Positions 1 to 47,265 of a DNA stretch of 47,265 nucleotides are shown one piece after another. The notes under the pieces are model-generated. The model saw only the letters and a program-made list of their open reading frames with translations, made no database searches and was not told where the DNA came from. Made by a program: the position numbers and the translations under genes. Source of the DNA: Candidatus Saccharimonadota bacterium (GTDB lineage: Bacteria; Patescibacteriota; Saccharimonadia; Saccharimonadales; UBA10212); the NCBI GenBank assembly GCA_028288985.1, contig JAQGHE010000051.1, positions 1-47,265 on the forward strand, written 5' to 3'. Positions within the stretch are counted from its first letter, which is position 1. Each line of letters starts with the position of its first letter.

Positions 1-1369
1 CTCCAACGTAAAGCCCGGCTTTATAGCCATTGACTTTAGCCAGCGAGACCGCAGTATTAGTAGCAATATCCGACTTGAAGGTAGAGGCATAAACAGCCGC
101 CAAAATTGCCAAGCCCAGCGCACCGCCGATCTGCTGAGAGGTGTTAAGAACGCCCGAGGCCAATCCCGAAAAATGTTTAGGAACACCTGAAGTGGCAGCC
201 AGAGTCATTGATATGAACGACAGTCCCATCCCAAACGCCACGACGACCAAACCCGGAAAAACATTGTGCAAGTAGTTGCCATGGACCTTCATGGTGGAGG
301 CGATCGTAAACAGGCCGATGCTCAATATAACCGGTCCAGCCACCAAAAAGGGCTTATAGCCGATTTTGTTTACTAAGTTAGATACGATGCCGGATGTAAT
401 CGCGATAACGAAGGTTACCGGCAGGAAGGATAGCCCTGATTTTATAGGTGAGTACCCCAGAACCGTTTGGATGTAGAGAGTCATGAAGAAGAACATAGAA
501 AACAAAGTGCAGGCAATTGCCAGAGCCGTAAGATTGCCGCCAGAAACATTACGGATTTTGAAGATCCTTAAGTTGAGAAGCGGCTGGTCGGTACGCCGTT
601 CGCGAATGATGAAAGCGGCCATTAAAGCAACACTAAGGATCAGGAATCCGACTACAGTAGTTGAACCCCAGCCGGCGTTAGGTGCCTTTGACAGGCCGTA
701 GACCAAGGCCATTAAGCCGGCCGTGGCGGTTACGGCACCAGGTAAATCGAGCTTCATTTTCTTATTCTCTTCACCGATGTGGTGCGGTAGTAGGCGAGTT
801 GCGGCCAGCACAACAAGAATACCGACGGGTACGTTTACGAAGAAGTTCCAGCGCCAATCCAGATACTGGGTCAGAACCCCGCCAAGCAGTACTCCTACGG
901 CTGCCCCACCGGCTGAAACCGCAGCCCATACTCCCAGGGCAGTGTTGCGCTCCTTACCTTCATCGAATTCAGTTAATAAGATCGAAAGAGCCACCGGAGA
1001 CATAATAGCTCCTGTTAAGCCCTGTATAGCGCGAGTAACAATCAGCATTGTGTCGGATTGGGCCAAACCGCAAGCTAGCGATGCCAGAGCGAAAGCCGTG
1101 ACGGAGCCTATAAAAAGCTTTCTTCGCCCATACAAGTCAGCCGCCCGGCCTCCTAGCAGCAGAAATCCGCCGAATGTCAGTGTATAGGCAGTTACTACCC
1201 ACTGGAGATTACTGGGGGCAAAATGCAGGTCACGAGCGATTGACGGCAAGGCCACATTAACGATGGCAACATCCAGTACGACCATAAACTGGGCCAGAGC
1301 CAGCAGCGCCAATATCACCCACTTATTCTCCGCGTGTCTTGATAATTCTCTCTTGGCGTTTGCAACCAT
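1..1369 (-). CDS. MFS drug/H+ antiporter, DHA2 (EmrB/QacA-like) family; C-terminal part lies beyond the window edge
   Basis: Absent from the ORF track because it is open at position 1. My minus-strand translation from ATG (1369-1367) gives MVANAKRELSRHAENKWVILALLALAQFMVVLDVAIVNVALPSIARDL... and stays hydrophobic to position 1. LDxxIVNVALPxI is the DHA2 N-terminal signature. The + strand track ORFs at 483-1187 are antisense shadows. Confidence 0.8.
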   Translation of the reverse strand, partial: MVANAKRELSRHAENKWVILALLALAQFMVVLDVAIVNVALPSIARDLHFAPSNLQWVVTAYTLTFGGFLLLGGRAADLYGRRKLFIGSVTAFALASLACGLAQSDTMLIVTRAIQGLTGAIMSPVALSILLTEFDEGKERNTALGVWAAVSAGGAAVGVLLGGVLTQYLDWRWNFFVNVPVGILVVLAATRLLPHHIGEENKKMKLDLPGAVTATAGLMALVYGLSKAPNAGWGSTTVVGFLILSVALMAAFIIRERRTDQPLLNLRIFKIRNVSGGNLTALAIACTLFSMFFFMTLYIQTVLGYSPIKSGLSFLPVTFVIAITSGIVSNLVNKIGYKPFLVAGPVILSIGLFTIASTMKVHGNYLHNVFPGLVVVAFGMGLSFISMTLAATSGVPKHFSGLASGVLNTSQQIGGALGLAILAAVYASTFKSDIATNTAVSLAKVNGYKAGLYVG

Positions 1370-1487
1370 TAAACAAATCCCCCGATTTTACACCCTGTAG
1401 TTAAGGATTTATCTTAGTCTAAAATTATCAAAACGACAATAAAATTCGCCTAGCATGAGCATTTTAGGTTAAAATCTAAGCAATAAC

Positions 1488-2663
1488 ATGAAAAAACAAA
1501 AGGTCGTAATCGTAGGCGGAGGGTTCGGCGGAATTAAAACGGCGCTGGAATTGGCCGGCAAACCGGGGTTTTCGGTAACGCTGATATCGGACTGCGACGA
1601 GTTTCGATATTACCCAACCCTTTATCTAGCGGCTACCGGCGGCAAGCGCGCCGCTTCAAGTATCCCTATGGCTGAAATATTCAGCAATAAAAATATCGCA
1701 GTGGTCCGCGATTCCATCAAGAGCATTGATCGCAAAAGTAAAACCGTACGCGGAAAATCAAAGTACGAGTACGACTTTTTAGTACTGGCCCTCGGCGTAG
1801 TCACCAATTACTTCGGCATCAAAGGTCTGCCAGAGCTGTCATATGGGATCAAATCCATGGAGGATGCTCACGAGCTTCGGGACCACATCCATAAACAACT
1901 GGTGGACGATAAAAAACCTGATCTTAATTATGTAATCATCGGTGGCGGCCCCACCGGTGTAGAGTTGGCAGCCGCCCTGCCCCATTACATCCGTCACATC
2001 ATGGCCTCCCACGGACTTCATAAAAGCCGGGTCAACATCGACCTGGTTGAAGCCGCACCCCGGCTGATGCCGCGTATGCCAAAACCCTACAGCAAAGCAG
2101 TGGCCAAACGTCTGCGGCAGCTGGGCGTCAAACTTTATCTTGGCGAAACGGTACGATCCGAAACCACTGATGGTCTGTATTTCAGCGAGGGCAACCTTAA
2201 AAGCAAGACCGTTGTCTGGACGGCCGGCGTCACCAATCATCCATTTTTCTCCGACAATGACTTCGCCGTTAACGACCGCGGAAAAGTAGTCGTTGATGAA
2301 TTTTTGGCAGCCGAGGATTACATTTACGTCATAGGCGATAATGCCGATACGCCATTTTCCGGCATGGCCCAGACTGCTATCCACGACGCTAAGTTTGTAG
2401 CCGATAACCTCGGCCGCTTACGCGCCGGCAGGCGGCTCAGATCCTACAAACCGGCCCAACCGGCTTACGCTACACCCGTCGGTCCAAGCTGGGCGGCGCT
2501 ACTTTGGGGGCGAATCCATACTTTCGGCTGGTTGGGTTGGGTTCTTCGTTCTGCGGCTGACTTTATAGGTTATCGTGATTTCGAGTCGCCTATAAAAGCC
2601 AGTAAGCATTGGACAGCCGGTTTCGGGGAAGAAAAAAACTGCCTGGTCTGTTCCGGCTCATAA
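1488..2663 (+). CDS. ndh: Type II NADH dehydrogenase (NDH-2), FAD-dependent pyridine nucleotide-disulfide oxidoreductase
   Basis: 391 aa. N-terminal VVIVGGGFGG dinucleotide fold and a second IIGGGPTGVE fold. Length and layout are typical of NDH-2. Confidence 0.8.
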   Translation: MKKQKVVIVGGGFGGIKTALELAGKPGFSVTLISDCDEFRYYPTLYLAATGGKRAASSIPMAEIFSNKNIAVVRDSIKSIDRKSKTVRGKSKYEYDFLVLALGVVTNYFGIKGLPELSYGIKSMEDAHELRDHIHKQLVDDKKPDLNYVIIGGGPTGVELAAALPHYIRHIMASHGLHKSRVNIDLVEAAPRLMPRMPKPYSKAVAKRLRQLGVKLYLGETVRSETTDGLYFSEGNLKSKTVVWTAGVTNHPFFSDNDFAVNDRGKVVVDEFLAAEDYIYVIGDNADTPFSGMAQTAIHDAKFVADNLGRLRAGRRLRSYKPAQPAYATPVGPSWAALLWGRIHTFGWLGWVLRSAADFIGYRDFESPIKASKHWTAGFGEEKNCLVCSGS

Positions 2664-2709
2664 AAAACTAAGCGATTCTTAAGTCTTAGACTGATATATT
2701 GGGGGTTAC

Positions 2710-4233
2710 GTGAAACAAGTTTCTCTACAACTGCAGCGCCTTGGGGACGCGCTGGATTCAAGCCTGGACCGTTTAACGACTTATCGGCTGGTACTTTATT
2801 TACTATGCCTCTACCTGCTGGCCGCAGTGGCTCTGAGTCTTGGGCACCAAATCGGCTTCAGCGCCGTCGATATTATCGGTTCCTTTGTCTGGCTGCTGGC
2901 CATCAGCCGTTTGTCCAACTGGCTTTTCGCGAAACTTTTCAAGGTACCCTATAACCACGAATCAGACCTTATAACAGCCCTGATCTTGTCCTTGATTTTA
3001 ACGCCGGCCGGTACCTTGCACGATTATCTGATCCTGGGTGCCGCAGCCGTCGTCGCCCAACTATCTAAATATGTACTTTCTGTCCGCGGACGCCACATTT
3101 TTAACCCGGCAGCCCTCGGCGCCTTCGTGTCCGGCGTCGTCTTTCATAGCTACGCCAGCTGGTGGATAGGCACCCGAGCCGTAGCACCGCTGCTCATCAT
3201 CGGCGCCGTTCTGATACTGCGCAAAATGAAGCGTTTCCAGATGGCCGGGCTGTTTATTCTTATCGCTCTGGCTTACCTGATTTTCCATGCTCCGGCCGGC
3301 TCGCTGAGCCAATTTATCCAGATAGGACTGTTAAGTTCACCCCTGATTTTCTTCGCCTCGATAATGCTGACGGAGCCACTCACCTCGCCAACTAAATTCA
3401 GATCCAGCCTTTACTATGCGGCTCTGGTTGGCATTCTCTACGCCATAATCGCGCTGCGTTTTTCGCCGGAAGAGGCCCTGCTGGCAGGTAATATCCTGGT
3501 CTTCATACTTAACCCCAACCGCAGCCTGCTGCTTAACTTTGTTCGTCAGCAAAAAGAAGCCGAGGGGATATACAGCTATCACTTCCACGCGCCCAAGAAG
3601 CTTAACTTCAAACCCGGGCAATATATGGAGTGGACCTTGCCGGGCGTACATCTTGACGCCCGCGGCAACCGGCGCTACCTGACCATAGCCTCTTCTCCCA
3701 CCGAAGAATCGATAATGTTCACTATTAAGATGCCTGTCCGACCCAGCAGTTTTAAAAGCAGTTTATCGAAGCTGAAGCACGGGGAAGTTGTGCTGGCCGC
3801 CCAATTGGCCGGCTCCTTTACGCTCCCCAAAGATCCGGCTGCCAAGCTGGCGTTTATTGCCGGCGGCGTTGGCATTACGCCGTTTCATAGCATGGCCAGA
3901 TATCTGATAGACAAGCAGGAGCAGCGTGACATCAATCTGTTTTATTTCGTCAACTCACCTGCTGAGATTGCCTACCAAAAAGCCTTCGATCTGGCCGAGG
4001 GAGTCGGATTTAAGAATTACTATGTGGTCCGCGATGCGCCAGAAAATTGGACCGGCTTATCCGGCTTGGCCAGCAAAGAACTATTCAGGAAGAATACGCC
4101 TGATTTTGATAAGCGCATGTTTTATATATCCGGCCCCCAGGGCTTTGTGGCCGCCGTCCATCAGATGCTGCTGGAACTGGGCGTAGCCCCGGATAAAATC
4201 ATCACCGATTTCTTCCCCGGTTACAATTCCTAG
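2710..4233 (+). CDS. Polytopic membrane RnfD/NqrB-like domain fused to an FNR-type FAD/NAD(P)-binding reductase domain
   Basis: 507 aa, GTG start. The N-terminal half is multi-TM with FNPAALG and MLTEPLTSPT, which resembles the RnfD/NqrB TDPxT/S flavinylation region. The C-terminal half has RRYLTIASSP (RxY[ST]-type FAD motif) and GGVGITPF (NAD(P) motif). Confidence 0.65.
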   Translation: MKQVSLQLQRLGDALDSSLDRLTTYRLVLYLLCLYLLAAVALSLGHQIGFSAVDIIGSFVWLLAISRLSNWLFAKLFKVPYNHESDLITALILSLILTPAGTLHDYLILGAAAVVAQLSKYVLSVRGRHIFNPAALGAFVSGVVFHSYASWWIGTRAVAPLLIIGAVLILRKMKRFQMAGLFILIALAYLIFHAPAGSLSQFIQIGLLSSPLIFFASIMLTEPLTSPTKFRSSLYYAALVGILYAIIALRFSPEEALLAGNILVFILNPNRSLLLNFVRQQKEAEGIYSYHFHAPKKLNFKPGQYMEWTLPGVHLDARGNRRYLTIASSPTEESIMFTIKMPVRPSSFKSSLSKLKHGEVVLAAQLAGSFTLPKDPAAKLAFIAGGVGITPFHSMARYLIDKQEQRDINLFYFVNSPAEIAYQKAFDLAEGVGFKNYYVVRDAPENWTGLSGLASKELFRKNTPDFDKRMFYISGPQGFVAAVHQMLLELGVAPDKIITDFFPGYNS

Positions 4234-4246
4234 CCCTATATAGTCG

Positions 4247-4984
4247 TTACAATTTAGTATTTAGTAAAGATGTCATGCCGGATGTAGCCAAGGCTTTGCC
4301 GGCTTTATCTACCGCTAAGGCTTCGTAGCCCGGCTGGTCCTCGATAAAACTTAACCCGGCAGTGCCCATTGCGAAAGCGGCGGTGGCAAAAACGTCAGCG
4401 CGGATAATATCCGGACCGGCCACGGTAATGCCCAGCAGCTCGTTTGCCGGGTTGCCGGTCTTGGGGTTGATAACGTGGTCCCCCCTCTCATAAATGCCGC
4501 TGGTGGCTACGGCGATATCTTTGGCGCTAATCCTACCAAGGATAGATTGCTTATCCAGGGGGTTCTGCAACCCTATACCCCAAACTTTACCGGAGTCGCT
4601 CCTAGCCTTGATGTCGCCCCCGATGCCGACACAGTATGTGGTGTAGCCATTTTTCTCCAAAAGAGCGCCGACTTCAGAGATCGCCCACCCCTTCACGTAG
4701 CCCGTGGGGTCAAACTCTCCCGCGAACCAGGCGCTAAAGTAACCGCCTGTGATCTTCTCCATCTCCAGGCAGGCGCGCATTATTTTACGAACCTCGTGGC
4801 TTAACTCCTGCTCGCGTAGTTCCCCGCGCCGGAATCTGGAGATCTCAGATTTACTCTTATAAGTGCTGAATTTACGGTCAATTTTTTGCAACCGGGAAAA
4901 GACCTTCTGTATAAATTGCGTGTCCGTAAGTCCGGGTACATCAATGCTTACGCCCGTGCCCATTACGATTTGGTTGGCGCGCAT
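4247..4984 (-). CDS. apbE: FAD:protein FMN transferase (ApbE family), short form
   Basis: 245 aa with VMGTGVSIDV, IGGDIKA and ATSGIYERGDHVINPKTGNP, which are ApbE-like blocks. No obvious signal peptide or lipobox at the N-terminus. Confidence 0.7.
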   Translation of the reverse strand: MRANQIVMGTGVSIDVPGLTDTQFIQKVFSRLQKIDRKFSTYKSKSEISRFRRGELREQELSHEVRKIMRACLEMEKITGGYFSAWFAGEFDPTGYVKGWAISEVGALLEKNGYTTYCVGIGGDIKARSDSGKVWGIGLQNPLDKQSILGRISAKDIAVATSGIYERGDHVINPKTGNPANELLGITVAGPDIIRADVFATAAFAMGTAGLSFIEDQPGYEALAVDKAGKALATSGMTSLLNTKL

Positions 4985-5037
4985 ACCTTTATTTTAAGGT
5001 TATTTTCAAAATAGCGATAGAGGTAAGCGGTTTGGCT

Positions 5038-5478
5038 TTAAGAGGCCGCCTTATCCAGAGCCGCCTGCAGGGATTCTTCAAACCCGTAAGTAGTGCTGGT
5101 CGCGCCTGAGACAAAGTCTATATGCGCGCTTTGGGCGGCAATGGCATTCTGTTTCAGCTGGGGTCCGGCGGAGGCACTTATCTGCTTTGATTCTCCCTCT
5201 GCGAAAGGCATTTGCAATAAGTTTACAGTCGTTATTTTGCCAGCGCTAACAACGGCCGACACCTGAACCGGGCCGTACGGGGTTTGGGCAGTATTGCCGG
5301 TAAAGGTGCCGTCTTTATAATTGCCCGGGCTGGCTGCAGTAGTCGTCCCGGTACTGCTCGTATTTGTTGGCGCGCCGGTTTGGCCTGCTTGGCTAGCGGG
5401 CTTTTTGTTGACCTGTAACCCCAAAAGTCCCAGGATGGCTACGGCAATTACGATTACGACGGCCTTTTTCATATCCAT
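5038..5478 (-). CDS. Exported FMN-binding domain protein (flavinylation substrate)
   Basis: 146 aa. N-terminal TM/signal segment, then a Thr/Ser/Gly-rich linker, then an FMN_bind-like domain ending in IDFVSGATSTT (Dxx[ST]GAT flavinylation motif). Confidence 0.7.
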   Translation of the reverse strand: MDMKKAVVIVIAVAILGLLGLQVNKKPASQAGQTGAPTNTSSTGTTTAASPGNYKDGTFTGNTAQTPYGPVQVSAVVSAGKITTVNLLQMPFAEGESKQISASAGPQLKQNAIAAQSAHIDFVSGATSTTYGFEESLQAALDKAAS

Positions 5479-5714
5479 ATCAGTTTATCAGACGCTTTCT
5501 GAGCTTTAGCTTAAAAATTCCGCATTTATGTGCAGCGCAAGCCGCCGCCGCAATCAGGTGTAGTTTGGATGCAGTGCAAGGAAGATCGGGGCCCCTGCAA
5601 AACCTGTTTTGTGGGGTGGCAAGAAACGAGCAGCGGACCGAGCTGTATTTAAATACTGTGAGGGAGCAGCGGAGTTTCTGACATAGCAATGCGCCAAAAT
5701 ACGTCTGATTATAC

Positions 5715-5825
5715 AAAAAAAGACCCCGAGGGGTCTCTTCTCGCCGGAAGTTCTCTCCGAAGAGAGGACTTCCTCGACGCAGTCATCTCTGACTTTTGCC
5801 GATTGCCACCTCACAGTGGCTAAGT
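5715..5825 (-). ncRNA. Candidate small RNA, copy 1 of a two-member family (unknown function)
   Basis: Lies between the promoter at 5829-5857 and an intrinsic terminator, AGACCCC-UC-GGGGUCU plus a U-run (+ strand 5714-5736). The 5' part, ACUUAGCCACUGUGAGGUGGCA, is identical to copy 2 at 12441-12555. An internal hairpin GGAAGUCCUCUC-UUCG-GAGAGAACUUCC is present. No ORF. Confidence 0.6.
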
Positions 5826-5828
5826 ACC

Positions 5829-5857
5829 AATATAGACCTAAGGCTATTTGCCGTCAA
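5829..5857 (-). promoter_or_regulatory. Sigma70-type promoter of sRNA copy 1 (TTGACG-17 nt-TATATT)
   Basis: Minus strand reads TTGACGgcaaatagccttaggtcTATATTggtactt. Hexamer spacing counted by hand. Confidence 0.6.
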
Positions 5858-5954
5858 CATATTTTTTCGGCAAATTTTCAGTGGAATATGCACATGTTTA
5901 TTTAACAGATAACCCCCTGTGGGTATGCTGTGGAGAAGCCTGTGGATGAGTCAG

Positions 5955-7151
5955 CTAACCTTTGTCGACGAAGGTCAAAGCGTACCCGGCCTGTCCAGCT
6001 CTTCCGGCCCGGCCGATGCGGTGTACATAGTCATCATACGTCTGAGGCACGTCGTAGTTTATGACGTGGGTGATGTCTTTAACGTCAATGCCGCGGGCAG
6101 CTACATCGGTAGCTACTAGTACCTTGATCTGATTGTCGCGGAAGCTGTCCAGAGCGCGCTTGCGCTGGCCCTGGCTTTTATCGCCGTGCATGGACTCGGA
6201 TTTAAACCCGCGGGCACGAAGTTCGCGGCTTAGGCGTTCAACACCGTGTTTTGTTTTGCCAAAAATCAGGGTTTTTTGAACGTTCGGTTGGATCAGGACA
6301 TTATGCAGCGAGTCAATTTTATCGACGTTACCGGAAAAGCGCACTACGTCCTGGTGAACGTTTTGGCTGGTCTCGGCTACCTTAACGTTAACTGTTACGG
6401 CATCGCGGGAAAAAGTATCTATTAAGGCATTTATCTCAGGGCTCATAGTGGCGCTGAAGAAAAAGGCTTGGTGTTCGGTTGGCAGCTTTTCCAGGATGAA
6501 ACGGACATCGTTAATGAAGCCCATGTCCAGCATGCGGTCAACTTCGTCCAGAACTACCATTCCACAATGGCTCAGATCAAGCGTGTGCTGATTTAAGTGG
6601 TCCTTGATGCGTCCGGGGGTACCGATTATCAGGCGGGAGCCGTCTTTCAGGTCCCTCTTTTGGCGTCCCAGCGGCATCCCACCGATTAGAACGGCGGCGG
6701 ATAGGCCGCTGTTTTTGGCTAAGATTCGGCACTGTTCCTCGATCTGGATAGCCAGTTCGCGGGTTGGCGCTATTACTAAAGCCTGAGAGCTTGGGTTGCG
6801 CATAAGCGTGTTTAGAATCGGCAGCGCGAAGGCGGCCGTCTTGCCGGTACCGGTATTAGCGATACCAACTACGTTCTGCCCGGCCAACCCCAGAGTGATA
6901 GTTTTATCCTGGATTTCGGATGGCACGGTATAGCCTTTATTGGTCACGTTGCTTTTTAGCAGTGGGTGCATCTCAAAATCGGCAAAATTGTGCTTCGGCT
7001 CGTAGCCGACAGTACTGACCGGAGCGGCAGCTTTAATAAAGCGCGACGGGTCAATAGTTTGTTTAGCGTTTTTACGATTGCGGCGGTTAGAGCCACTAAA
7101 GCTTTGCACGCCTGGGCGGCTTGGGCCGCGCCGGTAAGTGTTTTTATACAT
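5955..7151 (-). CDS. DEAD-box ATP-dependent RNA helicase (RhlE/CshA-like)
   Basis: 398 aa with ANTGTGKTAAF (motif I), VLDEVDRM (motif II, DEVD variant), SAT (motif III) and HRIGRAGRAG (motif VI). Confidence 0.85.
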   Translation of the reverse strand: MYKNTYRRGPSRPGVQSFSGSNRRNRKNAKQTIDPSRFIKAAAPVSTVGYEPKHNFADFEMHPLLKSNVTNKGYTVPSEIQDKTITLGLAGQNVVGIANTGTGKTAAFALPILNTLMRNPSSQALVIAPTRELAIQIEEQCRILAKNSGLSAAVLIGGMPLGRQKRDLKDGSRLIIGTPGRIKDHLNQHTLDLSHCGMVVLDEVDRMLDMGFINDVRFILEKLPTEHQAFFFSATMSPEINALIDTFSRDAVTVNVKVAETSQNVHQDVVRFSGNVDKIDSLHNVLIQPNVQKTLIFGKTKHGVERLSRELRARGFKSESMHGDKSQGQRKRALDSFRDNQIKVLVATDVAARGIDVKDITHVINYDVPQTYDDYVHRIGRAGRAGQAGYALTFVDKG

Positions 7152-7341
7152 TAAAAAAGAATCCTTTCGTTTATGGTGTTTAACTCGATTGCTTAATTGA
7201 AGCCTGAGTTAAAATCTGCATAAACCCGGATTCATTCGAAACAATATTTATATTTTAACACAAGGATTATAAAAATACAACCCGTGGCGGCATATTCGCA
7301 GTAGTTCTTGTAGCGGCTGGTGCTTTGGCCTTATAAAGAGC

Positions 7342-7370
7342 AGAGGCGGGTAAGAAACCCGCCTCTTTTT
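7342..7370 (+). terminator. Orphan intrinsic terminator-like hairpin (AGAGGCGGGT-aagaa-ACCCGCCTCT plus TTTTT)
   Basis: 10-bp GC-rich stem followed by a T-run on the + strand only. No annotated + strand gene ends here. It lies upstream of the helicase promoter. Confidence 0.4.
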
Positions 7371-7485
7371 GTGAGGTGTACTTTTGGCTTTTTGTGTAGC
7401 CTCTTTAAGCATAAACCCAATGACCCCTGTAGTCAAGGGTAAAGTAGTTTTTCCTTAACAGAGGTAGCAGGATGTACTGATAGTA

Positions 7486-7514
7486 TTGCTTTTTTATAAT
7501 ACTTATGTTAAAAT
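7486..7514 (+). promoter_or_regulatory. Promoter TTGCTT-17 nt-TAAAAT (TGn extended -10) upstream of 7592-8185
   Basis: Hexamers and spacing counted by hand. It shares the TTATGTTA-type extended -10 context with other cassette promoters. Confidence 0.5.
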
Positions 7515-7591
7515 AGGCGTTATCTCTGGTGGTTGAGGCTTAAACGCTCCCACCCGGGAGCACCTCACTACCTCCGTCTTGAAGGAGTCCG

Positions 7592-8185
7592 ATGATCTTT
7601 CGCATCTTTGGCAGCAAGCCGCTACTGGTGGCAATTGCCGCCATCATCGCTCTCGCAGTGGTAAGCAGCAGCAACGCTGCAACACCGACGTTCGAAGTCG
7701 AACACGGCTTCGTGAAACAGATCAAATGTGTCGACGTCGGCCAGAACACCACCTTCACCATCAGGGCGAAGAACACCAGCGACCACACCGTCGCAGTTCA
7801 CATCTCCCCTAACGGGTTGGGCTTCAGCCCCTGGGCACGGTTCCAGTTGGCTGGTGCGAAGCCCTCCCTGAGGGGCACCGACACGACGATCGGCGAAGGC
7901 GCATTTCAGACGACCATCAAGACCGTCTATTGGGATAAGACTCTCCAGCCCGGTCAGGAGGCGATGTTCCACATCACCCTTCTCGTCACGGACTGGAAGT
8001 CGTTCCCTTACCCGCCGGAGTATCCTGCCCCGGCACTCCCCTACCCCCCGACGTTCGGATACTCCATTCGCGTTGGGGACTACGAAGGAGAGGGATCTTC
8101 CCAGTACCTTTCGGCTACGACCGGCTATTGCGGCGTGGCACTACCGCCGGGTATCGGCGATGTGATGGGCGGCGGAGGCAAGTAG
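7592..8185 (+). CDS. Secreted hypothetical protein (GC3-rich cassette)
   Basis: 197 aa. SD GAAGGAG lies upstream of the ATG. N-terminal signal-like LLVAIAAIIALAVVSSSNA. Third codon positions are mostly G/C, unlike the neighbours. Antisense and alternate-frame ORFs in the track are typical GC-rich shadows. Confidence 0.6.
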   Translation: MIFRIFGSKPLLVAIAAIIALAVVSSSNAATPTFEVEHGFVKQIKCVDVGQNTTFTIRAKNTSDHTVAVHISPNGLGFSPWARFQLAGAKPSLRGTDTTIGEGAFQTTIKTVYWDKTLQPGQEAMFHITLLVTDWKSFPYPPEYPAPALPYPPTFGYSIRVGDYEGEGSSQYLSATTGYCGVALPPGIGDVMGGGGK

Positions 8186-8196
8186 ATGAAGCACTT

Positions 8197-8252
8197 GGGG
8201 CGGTCCGAAAGGGCCGCCCCACACCAACACCCAATGTTATGGGTGTTTTTTT
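8197..8252 (+). terminator. Tandem terminator hairpins after 7592-8185
   Basis: GGGGCGGTCC-GAAA-GGGCCGCCCC (8197-8220), then ACACCCA-atgtta-TGGGTGT plus a T-run (8227-8252). Confidence 0.65.
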
Positions 8253-8288
8253 ACTGCCAAATTCCTATAACAGTACTAGCCTTATAAA

Positions 8289-8801
8289 ATGAGTGAGGTT
8301 AACCATACTCCTGAAAGGCCGTTTAGGTCGCTGGCGGCGGTTTCAGCAGCTGCCGGAGCTTTAGCTTTGAATGCTAATGCGGCACCCGCCCCAAATCAGC
8401 CTGAAATTTCGCCCACTAACCGGATATACCACACCGGCAATGCTGTAAGAGTGGCGCGCGGCCTACCCATACACATCACCCAGGGAGGGATAATAATGCC
8501 CGAGAGGACCGCTACAGCCTATGGCGAAGCGCATCAGCGGGAATCACTTTATATCCGGCTGCAAACCCCGGGAACCTGGGATCCCAACAATTATATGAGT
8601 ATTACTGAGAGGGGCTCTGTTAGCGGCGGACAGATAAGCTCGAATTTTGAGAAGCGGTTTTTGCCAATGGATCTTCCGGCGCACCGCGTATCGATGATAG
8701 TAGAAGACGACTTGAACATCTGGAATGCCCGCAAAAGAAAGTTTGTTACCCGTGTGCTTAGCCTAAGAAAGTACATCATTGACCCCAACCGGAGAACTTG
8801 A
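8289..8801 (+). CDS. Hypothetical protein, probable signal peptide
   Basis: 170-aa ORF with the Ala-rich N-terminal segment LAAVSAAAGALALNANA. No family recognised. Confidence 0.45.
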   Translation: MSEVNHTPERPFRSLAAVSAAAGALALNANAAPAPNQPEISPTNRIYHTGNAVRVARGLPIHITQGGIIMPERTATAYGEAHQRESLYIRLQTPGTWDPNNYMSITERGSVSGGQISSNFEKRFLPMDLPAHRVSMIVEDDLNIWNARKRKFVTRVLSLRKYIIDPNRRT

Positions 8802-8888
8802 GCCCGCCCGTCAAAAGAGTTTCAAGAATTGCACGCCCGCAAGAAATAAGTTTACAAATAGCTAGTTTTATGTCAAAATAACAATAAC

Positions 8889-9170
8889 ATGTCTGAGTTT
8901 TCTATTGGGTCATTTAACCCGAATCAAAATGAAAGCCCTTATTTTCGAGTTTACTTTCGCGAGGATCCGGAGTCTTTAGTAGAGCCAGACATCGAAGACT
9001 TGAAAGAAGCCCTCGATACTTATGGGATATCCGTACTTGATCTGGATAACAGCACCGGCAAAACTTACATAGTTGATTGTCACACAGATGGTTTGGCTGA
9101 GCTTAAAGAACTCATGGAAGAATATGGGTTCTGGGTCTCTATGATACCGAACCAGCAAGTTTATCTGTAG
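8889..9170 (+). CDS. Hypothetical small acidic protein
   Basis: 93-aa ORF. No recognisable motif. Confidence 0.4.
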   Translation: MSEFSIGSFNPNQNESPYFRVYFREDPESLVEPDIEDLKEALDTYGISVLDLDNSTGKTYIVDCHTDGLAELKELMEEYGFWVSMIPNQQVYL

Positions 9171-9396
9171 TAGGATTTTTGGCCGGCTGTTTGCTGCCGG
9201 ACCCGACCCTCTCTTTTATCAGTTTCAGCACCCAACCGTGCAGAAGCTCATAAGAGCCGAAGACAATTAACGGTGCTGAAAATTCCGGTACGATAGCCGC
9301 CCCGACAAGGGCCGCAGCGCCAAGCCCGTAGTGAAGCTTTTCAAAAAAATTCAAACCTCTCTCAACTACGCCTTTGCCGCCTTGCTCTTTATTCAT
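9139..9396 (-). CDS. Hypothetical small membrane protein
   Basis: 85-aa ORF with one or two hydrophobic segments (LGAAALVGAAIVPEFSAPLIVFG). Its 3' end overlaps the convergent 8889-9170 ORF. Confidence 0.4.
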   Translation of the reverse strand: MNKEQGGKGVVERGLNFFEKLHYGLGAAALVGAAIVPEFSAPLIVFGSYELLHGWVLKLIKERVGSGSKQPAKNPTTDKLAGSVS

Positions 9397-9493
9397 ACTT
9401 CCATTTTATTTCTGAAAGTAATTCCTATGAGTTAGCTATTTGACAGATTGGGGGCAAATTGTGGGCTAACCTAACCAGGTATATAGGAGGGAT

Positions 9494-10369
9494 ATGGCTA
9501 AGAGGTTAGGCTTTATCGGCCTTGGCAACATGGGTAGCCGGCTGGCCAATAATTTGTTAGAGGACCATGGAGAAATAGTGGTTTGGGACCGCAGCCAGGA
9601 AAGGCGTGCCGAGCGTCCTGTTGGCGAAGCCGAGGTTAGCGACACCATTGAAGGCGTGATAGACCGTGCTGATATCATCTTTATCTCTGTCTTTAACGAT
9701 GCCGCTGATGAGGATGTGTTCGAAGACATTCTACGCCGGGATATAACCGGCAAGTATTTTATAGATTTCAGCACAGTCTCGCCGGATACAACGATAGAAC
9801 TGGCGCACGCGGTCGAACAAAAGGGGGGCCAGCTTCTGGACGCGGGCATATCCGGCAGTATCCTGCAGGTGGAGACCAGGCAGCTGATCATATTTATAGG
9901 TGGCGACAAAAGCGCTTTTAACGATTGTCGAAGCTACATCGAGCCGCTGGGCAAACAGACTTTTTATATGGGGGCCAGTGGCTTCGGCATGAAGGGCAAG
10001 CTGTGCGTAAACCTGCTGCTGGGCGTCGGGCTGCAATCATTGGCCGAATCTTTAGCACTGGCTCAAAAAATGGGCATTGAAAAGCAACTGATGATAGAGG
10101 TGCTGGATAGTACCGCTGTTATTTCCCCTTCGCAGAAATCCAAGCTGGAACTAGCCGCCAAAGACGACTACTCGTTTATAAATTTCTCGCTAGAGCTGAT
10201 GTACAAGGATTTCGGCATTATCGAGCAGCAGGCCCAAAAGGCGGCCGCACCGGTGCCGGCGGCAACCGCAGCTCGCCAGGTAGCCGCCATCGGCGTCGCC
10301 AAGGATATCAAGGCCGACTTCGCTGCAGTAATTCAAATAATGGAAAATCTGGCGAACATTAAGAAGTAG
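9494..10369 (+). CDS. NAD(P)-dependent dehydrogenase, 3-hydroxyisobutyrate/6-phosphogluconate dehydrogenase-like family
   Basis: 291 aa with LGFIGLGNMGSRLA (Rossmann GxGxxG) at the N-terminus. Length is typical of the HIBADH family. SD GGAGGG lies upstream. Confidence 0.7.
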   Translation: MAKRLGFIGLGNMGSRLANNLLEDHGEIVVWDRSQERRAERPVGEAEVSDTIEGVIDRADIIFISVFNDAADEDVFEDILRRDITGKYFIDFSTVSPDTTIELAHAVEQKGGQLLDAGISGSILQVETRQLIIFIGGDKSAFNDCRSYIEPLGKQTFYMGASGFGMKGKLCVNLLLGVGLQSLAESLALAQKMGIEKQLMIEVLDSTAVISPSQKSKLELAAKDDYSFINFSLELMYKDFGIIEQQAQKAAAPVPAATAARQVAAIGVAKDIKADFAAVIQIMENLANIKK

Positions 10370-10386
10370 TCATCATACCAGCCAAT

Positions 10387-10878
10387 TTAGCGGGCGGACA
10401 TTAACTGTTCCCTGACTACTCCGGATAAGTTATCCTCGGCCCATTCAGCCATGTCTAATTCTTGGTCGCCGATCTGCTTCGCCGCCTCGGCAATTCCCCC
10501 TTCTCCGGCATATTGGGCGGCTTCCCTGATGGCTTCGTAGCAGGCAAATTCAAAATATTCGGCGCCTACAAGAATTATCATATGTTTAACCTTTTCATCG
10601 CCGACCGCACTGGCGCTCATGCCTTGGCCGGCTCCCATCATCTTGCTCATAAAGTCCTTGGTTCTGGCCGGCTGCTCACCGATAGAATTCAGACACTCCT
10701 CAACTATTTCTCTTTGTCGCTGCGTCTGCTCTAAATGACGCTCCAGCCTTCTCTTGATCCTATCGTCATCATCAAAATCTTTAATCGCCCGCTTCAATAA
10801 TTTGATCTGTGTTTCTTCCATGGCGTGCGCATCTTTTAGCCACGACGCCAAAATTCCGATAACTTCCTCTTTTGCCAT
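10387..10878 (-). CDS. Ferritin-like DUF892 (YciE/YciF-type) protein
   Basis: 163 aa, all-helical, with LKDAHAMEETQIKLL and GAEYFEFACYEAI blocks as in DUF892 proteins. Confidence 0.55.
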   Translation of the reverse strand: MAKEEVIGILASWLKDAHAMEETQIKLLKRAIKDFDDDDRIKRRLERHLEQTQRQREIVEECLNSIGEQPARTKDFMSKMMGAGQGMSASAVGDEKVKHMIILVGAEYFEFACYEAIREAAQYAGEGGIAEAAKQIGDQELDMAEWAEDNLSGVVREQLMSAR

Positions 10879-10994
10879 AGTCGCCCTCCCCTCAAATTTT
10901 TTTGCGCTTATATTCTATATATGATTATTCTGGCCCGAAACTCTCCCATCCCGCTATTAGCAATCTCACATAGGGACGATTTACGCCCAAATTA

Positions 10995-12224
10995 TTACGC
11001 TCTTTGGCGGCGATCTATAAAAAATCCTCGCCCGGCAGGTTCCCGTTTATAGCGGGCTTCCGGACCGGATCTGCCGCTCCTTCCCGGCCTATCGATGCGA
11101 TAGCTGGGCGGAGGCGTGTGGTCTGTGAGGGCCAGCAGCACCATGCCGGCTCCCATCCAATAAGCCAGCAGCATGACAAAGAAGCCTACGAACGGTATCA
11201 GATACAGAATCAGCAGGATCACGCCGCCAGCTAGAACTATTAGCAGTGGGTTGCGCAGTGCCGGCCAGATCCTAAGCCCAATGTAATAGGCCGTGAATAA
11301 GCCGCTGGTCAGACCGATCAATAACCAGCTGATCAGCAGCAGTATGCCCAGCGGCAAACCAACGATGGTTACCATCAGCAGTACCGCCAAAATGGGGATG
11401 AGGATGCTGGCCACTAAACCTGTCAGCAAAGCCCGCCACGGCCTTCTTATCCCCTGGACCGCCACCAGATGCACGAGTTGCGGCAGCAGCGTGGTCACTA
11501 TCAGTGCTGTTATAAGCAATACTATGGCAACGCCCAGGCCGAAAAGCAGCGACGATAAAGCCGGGTGCGCTTTTTCCTTGGGCTGATGCTGGCTGACCGC
11601 TCCCCCCACAGTGGCACCATTGTCGATAGCAATCTTATTCTTGCTGGTATATTCTATGCCTCCGCCAACTTTGGCGCCCCGTGCCAAGGTTATTCTGTCG
11701 GCCGTACCTGTTATATCGCGGGCTACTTGTCCGCTTATGTTCACATTGCTGGCCGCAATCGCCAGATCGCGACCAACGGTGCCATTTATATTTAGACTGC
11801 TGGCGGCAAAACTGGCATCCATACCGATCCGGCTCTTGGAATCAATATTTACAGTTTGGGCCGCAACCGAAGCGCTGCGGGCGATATCACCGTTTAAATT
11901 AACAGTCTGGGCCCCCAGTCTGACACTGCCTTCCACTGTGCCGCTGATAGTTATAGTCTGGGCGCCGCAAATTACATCGCCTTTGACGGTGCCGCTGATA
12001 TCGACTGTCTGGGCGCCGCAAAACAGATCGCCGTTTATGGTTCCGGCTATGCTGACATTCCTGCCGCCCACCCAAAGGCCGTAATCAAGGGTTTCGTTAC
12101 CCGCTACAGTTACAGAATTGCCGGACATGAACTCTGTTGAAGCCATAGTTCGGGAGCCGATGCCAAGAAATATCAGAAACAGTATCACACCCGATATTGC
12201 CGCCAGCCAGGCTCTTCCCTTCAT
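10995..12224 (-). CDS. Membrane protein with bactofilin-like (polymer-forming, beta-helical) repeats and a polytopic C-terminal domain
   Basis: 409 aa. N-terminal TM, then about 8 repeats of G(D/S)hxxGAQTVxIxG, then 4-5 TM helices and an Arg-rich tail. Confidence 0.55.
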   Translation of the reverse strand: MKGRAWLAAISGVILFLIFLGIGSRTMASTEFMSGNSVTVAGNETLDYGLWVGGRNVSIAGTINGDLFCGAQTVDISGTVKGDVICGAQTITISGTVEGSVRLGAQTVNLNGDIARSASVAAQTVNIDSKSRIGMDASFAASSLNINGTVGRDLAIAASNVNISGQVARDITGTADRITLARGAKVGGGIEYTSKNKIAIDNGATVGGAVSQHQPKEKAHPALSSLLFGLGVAIVLLITALIVTTLLPQLVHLVAVQGIRRPWRALLTGLVASILIPILAVLLMVTIVGLPLGILLLISWLLIGLTSGLFTAYYIGLRIWPALRNPLLIVLAGGVILLILYLIPFVGFFVMLLAYWMGAGMVLLALTDHTPPPSYRIDRPGRSGRSGPEARYKREPAGRGFFIDRRQRA

Positions 12225-12408
12225 AAGCGCCTCTCCTATTGCGCCGAAGTATATTCGCTTTTTGAAAAATTAGCGGTGATAAATTATGCTATTCGGCTGA
12301 GACCCCACTCCAGAAATTAACCACAGGTTCATGCACAGGTTGCCCACAGCCGGTTATCTGTTAAAAACTAACTGTGCATATTTTTATAAAATGCCGGTAT
12401 TTTTATTG

Positions 12409-12437
12409 TTGACCGCACTTACTGTTAAGTCTATATT
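12409..12437 (+). promoter_or_regulatory. Sigma70-type promoter of sRNA copy 2 (TTGACC-17 nt-TATATT)
   Basis: TTGACCgcacttactgttaagtcTATATTggtactt. The -10 and the downstream 30 nt are identical to copy 1. Confidence 0.6.
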
Positions 12438-12440
12438 GGT

Positions 12441-12555
12441 ACTTAGCCACTGTGAGGTGGCAGCAGGGACAACCGGAAACGATTGTCCCTGGGACAGCCC
12501 TCTCCTCGGAGATGACTGTCAACAAAATAAGACCCTTCGGGGTCTTATTTTGTTT
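12441..12555 (+). ncRNA. Candidate small RNA, copy 2 of a two-member family (unknown function)
   Basis: The 5' part ACUUAGCCACUGUGAGGUGGCA is shared with copy 1. Hairpin CAGGGACAA-CCGGAAACGA-UUGUCCCUG is present, as is the shared GAGAUGACUG. Terminator AAGACCC-UUCG-GGGUCUU plus a U-rich tail (12529-12555). The track ORFs here (12331-12609 +, 12403-12696 -) look spurious. Confidence 0.6.
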
Positions 12556-12605
12556 CCCGGCACAGTTATTTACAGTGATTTCAACAGACTTTTTGAAGGA
12601 GAATT

Positions 12606-12872
12606 TTAGGATTTGCGGGCGTTTTTGACAGCTTCGTACTTTACGATCGCGTAGCTGCCCGTAAATGCCCCGGCAGACAGTGGGACTATGTACCATTTGT
12701 TGTGGACATAACTGACTATCCCAACCGCACCCAGTACATAGGTCAGCACACTCATGTAAGCAGCATGAAGTGCTTTAGATTTTATGACCGCGATAGTATA
12801 AAGCGCGAAGACCGCATCCAGCGCCAGCGAGGCGAAAAATAAGCCGATGGCCTGCAGCCAATTGAATTCCAT
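12606..12872 (-). CDS. Hypothetical small membrane protein (3 predicted TM)
   Basis: 88-aa ORF, strongly hydrophobic throughout. Confidence 0.5.
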   Translation of the reverse strand: MEFNWLQAIGLFFASLALDAVFALYTIAVIKSKALHAAYMSVLTYVLGAVGIVSYVHNKWYIVPLSAGAFTGSYAIVKYEAVKNARKS

Positions 12873-12910
12873 AGTTTAAATTTAACAAATGTACTGCTAT
12901 CGAGACACTC

Positions 12911-12939
12911 TTGTAAATTAGAGTAATTTATGGTAAAAT
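12911..12939 (+). promoter_or_regulatory. Promoter TTGTAA-17 nt-TAAAAT (TGn extended -10) upstream of 13005-13457
   Basis: Hexamers and spacing counted by hand. Confidence 0.5.
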
Positions 12940-13004
12940 ATTAATATCTTCGTGATTTTTCTCGGAGAAGACAAGCAGGCACACATCAACTCCAGGAGAG
13001 TAGA

Positions 13005-13457
13005 TTGCCCAGACAAGTAAAACCGAAGACCGTCGCCAAAGCACAGGCGGACCTAATCAAGAAGCTGCCGCGTCGCCACAGCAACGGCAAGGTCGGTTCT
13101 CGCGTTCAGAAAGCACGCCTGGATAGAGGCATCTCCCAGCGGGAGCTGGCCTTCCCAGGCTGCAGCTACGCCTACCTCAGCCGCATCGAGCACAACACCC
13201 GTCGGCCTTCGTTGACGGTGCTCGTGAAGCTGGCGATCTTGCTGGACACATCGTTCGCGTACTTGGTCTCCGGCCAAGATGATCAGCGCTGCCTCACCGA
13301 TGAGGAGAGAGAGCAGCTGTTCATGATCCTGGGAGTCTCCAGCAGGCAACTGCCGGCGATCCGGAAAGCCGTCGTCGAGCTGAAAGCCGCTTACGAGCGG
13401 GGAGCTAAGGCGACCATCCTGATGGCTCAAGCCCAGCAACTAATGGGCAAGAGCTGA
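13005..13457 (+). CDS. XRE-family helix-turn-helix transcriptional regulator (GC3-rich cassette)
   Basis: 150 aa, TTG start after SD AGGAGAG. The segment RLDRGISQRELAFPGCSYAYLSRIEHNTRRPSLTVLVKLAILL is an HTH_XRE-type motif. GC-rich third positions. Confidence 0.65.
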   Translation: MPRQVKPKTVAKAQADLIKKLPRRHSNGKVGSRVQKARLDRGISQRELAFPGCSYAYLSRIEHNTRRPSLTVLVKLAILLDTSFAYLVSGQDDQRCLTDEEREQLFMILGVSSRQLPAIRKAVVELKAAYERGAKATILMAQAQQLMGKS

Positions 13458-13470
13458 CGTACTAGCTTGT

Positions 13471-13500
13471 GACGGGTGGGGCGCTACTGCCTCACCCGTC
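13471..13500 (+). terminator. GC-rich stem-loop after the XRE gene (GACGGGTG...CACCCGTC), no U-tract
   Basis: 8-bp stem seen directly. The lack of a T-run makes terminator function uncertain. Confidence 0.35.
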
Positions 13501-13529
13501 ACCCTCACACTGCCTGCTTGTCGCTTTTA

Positions 13530-13958
13530 TCATTCAACGTCGTCTGCGTCCCGAAGTCCGGATTCGGGGTCTACAAAGGCTGTTACGACTACTTTGCGAG
13601 TGCGGGGACCATCAAGTTCCACCAGAATTATCCGCTGCCAGACTCCCAGTACCAGGCTGCCGGTTTTTACCGGAATGGTCACGCTTGGACCAATTATAGA
13701 GCTGGCCAGGTGCGCCGGTACATGCTCCGGGTCATGGGGGTGGCGGTATTTCAGCTTGGGTATCATCTCCCACAAGGCATCCAGTAAGTCCAGGTCTGTC
13801 CCCGGATCAAGATCAGCCGTGGTTACGGCACAGGTAGTATGTGTCACGAAAATGCTGACGGCAGCTGTTTGGGAGTCCACCAGCTGCTGCGCCAGATCGG
13901 TAATATCAATTACCTGCCGATCTTTCTTTGTCTCAATTTCAAAATCCAAATTTGGCAT
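13530..13958 (-). CDS. yjbQ: YjbQ/UPF0047 family protein (secondary thiamine-phosphate synthase-like)
   Basis: 142 aa with FVTHTTCAVTTADLDPGTDLDL, HVPAHLASSIIG and LGVWQRIILVELDGPRTRKV, which match the conserved YjbQ blocks. Confidence 0.7.
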   Translation of the reverse strand: MPNLDFEIETKKDRQVIDITDLAQQLVDSQTAAVSIFVTHTTCAVTTADLDPGTDLDLLDALWEMIPKLKYRHPHDPEHVPAHLASSIIGPSVTIPVKTGSLVLGVWQRIILVELDGPRTRKVVVTAFVDPESGLRDADDVE

Positions 13959-14026
13959 ATGTTAATTTTTTCGCAAAAACAGATTTAAGGCTATCTAAAT
14001 TTTCACCTTTAGCAAAATCAAGGATC

Positions 14027-14286
14027 TACCACCTTGTGCCGACAAGGTGGTGCCAAACTCTGGGCTGTTCTCCTCACTTGATGCATCTGATAGTAAAAAA
14101 CGAGCTTGCCTAAAGATCGCCTCAGTAAACTTGCCGTCGGGCAACTTTATTTCGTTTAACGGGCTTTAGGAAGCCAAGCCCGCTCATTTTTATTACATCA
14201 TCTGCTTCAGGTGAGGCTTCTTTATGCCCAAGGGCCACGCATGTGCTTATTCAGGTGAGGCTATAGATGCCCGGACCCAACACACG
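14027..14286 (+). repeat. Intergenic repeat module R, copy 1 (ends with module S, 14252-14279)
   Basis: Hairpin CCACCTTGT-gccg-ACAAGGTGG (14029-14050), then GTGCCAAACTCTGGGCTGTTC...GATGCATCTGATAGTAAAAAACGAGCTTGCC...CAGGTGAGGCTTCTTTATGCCCAAGGGCC...CAGGTGAGGCTATAGATGCCCGGACCCA. Near-identical to 16371-16599 and to the reverse complement of 25240-25445. Confidence 0.9.
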
Positions 14287-14312
14287 TTTACCCATGCCTT
14301 TGTGTTAGCAAA

Positions 14313-15311
14313 ATGACTGAAAGGCTGGAGCAGTTGGATTACACTCAAAAAATGGCAAGATACGGCTACTCTCTTTACTGCGAAGGCAATCACCCGAAGG
14401 ATCTGATCGAACAGGCGGTGATGGCGGAGGATGCCGGCTTTGACTTTCTGGTAATCTCGGACCACTATCATCCATGGCTGCCCAATCAGGAAAACTCCGG
14501 CTTTGCCTGGAGTATTTTAGGGGCGGTTGCCCAGGCTACTACAAAAATAGATCTGGCCACTATGGTTACCTGCCCGATAATGCGCTATCACCCCGCTATC
14601 GTGGCGCAGATGGCGGCAACCATGGCTGTAATAAGCGATGACCGTTTTACTCTGGGGCTGGGAGCGGGCGAGCGCCTGAACGAACACGTAGTCGGCTTGG
14701 GTTGGCCCATGGCCAAAGAGCGCCACTTGATGCTGCGCGAAGCAATAGAAATCATCGCCGATCTGTGGGGCGGGGAGTACGTCACTTACCACGGCGATTA
14801 TTACCAGGTGGATGATGCCAGAATATTCGATCTGCCGGATCAAGAAATTAATACGTTTTTAGCCGCCGGCGGTCCTAGTGCCGCAGCACTGGCGGCCGAG
14901 TTAACTGACGGCATATGCATGACAGAGCCCGATGATAAATTAGTTGAAGTTTATAAAGAGGCTGACGGCGATGCAGACAATATATGGGGGCAGGTAGTCA
15001 TTGGCTGGGACCCCGATGAAAAAACCGCCCTGCAGCATGTTTATGAGCAGTTCCGCTTTGCCGTCGGTGGATGGAAAGTGCAGTCAGAGCTGCCCAACCC
15101 GGCTCATTTCGCCGCGGCTACTAAGAACGTCAAGCCGTACGACCTGGCCAGCTTGATCTCAGCCGGACCGGATGCCAAGAAGCATCTTGATGCTATGGAT
15201 AAATATTTGGACATTGGCGTAGCCAATCTGGCGATCGCTTATCCGGGAGATAAGGTGGAGAGCTTTATGGAATTCTGGGCCGAAAAGCTGCGCCCCAAGT
15301 TGAGGAACTGA
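14313..15311 (+). CDS. Luciferase-like monooxygenase (LLM) class oxidoreductase, F420-dependent G6PDH-family-like
   Basis: 332 aa with AEDAGFDFLVISDHYHPW, RFTLGLGAGERLNEH and GGPSAA blocks, as in TIGR03557-type LLM proteins. Recognised from memory. Confidence 0.6.
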   Translation: MTERLEQLDYTQKMARYGYSLYCEGNHPKDLIEQAVMAEDAGFDFLVISDHYHPWLPNQENSGFAWSILGAVAQATTKIDLATMVTCPIMRYHPAIVAQMAATMAVISDDRFTLGLGAGERLNEHVVGLGWPMAKERHLMLREAIEIIADLWGGEYVTYHGDYYQVDDARIFDLPDQEINTFLAAGGPSAAALAAELTDGICMTEPDDKLVEVYKEADGDADNIWGQVVIGWDPDEKTALQHVYEQFRFAVGGWKVQSELPNPAHFAAATKNVKPYDLASLISAGPDAKKHLDAMDKYLDIGVANLAIAYPGDKVESFMEFWAEKLRPKLRN

Positions 15312-15320
15312 ATTTGAAAA

Positions 15321-15340
15321 GGCCTGGCGATTGCCAGGCC
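15321..15340. terminator. Bidirectional stem-loop GGCCTGGC-gatt-GCCAGGCC between convergent genes
   Basis: 8-bp stem. The AAAA on the left gives a U-run for the minus-strand gene 15389-15886. Confidence 0.5.
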
Positions 15341-15388
15341 CGTTAGCGAGCCGCTCCTATTCGGCGGCCCGCTGCTTTGCTGTCTACT

Positions 15389-15886
15389 CTAGCGGTAGAC
15401 AGAGATGAGCCACTTGGGCTCATCAAACGGCAGATTGTGGGCGGCGCAGAAGCTGCGGGCAGCTTCCACGTCCTCATCGCTGACCGCGAAATTGGCTTCA
15501 CGCGGATTCGATCCGCTCTGCCACCGCGCCGCTTGAACGCTGGACTTGACCGCAATGATGCAGCCTGAGTCTCCGTCTTCGCCTTCGTAGTAGACAGGGA
15601 CGATTCTGATCGGGCACTCCTCCTCGGCCTTTTCTTCGGCGGCTCGATACTGCTCGTAGGCCTCCGTGTTCTTGGCCACCCAATCGTCGAGGGCCTTCAG
15701 TTCGTAGCCGTGGCCAATCTCGTAGGGGATCGGGTCGACAACGCCGGCCAAGTCCTTCAGCCAGTCCTCGAAGGACTTGCTGCGCTCGCCACTCTCTTCG
15801 TAGTCCCAAGGTAGAGACTCGATCTGCTCGGCATCCAGGGCAACCCCGAACGACAAGTTTGCTTGAAGCAATGTACCCACACTCAC
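15389..15886 (-). CDS. Hypothetical acidic protein (GC3-rich cassette)
   Basis: 165-aa ORF. GTG start region preceded by SD GAGGAG. GC-rich third positions. The alternate-frame ORF 15498-15950 is a shadow. Confidence 0.5.
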   Translation of the reverse strand: MSVGTLLQANLSFGVALDAEQIESLPWDYEESGERSKSFEDWLKDLAGVVDPIPYEIGHGYELKALDDWVAKNTEAYEQYRAAEEKAEEECPIRIVPVYYEGEDGDSGCIIAVKSSVQAARWQSGSNPREANFAVSDEDVEAARSFCAAHNLPFDEPKWLISVYR

Positions 15887-15937
15887 TCCTCGGGTCGATG
15901 GAATACCTATTTAATAACATATTTATCCAGCTTTTGC

Positions 15938-16001
15938 TACCTTTTGCCAAAAAGGTAATGCCAAACTCTCAGGCGTCTGCTCACTTGATAGATTAAAAAA
16001 C
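15938..16001 (+). repeat. 5' fragment of module R in a divergent promoter region (palindrome TACCTTTTGCCAAAAAGGTA)
   Basis: Palindrome 15938-15957 followed by ATGCCAAACTCTCAGGCG...CTCACTTGATAG, matching the start of module R. It overlaps the -35 region of the minus-strand promoter TAGCAA-17-TATTAA (15911-15939). Confidence 0.75.
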
Positions 16002-16057
16002 CGACTGTGATTAAAATCACTTAAAATGCTTATGCTGTAGTGCTATATTTAAATCAA

Positions 16058-16342
16058 ATGCCAAAAGAAAAAGTAGGAGCTGCAATTTTCGACGAAGACG
16101 GAGCTGTCGGACAGGGAGATCCTGGTATGGCGCAGATTTTGGGTGTCGAGCTGATAGCGAGCCGCGACACCTTCAAACCCGACAGAACTTTGGCGCCTGT
16201 ATATCTACGTCCCATAGGACGTACCGAACAAGAAGTAATTAACTACGACCACAACCGAGCACGATATTTAACCTGTCGCGTTATTGCAATCGCCGGCTTA
16301 GGTTTCATCGTTGGCGCCGCCCGTACCTCCCGCCGTCGCTAA
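16058..16342 (+). CDS. Hypothetical protein with C-terminal TM segment
   Basis: Track ORF 16040-16342. I prefer the ATG at 16058 (MPKEKVGAAIF...) because a TATATT -10 box sits at 16044-16049, inside the longer ORF. Confidence 0.45.
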   Translation: MPKEKVGAAIFDEDGAVGQGDPGMAQILGVELIASRDTFKPDRTLAPVYLRPIGRTEQEVINYDHNRARYLTCRVIAIAGLGFIVGAARTSRRR

Positions 16343-16370
16343 TCTAATTCTTTCCAAGAACCAATTTTTT

Positions 16371-16599
16371 ACCACCTTTTGCCGAAAAGGTAGTGCCAAG
16401 CTCTGGGCTGTTCGCCTCAGCTTGATGCATCTGATAGTAAAAAACGAGCTTGCCTAAAGATCGCCTCAATAAACTTGCCGTCGGGCAACTTTATTTCGTT
16501 AAACGTGCTTTAGGAAGCCAAGCCCGCTCATTTTATTACATCATCTGCTTCAGGTGAGGCTCCTTTACGCCCAAGGGCCGCAAGTCTCCAAGCCTGAAC
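16371..16599 (+). repeat. Intergenic repeat module R, copy 2
   Basis: Aligns by hand with copy 1 over about 210 nt with roughly a dozen differences. The hairpin carries compensatory changes (CCTTTTgccgAAAAGG versus CCTTGTgccgACAAGG). It ends in CTCCAAGCCTGAAC, abutting the stop of 16599-16940. Confidence 0.9.
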
Positions 16600-16940
16600 T
16601 AAGCTTCTTCTTGAAGATCTTCCAGCTGAATGATTTGCCGCACTGGCGTGGTTCGAAGATCAACCGGCTTATTAGCTGCACCGACACCAACTAACTCCAT
16701 AGACTCGCCGACTATAATTGTTCTAACGCGGCCCGGAGCCAGGATTGCCGCGTCTTCAATAACCTGTTCCTCGATATCTGCATCGGGGCGCTCCAAGGGC
16801 CGCCTGATTACAGTAGACCGTAAGATGCCTTTAATTACGATATGCGCTTCAACGTCGTACTCCGTACCCGATTCTGTGGTCACTCGAACCCTATCACCAG
16901 GGCTCAGCCGTATCTGATCAATTGCTTTTTGACTTTCCAT
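16599..16940 (-). CDS. Hypothetical protein
   Basis: Track ORF 16599-16967. The ATG at 16967 lies inside a TATAAT box (GGCGTATAATGGGG). I prefer the ATG at 16940 (MESQKAIDQ...), which is preceded by GGAG. Confidence 0.5.
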   Translation of the reverse strand: MESQKAIDQIRLSPGDRVRVTTESGTEYDVEAHIVIKGILRSTVIRRPLERPDADIEEQVIEDAAILAPGRVRTIIVGESMELVGVGAANKPVDLRTTPVRQIIQLEDLQEEA

Positions 16941-16971
16941 AGGTACTCCGATATTATTTGCCCCCATTATA

Positions 16972-17069
16972 CGCCTTGCTCAGGCGAGCCCATAGATGCC
17001 CGGACCAAAACTGCAGTCTTCCAGGTGAGACTCCAAGCCTGAACTTGAAATCTGTTTTCCTATTGATGC
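16972..17069 (+). repeat. Composite junction repeat (degenerate module S plus module J)
   Basis: CGCCTTGCTCAGGCGAGCCCATAGATGCCCGGACCA (compare the reverse complement of 26015-26052), then CTCCAAGCCTGAAC...TGTTTTCCTATTGATGC (compare 17781-17821 and the reverse complement of 25150-25204). Confidence 0.85.
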
Positions 17070-17677
17070 ACTGCCGGCTGAGGCTGGTCCAGGTCGCCGA
17101 ACAGACGTTCTTCCCAGTACTGTGCGCCTGTATGGTCGCTCACAGTGGCGACGTACTCGCTTGCATACGATGCAAGGTCTTTGCAGCCTTGGGGTGTGTC
17201 TGGATAAACAGGGGTCAGAGGCACACCTTCGACAACAGTATCATATAAGCAGATGCCCATCTCTTCTTCTGGTACGTCACCGAAAGCGGGCATATATCTT
17301 TCGGCAAAGTAGTCACTCGTGATGTGCGCAGCTTCAATCTCTTCCTCCAACTCAGATATGGTATATCCTCCAGCTTCACGAGAGTCATAAAGAGGTATAT
17401 GGTAGCCATTGGAGTCTTTAGGGTGCTTCCAATTTAGAGGCACTCTGCGAATCTTATAATGGCCGCTTGAACCTTTTTCTTTTCTCGTTATGGAGGCTTT
17501 GGCGTTTTCTAACGCCTCATCAAAATGTGATCCTTTTCCCTTTTGCGTTCCGTTGGCTAGATAGGCTGCCTGCAAAGCTTCGCCATAATCAGCCTTGCCT
17601 ATAGCTAACTTGGCTATCTTCATATGCGCATAAGCGCGGCGCTCGCGAGGATTGGTCGATTCCGGTCCAAAAGCCAT
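17060..17677 (-). CDS. Hypothetical protein
   Basis: Track ORF 17060-17698. The minus strand reads GGTATAATattgctcctAAGGAGttattttATG, so I prefer the ATG at 17677 (MAFGPEST...). The stop codon and last codons lie inside repeat module J. Confidence 0.55.
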   Translation of the reverse strand: MAFGPESTNPRERRAYAHMKIAKLAIGKADYGEALQAAYLANGTQKGKGSHFDEALENAKASITRKEKGSSGHYKIRRVPLNWKHPKDSNGYHIPLYDSREAGGYTISELEEEIEAAHITSDYFAERYMPAFGDVPEEEMGICLYDTVVEGVPLTPVYPDTPQGCKDLASYASEYVATVSDHTGAQYWEERLFGDLDQPQPAVHQ

Positions 17678-17742
17678 AAAATAACTCCTTAGGAGCAATA
17701 TTATACCACCTTTTACACTAGTTTTCTACCCTCCAGACCGTG

Positions 17743-17821
17743 CCCTTCGGTTAGACATGCGTTTGGCCGCGACCTTGCGGCTTCACTCATCCTTCTGTTT
17801 TCCTATTGATGCCCGGACCCA
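17743..17821 (+). repeat. Left 79-nt inverted repeat (IR-L) bracketing the AT-rich core
   Basis: CCCTTCGGTTAGACATGCGTTTGGCCGCGACCTTGCGGCTTCACTCATCCTTCTGTTTTCCTATTGATGCCCGGACCCA. It differs at 6 of 79 positions from the reverse complement of 24296-24375 (hand alignment). Confidence 0.9.
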
Positions 17822-17891
17822 CACTTGTGATGAATGTCATTGTTATTTATCACGCTTACGTATATTATCCGAGCAACAAGAGGGGGTGGGT

Positions 17892-18488
17892 ATGCTTGAT
17901 AGATTTAAGGCATTATCCATCGGCAAGAAAATTGCCGTTGGGGTTGCTTCATTATTTGCGATTGGCATAGTTGGCGGAGCCGTTAATCCAAGTTCCAATT
18001 CTTCAATAAATCAGACTTCAGCTGTTTCCAATCGGAATGGAATAAATACAACTTCTCATACAGCTCAGCCAGTACCCGAAATTAAAGAAGTTACAGAGAC
18101 GCAGTCGATTCCTTTCGAATCAACAACTCAACAAGACCCTTCTTCACCCTCGGGCCAAACATTTATTGCTGTCACCGGATCGAACGGTACAAAAACAGTT
18201 ACCTATAAGGTTACCTACGAAAATGGCGTAGAGAAAAGCCGCGAAAAAGTCTCGGAAACTGTAACTGCTCAGCCAGTCACTCAAATAACCAAAGTCGGCA
18301 CGTATGTTGCTCCGAGCTGCCCGAACGGAACCTATGTAAATACCTATGGCAACACTGTCTGCAGCCCATACAGTGCCCCATCAACACCAGCAGGAGCTAC
18401 AGCTAGATGCGTTGATGGCACATACAGCTTTAGCCAATCACGAAGCGGCACCTGCTCCCACCACGGCGGCGTCGCCACCTGGCTCTAG
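17892..18488 (+). CDS. Membrane-anchored exported protein with G5-like domain and C-terminal DUF3761-like Cys-rich domain
   Basis: Start chosen at ATG 17892 (MLDRFKALSIGKK...) after GAGGGGG. The upstream part of track ORF 17757-18488 runs through the repeat. N-terminal TM. VTYKVTYENGVEKSREKVSETVTAQPVTQITKVGT is G5-like. RCVDGTYSFSQSRSGTCSHHGGVATWL is DUF3761-like. Confidence 0.55.
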   Translation: MLDRFKALSIGKKIAVGVASLFAIGIVGGAVNPSSNSSINQTSAVSNRNGINTTSHTAQPVPEIKEVTETQSIPFESTTQQDPSSPSGQTFIAVTGSNGTKTVTYKVTYENGVEKSREKVSETVTAQPVTQITKVGTYVAPSCPNGTYVNTYGNTVCSPYSAPSTPAGATARCVDGTYSFSQSRSGTCSHHGGVATWL

Positions 18489-18490
18489 TA

Positions 18491-19261
18491 CTAAGCCTCT
18501 GCTGTTGCCGTCTTTCTTTCAGTAACACTTTTTCTTTTTTTTGCTTCATCCAAATGTATTAGGGCTAGGCTGGCGAGGTTTAAATACGCAACTGCTTTTT
18601 CAATAGAATCGATCTCAGTCAACTTGTGCGCCTTCTCATTCCTAAAATTTACTATAGAAAGCCATAGATTAAGCACCCCACATTGAAAATCTTTTTCAGC
18701 CTGTTGAGGATTATTTACATAGTAAAAAATAGGTCTTTCGCCTCCAAATGAATACCTAACCAACGAATCTCCATCCTTTTCCTGCCCACTGGGCTGCTTT
18801 GGATAGCCAGATTTTTTCTTTAGATAATCCAAGGCGCCAATAAAAGCATCGTGAACAGCATTTCTATACATCTTTTTTTCAAAGGCATTTTGGGCAGCTG
18901 AAACTACTAGGGGGTGTAGGGAAGATATAACTTCTGGTGTAAGTTTGCCGGCTTGTTTTTCCAGAGCCCTGGCCTCTATAGGGTCAGACTCGAGTCGCTC
19001 AAACACTTCTAGTATTTCTATACCCCTGCCAATTTCATTTTGCGCTTCCTTGTCTTCTAATTCCTCTAAATTATCGCCAAAACCAATGACACTCACTTCT
19101 CCTATATCGCCAAATTCTTGGACGAGCCTATTCTTTGCACCATAGTTTTTCTCGAGGAGTATTAGAGTAAGGTCTTTCCACTTCCTGAACTCGCTTATCG
19201 CAAAATTCTCCTTGATATTTCTACCATCCTGGATCTGTTGGCGCAATTGTTCCGGACTCAT
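18491..19261 (-). CDS. HEPN-superfamily protein, TIGR02391 (Ymh/Abi-like) C-terminal domain
   Basis: The C-terminal half has LHPLVVSAAQNAFEKKMYRNAVHDAF...DGDSLVRYSF...NFRNEKAH (Rx4H HEPN motif)...AVAYLNLASLALIHLD. Start taken at ATG 19261 (MSPEQL...), one nt after the TAA of the upstream gene. The track start at 19309 would overlap that gene by 47 nt. Confidence 0.6.
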   Translation of the reverse strand: MSPEQLRQQIQDGRNIKENFAISEFRKWKDLTLILLEKNYGAKNRLVQEFGDIGEVSVIGFGDNLEELEDKEAQNEIGRGIEILEVFERLESDPIEARALEKQAGKLTPEVISSLHPLVVSAAQNAFEKKMYRNAVHDAFIGALDYLKKKSGYPKQPSGQEKDGDSLVRYSFGGERPIFYYVNNPQQAEKDFQCGVLNLWLSIVNFRNEKAHKLTEIDSIEKAVAYLNLASLALIHLDEAKKRKSVTERKTATAEA

Positions 19262-19262
19262 T

Positions 19263-19553
19263 TTATCTACACTCCGGGAGATTAAGTAAATTATTCGACC
19301 AACGGCCATCTGTTTGAGTTTGCAAATATTTCGTGCCGGCTGGGCTCACTAATACATAACAGTATGCCTTCTGAGACCCATCGCCCACATAAGCCACTCC
19401 TCTTTTATTTTGCAGAAAATCTACCATGACAGCACGCGAAGCTCTACCATTCTCTCCTGTCTGTTCGTTCCTCCACCCGTAATAGCTTATTGCCTCGTGT
19501 GGATTGTAATGGTTTCCGTAGTCCTTATTTATGCAAATTATTCTAACGGCCAT
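19263..19553 (-). CDS. DUF3892-like small protein
   Basis: 96 aa: MAVRIICINKD...HEAISYYGW...SRAVMVDFLQ..GVAYVG......CYVLVSPAGTKYLQTQTDGRWSNNLLNLPEC. This matches my recollection of the DUF3892 pattern. Translationally coupled to the HEPN gene (TAA-A-ATG). Confidence 0.5.
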   Translation of the reverse strand: MAVRIICINKDYGNHYNPHEAISYYGWRNEQTGENGRASRAVMVDFLQNKRGVAYVGDGSQKAYCYVLVSPAGTKYLQTQTDGRWSNNLLNLPECR

Positions 19554-19813
19554 TTTAATATTCTCCTCAAATTTACTTATACCCTTTTTGAAGTTTTTGT
19601 TTAGAAGAAGACCAGCATCTTGGTGCTGTTTTATCTGTCGTTATAGGGCTTGCAGTCTCTGACTGTAGTGCTCTAGGCCAGATCCACGGCCCAGTGGAGC
19701 TCCGCTTCTAAGAGTGTTGCTTCTCGCTGTTGAAAAATATTTTACAGTTCGCTTATGCTTTTGTCAACCTTATTAGGAAGCTGTTATTTTCTAGTATTGT
19801 TAGGATTCTGTCG

Positions 19814-20680
19814 TCATCCTATTATCTCCAGAGCAGGGCGCACAACTCTCAGTATATTTTCTGATCGATTCTTACTATTTAAATGCAGGGTTGAAAACAG
19901 AAAAAACCCCTTTCCATAAGGTATCTGTATCACGGGAGTGTAGTCGCCTTGAGGACCATCAATGAAACTGCTCTTATGGAATAAATTTACACTGGTATGT
20001 GTTAATTGAATCACGCGAGCGATTCCTTGCTCTAGATCTTTCCCGGAGGCAATTCCTCATACATAATGATTTAGTTTTTGAGTTAGTATCGATTTTAGAA
20101 AAGGTCTCTCCAAAGAATAACCATCTGCAAGCGGTGTTGTATCAATACTTCTTTTCAAGTTCTCGTCGTATGCATAGTAGAAAGGTATGTCAGCTATGTT
20201 GATATACGTGCCCCCGTGTTTTACGTATTCAAAAATATTATTAAGTGATGTGAGCTGCGAAAAGTCCTTCTCGGGATAGTTGCCCCCAAAAGGATTAACT
20301 ATAATGGCATATGCTTTAAATGATCGCTCAGTTTTACTTACTTTATGTCTGATGTTCTTTTGATTCAATATATTACATATTGCTTCTAGGTCTCCATCGA
20401 TCCAAGAGGAATTATTTTCATTAATGACATAAGGGGCGTATATACAGATGCGTCTCAAACGAGCATTCATCTTCCTGATAATCCAGTAGACAGCACTTTT
20501 AAGCCACTCCAATAAACCAACGCCTATCAGGATAAGAATAATAGATAAAAAAATTAGGTAATTTCGATATGCCCATGCCGTTTGATTGTAGAGAGTTGCC
20601 ACTATTCCAAGCAAAGCGCCGGCAAATAAAAGGCTGAGCTCTTTAATCACATGGTATAACTTTTTTATGTCTCCATGCAT
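19814..20680 (-). pseudogene. Membrane-anchored protein of unknown function interrupted by a single in-frame TGA
   Basis: ORF 20057-20680 (207 aa, two N-terminal TM helices) ends ...KLNHYV-TGA (20059-20057). The same frame continues open (GIASGKDLEQGIARVIQLTHTS...) through track ORF 19814-20014, and 20680-20014 is a multiple of 3. Confidence 0.5.
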
Positions 20681-20823
20681 ATCTAAACGAATATTTGCTG
20701 GAGGAGGACTTTTTTGAACAGTTTGGCCTGCTCCAGCTCCTTTTCTGATTAAAATTATACGCCGAACAATAGGAAACTGTTATTTCTGGTTTCTTAGCCG
20801 CGTGACTTACAATATGGATAACT

Positions 20824-23559
20824 ATGCCCTTATCATGGAACGAAATTAGAATTCAAGCTGCTGGATTCGCGGAAAGATGGAAAGATGAGTCTAGCGAAAG
20901 CGCAGAGAAACAAACTTTTTGGAATGAGTTTTTTTCTATATTTGGTATGGATAGGCGCAGTGTGGCACTTTACGAAAAAGCGGTGGATCGTTTCAGTGGA
21001 GCTACGGGCTTTATAGACTTGTTTGTTCCTGGTCAGCTAATTGTTGAGCACAAGAGCGGCAATCAGCCCCTAGACCCAGCCTTTGACCAGGCAGCTGACT
21101 ATGCATTACTTCTTTCGCCCAGTGATCGGCCCCGATATATAATTACATCCAATTTTCACACCTTTCGTCTTTATGACTTAGTTACGGTTTCAAAACAAAA
21201 CGAGTGGACATTTTCCTTAAAGGACTTAGCCAAAAATATTGGTAAATTCGGGTTTATAGCCGGTTACAATAAGCAAGAAGTTTTTGAGGAAGATCCCGTC
21301 AACCGACAGGCTGCCGAGCGTTTAGCTGAGCTGCACGACCAACTCACGGATACCGGCTATAAGGGCCACGATTTGGAAGTACTGCTCGTTAGGCTTCTTT
21401 TCTGTTTATTCGCTGAAGATAGTCATGTTTTTGAAAAAGGAATTTTTCATGATTTTATATACGATCGAACCGATATAGATGGCTCTAATCTTGGAGCCCA
21501 GCTAAATTCACTTTTTGAAGTATTAAACACACCAAAGGAAAAACGCCAATCAAATTTGGATGAAACTTTAGCAGCCTTCCCATATGTTAACGGCAAGTTG
21601 TTTACTGAAAGAATCGCGCCCGCCAGCTTTGACCATAAGATGAGAGATAGAATATTAAATGCAGCGCATGACATAAATTGGAGCGAGATTAGTCCGGCTA
21701 TTTTTGGTGCTATGTTTCAGGGCGTAATAGATCCTAAAATCAGAAGACACCTCGGAGCTCACTATACAAGCGAGCAAAACATCATAAAAGTTATTAAGCC
21801 TCTTTTTTTGGATGCATTGTGGGAGGAATTTAATAAGGCTAAGGACTATAGGCCCCAATTGAACGAATTCCACGACAAACTAGGGAGTCTAACATTCATG
21901 GACCCAGCCTGTGGTTGCGGCAATTTTTTAGTCGTTACTTATCGAGAATTAAGGAAACTTGAACTAGAAGTTTTAAAAACAAAGTACTCTATTCCGGGCT
22001 TAGATATGAAAGAGATGGAGCTAGATTTATCTACTGTCACAAGGTGCAATGTGGATCAGTTCTATGGCCTTGAAATAGAAGAATTCCCGGCGCAAATAGC
22101 ACAGGTCGCTTTATGGCTAACCGATATGCAAATGAATAATGAGGCGGCCGACTATTTTGGCAAACCACTGCTCAGATTGCCTTTAACTCAATCTCCTACA
22201 ATCGTGCAGGGGGACGCGTTAACTACAGACTGGGAAGAACTGATTGAACCGAGTAAGCTATCTTATCTTCTCGGGAATCCTCCATATGCTGGCTATAAAC
22301 TCCAAGATGCTGATCAGAAAATTGCACTTTCTAAATATACCGATTCTATTGAGGGAGGCGGAATTTTAGATTTTGTATGTGGGTGGTTTTTGAAAGCAGC
22401 CAAGTATACAGAAGGTACTACAATTATGAGTGCTTTTGTTGCTACGAACTCAATCGTACAGGGCGAACACGTTACGCCACTGTGGCGTACTTTATTTAAT
22501 AAAGGTATCCACATTAATTTCGCCCACCAAACATTTAAGTGGAGCAATGAAGGAAGAGGAAGCGCGGGAGTTCATTGTGTAATCGTTGGCTTTAGCTATG
22601 TAGAAAAAGAACAAGTGAGTCTTTTTGAATACATATCTGCCTCGGGAGATCCTCATGAACTTATAGTAAATCACATAAATGGATACCTCCTCCCGGGGGA
22701 AGATATATTTATAGAAAAACGCAGTAAGCCATTTCGGACTTGGCCTGCCATTAACTACGGCAATGAACCTAGAGAAGGCAATTTTCTGATTTTTGACTCA
22801 GAAGATAGTAAGAATTCTTTCATAGACATGGAACCTCTCTCTGAAAAATTTATAAGACGATTCATGAGTGCCGAGGACTTCATAAATAGAACTGGTCGCT
22901 GGTGCTTATGGTTGGTAGACGCTTCACCAGGTCAGCTCCGAGAGATGCCGCATGTACTTAATAAACTTAGGGAAGTTAGAGATTTTCGTAAAGAATCAAA
23001 ACAAAAAGCTGCCCATTCGGCGGCTAGCACACCATCTCTATTCGTTTCTATCAGACAGCCAGATAAAGACTACCTCCTGATCCCTATAGTTTCTTCCGAG
23101 AATCGTCGTTATATACCAGTTGGTTGGGTTGACAAAGATGTGATTGCAAGCAATGCGGTCTTTACCTCAATGGAAGCTTCACTTTTCCACTTCGGCGTCT
23201 TAATAAGCGAAATGCACATGACATGGATGCGTCATATATGCGGTAGATTGGAAAGTCGTTATAGATATTCAAATACAATTGTTTACAATACCTTTCCTTG
23301 GCCTAACTGCAACGAAGAAGAGCAAGAAAATATAGCGAACCTTGGGAAAAAAGTGCTTGACGCTCGGAATGAGTATCCTGGAGATTCTTTGGCAGAAATG
23401 TATGATCCACTAACCATGCAACCAACCCTTCAAAAAGCTCATCAAGCATTAGACGCCGCTGTTGATGAACTATACAGAAAAGAGAAATTTACGACCGACT
23501 CAGAACGAATGCAGTTGCTTTTAGCCCTTTACAAGGGATTGGCTAACATAGAGGGGTAA
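20824..23559 (+). CDS. MmeI-like type IIL (IIG/IIS) bifunctional restriction endonuclease / N6-adenine DNA methyltransferase
   Basis: 911 aa. The N-terminal FIDLFVPGQLIVEHKS is a D-x(n)-ExK nuclease motif. FMDPACGCGNFLV is SAM motif I and LLGNPPYAG is catalytic motif IV (NPPY). A long C-terminal target-recognition region follows. Size and order match MmeI-family enzymes. Confidence 0.8.
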   Translation: MPLSWNEIRIQAAGFAERWKDESSESAEKQTFWNEFFSIFGMDRRSVALYEKAVDRFSGATGFIDLFVPGQLIVEHKSGNQPLDPAFDQAADYALLLSPSDRPRYIITSNFHTFRLYDLVTVSKQNEWTFSLKDLAKNIGKFGFIAGYNKQEVFEEDPVNRQAAERLAELHDQLTDTGYKGHDLEVLLVRLLFCLFAEDSHVFEKGIFHDFIYDRTDIDGSNLGAQLNSLFEVLNTPKEKRQSNLDETLAAFPYVNGKLFTERIAPASFDHKMRDRILNAAHDINWSEISPAIFGAMFQGVIDPKIRRHLGAHYTSEQNIIKVIKPLFLDALWEEFNKAKDYRPQLNEFHDKLGSLTFMDPACGCGNFLVVTYRELRKLELEVLKTKYSIPGLDMKEMELDLSTVTRCNVDQFYGLEIEEFPAQIAQVALWLTDMQMNNEAADYFGKPLLRLPLTQSPTIVQGDALTTDWEELIEPSKLSYLLGNPPYAGYKLQDADQKIALSKYTDSIEGGGILDFVCGWFLKAAKYTEGTTIMSAFVATNSIVQGEHVTPLWRTLFNKGIHINFAHQTFKWSNEGRGSAGVHCVIVGFSYVEKEQVSLFEYISASGDPHELIVNHINGYLLPGEDIFIEKRSKPFRTWPAINYGNEPREGNFLIFDSEDSKNSFIDMEPLSEKFIRRFMSAEDFINRTGRWCLWLVDASPGQLREMPHVLNKLREVRDFRKESKQKAAHSAASTPSLFVSIRQPDKDYLLIPIVSSENRRYIPVGWVDKDVIASNAVFTSMEASLFHFGVLISEMHMTWMRHICGRLESRYRYSNTIVYNTFPWPNCNEEEQENIANLGKKVLDARNEYPGDSLAEMYDPLTMQPTLQKAHQALDAAVDELYRKEKFTTDSERMQLLLALYKGLANIEG

Positions 23560-23585
23560 ATTATATCCTTGAGGAGTTCAGTGTG

Positions 23586-23885
23586 TCAGGGATTAACTTT
23601 GAATACTCCTGCTGGGTCATTAGCTGGAGGCACCTGCACAGTACGAATCTGAGAAGGATGATAGTACCCATCTCTGTATAGTGCGTTATTGAAGTGTTGC
23701 TGGTCTAAGATGATGGCTGTTGCTCCAAGTACCATACTGACAAGAGTAATCGCTACGATTATCAAAATGGAATATACAAGTATCTCATTTCGCAAAAACC
23801 TGTCTTGCGTATTTTTGTCTAACTGTTCAAAAGTAATAGTGCCGTTATCAAGAGTGGGCACTCGTATAGAAGCTTCGTCACTCAT
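23586..23885 (-). CDS. Hypothetical small single-pass membrane protein
   Basis: 99 aa with a central TM (ILVYSILIIVAITLVSMVLGATAIIL). Its ATG overlaps the end of the upstream ORF (ATGAGTGA, 8-nt overlap). Confidence 0.5.
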   Translation of the reverse strand: MSDEASIRVPTLDNGTITFEQLDKNTQDRFLRNEILVYSILIIVAITLVSMVLGATAIILDQQHFNNALYRDGYYHPSQIRTVQVPPANDPAGVFKVNP

Positions 23886-24105
23886 TATATATTCCAGTGA
23901 TTACGCTTGGCGCACCGCCAGGTTGTTCTTCAACCTCCAGGTCCCTCCCGTAATACTGGAATAAATCGAAGCCACTAAATAGTACGCCCTTGCTGTAGCT
24001 AGTTTCAGGACTAAGAACTACACCGGCAATCTTGATTGGTTTTTTAGGCCTAATACTGCCGTCAGGGTTTAGCTGAAATAAATCCCAGAATTTTATTCGT
24101 GCCAT
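23878..24105 (-). CDS. Hypothetical small soluble protein, first gene of a two-gene operon
   Basis: 75-aa ORF. Translationally coupled to 23586-23885. No family recognised. Confidence 0.45.
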   Translation of the reverse strand: MARIKFWDLFQLNPDGSIRPKKPIKIAGVVLSPETSYSKGVLFSGFDLFQYYGRDLEVEEQPGGAPSVITGIYNE

Positions 24106-24295
24106 TTTCTCATTTTTATTTTAGCATTAGTAGCTGGTTTCATTATAACTCCTCTATAAGCTTAAGCAATACAATTATCCTAATAAGAAATAACCATAAT
24201 CGAGTTATTCAAGCCTTGGTTGATCTCAAGCATAGTTAAATTCTACATAGTGTGGTTGATGTTTCAGGCTGGGGTTGCCTGAACAAGGCGTGTTT

Positions 24296-24375
24296 TGGGT
24301 CCGGGCATCAATAGGAAAACAGAAGGATGAGTGAAGCTGGCAAGATGACGGCCAAACGCATGTCTAACCAAAGGG
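24296..24375 (-). repeat. Right 79-nt inverted repeat (IR-R) bracketing the AT-rich core
   Basis: The reverse complement reads CCCTTTGGTTAGACATGCGTTTGGCCGTCATCTTGCCAGCTTCACTCATCCTTCTGTTTTCCTATTGATGCCCGGACCCA, matching 17743-17821. Confidence 0.9.
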
Positions 24376-24442
24376 CGATCGGATTGGTCCACTTGCCAGC
24401 AAGCGAATCCTATCTGCTTTTTCCGTCTGCCCGGCGGTGGGT

Positions 24443-24509
24443 GCTACCTTGCCGCCCAAGGTAGCAAAAATTATCTGAGCTTGGTAATACCTTTTCGGCA
24501 AAAGGTATT
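24443..24509. repeat. Two palindromic hairpins of the TACCTT...AAGGTA family
   Basis: GCTACCTTG-ccgc-CCAAGGTAGC (24443-24465) and AATACCTTTTCGGCAAAAGGTATT (24486-24509). Confidence 0.8.
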
Positions 24510-24556
24510 AAAATTTTTGATTCGGAGGTTAACAGTGTGGTCGAGCCCTGGGGCTA

Positions 24557-24585
24557 TTGATTTTTGGAAAGATTTATGTTATTAT
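24557..24585 (+). promoter_or_regulatory. Promoter TTGATT-17 nt-TATTAT (TGn extended -10) upstream of 24704-25075
   Basis: Hexamers and spacing counted by hand. It would give a leader of about 110 nt containing two GGACCCGAATCCCG direct repeats. Confidence 0.5.
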
Positions 24586-24703
24586 ATCGATGGTTCGTTG
24601 ACAACTTGCAGAGGTGACTCCTAAGGACCCGAATCCCGGCTTAAAAGAACCGGAACAGTGGACCCGAATCCCGCTCATCCCGAGCGGAACAGAGAGGAGC
24701 ATC

Positions 24704-25075
24704 ATGGTTAAAGTATTCTATAAGTGCATCAACAACGGCGTAGTGGCCATTGTCGACGAGGCGATCTACAACCTCATCGAGGAGTACGGGCGGCTGCCGG
24801 AGAACCTCCGTGCGGTCACCCTTTACCCGACGCCGATCTTCACGTTTGTGGAGGCGGACTTCCTGGACCACACGACCTACCACGGGTACGTCACCGGCAG
24901 CACCGAGCTGATGGACGCCCTTCTGCGCAACGCAATCGTCGTGGAACGGAACTTCTACGTCCCGTTCAGCAACTGCAGCCACATCAACGGCGACACCGCG
25001 GAGCTGCGCTACCGCACCACTCTCGACGACGCCGTTGGTGCCTTCGGCTTGCTGGAGGCGCTGCTGCCCGTCTAA
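24704..25075 (+). CDS. Hypothetical protein (GC3-rich cassette)
   Basis: Start chosen at ATG 24704 (MVKVFYKCINNG...), preceded by GAGAGGAG. The track ORF starts at 24614. Overlapping ORFs 24641-25099 (-) and 24724-25212 (+) are GC-rich shadows. Confidence 0.5.
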   Translation: MVKVFYKCINNGVVAIVDEAIYNLIEEYGRLPENLRAVTLYPTPIFTFVEADFLDHTTYHGYVTGSTELMDALLRNAIVVERNFYVPFSNCSHINGDTAELRYRTTLDDAVGAFGLLEALLPV

Positions 25076-25105
25076 CCAACTACCACCTCTGCACTGCAAC
25101 GAACC

Positions 25106-25135
25106 AGGGCGCCGCTCACCACGGCGCCCTTTTTT
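25106..25135 (+). terminator. Intrinsic terminator AGGGCGCCG-ctcacca-CGGCGCCCT plus TTTTTT
   Basis: 9-bp GC stem followed by a T-run, 30 nt after the stop of 24704-25075. Confidence 0.7.
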
Positions 25136-25149
25136 ATATCAGTCATCCA

Positions 25150-25204
25150 AGGCCCGGGCATCAATATGAAACGGTTTGCTTAATTTCAGGCTTGGAGGGT
25201 TGCC
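25150..25204 (-). repeat. Module J copy (reverse orientation)
   Basis: The reverse complement reads GGCAACCCTCCAAGCCTGAAATTAAGCAAACCGTTTCATATTGATGCCCGGGCC, paralleling 17031-17069. Confidence 0.8.
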
Positions 25205-25239
25205 TTAAATAGTAGTTGGTAGTTAGCAGATGGTAGCTG

Positions 25240-25445
25240 GTGTGTTTTGGGCATAAAGGAGCCTCACCTGAGCAGATGATGTAACAAAAGTAGCGGCTTT
25301 GAGTTCCTGAAGCTGTCTGACGAATAAAGTTGCCTGCGGCAAGTTTATGAGGAGTTCTTCAGGCAAGCTACTTTTTTATCATCAGATGCATCAAGCTGAA
25401 GCGAACAGCCCAGAGTTTGGCACTACCTTGTCGGCACAAGGTGGT
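25240..25445 (-). repeat. Intergenic repeat module R, copy 3 (reverse orientation)
   Basis: The reverse complement reads ACCACCTTGTGCCGACAAGGTAGTGCCAAACTCTGGGCTGTTCGCTTCAGCTTGATGCATCTGATGATAAAAAAGTAGCTTGCC...CTCAGGTGAGGCTCCTTTATGCCCAAAACACA. It is more diverged than copies 1 and 2. Confidence 0.85.
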
Positions 25446-25451
25446 AAAAAT

Positions 25452-25892
25452 TTATTGCTGGTACAGCAACAATTCCTGCGTCCGGGTCAGCGGCATCAAT
25501 ATATGGTGGCCTATTCGCTGGTACAGCGCCGTTCCCTGATCAAGATCCTCGGCAGAAGCCAGCCTGGCAAAGGGAACCCCATAGCGACGCCTATACAATA
25601 AATTACTCTTTTTTACCCCTACGCTCAGTAAAGTACCCATAACTGTGTGCTCTTCGTAATCGCCCTGACTATCCGTGAGGTGCTTTAGATCATCGGTACC
25701 GGGTATGATCTCGCCTTCAGCTGACAGACGGGGCTGCCAATAATAGCCAGCGAAGACGGCTGTTTGATATTCTTTCCCGCTGTACAAGTAGTTGACTAAC
25801 GAACACCAGTTCTCGTCAACATTTTCCGGAATCGGCAGCATCTCCTGCGGAGCAAGCTGCGGCACGATATCCCATTTAGGTAATTCAGACAT
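25452..25892 (-). CDS. Hypothetical protein
   Basis: 146-aa ORF (MSELPKWDIVPQ...). The ATG lies 8 nt downstream of a TATACT box, so the mRNA is probably leaderless. Confidence 0.5.
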   Translation of the reverse strand: MSELPKWDIVPQLAPQEMLPIPENVDENWCSLVNYLYSGKEYQTAVFAGYYWQPRLSAEGEIIPGTDDLKHLTDSQGDYEEHTVMGTLLSVGVKKSNLLYRRRYGVPFARLASAEDLDQGTALYQRIGHHILMPLTRTQELLLYQQ

Positions 25893-25900
25893 TGCAAGAA

Positions 25901-25930
25901 AGTATAGCCTTGTTTAGCCGAAGTTAACAG
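25901..25930 (-). promoter_or_regulatory. CTGTTAACTTC-13 nt-TATACT promoter (family member 1)
   Basis: Minus strand reads CTGTTAACTTCggctaaacaaggcTATACTttcttgcaATG. Same architecture as 27793-27822 and 28212-28241. Confidence 0.55.
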
Positions 25931-25981
25931 TGCGGCATGGTAGGTGGTAGTTAGCAGATGGTAGATGGTAGGTGGTAGCTG

Positions 25982-26052
25982 GTGTGTTTTGGGCATAAAG
26001 AAGCCTCACCGTTATGGGTCCGGGCATCTATAGCCTCACCTGAGCAAGCGCG
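25982..26052 (-). repeat. Outermost right junction repeat (module S plus the R tail, reverse orientation)
   Basis: The reverse complement reads CGCGCTTGCTCAGGTGAGGCTATAGATGCCCGGACCCATAACGGTGAGGCTTCTTTATGCCCAAAACACAC. These are the same two sub-modules as 14207-14286 but in swapped order. Confidence 0.85.
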
Positions 26053-26072
26053 TCAAAGCCATCAACATTCCC

Positions 26073-26471
26073 CTAATAATCTCTTAAATCCACAACTATC
26101 CCTTCATCATCCGCAGCTTCCTGCGATAGCGGATGTACTGGAAAAGATATACCCGGCTGCCTCCATTCGCCGGCCAACATGACTGTCGCCACAACAAGAG
26201 CGGTTGCCAATTCTACCGTTTCCACTTCGGTTAAAAAAACTCTGTCTTGCGGGCCCAAGGAATAAATAGCAGTATGCTCGATGGCGTGCTGCCAGCGGCG
26301 CAGAAGTTCACCCCCATCTTGTATCCATGGTTCGTTGCTTAATTCTTGCGTGCTTTTTGCCAAGGCTATCAAGGCTTCCCTGTATTCTTCAGATTCCGGA
26401 CGCCAAAAAAGTTCATCCCAACCCTGCGGGTATAGCAACCCCTTGTATGGCTCGTCTTCTTGCATGATCAT
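26073..26471 (-). CDS. Hypothetical protein
   Basis: 132-aa ORF. No family recognised. Confidence 0.45.
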   Translation of the reverse strand: MIMQEDEPYKGLLYPQGWDELFWRPESEEYREALIALAKSTQELSNEPWIQDGGELLRRWQHAIEHTAIYSLGPQDRVFLTEVETVELATALVVATVMLAGEWRQPGISFPVHPLSQEAADDEGIVVDLRDY

Positions 26472-26573
26472 TCCTTAACCAACAAGCCAATCATCTACCT
26501 AGAAAACACCTCTCTCTAGGGTATTTATCACAAAAGACAGAAGCCTTGCAGCGGCAAGACTCTAATTAAAACT

Positions 26574-27785
26574 TTAGCGGTAGTAGTTAATGGGGTTTGA
26601 GAAAGATTCGCCTGTGGTGCAAGCACCGTCTTTATGCTCGGCCTTCAGATTCAGGTTATCTGTAAGCTGCAGTAGGATCTTGCCGGTTCCGGCGTTGCTG
26701 ATCCTCACGCTCTGGTTATCAAACTGGTAGCAATAGGTTGTGCCGGCTGATGTTTCCCCTGGTTCGCGGTTGATGGTCCCGGAGTGGACAGGCGTGAAGG
26801 CATATGTTGCCGGAGAAGTTATTTTGCCGCCGACACCCAGGATGCCGACAGCCGGGTCCAAATTATTGTGCACCAGGGATAGGTGACTGTTCCAGTCGCC
26901 CTCAGCCTGCTTGGGATCCTTCACGGCGTACCAGCCGCCCTGGAGAGTGCCGGCTTTGTCCTGGCCGATTACGCCGCAGCGCGGAGCAGCGGTCCTTTGG
27001 ATAAGCTGATACATCTGGTCTTTAGCCGAGGTGGTAAAGAAATCCAGCGGGCATACGGCATCCATATTAGTCACATAGGTACTGCTGACGTAGCCCGGGT
27101 CTTTATACCCATTCTTGTGGGCCCCAAGATCGAAAGCACCCAGTTGGGGCTTGCCGCCGACTTTGCCAAGCAGATCGCCGGCGCTGAGTTTAATATCCGT
27201 ATCGTTCATGCAGTAGAAAGTCTCCTCCCCTGCCGCCGGCTGACGGCGGTCGCAGGATGAGTCCAGGTTTTTGGAAGCGACAGCCTCCTTCAGCTTGCCC
27301 CCCAGAGTCTGGACATGCCCGAAGACGAAGTAAACGCCTTTGCAGGCCGAGAACGTCAATGCATAATCATCGGTCATCTGGACCCCTTTCAGCTTTTCGC
27401 CGGAGTGCATTATCCTTGTAATCACGATGTTACCGGGTGCAAGCAGATCAGGATGGGTGACGCTGTTTTGATCCGGATGTTTGAAGGCAAAGTACATGTG
27501 GTCTGTGGGCTGAGTGTGATCGGGAGTGTTTATCGTCCCCAATGGGACAATTTGGTCATAATCCGTCAAAGTCGTGGGTACAGTATCTAGGAAAGGCTGG
27601 TCAGAACAACTAGCCAGCGCTTTATAGTTCGGCCCGCTGCCTCCGCCTTCCGGCTGGGAGGATAATATATTCCCGACGCCCCCGCTTTTATGCATAACTG
27701 TCATGCCTATGAAGATTATCAGGCCAACCACAGCGATCAGAATTATCAGATAAAGAAGGTGGAAACCCTTCTGTTTTTTAATCAT
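26574..27785 (-). CDS. Hypothetical exported/membrane-anchored protein
   Basis: 403 aa. N-terminal TM (LLYLIILIAVVGLIIFIGMTVM), then a Cys-containing soluble domain. The ATG lies 7 nt downstream of a TATAAT box. Confidence 0.55.
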   Translation of the reverse strand: MIKKQKGFHLLYLIILIAVVGLIIFIGMTVMHKSGGVGNILSSQPEGGGSGPNYKALASCSDQPFLDTVPTTLTDYDQIVPLGTINTPDHTQPTDHMYFAFKHPDQNSVTHPDLLAPGNIVITRIMHSGEKLKGVQMTDDYALTFSACKGVYFVFGHVQTLGGKLKEAVASKNLDSSCDRRQPAAGEETFYCMNDTDIKLSAGDLLGKVGGKPQLGAFDLGAHKNGYKDPGYVSSTYVTNMDAVCPLDFFTTSAKDQMYQLIQRTAAPRCGVIGQDKAGTLQGGWYAVKDPKQAEGDWNSHLSLVHNNLDPAVGILGVGGKITSPATYAFTPVHSGTINREPGETSAGTTYCYQFDNQSVRISNAGTGKILLQLTDNLNLKAEHKDGACTTGESFSNPINYYR

Positions 27786-27792
27786 AAGCAGA

Positions 27793-27822
27793 ATTATAGT
27801 CCTGTTTATGCGAAGTTAACAG
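27793..27822 (-). promoter_or_regulatory. CTGTTAACTTC-13 nt-TATAAT promoter (family member 2)
   Basis: Minus strand reads CTGTTAACTTCgcataaacaggacTATAATtctgcttATG. Confidence 0.55.
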
Positions 27823-27849
27823 TACCGTCCGGCAAAGGGATAAAAAGTT

Positions 27850-28203
27850 TTAGCTTTCCAGCGCCTGCTGCGCCTCAAGTCCTGCCCGGATGGCTTCCAG
27901 ATGCTCCCTCATTCGCATAGCGTCAACCCTATTAATGGTGCCCTTATATGTAAGGCCATTGAGCTCTCTATCTCTCTGCTCTTGCTGGTCTAAGTTCTGG
28001 CCTTTTCCAGTTGGCACAACACCCGCAATATCACCATCTTCATCAATGAAAACATGCCCATCTACCAGGCCGACATCTATGCTCTCGAAGATTCCTATGG
28101 TGTAGTCAATTTTCGAGCCTTCACGCGCCAGTATGAGCCGAATGGTATCATCCGATAATTCGGATGGGGTCAAATGATTAGATTCACGGTACGGACGCTC
28201 CAT
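27850..28203 (-). CDS. Hypothetical protein
   Basis: 117-aa ORF. The ATG lies 8 nt downstream of a TATAAT box. Confidence 0.45.
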   Translation of the reverse strand: MERPYRESNHLTPSELSDDTIRLILAREGSKIDYTIGIFESIDVGLVDGHVFIDEDGDIAGVVPTGKGQNLDQQEQRDRELNGLTYKGTINRVDAMRMREHLEAIRAGLEAQQALES

Positions 28204-28211
28204 AATCTATG

Positions 28212-28241
28212 ATTATAACTGCTCAGAAATGAAGTTAACAG
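28212..28241 (-). promoter_or_regulatory. CTGTTAACTTC-13 nt-TATAAT promoter (family member 3)
   Basis: Minus strand reads CTGTTAACTTCatttctgagcagtTATAATcatagattATG. Confidence 0.55.
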
Positions 28242-28293
28242 CGTGTCTAGAATTTTTACATCTAATTACCCGCAAAAGTAAGAAAATAAAAAT

Positions 28294-28851
28294 ATGGATA
28301 ATATAGAACAAGCCTTTCAGAAGGTACCGCGCAGCAAATTCTTGTCGGACTATAACGACGGCGAGGCGGCACTTGATATGCCGCTGCCTATCGGTTTTGG
28401 ACAGACTAACAGCCAGCCAACTACCGTTAAATGGATGCTTGAATGGCTGGAGCCGCAGCCCGGTGATAAGGTTTTGGATATCGGCTCGGGGTCCGGCTGG
28501 ACTGCGGCCCTGCTGGCCCACCTGGTTGGGCCGAAGGGCAAAGTCTACGCTGTGGAGATAGTGCCGGAACTGGTTGAATTCGGCCGGCAAAACGCGCAGC
28601 GGCTGAACATTAGCAATGCCGAGTTTTATCAGGCGGGAGACCAATATGGACTGTCCAAGTTCGCGCCGTACGACCGCATCCTGGTAAGCGCCGCTGCATC
28701 AGAGCTGCCGGTAGAGCTGCTAGATCAATTAAAACCCGGCGGCAAGATGGTTATACCAGTTCAATCAGACATCCTGGAAATTGAAAAATTGGCAGATGAT
28801 AAATACGAGGTAAAGAGGCACCCCGGCTTTGTCTTCGTGCCGTTAGTATAG
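28294..28851 (+). CDS. pcm: Protein-L-isoaspartate O-methyltransferase
   Basis: 185 aa with GQTNSQPTTVKWMLE, VLDIGSGSGWTAALLA (SAM motif I), YDRILVSAA and GGKMVIPV. Confidence 0.8.
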   Translation: MDNIEQAFQKVPRSKFLSDYNDGEAALDMPLPIGFGQTNSQPTTVKWMLEWLEPQPGDKVLDIGSGSGWTAALLAHLVGPKGKVYAVEIVPELVEFGRQNAQRLNISNAEFYQAGDQYGLSKFAPYDRILVSAAASELPVELLDQLKPGGKMVIPVQSDILEIEKLADDKYEVKRHPGFVFVPLV

Positions 28852-28866
28852 GGCTTGAAGCCAGCC

Positions 28867-29193
28867 TTAAGGGCGTTTTATAAATTTAAAGAAGCGGCTT
28901 TCGTTGCCGTCCGCGGTTTTTTCCTGGTATAGGAACGCCAGGTTGTTCTTTTCAAACTCTTCAAAAAATTCGTCCCACGATATCTCTTCCAGATCCTCGT
29001 TATCCTGGAATTTGATGCGTAGTAAACCTACATCGGTTCCATTGCCTGTGCCGCGGACGCGGGCCGGCTTGCCACCACGCGCCTCTGCCCATTGCCGGAT
29101 CTCATCGTGATTCGTAGTTACTTCGCCTTCATCTTCATCAGCCATCCCTTCACTATCCGCCGTGGTGCAAAAAACTTCTGTTAAATCATCCAC
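28867..29193 (-). CDS. Hypothetical acidic protein
   Basis: 108-aa ORF with a GTG start. An alternative start is the internal ATG near MADEDEG. No family named with confidence. Confidence 0.45.
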   Translation of the reverse strand: MDDLTEVFCTTADSEGMADEDEGEVTTNHDEIRQWAEARGGKPARVRGTGNGTDVGLLRIKFQDNEDLEEISWDEFFEEFEKNNLAFLYQEKTADGNESRFFKFIKRP

Positions 29194-29216
29194 ACTGGCA
29201 GAGTATAATTACTCTT

Positions 29217-29462
29217 ATGGATCAACCAAGTGACATCAAACTGAATTACACTTCCCCGATTGTTATCGCCGACGGACACATCGTAGCAGTTAACGAACAG
29301 GGGGTGCCCACCCTGCTATTCTTCCAAGCCCGCGATCAGCACGAAGGCCATGTCCATGCCGACGTGGTATCTGCCGTACGCTTAAATAACCTTGAAGATT
29401 TGAAAAATCTAAGCAAAGCAATCGACGAAACGATCAAAAAACACCAGGACCGCGAACCTTAA
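29217..29462 (+). CDS. Hypothetical small protein
   Basis: 81-aa ORF. Confidence 0.4.
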   Translation: MDQPSDIKLNYTSPIVIADGHIVAVNEQGVPTLLFFQARDQHEGHVHADVVSAVRLNNLEDLKNLSKAIDETIKKHQDREP

Positions 29463-29471
29463 GTAGAGTGT

Positions 29472-29936
29472 TTAAGGATTTATGACTACTTGCGAGGCCT
29501 GGAATGTGCCACTGCTAGTAGTGCCAAAGACCACAACCGTGTCGTTAATCTTTACCTGATTGCCGCCTTGGTACTGCGTAGAGCTACTGGTCTGCACCTG
29601 ATTGCTTGCACCGTTACCGGCAATGGTAAAAGTAGAACCATTAACAGCCGTAACCGTACCGCTAAGCTGATTCTGGTTGCTGCCAGGTAAGCCTTGACCC
29701 AAAAAACGCCGTTCATGACGCGTCATGAGCCCCTGGCCGCGGCCGGGAAGACCATTAACCCCTTGCCTCTCCCGATGGCTAGCAAACATGCCTGCGAGCA
29801 GTATTACTATTACAACCAGAAGAGCCGGGACCAGCCAATTACGCCTCGACAGAGAAGTATGGTAAAAGGGCTCCTTCTCGACTCGCTTATCCGTATTATC
29901 GGTGACTGTTTTGTCTTTATCGGTATTATTAGCCAT
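29472..29936 (-). CDS. Membrane-anchored exported protein, DUF5666-like C-terminal domain
   Basis: 154 aa. One TM (WLVPALLVVIVILLAGMF), then GTVTAVNGSTFTIAG...VKINDTVVVFGT...QASQVVINP. Confidence 0.45.
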   Translation of the reverse strand: MANNTDKDKTVTDNTDKRVEKEPFYHTSLSRRNWLVPALLVVIVILLAGMFASHRERQGVNGLPGRGQGLMTRHERRFLGQGLPGSNQNQLSGTVTAVNGSTFTIAGNGASNQVQTSSSTQYQGGNQVKINDTVVVFGTTSSGTFQASQVVINP

Positions 29937-30004
29937 TTGGAAGAATCCTTTTTAAGTTAATGCCCAAATTTTAGAAAACAAATCTTAGAAATAGCTTAAA
30001 CTTA

Positions 30005-30280
30005 TCAAGAGCGGCTGTAGATACTGAGGATTAGGACGATTAAGCCCAGGGCGCGGCGGAAATAGCTGGCTCCTTGAAAAACTTCCAGCCAAGCCCAAGC
30101 GAAAAGCGCGCCAAAAGCGATAAGATCCAGTATCTGATGCGCTCTGCCATGGACCGCAATTTTTGCGGCCAGTGTGGCGGCAGCCCAAACAATAAGCGGC
30201 AAGTTAGGGGTTTGCCACACGGCAACCTGGCCGTTTTTATCTTTCAGGAATCTATCGATAAAGGCTTGAGGTTTGCTCAT
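30005..30280 (-). CDS. Hypothetical small membrane protein
   Basis: 91 aa with 3 hydrophobic segments. Its start overlaps the stop of the GH10 gene by 4 nt. Confidence 0.5.
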   Translation of the reverse strand: MSKPQAFIDRFLKDKNGQVAVWQTPNLPLIVWAAATLAAKIAVHGRAHQILDLIAFGALFAWAWLEVFQGASYFRRALGLIVLILSIYSRS

Positions 30281-31392
30281 TTTTGTTCCAGCGCTGCACG
30301 CACGCTGTAAAAGGCCGGCTTCGGTTGGTAGCGCTTATCAAACATCAGAGGCCTGGGATCTTTCAAACCGATATAGTTGTACCAAGTTTCGCTATCTGTG
30401 ATGCCAAGGTAGGCAAAGCTATGGCAAGCCTGGGATTCTATGCAGGCGCGCATCATTTCGTAATAAATTTTTGCCTGTATCTGGTCTTTATCGGCGTCAT
30501 TTGCGGGTACGCTTTCCATATTGACGTCAAATTCGGTTACGTAAACCCCTACCCCCAGATCAGCAAAGCGTTTCATATTTTTGATAACGTCGTCTTTGGT
30601 CGGGGGATAATCCCCGGCAATGTGCATCTGCATGCCAACGCCGTCGATGGGCACGCCGCGGGCCAGAGCGCCTTTGACATAGTTATACATGGCATCTGAA
30701 GTACTGTTGATGACGTCGCTATTGAAGTCGTTGAGAATCAGTTTGGAGTGAGGATCCGCCTGGCGCGCCCAAATGAAAGATTGGTCAATATAGCTTTGGT
30801 CGCCGATATGATCGGCCCACCAATCGTGCAGGCCGTAAAGGCGCTGGGCGCGGGTAAATGCTTCGTTTACCACTGTCCACTCGGCAACCTGTCCCTGATA
30901 GTGCTGGCCTACCGTCATGATGTGGTCATGAAGAATGTCTAGAAGCTCCGGCTTGCTGAAGTTGCCGCTTGTAAGCCATTTGGGCAGCCATTTTTCGTCA
31001 CCCCAAACATAGTGGTGAGCCTGCACCGGCATATTATGAGACCGGGCAAAGTTAACGACCTGATCCATTCTTTTAAAATCATAGGTTGTCCTGGTGGGCC
31101 TTAAGCCGCCATCCGTGAAGTACCAGTTTGGAGTGTTATCGGCCAGGGCAAAATCAAACTGAGAAGTCAGGATGTTGGTGTAAGGTTTGTCGCCAAGGTG
31201 GCTTGAAATAGCAAAGTTACCAAGGCTGATGTGTTTCTGGGCGGCCAGCTGCTTCAAGGGCGGCTCGGGCAGATTAGGAGTCTGGGCTTGAAGGCGCCAC
31301 GTCAGCAGCCCGATTATCAGCAGAAGTGAAGGTATAGCAATCGCTGCGTAAAGTTTTACTCGTTCTCTTTTGATGCCCTTTTTGGTTGGCAT
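30277..31392 (-). CDS. Glycoside hydrolase family 10 endo-1,4-beta-xylanase, membrane-anchored/secreted
   Basis: 371 aa. N-terminal TM/signal. WTVVNEAF carries the acid/base Glu in the NE motif, and VYVTEFDV carries the nucleophile Glu in a TE(L/F)D motif. Confidence 0.75.
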   Translation of the reverse strand: MPTKKGIKRERVKLYAAIAIPSLLLIIGLLTWRLQAQTPNLPEPPLKQLAAQKHISLGNFAISSHLGDKPYTNILTSQFDFALADNTPNWYFTDGGLRPTRTTYDFKRMDQVVNFARSHNMPVQAHHYVWGDEKWLPKWLTSGNFSKPELLDILHDHIMTVGQHYQGQVAEWTVVNEAFTRAQRLYGLHDWWADHIGDQSYIDQSFIWARQADPHSKLILNDFNSDVINSTSDAMYNYVKGALARGVPIDGVGMQMHIAGDYPPTKDDVIKNMKRFADLGVGVYVTEFDVNMESVPANDADKDQIQAKIYYEMMRACIESQACHSFAYLGITDSETWYNYIGLKDPRPLMFDKRYQPKPAFYSVRAALEQK

Positions 31393-31394
31393 GG

Positions 31395-31640
31395 TTACTG
31401 AGAACTAAGTGATTGCTGAGGATTTGCGCCGCCGCCGCTTTGAGCGCCTTCTTGCAGCCCGGACACATTGGTAGAGGTTTGGCTGCCGTCTTGGCTGACG
31501 GTTAGAGAACTGCTCTGGCCGGCAGAAGCGGATTCCCGGCCGGCCGGCTCAGGCCTGTTGGCTAAGATAATCCAAAGCAGCAGCATGGCCGTAACTAGGA
31601 TCACGATTACGATCGGCAAGCTTGTGTATTTTTTTAGCAT
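31395..31640 (-). CDS. Hypothetical small membrane-anchored protein
   Basis: 81 aa. N-terminal TM, then a Ser/Gly/Gln-rich tail. First gene of the 31640-30005 minus-strand operon. Confidence 0.45.
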   Translation of the reverse strand: MLKKYTSLPIVIVILVTAMLLLWIILANRPEPAGRESASAGQSSSLTVSQDGSQTSTNVSGLQEGAQSGGGANPQQSLSSQ

Positions 31641-31694
31641 GTTCTTATATTATCGCACGGATTTTTGAGCCGGGAAAAATCATTAAGATTATGC

Positions 31695-31723
31695 TTGTGC
31701 TGCGGATTTATACGTTGTATAAT
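31695..31723 (+). promoter_or_regulatory. Promoter TTGTGC-17 nt-TATAAT facing the ORF-free GC-rich segment
   Basis: Hexamers and spacing counted by hand. The -10 lies within the imperfect hairpin GCGGATTTATAC-gtt-GTATAATCCGC (31702-31727). Confidence 0.45.
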
Positions 31724-31774
31724 CCGCTTTATCTTTGTTGAGGCTTTACATAAAGCCTCCGAAGGAGTTTTTTG

Positions 31775-32445
31775 ACAAGTAGATACTGATCCGAGGTGAG
31801 ATATAAGTATCCGGCTTTTACGAGACTGGTATTTTTATCTCATCTCGGGGTGTTCCCATAACGCCTAGCCACTCCGTGGCCCGAGCAGTGAGACCAGCAA
31901 GGAGGCTCTTTGTGAGTCACTCTCGTGCAGGTCCCGTCTCATCCGCGTCGACGATCCCTGCCCCAGAGGCAACGATTTCGACCATCGGCACCGGCCCGAT
32001 CACGTAGACACGTCGATCGCGCTCGGCTCGCAGAACGCGTAAGCCTTCCGGCCTACGCTAAGACGACGAAGTAAAGACGGGCCTCGCTAACCGTCTGCTA
32101 GTGCAACACCTCTTCGGTGTACCACCTTTGGCAAACGCCTCAAGCTACGGTTCATGGTCCGGCGCCTGCATAAGGATGGCCTGACCAGAACGATGGTCAT
32201 GACACGAAAAACACAACCCAGCCGGACGCTTCAGAATGGTCCGACTAGGCTGCTGCCGTAAATCGGCAAAACATCAGCCGCGCTGAGCGCGGTCGTCCCG
32301 CAAGGGACAATCAGGAGACGAGGTGGGGCCCGCGTAGCTAGGGGAAGATATTTCCCGGTTCGCGGGCACCACCCGTCCTCCGCCTATTCGCCGGTAACAG
32401 TATCTACTTGTTCTTCTCATACCGCCGCGCAAGGCGGTTTTTTTA
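31775..32445 (+). ncRNA. Candidate large structured RNA (about 670 nt; class unknown)
   Basis: No ORF of 60 aa or more in any frame across 31669-32480, and stop codons are frequent in all frames despite high GC. There is a perfect 14-bp long-range pairing, ACAAGTAGATACTG (31775-31788) with CAGTATCTACTTGT (32398-32411). Nested helices and GNRA/UUCG-type loops are present. The terminator lies at 32421-32445. Confidence 0.5.
32421..32445 (+). terminator. Intrinsic terminator ACCGCC-gcgcaa-GGCGGT plus TTTTTTT
   Basis: GC stem followed by a 7-T run on the + strand. On the minus strand the run is A, so it is oriented for a + strand transcript. Confidence 0.65.
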
Positions 32446-32480
32446 TTATCTAGAATGACGAGCGGATAAACCGCAGGCTG

Positions 32481-33068
32481 TTACTTAGGCGGCTCCTGGG
32501 CAGTATCTCCCTGCTCTAGGCGTTTAGCTTCAGCAACAACCGCGCTGAGTATTCGTATGAAGTTTGAGGTATCACTGGTATTAGAGCTGCCGCCTAAGCT
32601 ACGGCGTTCTTTAGGGGACATGGCCAGGTAGGCCTCTACCCCCTCTACGATCAAATAATCTTGCTCAAACATTCTTTCTTCAGCTTCCTCTCGGTTTAGC
32701 CAGGGTTGGTGGTCCCTTCCCGGCAGGTCGGTAGGGATTTTCTGCTTCAGCTTCTCTATATCGACGTCATATAAGGCTTCCGGCCGGGCGGACATTATAG
32801 GCGGCAGGCCTTTATGCAATAGGTGTGAGTTAAGGGCGTAAAGCCGTGTTCCCCATGTAACTTTTGCCCTCTCTCGGTTGCTTAGTTGCTCAACCACTTC
32901 TTTGAACTGCTGATAATCGAACGACCCGGCCGGGCTCTCTTGCTCGGCGCCCGCTTCCGCCGGAGCTTCCCCGGCTGAAGATCCTACAGAGAGCCGCCCC
33001 GCCGCCCTGGCTGCGTCCTCTGGAGGAATGGTCTTGCCTTCGCCTGCTTTGTCTTTTTCCATAGCCAA
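32481..33068 (-). CDS. Hypothetical protein
   Basis: 195-aa ORF with a low-complexity Ala/Gly/Glu N-terminus. No family recognised. Confidence 0.45.
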   Translation of the reverse strand: MAMEKDKAGEGKTIPPEDAARAAGRLSVGSSAGEAPAEAGAEQESPAGSFDYQQFKEVVEQLSNRERAKVTWGTRLYALNSHLLHKGLPPIMSARPEALYDVDIEKLKQKIPTDLPGRDHQPWLNREEAEERMFEQDYLIVEGVEAYLAMSPKERRSLGGSSNTSDTSNFIRILSAVVAEAKRLEQGDTAQEPPK

Positions 33069-33105
33069 GTACTATGCCACCACCGGTGCCGTTTGACAGT
33101 GAGAT

Positions 33106-33630
33106 TTACGACAATCCCACTTGCTGCCTAGGATCATAAACAGTCAAGATATCCGAAGTTAGAGTTTTTGCCATCTTGGTGTCGCCGTATTTAGCGGTAA
33201 CGTCGTTAAGATCAAGGATTTGCCCCATATTGGCAATTATTAAAGCCTCACTAGCAAACCGTTCTATGTCGTCATTATGTTTTTTCATCTTGGCCCGCTC
33301 TGCCCACGTCATCTTGTCGGGTATTTCCAGGATGGATGAGCCCTCGTATTGGTTGGTGAAAATTGATAGGCCACCCTCGCTGATTAATCTGCTATCGATG
33401 GTGTGGAAGCGGTTCCAGGCCACCACGTTTCCTACCCGGTGATCGGAAGCTCGTATAAATTGCGTAAAGTCGTGGAAGTTCAAAAACTCTCTTGGCTGGC
33501 GGCCAGTTTCGGCGCTGGCAGCTAAAATACGCTTACCCGCCTCTCGGGCAATGCTGTGCGGCAACCTGTGCAGATCCGCCATGCCCTCATGCCTATTCAT
33601 CACAATAGTTTTATAAAAATAATGCTTCAA
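33106..33630 (-). CDS. Hypothetical protein
   Basis: 174-aa ORF. An alternative start is the internal Met at MNRHEG. No family recognised. Confidence 0.45.
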   Translation of the reverse strand: MKHYFYKTIVMNRHEGMADLHRLPHSIAREAGKRILAASAETGRQPREFLNFHDFTQFIRASDHRVGNVVAWNRFHTIDSRLISEGGLSIFTNQYEGSSILEIPDKMTWAERAKMKKHNDDIERFASEALIIANMGQILDLNDVTAKYGDTKMAKTLTSDILTVYDPRQQVGLS

Positions 33631-33664
33631 TGCTGTTAAAAAACTAACGCTTGCTAGTAAGTCT

Positions 33665-35035
33665 TTAGCTTTGGCTAAAGAAGTCGGCGCTTTCCATCTC
33701 TGGAGGCAGGAAGCCCTCGTTTGGCTTAAAATCCGCCTGCCACTTGTAGTCTTTGCCGTAGCCGAGGTCTTTCATTAGTTTAGTCGGGGCGTTGCGCAGA
33801 TGCAGCGGTACCGGCAGATCTGGAAAGTCCCGGGCAGCTGACAAGGCTTGGTTCATGGCGCTGGTAACCTCACGGGATTTTGGAGCTTTGGCCATTACGG
33901 CGGCGCAGTGGAATAAGTTGTACTGGCACTCCGGCATGCCGATGCGCTCTACTGCCAGGAAGGTGGAGACCGCCAGATTGAGTGCCGCCGGGGCGGCCAG
34001 GCCGATATCTTCGCTGGCGAATACCACCATCCGCCGGGCGATGAACTTGGGATCTTCGCCGGCTTGCAGCATCCGGGCCATATAATAAAGCGCGGCGCTT
34101 GGCTGGCTGCCGCGCATGCTTTTTATGAAGGCACTGATGATGTTGTAGTGATTCTCGCCGGCTTTGTCATAGCCGGGGATTCTGGTTTGAGCAGCCGATT
34201 CGATTATTTCTTTAGTAATCGTGCCTTTAGTGAGGCTGGCTGCTAGCTCCAGCGTGTTCAACACAATGCGGGCATCACCGCCGCTCATTTCAGCTAGTAG
34301 ATCCAGGGAGGCGGCCGGCAATCTTTTATCCGAAATCTTTTCGGCTTTGGCGGCACGTTTCAAAATCTCAACCAAATCAGCTTTGCTAAGCGGCTCCAGA
34401 ACGATGACCCGGCTGCGCGAAAGCAAAGGGTTGATGACCTCGAAGCTGGGGTTCTCGGTGGTGGCGCCGATCAAAGTGATTAAGCCGGATTCCACGTGAG
34501 GTAAAAAGGCATCCTGCTGGGCTTTATTGAAGCGGTGAATTTCGTCGACAAAAAGTACCGTGTGCTTGGGCCGGACAGTCTGCTCTCCGGCGGAGCCGGA
34601 GACTCCACTGCCCTTTTTGGTGCGCGGCGGCGTTGCCGGCGCCGATACTCCTTCGTCGTATTTGCCATACGCCTCTGTCCGTTTCTCGCTGGCGCCTTGC
34701 GCCCCATCCAAGCCAAGCACACGTTGCTTGCTGTCCTGTGATGTTGCTGCAATGTGCTGATTCTCGCGGGCGCGCTCTACGACTTTGTTCACGTCGGCTT
34801 TGCCTGATGTTACGGCCGACAGCTCGATAAAATCAGCTTCCATGTCACTCGCGATAATGCGGGCCAAGGTAGTTTTGCCGCTGCCTGGGGGACCCCAGAA
34901 GATCAGCGAAAAAGGCTGGCCGGTACTAACCAAACGCGGAATCAGCTGCCCTTCGCCTAAAATATGTGCCTGGCCTACCACCTCAGACAGTGTCTTTGGG
35001 CGCATCCTCTCCGCTAGCGGCTGTTTTAGCTCCAT
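33665..35035 (-). CDS. rarA: Replication-associated recombination protein A (RarA/MgsA AAA+ ATPase) with a low-complexity insertion
   Basis: 456 aa with LAERMRPKTLSEVVGQ, GPPGSGKTTLA (Walker A) and LFVDEIHRFNKAQQDAFL (Walker B/sensor). The C-terminal MgsA-type domain includes NAPTKLMKDLGYGKDYKW. Confidence 0.85.
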   Translation of the reverse strand: MELKQPLAERMRPKTLSEVVGQAHILGEGQLIPRLVSTGQPFSLIFWGPPGSGKTTLARIIASDMEADFIELSAVTSGKADVNKVVERARENQHIAATSQDSKQRVLGLDGAQGASEKRTEAYGKYDEGVSAPATPPRTKKGSGVSGSAGEQTVRPKHTVLFVDEIHRFNKAQQDAFLPHVESGLITLIGATTENPSFEVINPLLSRSRVIVLEPLSKADLVEILKRAAKAEKISDKRLPAASLDLLAEMSGGDARIVLNTLELAASLTKGTITKEIIESAAQTRIPGYDKAGENHYNIISAFIKSMRGSQPSAALYYMARMLQAGEDPKFIARRMVVFASEDIGLAAPAALNLAVSTFLAVERIGMPECQYNLFHCAAVMAKAPKSREVTSAMNQALSAARDFPDLPVPLHLRNAPTKLMKDLGYGKDYKWQADFKPNEGFLPPEMESADFFSQS

Positions 35036-35063
35036 CTTTATTAGTATACACCCCTGTTTCGTA

Positions 35064-35092
35064 TTGACTTTCTAAAGCACTTATGCTATAAT
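35064..35092 (+). promoter_or_regulatory. Promoter TTGACT-17 nt-TATAAT (TGn extended -10) upstream of 35141-35491
   Basis: Near-consensus hexamers. Spacing counted by hand. Confidence 0.55.
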
Positions 35093-35140
35093 CAGATTCA
35101 GTTCCGGCAACCCGCCGGGGCACCTTCCCAAGGGGGAACA

Positions 35141-35491
35141 GTGAGTTCAGACACCAAGCAAATCCGTCTGCTTGCGGCAGTTCTTCTGCTGCTACTCGTA
35201 TACGGAGGGCTGATCACCTGCGCCGTCGTCGGTGGATTGACGTTCAGCGTGTTCGTCTTCATCGTCGGGCTCTTCAGCCTGACCTATACGGTCTTTGGCT
35301 GGATCGATGACACAAAGGCCGGCGCGGGTATCAGAAAAGTGATGAAGGAGGACTACGGTCGCCTGATCAAGTGCTGGCTGTTTGTTCTCCTTCTGATCAT
35401 CCTCTTCGCACTGACGTCCTTCGCCGCCCTTCGCATCGCAATGCGCTTGGCGGGTAGCGCGCACGCCTCGCCGGCCACAGCCGGCGCATGA
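35141..35491 (+). CDS. Hypothetical membrane protein (GC3-rich cassette)
   Basis: 116 aa, GTG start after AAGGGGG, 3-4 TM segments, GC-rich third positions. Confidence 0.5.
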   Translation: MSSDTKQIRLLAAVLLLLLVYGGLITCAVVGGLTFSVFVFIVGLFSLTYTVFGWIDDTKAGAGIRKVMKEDYGRLIKCWLFVLLLIILFALTSFAALRIAMRLAGSAHASPATAGA

Positions 35492-35499
35492 CGTCCCAC

Positions 35500-35544
35500 G
35501 GGCCGCCCTTGCACCTTCACGGTGCGGGGCGGCCCTTTTCTTTT
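35500..35544 (+). terminator. Terminator: nested GC hairpin GGGCCGCCC...GGGCGGCCC plus a T-rich tail
   Basis: Outer 9-bp stem (35500-35508 with 35527-35535) encloses GCACC-ttcac-GGTGC, followed by TTTTCTTTT. Confidence 0.65.
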
Positions 35545-35546
35545 AC

Positions 35547-36293
35547 CTAAGCTTCTATTCTGTTAAAGCGATTAACCGCGAAGGTGACGCAGACTACCAA
35601 TGTTAAAGCTACCACCAGCAAATCTTTACCCAGCCCAAAGTGGGATTGATGGATCATGGTAAACCGCAGGGCATCCACGCAGTAGCTCAACGGATTTATT
35701 GACGATAGTATTCGCAGAAAATCAGGCACATTAGTCAGCGGATAGAGAGCGCTGGACAGGAAGAAAAGCGGAAATATGAGGAAGTTGTTAATGCCCTGGA
35801 AACCCTGAAAATCCTCGACCATGCTGGCTAGTCCCGCCCCGAAGCTGGTAAGTGCCAGGCTGAGCACCAGCATGATAAGTAGGCTAAGCGGCAAATAAAG
35901 CCAGTTATACGGCCTGAAGCCCAGGGCTAGGGAAATAATCAGCACGAAAACTCCCTGCAAAAACGAAATCGTTGCCCCGCCCAGCGCATTACCCAGCAGT
36001 ATGCTTAGGCGTGATACGGGGGCTACCAGCATCTCTTTTAAAAAGCCGAAGCGCTTGTCGAACAGTATTTGAATTCCCCAGAATACACCCGAGAACAAGA
36101 TCGTCTGGATGATGATGCCGGGCACCAAAAATTGCAGATAATTGCCCTCGCCCGCCCGTTTATAGACCGAACCGATACCATAGCCCAAAGCCAGCAGGAA
36201 AAGTATAGGCTGCCCGATGGCTCCCACTATTCGTGAGCGGCTGCGGAAGTAGCGTTTCATTTGCCTCAGCCATAAGATATAAACGACTCCCAC
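35547..36293 (-). CDS. ABC-2 type transporter permease
   Basis: 248 aa with 6 TM segments. GTG start overlaps the stop of the upstream ATPase gene by 1 nt (TAGTG). Confidence 0.75.
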   Translation of the reverse strand: MGVVYILWLRQMKRYFRSRSRIVGAIGQPILFLLALGYGIGSVYKRAGEGNYLQFLVPGIIIQTILFSGVFWGIQILFDKRFGFLKEMLVAPVSRLSILLGNALGGATISFLQGVFVLIISLALGFRPYNWLYLPLSLLIMLVLSLALTSFGAGLASMVEDFQGFQGINNFLIFPLFFLSSALYPLTNVPDFLRILSSINPLSYCVDALRFTMIHQSHFGLGKDLLVVALTLVVCVTFAVNRFNRIEA

Positions 36294-37099
36294 TAGCGCA
36301 GCCTTTGGTTACGTTGGGCAGTGCGGACATTTAGACCGTTATTGGAAAGGCTGGTCTCGTCACGCACTTCTTTGCCGGTCAGGCTTAAATAGGCCTCTTC
36401 CAGAGTTTTGGTGCCTGTCTGTTTTGCCAGCTGGGCGGAGGTGCCGGTGGCGATAATCTTACCGTGGTCAATTATTGCGATGCGTCTGGCTATGGCTTCG
36501 GCTTCCTCTAGATAGTGCGTAGTAAAGAAGATTGTCATGCCCTCTTTTCTGTTGAGCTTTTCAACATAGTCCCACAGCAAGTTACGGGTTTGGGTATCCA
36601 GGCCGAGTGTGGGTTCATCCAGAAACAAGATCTTAGGATGGTGCAGCAGTCCCCGGGCAATCTCCAGGCGGCGTCGCATACCGCCTGAGTAAGTTTTAAC
36701 CATCGAGTCCTTTCGCTCCCACAAATCTACAAGCCTCATCAGTTCTTCGATCCGTTCCTGCTGTTTGGATTTGTCTACTCCATAAAGCACGGCATGTATC
36801 TCCATATTTTCGTAAGCTGAAAGTTCTTCTTCCAAAGCGGGATCCTGAAAAACAATACCGAAAGATTTCCGGGCGGCATCCTGATCGGTTGTAACATCGT
36901 GTCCATTGAGCGTTAGCGTGCCATCTGTAGGCCGCAGCATGGTTGTCAGCATCTTGATGGTAGTGCTTTTGCCGGCACCGTTAGGACCAAGGAATGCGAA
37001 TATATCACCGGCTTTGACTTCAAAGCTGATGCCGTCGACGGCCGTCAGGTCGCCAAACTTCTTTACGACATTCTTGGCTACGATAATTGGTTCACTCAT
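36293..37099 (-). CDS. ABC transporter ATP-binding protein (DrrA/ABC-2 exporter type)
   Basis: 268 aa with GPNGAGKST (Walker A), YSGGMRRRL (signature) and ILFLDEPTLGLD (Walker B). Confidence 0.85.
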   Translation of the reverse strand: MSEPIIVAKNVVKKFGDLTAVDGISFEVKAGDIFAFLGPNGAGKSTTIKMLTTMLRPTDGTLTLNGHDVTTDQDAARKSFGIVFQDPALEEELSAYENMEIHAVLYGVDKSKQQERIEELMRLVDLWERKDSMVKTYSGGMRRRLEIARGLLHHPKILFLDEPTLGLDTQTRNLLWDYVEKLNRKEGMTIFFTTHYLEEAEAIARRIAIIDHGKIIATGTSAQLAKQTGTKTLEEAYLSLTGKEVRDETSLSNNGLNVRTAQRNQRLR

Positions 37100-37108
37100 C
37101 GCTAATCA

Positions 37109-38452
37109 TTATACCCGGGCGTCAAGCACCTGCTTGGAGCTGCTGCCGTTTTTATAGATTTTTAGGTCCGAGGTGTCCTTTTGCCACTGCTTGATTACGG
37201 GATCGAGTATTTTCCAGGAAGCTAAAATTTCGCCGCCGCTGGCAAATAGGCTTTGATTGCCCAGCATGGCATCAACCAAAACCTGTTCGTAGGCGTTGGG
37301 GAGCCGATCGAAATGCTGCTGATAAGAAAATTCCAGGGGGACCTTTTGCAGCCTGCGCAGGTAGCCGGGGCTCTTGACCCATAGGCCCAGTTCTATACCC
37401 TCGTGCGGCTGGACCCGCAGGCGCAGCAGGTTGGGCTTTTCGTTTTTTGCTGCTTTAAAATGGACCCTTATTTCGGTTAACCGTTCGTTTAGCTTCTTAC
37501 CGGTTGTCAGGGTGATGGGCACGCCTTCCCACCTGGGGTCTTTGCTGCTGATTTTTAAATGCACGAAGGTTTCAGTGACTGAACCCGGTGCGCCGGCCTC
37601 TTCTTTGTAATCCGCGTACTGGCCCCGCACCACCCCGGCCGTAGAGCTATCGAACCTAACCGGCTGCAGGTTGGATAACGCAGCTAACCGCCGCCTGGGT
37701 ATTTCTTCAAAATCAAATATGTCGGAGCAAGGTTCCATCAGCACCAAAGCCGCCAATTGGAGGCCGTGGCTTTGGACTATATCGCGCAGGGCGCCGGTTG
37801 GTTCGTAAAAATCGCCGCGCCCCTCAATGCCGATGCTCTCCAGCACGTCTATTTCTATCTTTTCAATGAACCGATTGTTCCAGATGTTGCGGAACATGGC
37901 ATTGCTGCCCAGAAAGACCGTTATATTCTGGGCCATTTCTTTGGCCAGGTAGTGATCTATGCGATACACCTGGTCTTCGCTGAAGTACTTGGACGTTTGA
38001 GTAATCAACTGCCGGGCCGACTCCAAATCCGAGCCGAAAGGTTTTTCCAGCAGCAGCTTGGCGTGGTTTTTGTTAAGGCCGGCTTCGCCCAGGTTCTTAA
38101 TTATCGGCAACACGCCGGCGGGCGGCACCACCAGATAGTAAATAACCTGGGCCTGCTTGCCGAAATCTTTTCGTAGTTCGGAAATTTTTGTGTCCAGCTG
38201 TTTATAGTCTTCGGGGTTGTCTACGTCCATCTGGAAAAGCTGAGTCTTAGGCCGCAGAACCTTAACATCATCAGCAATCACTGACTCTACGTCCACTTGC
38301 CGGCGCGAAACGCCAAGGATTATAAAATCATCTTCAACATGGCCGGCTTTTACGATTTGGGCCAGGGCCGGCAGTAAATAGCGGCGCGACAAATCGCCGG
38401 TGATGCCAAAAATCACAAAGATAGTCGGGGGTAAAACCTCGTTTTCAGTCAT
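37109..38452 (-). CDS. zwf: Glucose-6-phosphate 1-dehydrogenase
   Basis: 447 aa with IFGITGDLSRRYLLPAL (GxxGDLx dinucleotide motif), EKPFG and RIDHYLAKE (active-site RIDHYLGKE motif). Confidence 0.85.
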   Translation of the reverse strand: MTENEVLPPTIFVIFGITGDLSRRYLLPALAQIVKAGHVEDDFIILGVSRRQVDVESVIADDVKVLRPKTQLFQMDVDNPEDYKQLDTKISELRKDFGKQAQVIYYLVVPPAGVLPIIKNLGEAGLNKNHAKLLLEKPFGSDLESARQLITQTSKYFSEDQVYRIDHYLAKEMAQNITVFLGSNAMFRNIWNNRFIEKIEIDVLESIGIEGRGDFYEPTGALRDIVQSHGLQLAALVLMEPCSDIFDFEEIPRRRLAALSNLQPVRFDSSTAGVVRGQYADYKEEAGAPGSVTETFVHLKISSKDPRWEGVPITLTTGKKLNERLTEIRVHFKAAKNEKPNLLRLRVQPHEGIELGLWVKSPGYLRRLQKVPLEFSYQQHFDRLPNAYEQVLVDAMLGNQSLFASGGEILASWKILDPVIKQWQKDTSDLKIYKNGSSSKQVLDARV

Positions 38453-38606
38453 TTACTTTAATTATAGACCTACTCGCTTGCTATAAGTAGTGACTCTCGA
38501 GAGGAAAAACTGATACAATACTATTAAATGCGTGGAGGGCACCAATCTTTTACGCGACCCGCATGCAAGTGCTAGCCGCCCGGCATGCCGTGGGTAAGGA
38601 GAATAA

Positions 38607-39410
38607 TTGATCAATACATTTGCACTAACAACTGAACCGCTGGCCGCCGAGAAGCTTTTTAATATAGGGCCGCTGAGCGTTACTAACTCCATGCTATTTG
38701 GCGTGCTTATTGCCATTTTTACGATCGGGCTGCTGCTGCTGGCCGCCAAAATGACCCAGCTTCACCCCCGTTCGCGCTTCGCCTATATTATAGAGCTTTT
38801 GGTAGACGGTATCTGGGCTACCGCTATCGGCACTTTTGGCGATCGCAAGACCGCCCTTAAACACCTGCCGCTTCTGGCTACCCTTTTCATCTTTATACTT
38901 TTTTGCAATCTTGCCGGCTCCGGGTTGCTGCCTTTTATCGGGCCGCTGCAGGCGCATACTCACGGGGGCGAGACCATATCGCTGCTTAGGCCCCTCACAA
39001 CCGACTTGAACGCCACGCTTTCCATGGCTATACTCACGATTGGCCTTGTACAGTTTTATGCTATCCGCCAGCTTGGCATCCGGGGCCACCTGCGCCACTA
39101 TTTTGCCGCGCCGCTATACAACCCCATGAACCTGTTCATAGGTTTGAACGAAGTGTTTGGCGAGCTGCTACGGATCGTAACTCTATCAATGAGGTTGTTC
39201 GGTGTTATTTACGCCGGCGAAGTATTGATTCACGCCGTTGACCAGCTAGCTGGAAATTTTGGCTGGCTGGGCATGGTGCCCACCGTTCTGATGGAAATAT
39301 TTTTCTCCATCATCCAGGCTTATGTGTTTATGATGCTTTCTGCCACCTATCTATCGGTAGCGATCGGCAGTGAACATAGTGAGAAAAAAGCAGCGGAGGC
39401 TGCGCATTAA
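38607..39410 (+). CDS. atpB: F0F1 ATP synthase subunit a
   Basis: 267 aa, TTG start after AAGGAG, polytopic. It contains LSMRLFGVIYAGE (conserved Arg of subunit a). First gene of the atp operon. Confidence 0.85.
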   Translation: MINTFALTTEPLAAEKLFNIGPLSVTNSMLFGVLIAIFTIGLLLLAAKMTQLHPRSRFAYIIELLVDGIWATAIGTFGDRKTALKHLPLLATLFIFILFCNLAGSGLLPFIGPLQAHTHGGETISLLRPLTTDLNATLSMAILTIGLVQFYAIRQLGIRGHLRHYFAAPLYNPMNLFIGLNEVFGELLRIVTLSMRLFGVIYAGEVLIHAVDQLAGNFGWLGMVPTVLMEIFFSIIQAYVFMMLSATYLSVAIGSEHSEKKAAEAAH

Positions 39411-39432
39411 TAAGGTAATTAAGGAGTTATAG

Positions 39433-39648
<216 letters not shown>

Positions 39649-39675
39649 AGGAAATATCAGCGAGGAATCTAAATA

Positions 39676-40203
39676 GTGATCATGCTTAATCCACAATTTG
39701 CTGCAAGCTCCGGCGGTATTTCGTCGCTGGGCGTTAATGGCCAGAGCTTCCTGTTCAACCTGATCACTTTCGCGATCGTACTGCTGATTTTACGCCGATG
39801 GGTATTTCCAAAGCTGGTAAAAACCCTGGAAGACCGACGTAAAACTCTGGAAGAAAGCCTGGTCCAAGCCCGCCAAACCGAAGAAGCGCTGGCTAACGCC
39901 GAAGTAAAAGCCGAAGAGCTGCTGACTAAAGCTCGGACTCAGGCCGACGCCGCACTAGCAGAGGCCAGAAAGCAAGCCGAAGTCATTATCGCCAAAGGTG
40001 AAACTGAGGCCGGCGAACGCGCCCGGCGCATCATCGCAGAGGCCGAGGCCCGCCTGGATATTGAGCGCCAACGCCTGCACCAGCAGCTGCGACGTGAACT
40101 AGCGGCACTGGTTGTTACGGCTACGGAAAAGGTGCTGCGCAAAAAGCTTGATGAGAAGACCGACCGCGAGCTGATTGAGAAAAGCCTGAAGGAGCTAGCC
40201 TAA
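39676..40203 (+). CDS. atpF: F0F1 ATP synthase subunit b
   Basis: 175 aa, one N-terminal TM, then a long charged Ala/Glu/Arg-rich helix. Operon position supports the call. Confidence 0.8.
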   Translation: MIMLNPQFAASSGGISSLGVNGQSFLFNLITFAIVLLILRRWVFPKLVKTLEDRRKTLEESLVQARQTEEALANAEVKAEELLTKARTQADAALAEARKQAEVIIAKGETEAGERARRIIAEAEARLDIERQRLHQQLRRELAALVVTATEKVLRKKLDEKTDRELIEKSLKELA

Positions 40204-40207
40204 AATT

Positions 40208-40600
40208 ATGATACGCACCAGCCGCCGCCAGCTAGCCAGGTACGGCGCCGACCAGCTTTTGGCCGGCATCCCGGCAAACACTATCGCCCGACATCTGGGT
40301 GCCGTTTTAGTTGAATCTAAAAAGACCAACCAGGCCGAACTGCTGCTATCGGACATCGCCTGGGAGTTGGAGCGCCGCGGCAAAGTATCAAACGTAGACA
40401 TCACTACGGCTACGCCCCTAACTGACCAGCTTCGGCGCGAACTTAGTGCTTTTATCAAAAAGTCGGTGAGCGTAGAGGGCACCGCCCTGCACGAGCTTAT
40501 CGACAAAGAAGTAATCGGCGGCATACGGATAGACACGGCCAGCCGCAGCTGGGATAAGACAATTGCAAGAGAATTAACAGAAATACGGGAGGCCTTTTAA
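40208..40600 (+). CDS. atpH: F0F1 ATP synthase subunit delta (short form, 130 aa)
   Basis: Operon position and the C-terminal block [26 protein letters not shown] support the call. It is about 50 aa shorter than typical delta subunits. Its stop overlaps the atpA start (TAATG). Confidence 0.7.
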
Positions 40601-42147
40601 TGGCAAAAACTGACTTTGACGTAAAGACACTAGCGAATGAGGTTAACCAGGCTATTGCTGATTTGAAAGAAGCCGGCAGTGAAAAATCCAGCGGTGTCGT
40701 TATCCGCGTCGGTGACGGCGTAGCTTGGATTTACGGCCTGCGCGATGCCGGATACGCCGAAGTTTTGGAAATTGAGGGCACCGGGGGCAAGCGGATCACG
40801 GCTTTCGCGCTGAACCTTATGGAAGACGAAGTCGGCGCCGTACTGCTTGGCGACGACCAGTATGTAAAAGCCGGCGCCCGCGTCAGCCTGACCGGCCATA
40901 TCTTGAGCGTACCGGTAGGCCCGGAACTAGCCGGCCGAGTTATCGACCCGCTGGGCCGCCCGCTGGACGGCAAGGGAGAAATCAAAACTAAAGCAACCGG
41001 CGACGTAGAACGAAACGCCCCCGGCGTTATTGCCAGAAAGAGCGTCCACGAACCCTTACTTACCGGCCTCACGGCCATTGATGCCATGGTTCCCATCGGC
41101 CGCGGCCAGCGCGAGCTGATTATCGGCGACCGCCAAACCGGCAAAACCGCTATCGCCGTCGACACCATGATCAACCAGGGTCGCCAGAAAACCGGAGTAA
41201 TTAATATTTACGTAGCCATCGGCCAAAAGAGCGCCAAAGTTGCCCGCCTGATTGAACGTCTTAAACGCGAAGGAGTCATGGACCAGACGGTAATCGTGGC
41301 CACTTCGGCAGCCGATCCGGCCAGCCTTCAATATTTAGCCCCTTATGCGGCTACAGCCGTGGGCGAATGGTTCCGCGACAACAAGCAGCACGCTCTGATT
41401 ATTTATGACGATCTAAGTAAGCACGCCATCGCCTACCGGCAGATGTCGCTGCTGCTGCGCCGGCCGCCGGGACGCGAAGCTTATCCGGGTGATGTCTTTT
41501 ACTTGCACTCCCGCCTTCTGGAGCGCTCCGCAAAGTTGTCCGATGATCTGGGCGGCGGCAGCCTAACCGCCCTGCCGATTATCGAGACCCAGGCCGGAGA
41601 CGTCAGCGCCTACATTCCAACCAATGTCATTTCCATCACCGATGGCCAGATCTATCTGGAAACCGACCTATTCTATCAAGGCGTTCGCCCAGCCATTTCC
41701 GTCGGCTTATCCGTTTCGCGTGTTGGTGGAGCCGCCCAGCCGCCGGCTACCCGTTCCGTGGCCGGAAGCCTACGCTTAAACTTAGCGCAGTACCGCGAAC
41801 TGGCCGCCTTCAGCCAATTTAGCAGCGACCTTGATGAGCAGACTCAAACCCAATTGTCCCGCGGCCACCTGCTGACGGAACTCTTGAAGCAACCCCAGTA
41901 CTCGCCGTTGGCTGTCTGGCAGCAAGTAGTTACCATCCTAGCCGGAACAGAGGGCGCCTTTGATAACGTGCCAATCGATAAGATTAAGTCTGCCCAGGAA
42001 GCCCTGCTGACCACCATCGAGCAAAAGCATAAGAAACTGATTGAAGAACTAAGCGGCGGCGAAAAGCCCTCTGACGCCACCCGCAAAAAAATCGTCGAGA
42101 TTGCCGCGGACGTAGCCAAGCAATATAAAGGAGTAAAGGCTAAATAG
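40600..42147 (+). CDS. atpA: F0F1 ATP synthase subunit alpha
   Basis: 515 aa with [11 protein letters not shown] (P-loop) and highly conserved alpha blocks throughout. Confidence 0.95.
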
Positions 42148-42148
42148 T

Positions 42149-43027
42149 ATGGCCCAGACCAAGACTCTGCAGCGGCGCATCCGCTCCGTAAAAAACGCCG
42201 GGCAAATTACCAAAGCCCTGGAAGTCGTGGCCGCCAGCCGAATGCGCAAGATTTCCTCATACGTAGAAAAAAGCCGGATGTACGCCGAACTGGCCGCCTC
42301 CATCATGCGGCGCATCGCCCCAAGCGAGGAAGCTAAATTGAGCCCCTACTTCAGACCCAACGATGCCAAGGCTAAATTGTACGTAGTTTTTAACAGCGAC
42401 CGCGGCCAAGCCGGAGCCTTTAACTCTAATATCTTTAACGCCGTTAATAATGCCGCCCTGGAAGACCGCCAAAAAGGATTGTCCGTAAGCGCCGTGGTAT
42501 TTGGTCGTAAGGGCACCCACCATTTTTCCAGAATCTCTGATATCGACATGGTTGGCGCTTACGAAGACGTCCCGGATCTGCCGGAAGCCAATTACTTCGC
42601 ATCCGTGCTGGAGTTGATTAAGCGTTATGGAGACGGTGAGTTTGCCGGCGTGGATATCTTTTATACGAAGTTTGTGTCCAGCCTCAGCCAGCAGGCCAAG
42701 CGAGTCCAGCTGCTGCCCATAGCCCCGGAGGAAATCGAGGCCGCCAAGGAGGAAGAAGGACCGGTTAAAGTTTTCGAGTTTGAGCCGGACATCGAGGCCG
42801 TTTTGGATGAAGGCCTGCGGCTTTATTTTGAATCAAAGATTATGCAGGCCCGGATTGAATCAGCCACCAGCGAGTACGCCATGCGCATGGTGGCCATGGG
42901 CAATGCCAACCGCAACGCCAGCGATCTGGTTGATAGTTTGACACTTGAGATGAACTCCCTGCGCCAGGCCGCCATCACGCAGGAAATTGCCGAGATTACC
43001 GGCGGCTCCGAGGCATTAGCAGTATGA
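42149..43027 (+). CDS. atpG: F0F1 ATP synthase subunit gamma
   Basis: 292 aa. The N-terminal RIRSVKNAGQITKALEVVAASRMRK and C-terminal QAAITQEIAEITGG are gamma signatures. Ends in TGA. Confidence 0.9.
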   Translation: MAQTKTLQRRIRSVKNAGQITKALEVVAASRMRKISSYVEKSRMYAELAASIMRRIAPSEEAKLSPYFRPNDAKAKLYVVFNSDRGQAGAFNSNIFNAVNNAALEDRQKGLSVSAVVFGRKGTHHFSRISDIDMVGAYEDVPDLPEANYFASVLELIKRYGDGEFAGVDIFYTKFVSSLSQQAKRVQLLPIAPEEIEAAKEEEGPVKVFEFEPDIEAVLDEGLRLYFESKIMQARIESATSEYAMRMVAMGNANRNASDLVDSLTLEMNSLRQAAITQEIAEITGGSEALAV

Positions 43028-43053
43028 AACCAGTAAAGAGAGGACAAAGATAA

Positions 43054-44439
<1,386 letters not shown>

Positions 44440-44457
44440 CGGACGTTTTAGAATCAT

Positions 44458-44883
44458 ATGATTAATTTTCGTCTAGTTTCGGCAACCGGCACCAAATTTG
44501 AAGGCGATGTCTACGAGGTTATCCTGCCGGCCCAAGGCGGGGCGATTGCCGTATTTGAAGATCACATGCCCCTTATCAGTGCGGCCACCGGCGGCGTGAT
44601 AAGCGTGCGCGTCAAACCGACTGACCGCGATGACGACATGAAGCACTTCGCCGTCAGCGGCGGCCTGCTGGAGGTTGATGGTAAAAATCTGCGTTTCTTA
44701 AGCGATGACGTGACATCGTCCGACGAGGTCAGCGAAAAAGAAGCCGAAGCGGCGCTGGCCCGTGCTAAGGAATTGGTTGCTAATGCCGGCTCCCGCGCTG
44801 CTCTGCATGAGGCTCACCGCGTGCTGGCTCACAGCACCGCCAAATTACATATTGCCCGGATCAAACGCCGTCACCACAACTAA
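44458..44883 (+). CDS. atpC: F0F1 ATP synthase subunit epsilon
   Basis: 141 aa. Last gene of the operon, with a beta-sandwich N-terminal domain and a helical tail. Its stop overlaps the stop of the convergent carboxypeptidase gene. Confidence 0.8.
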   Translation: MINFRLVSATGTKFEGDVYEVILPAQGGAIAVFEDHMPLISAATGGVISVRVKPTDRDDDMKHFAVSGGLLEVDGKNLRFLSDDVTSSDEVSEKEAEAALARAKELVANAGSRAALHEAHRVLAHSTAKLHIARIKRRHHN

Positions 44884-46358
44884 TAATTCAGTTTTACCTT
44901 GGCTGCCAGATGCTCTAGCAGATATTCGGAACTCAGTTTCTCGCCGGTTACCCGCTCTATAAGCTCGTCGGCGTGGTAGCGGCGCCCGTGGCGATGGATA
45001 TTCTCTCGCTGCCAGCCAAGCAGCCCCTTAAACTTCCCTTTGGCAAAATCTTCGTCCATGGTTGGCAGCGCCTTACGGGCTGTAGCAAAAAGCTGTGCGG
45101 CGTACAGATTGCCAAGCGTGTAAGTAGGAAAATAACCGAAGGCGCCGTGAGACCAATGCACGTCTTGAAGCACCCCCTCGGCGTCATTCTTTATATCAAG
45201 TCCCAGATATAGTTTGACCTTGGCGTTCCAGGCGGCCGGCAGATCAGCGACAGCCAGATTACCCTCAATCAGATCTTTTTCTAATTCGTATCTGATAATT
45301 ATGTGCAGATTATAGGTCACTTCGTCAGATTCCACCCGGATCGGGTTGGGCTGCACGCGGTTGAGCCAAAGATAAAGTTCTTCTTCTGAAAATTTCTGTG
45401 CGCCAAAGTGTTCGGCTAATTGCGGGTAAAGAAAGGATGTGAATGGGCGGCTGCGCCCCACAAAATTCTCCCAGGTACGCGACTGCGATTCGTGTATGCC
45501 AAGCGAGCCGGCTTCGCCAAGTGGCGTACCGTGCTCGCTCGCCGGCAGACCTTGCTCGTAAAGAGCGTGGCCCGTCTCATGAATAGTAGAACCAAGCGCC
45601 CCCCAAAAGTCATTCGAATCATAGCGCGTGGTAATACGAACGTCCGTGGGATGGAGGCTGATCGTGAAAGGGTGCGGGCTGATATCGATGCGTCCGGTGT
45701 GCAGGTCATAGCCAAGAGCAGCCGCAATTTTTTGATTTAAAATAACCTGCTTATCCAGTGGATACTGCCGAGCGGGCAGACTAGGCACGCTTCCGCGAAC
45801 GGAACCGATTAATTCCGCCAGGCTGGCGGCTAGCGGCTTAAACACGGCGTCGATCTTCTGCACGGTCATATCGGGCTCAAACTCGTCCAGCAGGGCGTCG
45901 TACGGCGAATCTTTATAGCCCAGCAGACGGGCCTCTTCTATCTTCATCTTAAGAATTTCGCCAAGCACAGGCTCATAGATCTTAAAGTCGCTCTTCTTTC
46001 TGGCTTCAACCCAGGCGCTAAACGCCTTAGTTGTCAGGCGGGCCATGCGCTCCACGAATTCCGTGGGCAGTTTTTTGGCCTGATCTATGTCGCGCTTGGT
46101 TTCACGGACAATCACTTTCTCGTCATCGGTGAGTGAGTTAAAAACTTCCGGATCGGCAAGTTTATTAACTAGGCTGGTAAGCTCATCACTGGTTATACGT
46201 TCATGCAGTTCTGAGGATAGCTGGGCATTAACTTCTCCCCGGTATTCGTGGGCGCGTTCCGGCAAATTCACCTCTTCGTCCCAGCTCATGAGCGCCAAGG
46301 CGGATCCCAATTTGGTCAGACTTTGCAGGCGGGCTCTAAGGGTTTGAATTTCGGTCAT
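44880..46358 (-). CDS. Carboxypeptidase Taq-type metallopeptidase (M32 family)
   Basis: 492 aa with HPFT, HETGHALYEQG (HExxH), GIHESQSR and IRVESDEVTYNLHI, which are the M32 signature blocks. Confidence 0.85.
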   Translation of the reverse strand: MTEIQTLRARLQSLTKLGSALALMSWDEEVNLPERAHEYRGEVNAQLSSELHERITSDELTSLVNKLADPEVFNSLTDDEKVIVRETKRDIDQAKKLPTEFVERMARLTTKAFSAWVEARKKSDFKIYEPVLGEILKMKIEEARLLGYKDSPYDALLDEFEPDMTVQKIDAVFKPLAASLAELIGSVRGSVPSLPARQYPLDKQVILNQKIAAALGYDLHTGRIDISPHPFTISLHPTDVRITTRYDSNDFWGALGSTIHETGHALYEQGLPASEHGTPLGEAGSLGIHESQSRTWENFVGRSRPFTSFLYPQLAEHFGAQKFSEEELYLWLNRVQPNPIRVESDEVTYNLHIIIRYELEKDLIEGNLAVADLPAAWNAKVKLYLGLDIKNDAEGVLQDVHWSHGAFGYFPTYTLGNLYAAQLFATARKALPTMDEDFAKGKFKGLLGWQRENIHRHGRRYHADELIERVTGEKLSSEYLLEHLAAKVKLNY

Positions 46359-46430
46359 CTATTAAATATAGCAAAGGAGTGTGTTAACAGGTTAAATATA
46401 GAACATTCTTTGCTATACTTGGGCATAAGT

Positions 46431-47265
46431 ATGACCAAACAAAGCGATGTCCGGTTATCTGTTGTAGTACCGGTGCATAACGAAAGCGCCGGACTGGAAA
46501 GATTCCATCAGTCTCTGCTTGATGTTCTTCCCGGAGCAAGTAAAGACTCATACGAAATTATTTATGTGGAAGATGGCAGTACGGACGACACCGCGGAAAT
46601 CATAAGATCGTGGGCCGCTAAGGACGACAGCATAAAGCTGGTTAAATTATCAAGAAACTTTGGCAAAGAGATCGCTACCACAGCCGGCATCCACGCCGCC
46701 CGCGGCCAAGCTATCATTACTATCGACGCCGATGGCCAGCATCCGCCGGAACTGATCAGCCAGTTCGTAAGCAAGTGGCGCGCCGGCAGCAAAGTCGTCG
46801 TCGGCATCCGAACCTCTAATCACAAGGAAGGTCTTGTAAAACGCTACGGCTCAAAACTATTCTACGGCCTCTTTAATCGCCTAACCGGGATGAAGTTAGT
46901 CCCCAGTTCCACCGATTTTCGGCTTATTGACCGGGCCGTTCAGACCGAATTCGTGCGGATGACTGAGCGTAACCGTATAACCCGCGGTTTAATCGACTGG
47001 CTTGGATACAAAAGGGACTTTGTTGAGTTTAGAGCCAATCCCAGGCTGGCCGGCGATGCGGGCTACTCATTTAAAAAACTTTTCAAACTAGCTATAGATA
47101 GCATGGTTTCTCTGAGCATTTCGCCGCTTTACATCACCGCCTACATAGGTGCCATAATTCTGCCTGTATCAACGCTGCTGGGCTTGTTCATGGTGGTTGA
47201 TGCCCTGGCCCGCGACCCCTTGCACTTGCACGCTACGGGCAGTGCTTATGTGATGGTGCTAATCT
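46431..47265 (+). CDS. Family 2 glycosyltransferase (polyprenyl-phosphate sugar transferase-like), 3'-truncated by the window edge
   Basis: Absent from the ORF track because it is open at the window end. My translation from ATG 46431 gives MTKQSDVRLSVVVPVHNESAGLERF...YEIIYVEDGSTDDT...ITIDADGQHPPE (DxD)...STDFRLIDR..., followed by C-terminal TM segments. Confidence 0.75.
   Translation, partial: MTKQSDVRLSVVVPVHNESAGLERFHQSLLDVLPGASKDSYEIIYVEDGSTDDTAEIIRSWAAKDDSIKLVKLSRNFGKEIATTAGIHAARGQAIITIDADGQHPPELISQFVSKWRAGSKVVVGIRTSNHKEGLVKRYGSKLFYGLFNRLTGMKLVPSSTDFRLIDRAVQTEFVRMTERNRITRGLIDWLGYKRDFVEFRANPRLAGDAGYSFKKLFKLAIDSMVSLSISPLYITAYIGAIILPVSTLLGLFMVVDALARDPLHLHATGSAYVMVLI

Follow-up and report, generated by a model that had tools for sequence, protein, structure and literature searches.

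A palindromic intergenic element that probably guides gene swapping and inversion in an accessory island of a Saccharibacteria chromosome

Introduction

In neisserial NIME arrays, intergenic repeats have been proposed to act as portable homology at which incoming and resident DNA recombine (PMC1797815). Restriction-modification (RM) genes have flanking repeats at a higher rate than other genes do, and these include inverted repeats that lack a transposase (PMC2853133). Saccharibacteria are naturally competent, and homologous recombination brings the DNA into their genomes (PMC10633639). Here, we describe a 47,265-nt stretch of DNA (the window) from a Saccharibacteria (Saccharimonadales) chromosome, in which 12 kb located at a hot spot 5′ of yjbQ are probably a horizontally assembled accessory or defense island. 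Copies of a palindromic element lie at the gene junctions of this island and probably guide the swapping and inversion of its genes.

Results

A sequence-only reading of the window had described a few separate modules (R, S, J and a GGTAG-rich tract) at the gene junctions. Self-BLAST, motif counts and a profile search of the window confirmed the recurrence of every module, but not their independence. Instead, CTCCAAGCCTGAA, the GGTAG tract, R, S and J are overlapping parts or truncations of a single composite element, with S, J and the remaining modules representing tail pieces or truncated copies. The element comprises a 24-nt hairpin, a ~185-nt imperfect palindrome and a tail ending in TAT(W)GATGCCC(GGACCC)A. 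When complete, it is about 210 to 300 nt long (also given as 185 to 300 nt) and runs from a T-run through a perfect 10- to 11-bp hairpin (hairpin 'a'), the R body and a tail with a 7-nt microsatellite and CCAAGCCTGAA to the terminal motif. All module copies fall within 14.0 to 26.05 kb; those left of 17.9 kb are all in + orientation and those right of 24.2 kb all in − orientation. The R profile search found no R copies outside 14.0 to 26.05 kb.

Self-blastn and repeat searches matched R1 (14007-14236, +) to R2 (16350-16579, +) at 91% identity over 231 nt, R1 to R3 (25247-25446, −) at 85%, and R2 to R3 at 84% over 225 nt. The same searches matched S at 14245-14279 to 26015-26049 (−) at 94%, with a degenerate S copy at 16971-17021; J at 17742-17821 to 24296-24376 (−) at 92.6% over 81 nt, 42 nt of which are perfect; and the GGTAG tract at 25189-25268 to 25934-26010 at 80%. 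Judged against dinucleotide-preserving shuffles, GATGCCCGGACC (6 found versus 0.17 expected), CAGGTGAGGCT (6 versus 0.8) and the hairpin pattern (5 loci versus 0.01) were enriched, each with the same + left, − right polarity, while CCAAGCCTGAA alone was marginal (4 versus 1.1). Two details of the earlier description needed correction: its range for R1 (14027-14286) wrongly took in S, and the supposed 14-nt insertion in the GGTAG tract in fact consists of two additional copies of a 7-nt tandem unit.

The palindromic R body folds equally well on both strands (z-scores of −4.1 and −5.2 for R1) and matches itself in reverse in the profile search. Pairing is kept in 98% of cells, with three compensatory pairs, across the only four full copies, which come from two genomes and on which mobility, constraint and covariation all rest. 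The sole long reading frame is broken by a 1-nt indel between R1 and R2, and R is therefore noncoding; the element is a discrete, palindromic, noncoding unit. R had no Rfam match even at E ≤ 1, and no attC, CRISPR or IS signatures were found.

In the left arm, R1 starts with hairpin 'a' (14027-14050), followed by the ~185-nt imperfect palindrome ending CTTTATGCCCA. The tail piece S1 (14245-14292, +), made up of CAGGTGAGGCT, TATAGATGCCCGGACCCA and ACACACG..., lies directly upstream of a host-like luciferase-like monooxygenase (LLM) gene (14313-15311, +; GC3 0.60) that is syntenic in a relative, L001. Beyond a 165-aa ORFan segment (15389-15886, −; GC3 0.75) is a degenerate 5′ fragment of the element (15925-16025, +), consisting of a hairpin (15935-15959) and decayed body (self-match 15925-15989). 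A promoter-like site for the next gene, a 100-aa ORFan (16040-16342, +), sits in this fragment. The stop of the 100-aa gene is 28 nt ahead of the hairpin of R2, which as a full element occupies 16350-16599 (+) and is followed by CTCCAAGCCTGAAC (16586-16599), abutting the stop of a 122-aa ORFan (16599-16967, −). Next come a degenerate S2, CAGGTGAGACTCCAAGCCTGAAC and TGTTTTCCTATTGATGC (16971-17069, +), the last overlapping the final codons and stop of a gene for a 205-aa protein (17060-17677, −). This protein belongs to a real family with 174 representatives; its conserved domain ends RLFGD and is followed by a 10-aa tail reaching into the module. Both coincidences of stop codon and module noted earlier are thus visible at these junctions. 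A half hairpin (17700-17715), whose reverse complement makes TGGTATAAT, a predicted −10 for the 205-aa gene, leads into J1 (block 17700-17821, +), which forms the left-hand arm (81 nt) of the innermost inverted repeat and ends with GATGCCCGGACCCA.

The AT-rich core (17822-24295; GC 0.38 to 0.45) encodes an MmeI-type IIG restriction-methyltransferase (20824-23559) alongside a G5/DUF3761 protein, a Hypoth_Ymh protein, a DUF3892 protein, a 207-aa membrane protein and ORFs of 99 and 75 aa. The right arm begins with a block on the − strand (24263-24376) comprising CCCAGCCTGAA (24263-24273) and J2 (24296-24376), the right-hand counterpart of J1 in the innermost inverted repeat. Two 'a'-type hairpins follow (24440-24513, −), one spanning GCTACCTTG..CAAGGTAGC (24440-24470) and one a hairpin-only copy, TACCTTTTCGGCAAAAGGTA (24477-24513). 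A 123/153-aa ORFan (24704-25135, +; GC3 0.87) with its own intrinsic terminator (25106-25135) precedes the most complete copy of the element (25150-25466, −), which in element orientation reads hairpin, R3 body (25243-25446), then a tail of AAACACACC, a 7-nt repeat tract (25212-25241), GGCAACCCTCCAAGCCTGAA and TTTCATATTGATGCCCGGGCC (25151-25171). A 146-aa ORFan (25452-25892, −) ends (CAG CAA TAA) 5 nt ahead of the R3 hairpin. The last modules (25934-26053, −) are 6.7 units of ATGGTAG (25937-25983), a body-end fragment, GGTGAGGCTTCTTTATGCCCA (25989-26010), and S3 (26011-26053), and the first gene rightward of them is a 132-aa ORFan (26073-26471, −). Elsewhere in the window, a second, unrelated inverted pair of ~235 nt (5713-5945 and 12321-12553) was observed.

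As the sequence-only reading had noted, the genes between modules are mutually unrelated and base composition differs between segments: GC3 ranges from 0.36 to 0.87 against ~0.55 to 0.65 in the host, with classes of 0.75, 0.45, 0.36 to 0.42 and 0.87 alternating across junctions, showing that the segments differ in compositional origin. Its statement that every gene has a promoter of its own is no more than plausible: sites resembling promoters occur upstream of five to six genes, but their total count is not above chance. A domain search of 49 ORFs across the window likewise found no integrase, transposase or invertase domain, and tyrosine, serine, HUH and DDE recombinase domains were absent from both the 47 kb and the 17.8 kb of L001. 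No tRNA or tmRNA was found.

Gene content at the locus varies among relatives, which carry other RM or defense sets on the same side of yjbQ. L001 is the only relative with the element, in one copy. This copy is 92.6 to 94% identical to R3, exceeding the identity of LLM (84%), yjbQ (75%) and other genes (70 to 73%), so that by pairwise identity the element is better conserved between the two genomes than the genes around it. The orthologous yjbQ-LLM spacer of L001 and of a further relative, L002, is 85 nt and lacks R1+S1 (~290 nt), so that the element is present in one genome and absent in others at an orthologous site. In L001, the element and a J-like core, CTTCTGTTTTCC, lie at the precise point, beside a Dcm/Vsr RM island, where GC falls from 0.54 to 0.43; AT-rich RM islands, though different ones, are bordered by the element in both genomes. 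Modules were confined to the locus in all accessible sequence and, in the present data, do not behave as generic genome-wide repeats beside invariant core genes.

Discussion

We consider it an even call that the element belongs to a new, lineage-specific MITE/NIME-like repeat family whose portable homology allows gene segments to be inserted, replaced and inverted. In such a scheme, the element would have spread or been lost like a small nonautonomous (MITE/REP-like) repeat, and its copies would offer 40 to 230 bp of homology at which resident DNA could recombine with incoming DNA, probably delivered by natural transformation. Direct copies would permit insertion or replacement of the segment between them, and opposed copies its inversion. 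At least one inversion between opposed copies could have produced the mirror polarity, and the latest candidate is the 81-bp J pair around the MmeI core, with 42 bases identical between the two arms. In cis, hairpins and junction sequences may double as 3′-end structures and promoter parts for neighboring genes. Foreign-segment junctions marked by the same repeat, its confinement to the locus, variable gene content and the island border in L001 all fit repeated recombination at a common kind of site, as had been suggested from the sequence, but do not single out site-specific recombination.

Several observations sit uneasily with repeat-supplied homology. All copies in the window crowd into 12 kb and the remaining 35 kb has none, which is unexpected for a freely transposing MITE. 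The flanking direct repeats are imperfect and the termini inconsistent (CCTTTAGCAAAAT / CCTTTGTGTTAGCAAAAT for R1+S1; CTAATCTTTA / CTATCTTTTA in L001), so a clean target-site duplication is not demonstrated. Several copies share one stopping point, immediately after GCCC(GGACCC)A, beyond which at least five different sequences follow. Such a common end would not be expected from general homologous recombination and may instead mark the terminus of the element or a specific crossover point. Chance, too, is an unlikely source of the perfect polarity over eight roughly independent units (~1 in 128).

The shared stopping point would suit a dedicated site-specific system, with integron-like cassette capture or shufflon-like multiple inversion at an asymmetric TAT(W)GATGCCCGGACCCA site, with or without the hairpin, by a recombinase encoded beyond the window. 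We regard this as unlikely, although the 12-nt core is enriched and strictly polar, the segments have independent compositional origins, and three of the four full elements begin 3 to 28 nt from the stop codon of a same-strand ORF lying upstream, a placement shared with attC sites. The + left, − right layout also stays intact under inversion, as it would in a shufflon. However, any inversion between + and − copies preserves mirror polarity, making a special system needless. No recombinase domain accompanies either locus, the shared motif lacks dyad symmetry, and the 185- to 300-nt element lacks RYYYAAC/GTTRRRY ends. Cassette genes point in both directions relative to the sites, most with promoter-like sites of their own, and the candidate inversions switch neither coding segments nor promoters. 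R1+S1, flanked by two conserved core genes with no cassette, resembles insertion or loss of a small nonautonomous repeat more than cassette capture.

It is similarly doubtful that R copies are selected as functional structured RNAs or cis-acting 3′-UTR elements (terminators, mRNA stabilizers or regulatory RNAs) whose duplication merely accompanies genes. The strongly predicted structure (z of −4 to −5), pairing maintained through compensatory and G-U changes, 93% identity between genomes (above that of neighboring genes), the position of three of four copies directly 3′ of a same-strand ORF and the T-rich runs after two internal hairpins would all be expected of such RNAs. Yet R matches nothing in Rfam and lacks its own promoter, its equal folding on both strands is expected of a DNA palindrome, the T-run of its 5′ hairpin sits on the side opposite to that required of an intrinsic terminator, and R1 has no upstream same-strand gene. 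An RNA function also leaves the fragments, the polarity and the island boundaries unexplained.

Less probable again is that the inverted pairs are footprints of breakpoint-duplicating inversions, or were left by a transposon-like RM unit bounded by terminal inverted repeats, so that the J pair would record the history of the MmeI core rather than a repeat family. There are documented RM units, among them a Type IIG enzyme, that have flanking 26- to 65-bp imperfect inverted repeats but no transposase (PMC2853133). Here, the RM core lies exactly between the arms of the 81-bp imperfect inverted repeat, and the ~235-nt pair, which is also conserved in L001, encloses a further variable segment. Against this, the J...J unit is not flanked by a short direct repeat, S and other tails on both arms also carry the J terminal motif, and the J-like core beside a different RM island in L001 makes J part of a locus repeat family rather than of an MmeI unit. 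Footprints would also leave R1/R2 and S1/S2, which are direct copies, unaccounted for.

We consider it very improbable that integrative islands accreted in tandem at one att site, with a small RNA-like target, and then underwent a single inversion, a scheme part of which had been raised earlier. Partial copies of one sequence do repeat at the island junctions, and inverting 17822-26053 once would bring all copies into direct orientation, but accretion would need direct repeats and an integrase, neither of which is seen, and tRNA and tmRNA are absent as well. The segments, at 0.3 to 1.7 kb with one or two genes, are far below the size of integrative elements, and copies that are near full length and 80 to 94% identical differ from short, identical att cores. 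A chimeric assembly joined at common repeats can be set aside despite the metagenomic origin of the contig and the strong composition differences between segments, since exact repeats reach at most 48 nt, followed by 42 nt, and similarities at most junctions cover only 20 to 37 nt at ~90%, too short and imperfect to mislead an assembler, and the independent assembly of L001 has the same element beside an AT-rich RM island.

Repeat-supplied homology at a lineage-specific element therefore remains our preferred reading of the locus. In this respect, we liken the element to known intergenic mosaic repeats, such as those of the neisserial NIME arrays.

Repeat copies at the joints of the island

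Short-word self-BLAST of the window recovered all of the repeats described in the sequence-only reading and, outside them, returned just one unrelated inverted pair at 5.7 and 12.4 kb. Three full copies of the repeat, R, were mapped: R1 at 14007-14236 (+) and R2 at 16350-16579 (+), 91% identical to each other, and R3 at 25247-25466 (-), which shares 84-85% identity with each of them. Also present are a decayed 5' fragment (15925-16025) and a copy reduced to the hairpin (24477-24513). The short module S occupies 14245-14279 and matches 26015-26049 at 94%, with a degenerate copy at 16971-17021, and module J forms two 81-nt arms at 17742-17821 (J1) and 24296-24376 (J2) that are 92.6% identical and include 42 perfect bases. 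Lengths range from 35 to 230 nt and spacing is irregular (0.3-6.5 kb), with both orientations represented and genes in between. A profile HMM of R found no further copy in the window, 35 kb of flanks included.

The constituent motifs are strongly enriched over shuffled sequence: GATGCCCGGACC occurs six times (0.17 expected), CAGGTGAGGCT six times (0.8 expected) and the hairpin pattern TACCNCCTT..AAGGTNGT at five loci (0.01 expected), while the count of CCAAGCCTGAA alone is only marginal. Every match to GATGCCCGGACC, CAGGTGAGGCT and the hairpin is on the plus strand left of 17.9 kb and on the minus strand right of 24.2 kb. A replication terminus or polar motif behind this polarity switch was rejected, as GC skew does not change sign there. 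What had been read as a 14-nt insertion in the GGTAG-rich tract proved to be two units of a 7-nt tandem repeat. This heptanucleotide, ATGGTAG, is present in 6.7 copies at 25937-25983 and 4.3 copies at 25212-25241. The longer tract lies ~55-95 nt upstream of the start of a 146-aa gene (25892, minus strand), so that copy-number change could alter expression of that gene.

Anatomy and structure of one composite element

In alignments, the terminal part of the R body (CAGGTGAGGCT-CTTTATGCCC-A-AAACAC) proved homologous both to S (CAGGTGAGGCT-ATAGATGCCCGGACCC-A-ACACAC) and to the terminal part of J (TTTTCC-TATTGATGCCCGGACCC-A-AAACAC). In the most complete copy, which runs from 25466 to 25150 on the minus strand, the blocks follow in the order hairpin, R body, AAACACACC, heptad repeat, GGCAACCCTCCAAGCCTGAA and TTTCATATTGATGCCCGGGCC. 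In L001, a related contig, the J core CTTCTGTTTTCC lies 20 nt after the R body. Taken together, the shared block ends and the block order in these two copies indicate a single element, of which S, J, the GGTAG tract and CTCCAAGCCTGAA represent tail blocks or truncated forms. This composite of ~210-300 nt begins with a hairpin right after a T-run and terminates in TAT(W)GATGCCC(GGACCC)A; its ends read TACCACC... and ...GATGCCCGGACCCA or ...CTTTATGCCCA, and its sequence is 80-94% conserved. Terminal inverted repeats of the type CAnCAATA/TATTGnTG were rejected, as the common part amounts to just 5-6 AT-rich bases; the element has a separate hairpin at its start and an unrelated motif at its end.

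The R body is a long imperfect palindrome with ~50-nt arms, and its profile also hits its own reverse complement. On both strands it is predicted to fold far better than shuffled sequence (z of -4.1 and -5.2), with similar predicted energies for all four copies on either strand. Standard pairs occupy 98% of pair cells among R1, R2, R3 and the L001 copy, and three pairs have changed on both sides, with stems fixed and loops variable. In these predicted folds, comparison of four sequences from two lineages shows that the palindrome is maintained, a pattern that fits an RNA structure or a DNA-level palindrome alike. Rfam gave no match over the module regions at E<=1. R was rejected as coding sequence since indels shift the frame from copy to copy; a 1-nt indel that separates R1 from R2 interrupts the only long frame.

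Genes and segments between the copies

The genes in the island segments are complete, have their own starts and lie in either orientation with respect to the modules; comparison of their proteins upheld the earlier view that they are mutually unrelated. Third-position GC content (GC3) is 0.55-0.65 in host genes, compared to 0.75 in the 165-aa ORF of the island, 0.87 in the 153-aa ORF, 0.45-0.47 in the 100-, 122- and 205/212-aa ORFs and 0.36-0.42 throughout the AT-rich core (17822-24295). These differing classes mean that at least four foreign sources have been joined here. Two ORFans at 24704-25075 and 15389-15886, whose GC3 values are 0.87 and 0.75 in a genome with genes at ~0.6, were likely acquired from a high-GC donor, which we would guess to be an actinobacterial host; tblastn of both against phage and plasmid collections found no homologue.

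The small ORFs belong to no Pfam, PHROGs, PADLOC or NCBIfam family, the exceptions in PADLOC, PHROGs and NCBIfam being the restriction-modification (RM) gene and the Ymh protein, which gave a weak hit to PD-Lambda-3_B. At least one of these ORFs is nevertheless a real gene, since the 205-aa protein falls into a family of 174 representatives; its conserved domain ends ten residues short of the stop, which lies inside a module. The stops of the 146-aa ORF and of a 235-aa ORF in L001 fall 3-8 nt ahead of the hairpin. The proposal that each segment has its own promoter is no more than plausible: several genes have a well-placed promoter-like site, but the total count is not above chance. In the 205-aa gene, the -10 (TGGTATAAT) is made by half of the hairpin. 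S and J as promoters were rejected, with no consistent -35/-10 in either orientation and a promoter count at chance. A 32-nt promoter-like module at 25900-25931 and 27792-27823 (84% identical; minus strand, TGTTAA-17-TATACT / TATAAT) is found upstream of both the 146-aa island gene and a 403-aa flanking gene, suggesting that a promoter has also been duplicated here.

J1 and J2 bracket the core, which encodes an MmeI-type IIG enzyme, a Hypoth_Ymh protein and a DUF3892 protein. Since the closest MmeI homologue is just 64% identical, no donor element is traceable. Adjoining the MmeI-type gene, at 18491-19553, the gene for the Hypoth_Ymh-family protein (the weak PADLOC PD-Lambda-3_B hit) overlaps the start of the DUF3892 gene by 47 nt, and the pair may constitute a two-gene defence or abortive-infection module.

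Genomic context

The window is chromosomal in its gene content, with an ATP synthase operon, G6PD, MgsA, an ABC transporter, a GH10 xylanase, PCMT, a DEAD-box helicase and an NQR-like/ApbE/FMN-binding cluster. The closest YjbQ homologues are annotated as Candidatus Saccharibacteria/Saccharimonadales, and the window's own proteins form singleton clusters. Megablast of 13-27 kb against phage, plasmid and E. coli collections gave no match, nor did Rfam 15 over the whole window at gathering score, and a search of the window for tRNA and tmRNA returned none. In a 507-aa protein encoded at 2710-4233, an NQR2/RnfD-like membrane domain is joined to a C-terminal NAD_binding_1 oxidoreductase domain; the gene adjoins those for a pyridine-nucleotide-disulphide oxidoreductase, ApbE and an FMN-binding protein, a cluster kept in L001 and in a second relative (L003). 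The 403-aa protein (26574-27785) has an N-terminal membrane anchor, no Pfam domain and only 33 homologues, the best just 57% identical and all in wholly different genomic contexts, and appears to be a fast-evolving Saccharibacteria surface protein.

The unrelated inverted pair, at 5713-5945 (+) and 12321-12553 (-), is ~235 nt long and 72% identical. Each copy combines a near-consensus promoter (TTGACG/TTGACC-17-TATATT), a ~105-115-nt stretch of conserved hairpins with compensatory changes and a strong terminator (GACCCCTCGGGGTC + T7), and the upstream part carries repeated CTGTGG / DnaA-box-like motifs. Both copies are kept in L001 at 80% (8393-8628 and 14152-14405), and L003 has a weak match. 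The ~6.4 kb bracketed by the pair holds different genes in the window and L001, the DEAD-box helicase excepted. The pair has no match in Rfam and looks like a two-copy small-RNA gene.

Comparison with relatives

The only relative found to carry the element, in a single copy, is L001, a 28-kb JGI contig whose YjbQ is 81% identical and which is syntenic with the window for the helicase, the NQR/ApbE cluster, yjbQ and a luciferase-like monooxygenase (LLM) gene. The yjbQ-LLM spacer is 85 nt in L001 compared to ~355 nt in the window, and the difference is R1 with its adjoining S copy (S1). R1+S1 is missing from the orthologous spacer of both L001 and another relative, L002, and thus constitutes a presence/absence difference at an orthologous site. 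The flanking direct repeat is imperfect (CCTTTAGCAAAAT / CCTTTGTGTTAGCAAAAT compared to CCTTTGTTAGCAAAAT in L001), making insertion of R1+S1 or its deletion between short repeats equally possible. The L001 copy is 92.6-94% identical to R3, above the identity of LLM (84%), yjbQ (75%) and the other shared genes (70-73%), and the two copies have unrelated neighbouring genes. It follows that the element either is under strong constraint or has moved recently. Within L001, it and a J-like tail lie exactly at a drop in GC from 0.54 to 0.43, at an island encoding Dcm, Vsr and a restriction enzyme.

On the same side of yjbQ, other relatives encode a type I RM system with a SMODS protein and NucS, or a type III-like RM system; none of these loci contains a module. 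Neighbourhoods of the closest yjbQ and 403-aa homologues (L003-L013, L024-L027) likewise lacked modules, and there synteny is lost and a defence hot spot is evident. Apart from L001, ~220 kb of related loci contained no copy of the element. Exact-pattern scans with three conserved R blocks gave zero matches in species-representative genomes, JGI metagenome contigs and viral contigs; a 15-base form of the terminal motif gave 10 viral matches, all attributed to chance by follow-up BLAST. The hot spot lies on the 5' side of yjbQ across this Saccharimonadales clade (L001, 1-3542; L024, 480-9899; L025, 3841-9997; and a further locus). Its contents in relatives include Dcm with Vsr and a REase, an N6_N4 methylase with a ResIII helicase, and a type I RM system with a SMODS/AGS_C protein, a Zeta-toxin-like protein and NucS.

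Proposed mechanism and alternative explanations

We favour, with about even confidence, a lineage-specific, non-autonomous palindromic repeat family located at island joints and acting as portable homology. Copies and fragments of the element would populate the joints of an accessory or defence island. Direct copies on incoming and resident DNA could then recombine, resulting in insertion or replacement of a segment, and recombination between opposed copies could invert one. A single founding inversion would suffice for the layout of plus copies on the left and minus copies on the right, and any later inversion between plus and minus copies would keep it, because the segment between them is both reversed and flipped. 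The innermost inverted pair, J1/J2, has the highest similarity, in keeping with recent exchange between its arms. Both natural competence and integration by homology have been documented in Saccharibacteria (PMC10633639), and the same portable-homology role has been argued for neisserial NIME arrays (PMC1797815). RM genes are enriched for flanking direct and inverted repeats, sometimes without a transposase (PMC2853133). That the junction repeats serve as a recombination substrate is our inference.

An alternative hypothesis is a site-specific recombination system with a distant recombinase. In many copies similarity stops at one base, after GCCC(GGACCC)A, followed by at least five different continuations; the copies are clustered rather than dispersed, and polarity is perfect across about eight units, features that such a system would also fit. 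Against such a system, which we consider unlikely, the motif lacks dyad symmetry, genes occur in both orientations, candidate inversions switch nothing and R1+S1 lies between two core genes with no cassette. A more specific proposal, and a slightly more doubtful one, is that the elements running from hairpin to GATGCCCGGACCCA are sites of an undescribed Saccharibacteria gene-capture/inversion system, analogous to an integron or shufflon. Such a system, its recombinase encoded elsewhere in the genome, would both assemble and rearrange RM modules and small genes of foreign origin in the yjbQ hot spot. We regard as equally unlikely to the distant-recombinase hypothesis that R is a functional RNA or 3'-UTR element: its structure and conservation are compatible with such a role, but the fragments, polarity and island boundaries would be left unexplained. 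Less likely readings are a breakpoint duplication or transposon-like RM unit, which is improbable, att-site accretion, which is very improbable, and an assembly artefact, which is scarcely credible when the longest exact repeats are just 48 and 42 nt.

The locus is of interest mainly because repeat-organised defence islands have, to our knowledge, not been described before in these reduced genomes. Candidate phyla radiation genomes are small with few repeats, and little is understood about the way they gain and rearrange accessory and defence genes; literature searches on repeats of this kind in Saccharibacteria or Patescibacteria yielded no relevant work. At this locus, the joints between segments of foreign composition are marked by a single palindromic repeat family, which also borders two different RM islands in two genomes. 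If these repeats do provide portable homology for transformation-driven exchange, they would represent a simple, testable route to defence islands in Saccharibacteria epibionts and might offer a means of targeting insertions in the few strains that can be cultured. Should they be no more than small mobile elements in decay, the locus amounts to an ordinary variable island. There is a minority chance that it marks an unrecognised recombination system.

Comparison with known systems

Feature tests agreed with the earlier view that the units are not CRISPR, attC or insertion sequences. CRISPR was rejected since the repeats are not short, regular or spacer-separated, and an IS200/IS605-like element since the end hairpins are dissimilar and the distance to the putative target ranges between 5 and 13 nt. 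Like attC sites, the element is an imperfect palindrome right after a cassette ORF, sometimes over its stop, with unrelated small ORFs between copies. However, it measures 185-300 nt compared to 57-141 nt for attC, lacks RYYYAAC/GTTRRRY core sites and is conserved in sequence, whereas attC is conserved in structure and variable in sequence. Integron cassettes are co-oriented and mostly promoterless, while ORFs here occupy both strands and several have promoter-like sites. Integrons also carry IntI with attI beside the array, and no IntI was found in the window or the called L001 genes. An integron was rejected on these grounds (no IntI, wrong size and ends, mixed ORF orientation). The absence of an integrase, transposase or invertase, already remarked upon, was confirmed: no recombinase domain, Phage_integrase included, was detected in ORFs of the 47-kb window or in called L001 genes. 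A shufflon or invertase switch was rejected; inverted pairs exist, yet the window has no recombinase and the segments are complete genes.

In T4-type phages, PeSL promoter/stem-loop cassettes flank ORFs in hyperplastic regions, and these repeated regulatory modules, present at nearly every small-ORF junction, are thought to drive modular shuffling. The element similarly recurs at junctions of small unrelated ORFs, but PeSLs are phage-borne and much shorter direct repeats, whereas the element is chromosomal, with mirror polarity and a long palindrome.

Like MITE-type repeats (Correia, ERIC, RUP), the element is a 100-300-nt non-coding, intergenic imperfect palindrome, present or absent at orthologous sites, commonly truncated or nested, and possibly supplying promoters or terminators and altering gene ends. 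In contrast to MITEs, its flanking direct repeats are only imperfect, of differing lengths and with inconsistent termini, so that no clean target-site duplication is evident; its ends are dissimilar (a hairpin at one, GATGCCCGGACCCA at the other), no parent insertion sequence is known and copies are clustered, not dispersed, in the sequence covered. With REP/BIME elements it shares a short GC-rich hairpin, other conserved motifs in variable order, and location at gene 3' ends and between convergent genes. Its hairpin differs in lacking the GTAG head arrangement and in an apparently tiny copy number (5 hairpin loci in the window), and the 47-kb window encodes no REP-associated Y1/HUH tyrosine transposase domain.

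The RM units of Furuta, Abe and Kobayashi (2010) also comprise imperfect inverted repeats around an RM gene, in one case a Type IIG, and a few ORFs, with no transposase (PMC2853133). Their repeats are unique to the insert and accompanied by an 8-bp target duplication (PMC2853133), and neither feature applies here: no direct repeat flanks 17742...24376, the terminal motif of the J arms is common to S and other tail copies, and, unlike the Furuta repeats, a J-like core also occurs in L001 beside a different RM system.

NIME arrays (RS units bounded by dRS3) are, as here, non-coding, built from a few recombining repeat blocks and adjacent to variable genes, there in a naturally transformable bacterium (PMC1797815). 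They vary from genome to genome and are proposed to boost recombination with incoming DNA, swapping adjacent genes (PMC1797815). The resemblance is one of function and architecture only. The 20-bp dRS3 inverted repeat, ATTCCCN8GGGAAT (PMC1797815), was not seen at the junctions read, where the element has one long palindrome and a separate hairpin; about a dozen pieces are known from one island, compared to hundreds genome-wide in Neisseria, and no phage recombinase is known to target the repeat. By the features that define those systems, the locus appears to belong neither to the NIME/BIME mosaics nor to the MITE-type repeats, but among known systems it works most like NIME/BIME-type intergenic mosaics and MITE-type palindromic repeats.

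Follow-up and report, generated by a model that had tools for sequence, protein, structure and literature searches.

The window analysed here comprises 47,265 nucleotides from a Candidatus Saccharimonadota bacterium and contains an AT-rich block of approximately 6.5–6.6 kb, with its left end at about 17.8 or 18.5 kb and its right end near 24.3 kb, that is enclosed by two inverted repeats, IR-L and IR-R. A two-change-point likelihood scan of GC content placed the block at 18510–24260, with 40.5% GC against 51.7% elsewhere on the contig (delta lnL 127), bearing out the impression of the first-pass annotation that the interior is richer in AT than its flanks. A compositional break at the repeats is seen on the right, where the 2-lnL support range of the change-point (24240–24610) spans IR-R and coincides with it. 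It is less sharp on the left, where the boundary is soft: the best estimate is 18510, and the 2-lnL support range (17820–18530) barely touches IR-L, at 17820. GC3 is 0.34–0.42 for the enclosed genes versus approximately 0.55–0.65 for housekeeping genes (core about 0.6), and it is low from 16.0 kb onward, that is, already left of IR-L; the genes of the left flank have values of 0.45–0.47, and other orphan genes of the surrounding patch 0.87 and 0.75.

A restriction-modification enzyme and its neighbors

The gene at 20824..23559 (plus strand) encodes an apparently intact 911-amino-acid restriction-modification (RM) enzyme of the MmeI family (type IIL/IIG), assigned from Pfam, PADLOC, and sequence motifs. 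Five Pfam domains (PF20464, PF20465, PF20473, PF20466, and PF20467), all far above their cut-offs, follow one another in a single chain in the order N-terminal nuclease, helical spacer, gamma-class N6A methyltransferase, TRD, and C-terminal domain. The PADLOC model REase_MTase_IIG covers residues 3–907 with 1158 bits, and the catalytic motifs comprise a PD-ExK-type D65-x9-E75-H-K77, SAM motif I (DPACGCG) at 360, and NPPY at 485; the earlier identification of an MmeI-like type IIL enzyme is thus secure. Enzymes of this family cleave approximately 20 nt (20/18) from an asymmetric site, and methylation of a single strand shields the host (PMC2731913, PMC4833311). The protein shares full-length similarity, with all domains and motifs, with thousands of family members, but even the nearest relative shows only 64% identity, and its activity is predicted from sequence. 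As an intact single-chain MmeI-type enzyme it would, judging from its domain content, constitute the first line of defense.

The nearest homologs of this enzyme (56–64% identity) lie on contigs of 38–47% GC, and the named ones belong to CPR (candidate phyla radiation) metagenome-assembled genomes. Given this affiliation and the GC change-point, the block between the repeats is compositionally foreign. The neighbors of these closest homologs are wholly different from those in this island, which counts against a mobile unit bounded by its own terminal repeats.

Two minus-strand genes encode a 96-amino-acid DUF3892 protein (19263..19553; PF13031, 43.7 bits), a predicted sensor or partner, and a 256-amino-acid HEPN protein of the Ymh/TIGR02391 family (18491..19261; PF09509, Hypoth_Ymh, 53 bits with the cut-off at 25), a predicted RNase effector. 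Both the families and the coupling had been recognized in the first pass, and only the start of the HEPN gene required correction, most likely to 19261, one base past the DUF3892 stop codon (TAAaATG). The HEPN protein carries an RNEKAH (Rx4H) motif, which is invariant in the sole sequence relative found, and gives a weak match to PADLOC PD-Lambda-3_B. As in systems that combine a DUF3892 sensor with an effector, the DUF3892 gene is operonic with an effector gene, that for HEPN; DUF3892 is a defense sensor domain according to a prediction of Burroughs and Aravind. The pairing of DUF3892 with HEPN was found at none of seven other loci examined.

Ymh-HEPN proteins have been reported "in operon with R-M" and predicted to act as a PrrC-like second line of defense, by comparison with PrrC and RloC (PMC3710099). 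The present protein resembles these RM-linked HEPN nucleases (PrrC with EcoprrI, and RloC) in that an Rx4H Ymh-HEPN shares an islet with an RM enzyme, but it differs in lying approximately 1.5 kb from the RM gene, on the other strand and outside its operon, and in having, in place of an ATPase/paraMORC or AbiJ-type N-terminal domain, a DUF3892 gene upstream. It neighbors the RM gene but is neither within its operon nor co-transcribed with it: the HEPN gene lies in a different, minus-strand unit that has a promoter-like site of its own, and a membrane-protein pseudogene lies between it and the MmeI gene. By analogy with PrrC and RloC, and in line with the published prediction for Ymh-HEPN proteins, DUF3892 and HEPN may form a second-line abortive-infection module in which DUF3892 would sense or restrain and the HEPN RNase would execute.

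The intervening pseudogene (19814..20680, minus strand; approximately 288 amino acids) has an in-frame TGA at 20057–20059. Homology to full-length relatives of 275–330 amino acids continues straight through this codon, at which the closest aligned relative has Leu, so the interruption reported in the first pass is genuine. The protein is predicted to be anchored by an N-terminal helical hairpin and to contain a GATase1/ThuA-like domain. It matches no Pfam or PADLOC family, and its own family, absent from both collections, numbers approximately 310 clusters at 50% identity. At three of the three informative loci that were fetched, the relatives stand in or beside RM operons: within a type I operon of the order hsdM-x-x-hsdS-MEM-hsdR (L016; MEM, membrane gene), in a type I operon hsdR-hsdM/S-MEM (L013), and, at L015, 3′ of a type IIG gene with which the membrane gene shares an operon. 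At L013 the membrane gene is followed by a gene for a 241-amino-acid protein with an RNExxH motif; in the window, the DUF3892-HEPN pair follows. A link of the family to RM is supported, on the basis of these three loci, and the family could supply a new accessory of RM or a component of abortive infection. In the window, a nonsense codon at present inactivates this RM-linked membrane protein.

The remaining enclosed genes lie at the two ends of the block. On the left, a plus-strand gene (17892..18488; GC3 0.41) encodes a 198-amino-acid protein with an N-terminal membrane anchor and with G5 and DUF3761 domains (80 and 79.6 bits in Pfam); the domains agree with the first-pass annotation, and its start is shifted, since the most likely position is 17892 and not within IR-L. 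Its membership of the acquired block is ambiguous. On the right, a 75-amino-acid soluble orphan (23878..24105, minus strand) is the first gene of a pair with a 99-amino-acid single-pass membrane orphan (23586..23885, minus strand); the proposed coupling is evident as an overlap of 8 nt, and neither protein matches a Pfam or PADLOC family.

With an intact MmeI-family enzyme, a Ymh-HEPN protein, and DUF3892 as a predicted sensor, the islet is defensive in character. The first-pass description of a defense-like island stands as regards the MmeI enzyme, Ymh-HEPN, DUF3892, and the RM-linked membrane family; the linkage of DUF3892 to HEPN finds no support at the other loci. Our best reading of the islet is a horizontal acquisition centered on the RM enzyme.

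The inverted repeats and their flanks

IR-L (17742..17821, minus strand; 80 nt) occupies the divergent intergenic region between a 205-amino-acid flank gene and the G5/DUF3761 gene, and IR-R (24296..24376, plus strand; 81 nt) that between the 75-amino-acid gene and a 123-amino-acid flank gene. The two align by blastn over 81 columns with 92.6% identity (75/81; E 6e-21), a similarity beyond chance, and a repeat search resolved a perfect 42-nt arm (17780–17821 and 24296–24337) together with an additional 37-nt arm at 89%. Global alignment of the 80 and 81 nt gave five mismatches and one indel, with four mismatches and the indel clustered in GCGACCTTG-CGG versus GTCATCTTGCCAG, much as the first-pass annotation had described for a near-identical pair of about 79 nt. 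A core, GGTCCGGGCATCAATAGG, lies on the minus strand of IR-L at 17802–17819 and on the plus strand of IR-R at 24298–24315. Neither copy of the repeat folds significantly (z −0.87 and +0.25 for IR-L; +0.68 and +1.0 for IR-R), and there is no target-site duplication, in that no direct k-mer of at least 4 nt is shared within 12 nt outside both ends.

The 205-amino-acid gene (17060..17677, minus strand), directly downstream of IR-L, belongs to a rare family with no fold match, whose members in other contigs stand beside serine recombinases, DUF5681, and a small terminase subunit. Downstream of IR-R, the 123-amino-acid orphan gene (24704..25075, plus strand) is marked by its GC3 of 0.87 as foreign and as derived from another source than the island. 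IR-L and IR-R probably face each other because one of them lies 5′ of each of these two genes, which point away from the island. Since GC3 differs among block, left flank, and orphans, and since the 205-amino-acid family keeps the company of mobile elements, the patch is a hotspot with genes of multiple origins.

A pair of inverted repeats around an RM gene recalls invertible segments such as the Gin/Hin/Cin systems, shufflons, and hsdS inversion loci, and site-specific or RecA-dependent recombination over the 42-nt perfect stretch could flip the 6.5-kb block, a stretch of that length being sufficient for occasional homologous inversion. The known systems differ in that here no resolvase, invertase, or tyrosine recombinase domain is found on the contig, and the 81-nt repeat has neither a hairpin nor the features of a crossover site. 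Both repeats, moreover, sit between divergent genes and beyond the likely promoters of the genes they enclose, so that a flip would leave every reading frame and any obvious promoter-gene connection intact, with no evident change in the gene products. We consider an invertible or exchangeable segment very improbable.

A local repeat family

In the window the repeat core is present at six sites against 0.04 expected, four of them beyond IR-L and IR-R. Copy c1 (GGTCCGGGCATCTATAGC + CCTCACCTGA; 14245..14279, minus strand) adjoins an element that we call R230_A and makes up the outermost inverted pair together with c6 (26015..26049, plus strand), which is 94% identical to its reverse complement; c2 (16971..17021, minus strand) lies between the 205- and 122-amino-acid genes; and c5 (25151..25171, plus strand) lies 3′ of the 123-amino-acid gene and its terminator. 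A further 19-nt exact fragment (GCATCAATAGGAAAACAGA; 17051..17069, minus strand) overlaps the 3′ end and stop codon of the 205-amino-acid gene. The complete 81-nt repeat is present in only two copies in the window, the core and the 19-nt piece alone recurring; with two full copies, a specific tie to the island may still exist.

R230 is a palindromic, long-hairpin repeat of 205–230 nt present in three copies of 84–91% identity: R230_A (14007..14236, plus strand), R230_B (16350..16579, plus strand; 90.9% identical to R230_A), and, on the opposite strand, R230_C (25247..25466, minus strand), with which R230_B makes a 225-nt inverted pair (84%). It is non-coding, its hairpin has a z of −4.6 on both strands, and five pairs show compensatory changes. 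It thus has the features of a MITE (short, non-coding, with a long hairpin and multiple copies), a label that applies to R230 and excludes the island. By blastn, two inverted pairs are nested around IR-L and IR-R, one at 16350–16574 and 25247–25466 and the other at 14245–14279 and 26015–26049, and the 92.6% identity of IR-L and IR-R is no higher than that of other pairs in the family (90.9% and 94%). From 14.0 to 26.05 kb, most of the intergenic gaps are taken up by the core repeat, R230, and smaller modules; no repeat module was found in the remaining 35 kb of the contig. The family would then comprise a core, GGTCCGGGCATC, whose extensions vary, along with short modules and a 205–230-nt palindromic MITE-like element.

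The six core copies against 0.04 expected, the nested inverted pairs, and the three copies of R230 lead us to judge the 81-nt repeat a member of a local family, a dispersal seen within the 47 kb of the genome that is visible, and the best explanation of IR-L and IR-R is that they are the innermost pair of that family. The first-pass annotation had suggested that they might be the terminal repeats of a mobile or invertible island. This reading is not supported, given four further core sites, nested pairs, no duplication, and no invertase or transposase on the contig. It had also allowed that IR sequences at many unrelated places would speak against such an island; this is partly the case, with the core at four more sites in the window and the 81 nt only twice.

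The repeats were also considered as transposon ends: there is no target-site duplication, no fold, and no recombinase or transposase in the 47 kb. The core family being local, the duplication missing, the repeat unstructured, and a transposase absent from the contig, we conclude that they are probably not such ends. The scan for recombinase and transposase domains covered nearly all ORFs of at least 140 amino acids on the 47-kb contig, together with smaller ones at 12.6–29.2 kb, and found none, in accord with the first-pass observation that mobility genes are absent.

A non-autonomous island, either of 6.6 kb or composite, with the 81-nt repeats as working ends (cf. GCCCTTYGGTTAGAC) and a transposase encoded elsewhere, would account for long, highly similar inverted repeats (81 nt, 92.6% identical) at or near compositional boundaries and for the missing mobility gene; the MITE-like R230, besides, implies some active or recently active mobilizing machinery in this genome. 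Two long inverted repeats around cargo with no internal transposase are indeed what long-TIR transposons and composite or trans-mobilized elements display. Unlike those elements, this segment has no target-site duplication, and its repeat core is shared with four other nearby sites in other contexts, a piece of it even overlapping the 3′ end of a gene. Inverted pairs of the same family are nested around it, GC3 is already low left of IR-L, and neither a second copy nor an empty site was found in any collection searched, in which close relatives are unsampled. Such an island seems to us unlikely.

The abrupt shift in composition, a metagenome-type assembly with no close relative, and the occurrence of the nearest MmeI homologs in low-GC CPR genomes might suggest that an AT-rich block of another organism was joined to the contig through a shared repeat. 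The second organism would, however, have needed the same lineage-specific 81-nt repeat at both junctions. Relatives of this repeat were found in none of the GTDB representatives, JGI metagenomes, or IMG/VR, and apart from this pair its family occurs only in the flanks of the contig; acquired AT-rich RM genes, moreover, are commonplace. We regard an assembly artifact as extremely improbable.

All modules are mirror-oriented, left copies on one strand and right copies on the other, and their outward order is alike on both sides: IR, gene, core/M4 + M1, R230. Dispersed repeats alone do not explain this strict orientation of every module. Orientation and order would both be expected if the patch were the remnant of a segmental inverted duplication, a large palindrome with the island at its center and the repeats left over from once-identical arms. 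The arm genes, however, are unrelated (no BLASTP match at E < 0.1), yet the non-coding modules are 84–100% identical. Coding DNA should survive at least as long as non-coding DNA, and the repeats are therefore younger than the genes, homogenized, or mobile. A palindrome remnant is accordingly improbable.

In their reordered short modules, intergenic location, occasional palindromes (R230), and lack of coding capacity, the repeats resemble BIME/REP-type mosaic repeats and MITEs. They differ in that no RAYT or transposase is visible here, the 81-nt repeat is not palindromic, and, within the visible 47 kb, the copies are packed in one 12-kb patch in mirror orientation and not scattered. Integron cassette arrays likewise contain small genes, unrelated and mixed in composition, each set between conserved non-coding modules, but here there is no integrase, the 81-nt repeat shows no attC-like folding (z −0.9 to +1.0) or paired core sites, and units and repeats occur in both orientations. 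Promoter/stem-loop "regulatory cassettes" are said to flank hypervariable phage genes, and they too are conserved modules that frame small genes.

A probable defense islet in a hypervariable patch

The best explanation of the 12-kb patch at 14.0–26.05 kb is that it is the hypervariable part of an otherwise ordinary bacterial chromosome. Our preferred reading, to which we assign a probability of about 0.6, is that an acquired, RM-centered defense islet sits in this patch, and that, within a local family, the 81-nt repeats form the innermost pair and are not transposon ends. The orphan genes that make up the patch would differ in origin and be set apart by mosaic non-coding repeats, which may act as portable homology through which the DNA between them is gained, lost, or swapped by recombination, with no need of a dedicated transposase.

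A bolder proposal, which we put forward as doubtful, links two things: that the 14–26-kb region is a recombinase-independent "cassette scaffold," and that the GATase1/ThuA-like membrane protein is an unrecognized accessory or backup effector of N6-adenine RM. Upstream modules (the core/81-nt repeat) and downstream modules (M1/R230) would then frame interchangeable orphan genes, and the defense islet would have been dropped between two head-to-head units. If true, the scaffold would be a repeat-guided platform for gene exchange, of a kind undescribed for bacterial chromosomes.

In kind, the islet is ordinary: another horizontally acquired, RM-centered islet in a variable chromosomal patch. The lesson that it offers is that tidy inverted repeats around an island may not be the island's own ends. 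The membrane family is a candidate that can be pursued cheaply, having type I or type IIG RM company in every informative context (three loci). If the mirror-symmetric scaffold recurs genome-wide, it would help to explain how small accessory genes are shuffled, with no recombinase in sight, in a lineage that has yet to be sampled.

A foreign gene block centred on restriction-modification

The DNA between the inverted repeat arms IR-L (17742-17821, 80 nt) and IR-R (24296-24376, 81 nt) is a foreign, AT-rich gene block centred on restriction-modification (RM). The gene identities proposed by the first-pass annotation were confirmed by Pfam and by PADLOC, a tool it had recommended and whose results support the gene calls. 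The block encodes a protein with G5 and DUF3761 domains (17892-18488; Pfam), a Ymh/TIGR02391 HEPN protein with an RNEKAH motif (18491-19261; Pfam and, weakly, PADLOC), a DUF3892 protein (19263-19553; Pfam), an interrupted membrane protein, a complete MmeI-family enzyme (20824-23559; Pfam and PADLOC), and two orphans of 75 and 99 amino acids (aa) whose genes overlap by 8 nt. All five domains of the MmeI-family enzyme are present, together with the motifs D65-x9-E-H-K77, DPACGCG and NPPY. Exact-protein look-ups with this enzyme and with the F420 oxidoreductase matched no record, and the 75- and 99-aa proteins had no match in a tblastn search of plasmids.

The first-pass description of the enclosed DNA as AT-rich is supported by two measures. 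A two-change-point likelihood scan delimited a block of 40.5% GC at 18510-24260, against 51.7% in the remaining contig, with support ranges of 17820-18530 for the left edge and 24240-24610 for the right; on its right side the AT-rich block thus has its edge at IR-R. On the left, the best position for the edge is the 3' end of the G5/DUF3761 gene, and its range barely reaches IR-L. Third-position GC content (GC3) agrees with the scan, at 0.34-0.42 in all eight enclosed reading frames, 0.45-0.47 in the three genes left of IR-L (16040-17698), 0.87 in the 123-aa gene right of IR-R and about 0.55-0.65 in housekeeping genes.

Relatives of the MmeI-family enzyme number at least 7,999 at E < 1e-100. 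The best of them are 56-64% identical and lie on contigs of 38-47% GC, the named ones being Parcubacteria and Saccharimonadales MAGs. Their neighbours are other defence genes, namely a DpnII-type RM system, a KAP NTPase with a QueC-like gene, and SocA/Panacea with DUF2188. Beside the four closest homologues looked up, no neighbour gene of the window's enzyme was present, so a conserved MmeI neighbourhood, which the first-pass annotation had proposed to look for, was not found there.

The coupling of the DUF3892 and HEPN genes is tight and real in the window, where one base separates the DUF3892 TAA stop from the HEPN ATG, itself preceded by a GGAG ribosome-binding site. Recurrence of the pair was not found: DUF3892 and Ymh-HEPN did not stand side by side at L007 (a locus elsewhere with a relative of an island protein), at three plasmid TIGR02391 loci or at three plasmid DUF3892 loci. 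Only one relative of the Ymh-HEPN protein was recovered (45% identity), and upstream of it there is no DUF3892 gene. Plasmid TIGR02391 genes sit among KAP NTPase, Abi/reverse-transcriptase and Pycsar genes, and plasmid DUF3892 genes adjoin ImmA/IrrE and ThiF-type genes or stand alone. Ymh-HEPN has been placed "in operon with R-M" and likened to PrrC/RloC (PMC3710099), and for the DUF3892 domain a sensor role in defence systems has been predicted (10.1101/2022.04.27.489752, PMC12419801).

The membrane protein family and its linkage to RM operons

The membrane gene runs on the minus strand from 20680 to 19814, with an in-frame TGA after codon 207. As the first-pass annotation had it, the gene is truly interrupted: past the TGA, homology with the closest relatives extends as far as the C-terminus, and at the TGA codon the closest aligned relative has Leu, so the gene is either a recent nonsense pseudogene or requires read-through. 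An alternative genetic code in the donor was considered and rejected, since neither the MmeI gene (911 aa) nor the other island genes contain an in-frame TGA; the Leu in the closest aligned relative also counters this reading, TTA to TGA being a single step.

A full HMMER scan recovered about 310 related clusters at 50% identity, with full-length relatives of 275-330 aa. No Pfam or PADLOC model was found for the family, its larger fusion proteins carry no informative Pfam domain, and no member was found in viral contigs. Contexts were fetched for four loci from these clusters, one of which (L014) is too short for its context to be judged. At all three readable loci the membrane gene lies within an RM operon, with start and stop codons abutting or overlapping. 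The first (L016) reads hsdM, two small genes, hsdS, the membrane protein (4285-5124) and hsdR; the second (L013) reads type I hsdR, an N6_Mtase-Methylase_S fusion, the membrane protein (6001-6861) and a 241-aa protein with an RNERSH motif; and in the third (L015) an Eco57I/TaqI_C type IIG gene is followed in the same operon by a 202-aa membrane protein and the family member (2412-3263). A distant homologue on an archaeal plasmid has no RM linkage. The membrane family is the one neighbour family of the island whose linkage to RM is supported, in keeping on this point with the expectation of defence-island partners.

In a confident model of one relative (P0151; pLDDT 91.7), an N-terminal helical hairpin anchor, made up of four helices in residues 4-71, precedes a GATase1/ThuA-like domain. 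This domain is similar to the GH42 glycosidase trimerisation domain (Foldseek E 4e-7, TM only ~0.4), a predicted likeness that gives the fold class and not the function. The 241-aa protein of L013 is encoded by a gene (6858-7583) that overlaps with the membrane gene at the latter's end, and its RNERSH motif resembles the RNEKAH of the window's HEPN protein. Its identification as a HEPN protein was rejected, as the RNExxH motif alone aligns (hhalign probability 0.2) and there is no PDB match; it is a lead only.

A local family of mosaic repeats

The inverted repeat lies where the first-pass annotation placed it. A repeat search of the window gave a perfect 42-nt arm (17780-17821 / 24296-24337) with an adjoining 37-nt arm of 89% identity; blastn of the window against itself aligned IR-L with IR-R over 81 columns (92.6% identity, E 6e-21); and global alignment gave five mismatches and one indel, of which four mismatches and the indel are concentrated in GCGACCTTG-CGG versus GTCATCTTGCCAG, the clustering also noted earlier. 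These differences (17768-17785 versus 24332-24350) convert the imperfect hairpin of the IR-R form to a perfect 5-bp stem in the IR-L form, GCCGC-GACCTT-GCGGC, a pattern expected of template-switch correction of a quasi-palindrome.

The 81-nt repeat does not belong to the island alone; the apparent terminal repeats are one pair of a local mosaic repeat family. The window contains six copies of the repeat's core, GGTCCGGGCATC[A/T]ATAG, where 0.04 would be expected: three on the minus strand (14260, 16989, 17802) and three on the plus strand (24298, 25151, 26017). A 19-nt exact piece of the repeat (GCATCAATAGGAAAACAGA) at 17051-17069 overlaps with the 205-aa gene, the first gene outside IR-L, at its stop codon. 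A second, palindromic repeat of 205-230 nt (R230) is present at 14007-14236 (+), 16350-16579 (+) and 25247-25466 (-), with 84-91% identity between copies, and partially at 15925-16025, 24477-24513 and 25987-26010. Both of its strands fold into a long hairpin (z about -4.5, with none of 200 shuffles as good), and five pair changes between the three copies are compensatory. A small hairpin inside it (ACCTTGTGCCGACAAGGT) stays paired via G>T / C>A double changes. R230 has no match in Rfam; it looks like a MITE, or else may be a structured RNA or a terminator cassette.

Further short modules (TTCAGGCTTGGAG, GCCTCACCTGAGCA, GTGTGTTTTGGGCAT and a GGTAG-rich stretch) are joined with the core and R230 in varying orders. 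GGTAG-rich near-heptad stretches (TAGTTGGTAGTTAGCAGATGGTAGCTGGTG) lie ahead of two right-side repeat units (25210-25240 and 25938-25980), and on the right side only. All module copies fall within 14.0-26.05 kb, with none in the other 35 kb despite the intergenic DNA there. Their strand is strictly mirrored, one for all copies left of the island and the other for all copies right of it, so that at least three inverted pairs are nested here, with the 81-nt repeat at the centre and 16350-16574 / 25247-25466 (225 nt, 84%) and 14245-14279 / 26015-26049 (35 nt, 94%) around it. Outward from the island, both sides share the order 81-nt repeat, gene (205 or 123 aa), core/M4 with M1 (M1 and M4 being smaller modules) and R230. 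A separate inverted repeat pair, unrelated to those of the island (5713-5945 / 12321-12553; 238 nt, 72% identical), has one arm just downstream of cshA and the other upstream of a bactofilin-domain gene, the latter arm containing its own 34-nt palindrome (12521-12554).

Such nested symmetry could be the remnant of a palindrome left by an old segmental duplication. That origin appears unlikely, since the non-coding modules are 84-100% identical yet the genes they frame, in corresponding positions on the two sides, are unrelated; this arrangement would instead favour young, mobile or homogenised repeats. Polarity set by replication direction was rejected as a cause of the mirror orientation because the region shows no switch in GC skew.

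Mobilisation of the island in trans, with the 81-nt repeats that bracket it acting as transposon ends, is somewhat less unlikely than an old duplication, and still improbable: the repeat has no significant fold, and no direct duplication flanks it. As a structured RNA or attC-like site the repeat was rejected, its fold being no better than that of shuffles, and as a promoter element likewise, its distance to the promoter-like sites of the flank genes being inconsistent (~14 nt versus ~180 nt). Together, the fold, direct-duplication, promoter-spacing and GC-skew tests weigh against the repeats being transposon ends or a recombination site. The ORFs that were scanned on the contig (47,265 nt) encode no recombinase or transposase domain, which upholds the earlier statement that there is no mobility gene, and no tRNA or tmRNA usable as an integration site was found. 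Inversion of the segment between its mirrored arms is quite improbable, as invertase hallmarks, like those of transposons, are absent on the contig. Of the first-pass interpretation, then, the foreign, defence-like segment stands, with one RM-linked neighbour family; the mobile or invertible element is not supported, the repeats being a local family.

Outside the contig, the 19-nt core pattern matched once in GTDB species representatives and twice in JGI metagenomes, matches attributable to chance because none shows extended similarity. Two repeat patterns had no match in IMG/VR, and Rfam gave none at the gathering threshold in the window and none at E <= 1 in 13.9-26.2 kb.

Flanking genes and origin of the block

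The contig, an NCBI record that the window covers in full, is a fragment of a bacterial chromosome, with the atp operon, zwf, rarA and cshA; that its arrangement is an assembly chimera is highly improbable. The flanks of the island are themselves accessory DNA: genes at 15.4-17.7 kb and 24.7-28.2 kb have GC3 of 0.45-0.87 and no Pfam or PHROG family. The locus is enclosed by the F420 oxidoreductase gene (14313-15311) and the PCMT gene (28294-28851). Small genes at 24704-25075, 15389-15886, 13005-13457 and 7592-8185 have GC3 of 0.75-0.87 versus ~0.6 in housekeeping genes. They are foreign and come from a high-GC source, with only a few hundred bases between them and the low-GC island; the patch has gathered genes from several donors.

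Nine orphans (75, 99, 100, 122, 123, 132, 146, 165 and 205 aa) have no PHROG and no Pfam match at E <= 0.001, nor do the 75-, 99-, 123- and 205-aa proteins at E <= 0.01; at a relaxed cut-off of E 5, applied to all except the 100-aa protein, nothing convincing emerged. The same four proteins, the only orphans scanned with PADLOC, gave no match. The 205-aa protein has only 18 relatives, all metagenomic. In longer contigs the family's neighbours are large serine recombinases, DUF5681 proteins, a phage-type integrase and a small terminase subunit, and nothing besides the family is common to those contigs and the window. Its AlphaFold model (moderate, pLDDT 72.9) has no PDB fold match. In one protein (P0014; 234 aa, on an ENA contig of 2430 nt), a Methylase_S type I RM specificity fragment is fused to the last 77 residues of the 205-aa family (56% identity), a fusion that hints at recombination between this flank-gene family and hsdS loci.

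Eighteen proteins of the window, those of atpA, zwf, rarA and cshA among them, stand alone in their 90%-identity clusters, the exceptions being two short JGI fragments that match the F420 oxidoreductase and AtpD. Even for AtpA, Zwf, RarA and CshA, a set of 15 billion proteins contains no relative at 90% identity, and the lineage is therefore very poorly sampled.

We favour, with a probability of roughly 60%, an acquired RM-centred islet in a recombination-prone patch with a local repeat family. The block would have been acquired into this patch, where the repeats may serve as portable homology through which it could be lost or replaced. The MmeI-type enzyme would provide first-line restriction, as published work on the family suggests (PMC2731913, PMC4833311), the DUF3892-HEPN pair a putative second-line abortive module, and the membrane protein would be a former RM accessory, now inactivated. 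The locus is a defence islet in a variable region, a known class; two of its features are worth following up, the membrane family linked to RM and the mirror symmetry of the repeat scaffold.

Follow-up and report, generated by a model that had tools for sequence, protein, structure and literature searches.

What occupies the 840 bp gene-free gap (31641-32480) between the start of an 81-aa open reading frame (ORF; 31640, - strand) and the stop of a 195-aa ORF (32481, - strand) in the window, the whole 47,265-nt stretch of DNA that was analysed? An earlier note on this DNA, which put the gap at 810 bp, proposed that it encodes a large structured RNA of a class outside those known. The segment is indeed ORF-free, GC-rich, self-complementary, bounded and outside Rfam, but the proposal concerns a single sequence for which thermodynamics does not decide the strand. 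A stand-alone, lineage-specific gene for a large structured non-coding RNA (ncRNA), read from the + strand and belonging to no known family, is given an even chance here. The sequence feature is real and striking, and the reading of the earlier note is the best available, although it is unproven and drawn from one sequence.

Large structured bacterial RNAs are rare, and new classes of them (OLE, GOLLD, ROOL, HEARO, raiA) have given unexpected biology, e.g. RNA-only cages and IscB guide RNAs. The genomes of Saccharibacteria are tiny, and an 840-bp structured non-coding gap is therefore unlikely to have been kept for nothing. The features of the gap, in order of position, are as follows.

31695-31723, + strand: promoter-like site, TTGTGC (-35), 17-nt spacer and TATAAT (-10), read in the sequence, with a putative function
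31733-31773, + strand: 5' leader, a hairpin CUUUG/CGAAG plus GAGGCUUU-ACAU-AAAGCCUC (31733-31764), then GAG and U6 (31768-31773)
31774-31788, + strand: 5' arm of the closing helix P1, from folding
31791-31848, + strand: H1, a long AU-rich hairpin with a 13-bp basal stem followed by stems of 5, 4 and 3 bp (P 0.89-0.99)
31849-31926, + strand: Block A, three hairpins (31849-31865, 31868-31880, 31882-31925), from folding
31899-31905 and 31912-32007, + strand: SD-like AAGGAGG and a 31-codon GTG ORF, read in the sequence
31927-32087, + strand: Block B, a multibranch domain closed by CCCGUCU/AGACGGG with three inner hairpins, from folding
32088-32203, + strand: Block C, two extended hairpins (32092-32137, 32140-32202), from folding
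32204-32313, + strand: Block D, an A-rich linker and then four hairpins (32214-32252, 32254-32268, 32277-32293, 32295-32308)
32314-32397, + strand: Block E, a 29-bp GC-rich composite hairpin (32314-32381) and a short 3-bp stem (P 0.87-1.0)
32398-32412, + strand: 3' arm of P1, from folding
32421-32445, + strand: intrinsic terminator, ACCGCC-GCGCAA-GGCGGU then U7, from a terminator scan

Chromosomal setting and coding capacity

The genes on both sides of the gap are co-directional, and all of them lie on the - strand: rarA, a 174-aa ORF and the 195-aa ORF, then the 81-aa ORF and a GH10 xylanase gene. The window also carries an ATP synthase operon, G6PD, an ABC transporter, a DEAD-box helicase and an MmeI-type restriction-modification enzyme, and no phage-like or defence-like genes were found adjoining the element. 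The setting is one of chromosomal housekeeping genes, neither phage nor plasmid, and was counted for the ncRNA reading. RarA (33665-35035) shares 70-76% identity with proteins from Candidatus Saccharibacteria MAGs, and the closest neighbours of the host lineage share ~70% nucleotide identity in housekeeping genes. When the AtpE of the window was looked up by exact match, the lineages returned all had only ~70% nucleotide identity, and the element is absent from them. The host is a Saccharibacterium, and near relatives of it are absent from the collections searched, since the AtpE look-up reached these ~70% lineages only and the 195-aa ORF has no cluster mate.

The 195-aa ORF abutting the element is a complete orphan, with no relative in 5.8 billion proteins. 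The 174-aa ORF adjoining rarA belongs to a rare family of five relatives (26-32% identity), whose gene also follows rarA at two other loci (L092 and L089). The neighbouring orphan genes gave no match in Pfam, PHROGs, PADLOC or NCBIfam, nor by PDB sequence-profile search or by AlphaFold2 models compared with the PDB by Foldseek. Both flanking orphan ORFs are gene-like in codon usage (0.23-0.24 bits per codon).

The gap itself has no such coding capacity. It had been described as free of ORFs of 60 aa or more, which is correct: the longest ORF inside it is 52 aa, and each of the six frames contains 7-16 stop codons. All stop-free six-frame segments of at least 27 aa were concatenated and compared with 5.8 billion proteins, and nothing was found at E<=10; on this pseudo-protein search, a known protein gene or a recognisably decayed one was rejected. 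An intact gene in relatives, which would make the locus a pseudogene and which the earlier note had set against its own proposal, was looked for and nothing was found, no frame being protein-like. Alternative genetic codes, with TGA, TAG or TAA read as sense, were rejected as they opened no convincing ORF; the sole long recoded frame depends on reading through three TAA codons and continues across the terminator. Internal ORFs of the gap score -0.35 to +0.07 bits per codon vs 0.32 +/- 0.19 for genes.

One short frame deserves separate treatment. The segment could code for a 31-aa peptide (31912-32007), as an mRNA or as an RNA of dual function, with the surrounding structure serving as untranslated regions (UTRs) that control translation. 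AAGGAGG lies 6 nt ahead of the GTG, for which the analyst's estimate of chance occurrence is ~1-2% in 650 nt. It is held in a 7-bp hairpin (P 0.87), and the third hairpin of Block A (31882-31925) sequesters both AAGGAGG and the GUG start codon. The 3' arm of the leader hairpin (ACAUAAAGCCUCC, CCUCC-containing) has complementarity to the SD hairpin (31901-31913) as well, an arrangement that resembles a translational switch. The ORF, however, scores -0.09 bits per codon, about 2 standard deviations under real genes (off-frame, -0.67 +/- 0.34), and makes up only 15% of the structured segment. Its peptide has no homologue among 5.8 billion proteins and is not hydrophobic, with a composition like that of a GC-rich random frame. 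The 31-codon ORF is probably not a gene, and a peptide message is considered very improbable. The buried SD and GUG would fit the avoidance of ribosome binding, a regulated 31-aa ORF being the less likely of the two uses.

Folding strength and helical architecture

The strong self-complementarity claimed for the segment stands out against dinucleotide shuffles, the comparison with shuffled controls that had been proposed. The z-score is -11.1 for the + strand vs -7.6 for the - strand (-10.4 and -7.5 in a repeat set of shuffles). When minimum free energy (MFE) is regressed on GC, the segment is the top outlier among ~600 contig windows on both strands. The signal is not confined to the ends, as the 549-nt core without P1 and H1 has a z of -5.8 on both strands, vs +0.25 to -2.3 for four coding controls of the same length. 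Five consecutive sub-blocks are each significant alone, with z from -2.4 to -5.0 on the + strand: Block A (-2.4 on +, -0.05 on -), Block B (-2.9 on +, -3.7 on -), Block C (-2.6), Block D (-3.2 on +, -5.2 on -) and Block E (-5.0 on +, -3.4 on -). Positional entropy is 0.56 vs 1.04 +/- 0.2 in shuffles, and pair probability exceeds 0.9 at 42% of positions vs 17% in shuffles; coding controls resemble their own shuffles in both respects. As predicted by these models, the folding potential is exceptional and well defined across the whole segment.

The GC content of the segment was likewise described correctly. It is 0.54 for the gap and 0.605 for the core, vs 0.41-0.50 in the 13 other gaps, and this is the only intergenic gap >250 nt with GC over the window mean. 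Screens of intergenic regions by GC and length are an established route to ncRNAs, and the signature is the same as here (e.g. PMC11109978).

Every helix in the earlier note had been read directly from the sequence, and all of them are recovered by MFE folding at high pair probability. The closing helix P1 has 15 bp, comprising a perfect 14-mer and a terminal G-U, with a pair probability of 0.98. The 14-mer has just two sites in the 47-kb window, even at 2 mismatches, and by the analyst's own estimate ~0.001 such pairs are expected by chance per 750 nt. The basal stem of H1 (31791-31803 with 31836-31848) has 13 bp including one G-U (P 0.99). Hairpins with UUCG and UUCC loops had also been reported. 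The UUCC loop is present in Block B (GCC-UUCC-GGC, 32043-32052), but the one at 32106-32120 (ACACC-UCUUC-GGUGU) is a 5-nt loop instead of a strict UUCG tetraloop. Block D contains the hairpins GCCGCGC-UGA-GCGCGGU (32277-32293) and GUCCC-GCAA-GGGAC (32295-32308, P 1.0). In Block E, the nested helix at 32314-32381 consists of six stacked segments with single-nucleotide bulges (P 0.87-1.0). No internal direct, modular or tandem repeats were found in the element.

Folding of this kind could in principle lack any biological role, if the segment were an assembly chimera or a non-functional remnant left by gene decay or by foreign DNA. The segment occurs on one contig only in all collections searched, as such a remnant might, and one + frame (31869-32450) has no stops other than three TAA codons. 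For 194 codons at 60% GC, that number is nonetheless within expectation (estimate ~6), and protein similarity is absent in all frames. With z from -6 to -11 and low entropy, the segment lies far beyond what coding and intergenic DNA of this contig shows. P1 and the terminator are positioned in register with it, and the flanking genes are intact with native codon usage. A remnant or chimera is judged quite improbable.

Transcription signals and the choice of strand

The promoter-like site upstream of P1 had been called good. Its -10 hexamer TATAAT (31718-31723) is perfect (6/6), but its -35 hexamer TTGTGC matches at only 3/6 positions, and the promoter scan did not list the site because this hexamer falls below the 4-of-6 rule of the scan. 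Transcription would start near 31730. The leader hairpin that would follow (-15 kcal/mol, z -2.0) may stabilise the 5' end or act as a weak terminator of the attenuator type.

The intrinsic terminator noted on the + strand is recovered by the terminator scan, and its hairpin (32421-32438), followed by a T-run, begins 8 nt past P1. It is specific to the + strand, as the - strand hairpin is followed by UAUGAGAAG. There is no + strand protein gene upstream of this terminator for it to serve. A cis-regulatory leader or riboswitch on the + strand was rejected, since the terminator precedes any gene there, the next one being encoded on the other strand.

Thermodynamics leaves the functional strand undecided. 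The absolute MFE is -288 kcal/mol on the + strand vs -300 kcal/mol on the - strand, the fold contains 17 G-U pairs on + and 23 on -, and Blocks A and E favour the + strand whereas Blocks B and D favour the - strand. The element is provisionally assigned to the + strand because the terminator 8 nt after P1 works on this strand only, because the TATAAT faces + and because the whole-element z is larger on +.

The structure could instead belong to the - strand, as a long 3' UTR of the upstream genes or as a 5' leader of the 81-aa and GH10 xylanase genes, with a role in processing, stability or regulation. Both flanking genes are on this strand, the absolute fold is at least as good there, Blocks B and D have the better z, and the higher number of G-U pairs fits as well. 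No convincing - strand terminator was found from the 195-aa stop to the 81-aa start, where the only candidates are weak (32292-32265). Against this reading, the strong terminator works on + only and would be left with nothing to terminate, and the perfect TATAAT points the same way. In addition, 640 nt far exceeds the known sizes of riboswitches and leaders, and the gaps upstream of the GH10 genes of relatives are short (55-290 nt). A - strand UTR is thus regarded as distinctly unlikely.

Homologue searches, proposed RNA and comparison with known systems

The covariance-model scan of the whole 47-kb window found none of the 4227 Rfam families at gathering score. The earlier statement that no known RNA class could be recognised therefore holds for RNase P, tmRNA, group II introns and riboswitches, and the Rfam 15 scan also covered 6S, SRP, OLE, GOLLD, ROOL, HEARO, raiA, group I introns and self-cleaving ribozymes. 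At E<=10 there was only miRNA- and sRNA-model noise on single hairpins, with at most 24 bits vs gathering scores of 37-119. No tRNA or tmRNA was found in the element.

Homologues were sought in phages and plasmids (blastn), in viral contigs (degenerate-pattern scans, with translated RNA frames as bait), in JGI metagenomes (12 degenerate 24-nt probes in two sets of six), in 80 rarA loci of GTDB genomes (nhmmer and blastn), near the closest GH10 relatives and near the five distant relatives of the 174-aa neighbour, and none were found. In all, 96 loci, ~45 of them from Saccharibacteria, were searched by nhmmer, blastn and a covariance model without a homologue. When a covariance model built from the 3' 199 nt of this one sequence was applied to 468 kb of loci, mostly from Saccharibacteria, the only match was a spurious one of 18 bits (L091, 2662-2820). 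Gene order around rarA is not conserved. The 195-aa orphan and the structured segment are both absent where relatives keep rarA and the 174-aa gene (L092, L089), and both are absent at the GH10 loci of relatives (L081-L083); the pair of ORF and element therefore looks lineage-specific.

Such a distribution is also what a foreign or selfish DNA insertion with 14-bp terminal inverted repeats (TIRs) would leave, i.e. a MITE-like element or mobile-element remnant, possibly acquired with the 195-aa orphan gene, in which the hairpins are incidental or act at the DNA level. The inverted termini are perfect (14/14 complementary) and lie exactly at the borders of the GC-rich block, the segment has 60% GC vs 50% for the genome, and the adjoining orphan has no relative, all of which suit an insertion. 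There is no target-site duplication, however, with TTTTTG on the left and TTCTTC on the right, and the flanks of the termini (...GTTTTTTG and TTCTTCTC...) share no in-register direct repeat of at least 2 nt. Neither the termini nor the interior has a second copy in 47 kb, and a transposase remnant is absent in all frames. Typical MITEs are smaller, poorer in GC and much simpler in fold than the segment; a TIR by itself leaves the interior z of -5.8 unexplained, and the added G-U pair of P1 is meaningful in RNA only. An insertion is considered unlikely; if the segment is one, it would be unusual mobile DNA for Saccharibacteria.

The transcription, strand, processing and function that we infer for a stand-alone ncRNA would be as follows. 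A sigma-70-type promoter with the perfect TATAAT would fire ~45 nt upstream of the core, giving a primary transcript of ~715 nt (~31730-32445) with a core of ~640 nt (31774-32412). The transcript would be capped by the 5' hairpin, and the 5' and 3' ends of the core would be joined by the 15-bp P1, which would enclose 13 or more helical elements, grouped into about five blocks. The intrinsic terminator 8 nt past P1 would then stop the transcript ahead of the convergent gene. The RNA would act via its fold, as a scaffold, an RNP component or a ribozyme, rather than as a message. P1 may be an RNase III-type processing stem, as in rRNA precursors, or it may shield the ends from exonucleases.

Several points count against this ncRNA reading. 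With no homologue in the collections searched, it is a single-sequence candidate. Its placement on the + strand is not favoured by energy or G-U counts, and the -35 hexamer is weak. The hairpin and U6 between promoter and P1 could cause early termination. The long, near-perfect helices could mark an element that is young or selfish, not a functional RNA of long standing, and the segment has a strong SD and a start codon within it.

A genuine RNA here would establish a new class of a kind already known, the large structured bacterial RNAs. If it is transcribed and conserved, this would be a new RNA class in a phylum for which literature searches found no such RNA; they gave no description of a large RNA in Saccharibacteria or the Candidate Phyla Radiation (CPR). 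A bolder and more tentative version, held at somewhat below an even chance, is that the element is the first member of a new class of ornate, stand-alone, P1-closed RNAs of ~640 nt in the CPR, in the small genome of an episymbiont. Such an RNA may be processed, circularised or self-assembling like ROOL and GOLLD, and was perhaps acquired with the adjacent orphan gene.

The element shares single traits with several known systems. In the msr-msd ncRNA of retrons, terminal inverted repeats (a1/a2) similarly close a structured ncRNA; unlike a retron, the element has no reverse transcriptase gene nearby, is 3-4 times larger and has no Rfam or PADLOC match. MITE and other TIR elements have in common with it the perfect 14-bp inverted termini, the lack of coding capacity and the absence from the loci of relatives, and differ in that the element has no target-site duplication, is single-copy in 47 kb, is GC-rich and keeps an internal structure of z -5.8 without its termini. 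In rRNA maturation, sequences flanking 16S and 23S pair into RNase III substrates. The element resembles rRNA precursors in that a long, perfect end-to-end duplex encloses a large structured RNA, whereas it contains no rRNA, tRNA or other Rfam family and its cleavage is purely conjectural.

The nearest comparison is with OLE (RF01071), GOLLD (RF01998), ROOL (RF03087), HEARO (RF02033) and raiA, which are ~350-800 nt in size. Hundreds of covarying homologues define each of these families; none are known for the element, which matches none of their models even at E<=10, is hosted by Saccharibacteria and has unusually long, nearly perfect helices. Like them, it is of the same size class, would be a stand-alone gene in an ORF-free gap, is GC-rich relative to its surroundings, has many helices in multibranch form with its ends joined, and lies next to no obviously regulated gene.

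Two genes between rarA and the structured segment

Two reading frames on the reverse strand separate rarA from the structured segment.

33106-33630, reverse strand, 174-aa ORF (relatives at 1681-2319 of L092 and 192-794 of L089)
32481-33068, reverse strand, 195-aa ORF, abutting the structured segment

The true start of the 174-aa ORF is probably M17, giving a protein of 158 aa. The family to which it belongs is rare, with only five relatives at 26-32% identity found among the 1.84 billion representatives searched, and its gene directly follows rarA in the window as well as in two other contigs, which are represented by the fetched loci L092 and L089. The AlphaFold2 model of the 174-aa protein is all-helical (pLDDT 67); no PDB fold matches this model, and the ORF has no Pfam match. 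For the 195-aa ORF, no relatives are found among 5.8 billion proteins. Despite this absence of relatives, it shows native, gene-like codon usage. Its single-sequence AlphaFold2 model (pLDDT 45) is uninformative.

The ATP synthase locus in related genomes

The ATP synthase c subunit (39433-39648, forward strand) is 100% identical in L084-L088, five loci from other genomes, although at the DNA level those contigs share only about 70% identity with the window. The exact match to this subunit served as the hook by which these relatives were reached. Their G6PD gene, ABC and ABC-2 genes and atp operon are syntenic with the window; none of the five loci contains rarA, the orphan genes or the structured segment.

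Intergenic DNA and a restriction-modification gene

After GC correction, the second-ranking folding outliers of the contig are 6901-7700 on the forward strand (z -3.0 to -3.3 against contig windows) and 12150-12950 on the reverse strand (z -2.2 to -2.8). Two gaps are overlapped by these outliers, one of 440 nt adjoining a DEAD-box helicase gene and one of 780 nt at 12225-13004; neither outlier has an Rfam match. Across the full 47 kb (1-47265), no tRNA, tmRNA or Rfam family is detected. Intergenic gaps of 692-1054 nt, at 8802, 12225, 19310 and 23560, are unusually long given the reduced genome. The intergenic DNA of the window also carries two kinds of repeated sequence.

5804-5945 and 12321-12462, mutually inverted copies of an element of about 160 nt
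14007-14280, 15925-15969, 16350-16579, 16975-17009, 17742-17830, 24289-24513, 25210-25466 and 25952-26050, both orientations, intergenic repeat family

One copy of the former lies 3' of the DEAD-box helicase gene, its counterpart 5' of a bactofilin-domain gene; the two are complementary at 88% over 56 nt and 80% over 45 nt. Identity between copies of the intergenic family reaches 97% over 114 nt. The family carries the hairpin ACCACCTTGTGCCGACAAGGTGGT as well as the motif GGTCCGGGCATC[AT]ATAG; candidate explanations are recurrent terminator or promoter modules, or a small mobile repeat.

A restriction-modification enzyme of the MmeI type (type IIL) is encoded in full at 20824-23559 (forward strand), with all five MmeI domains present.
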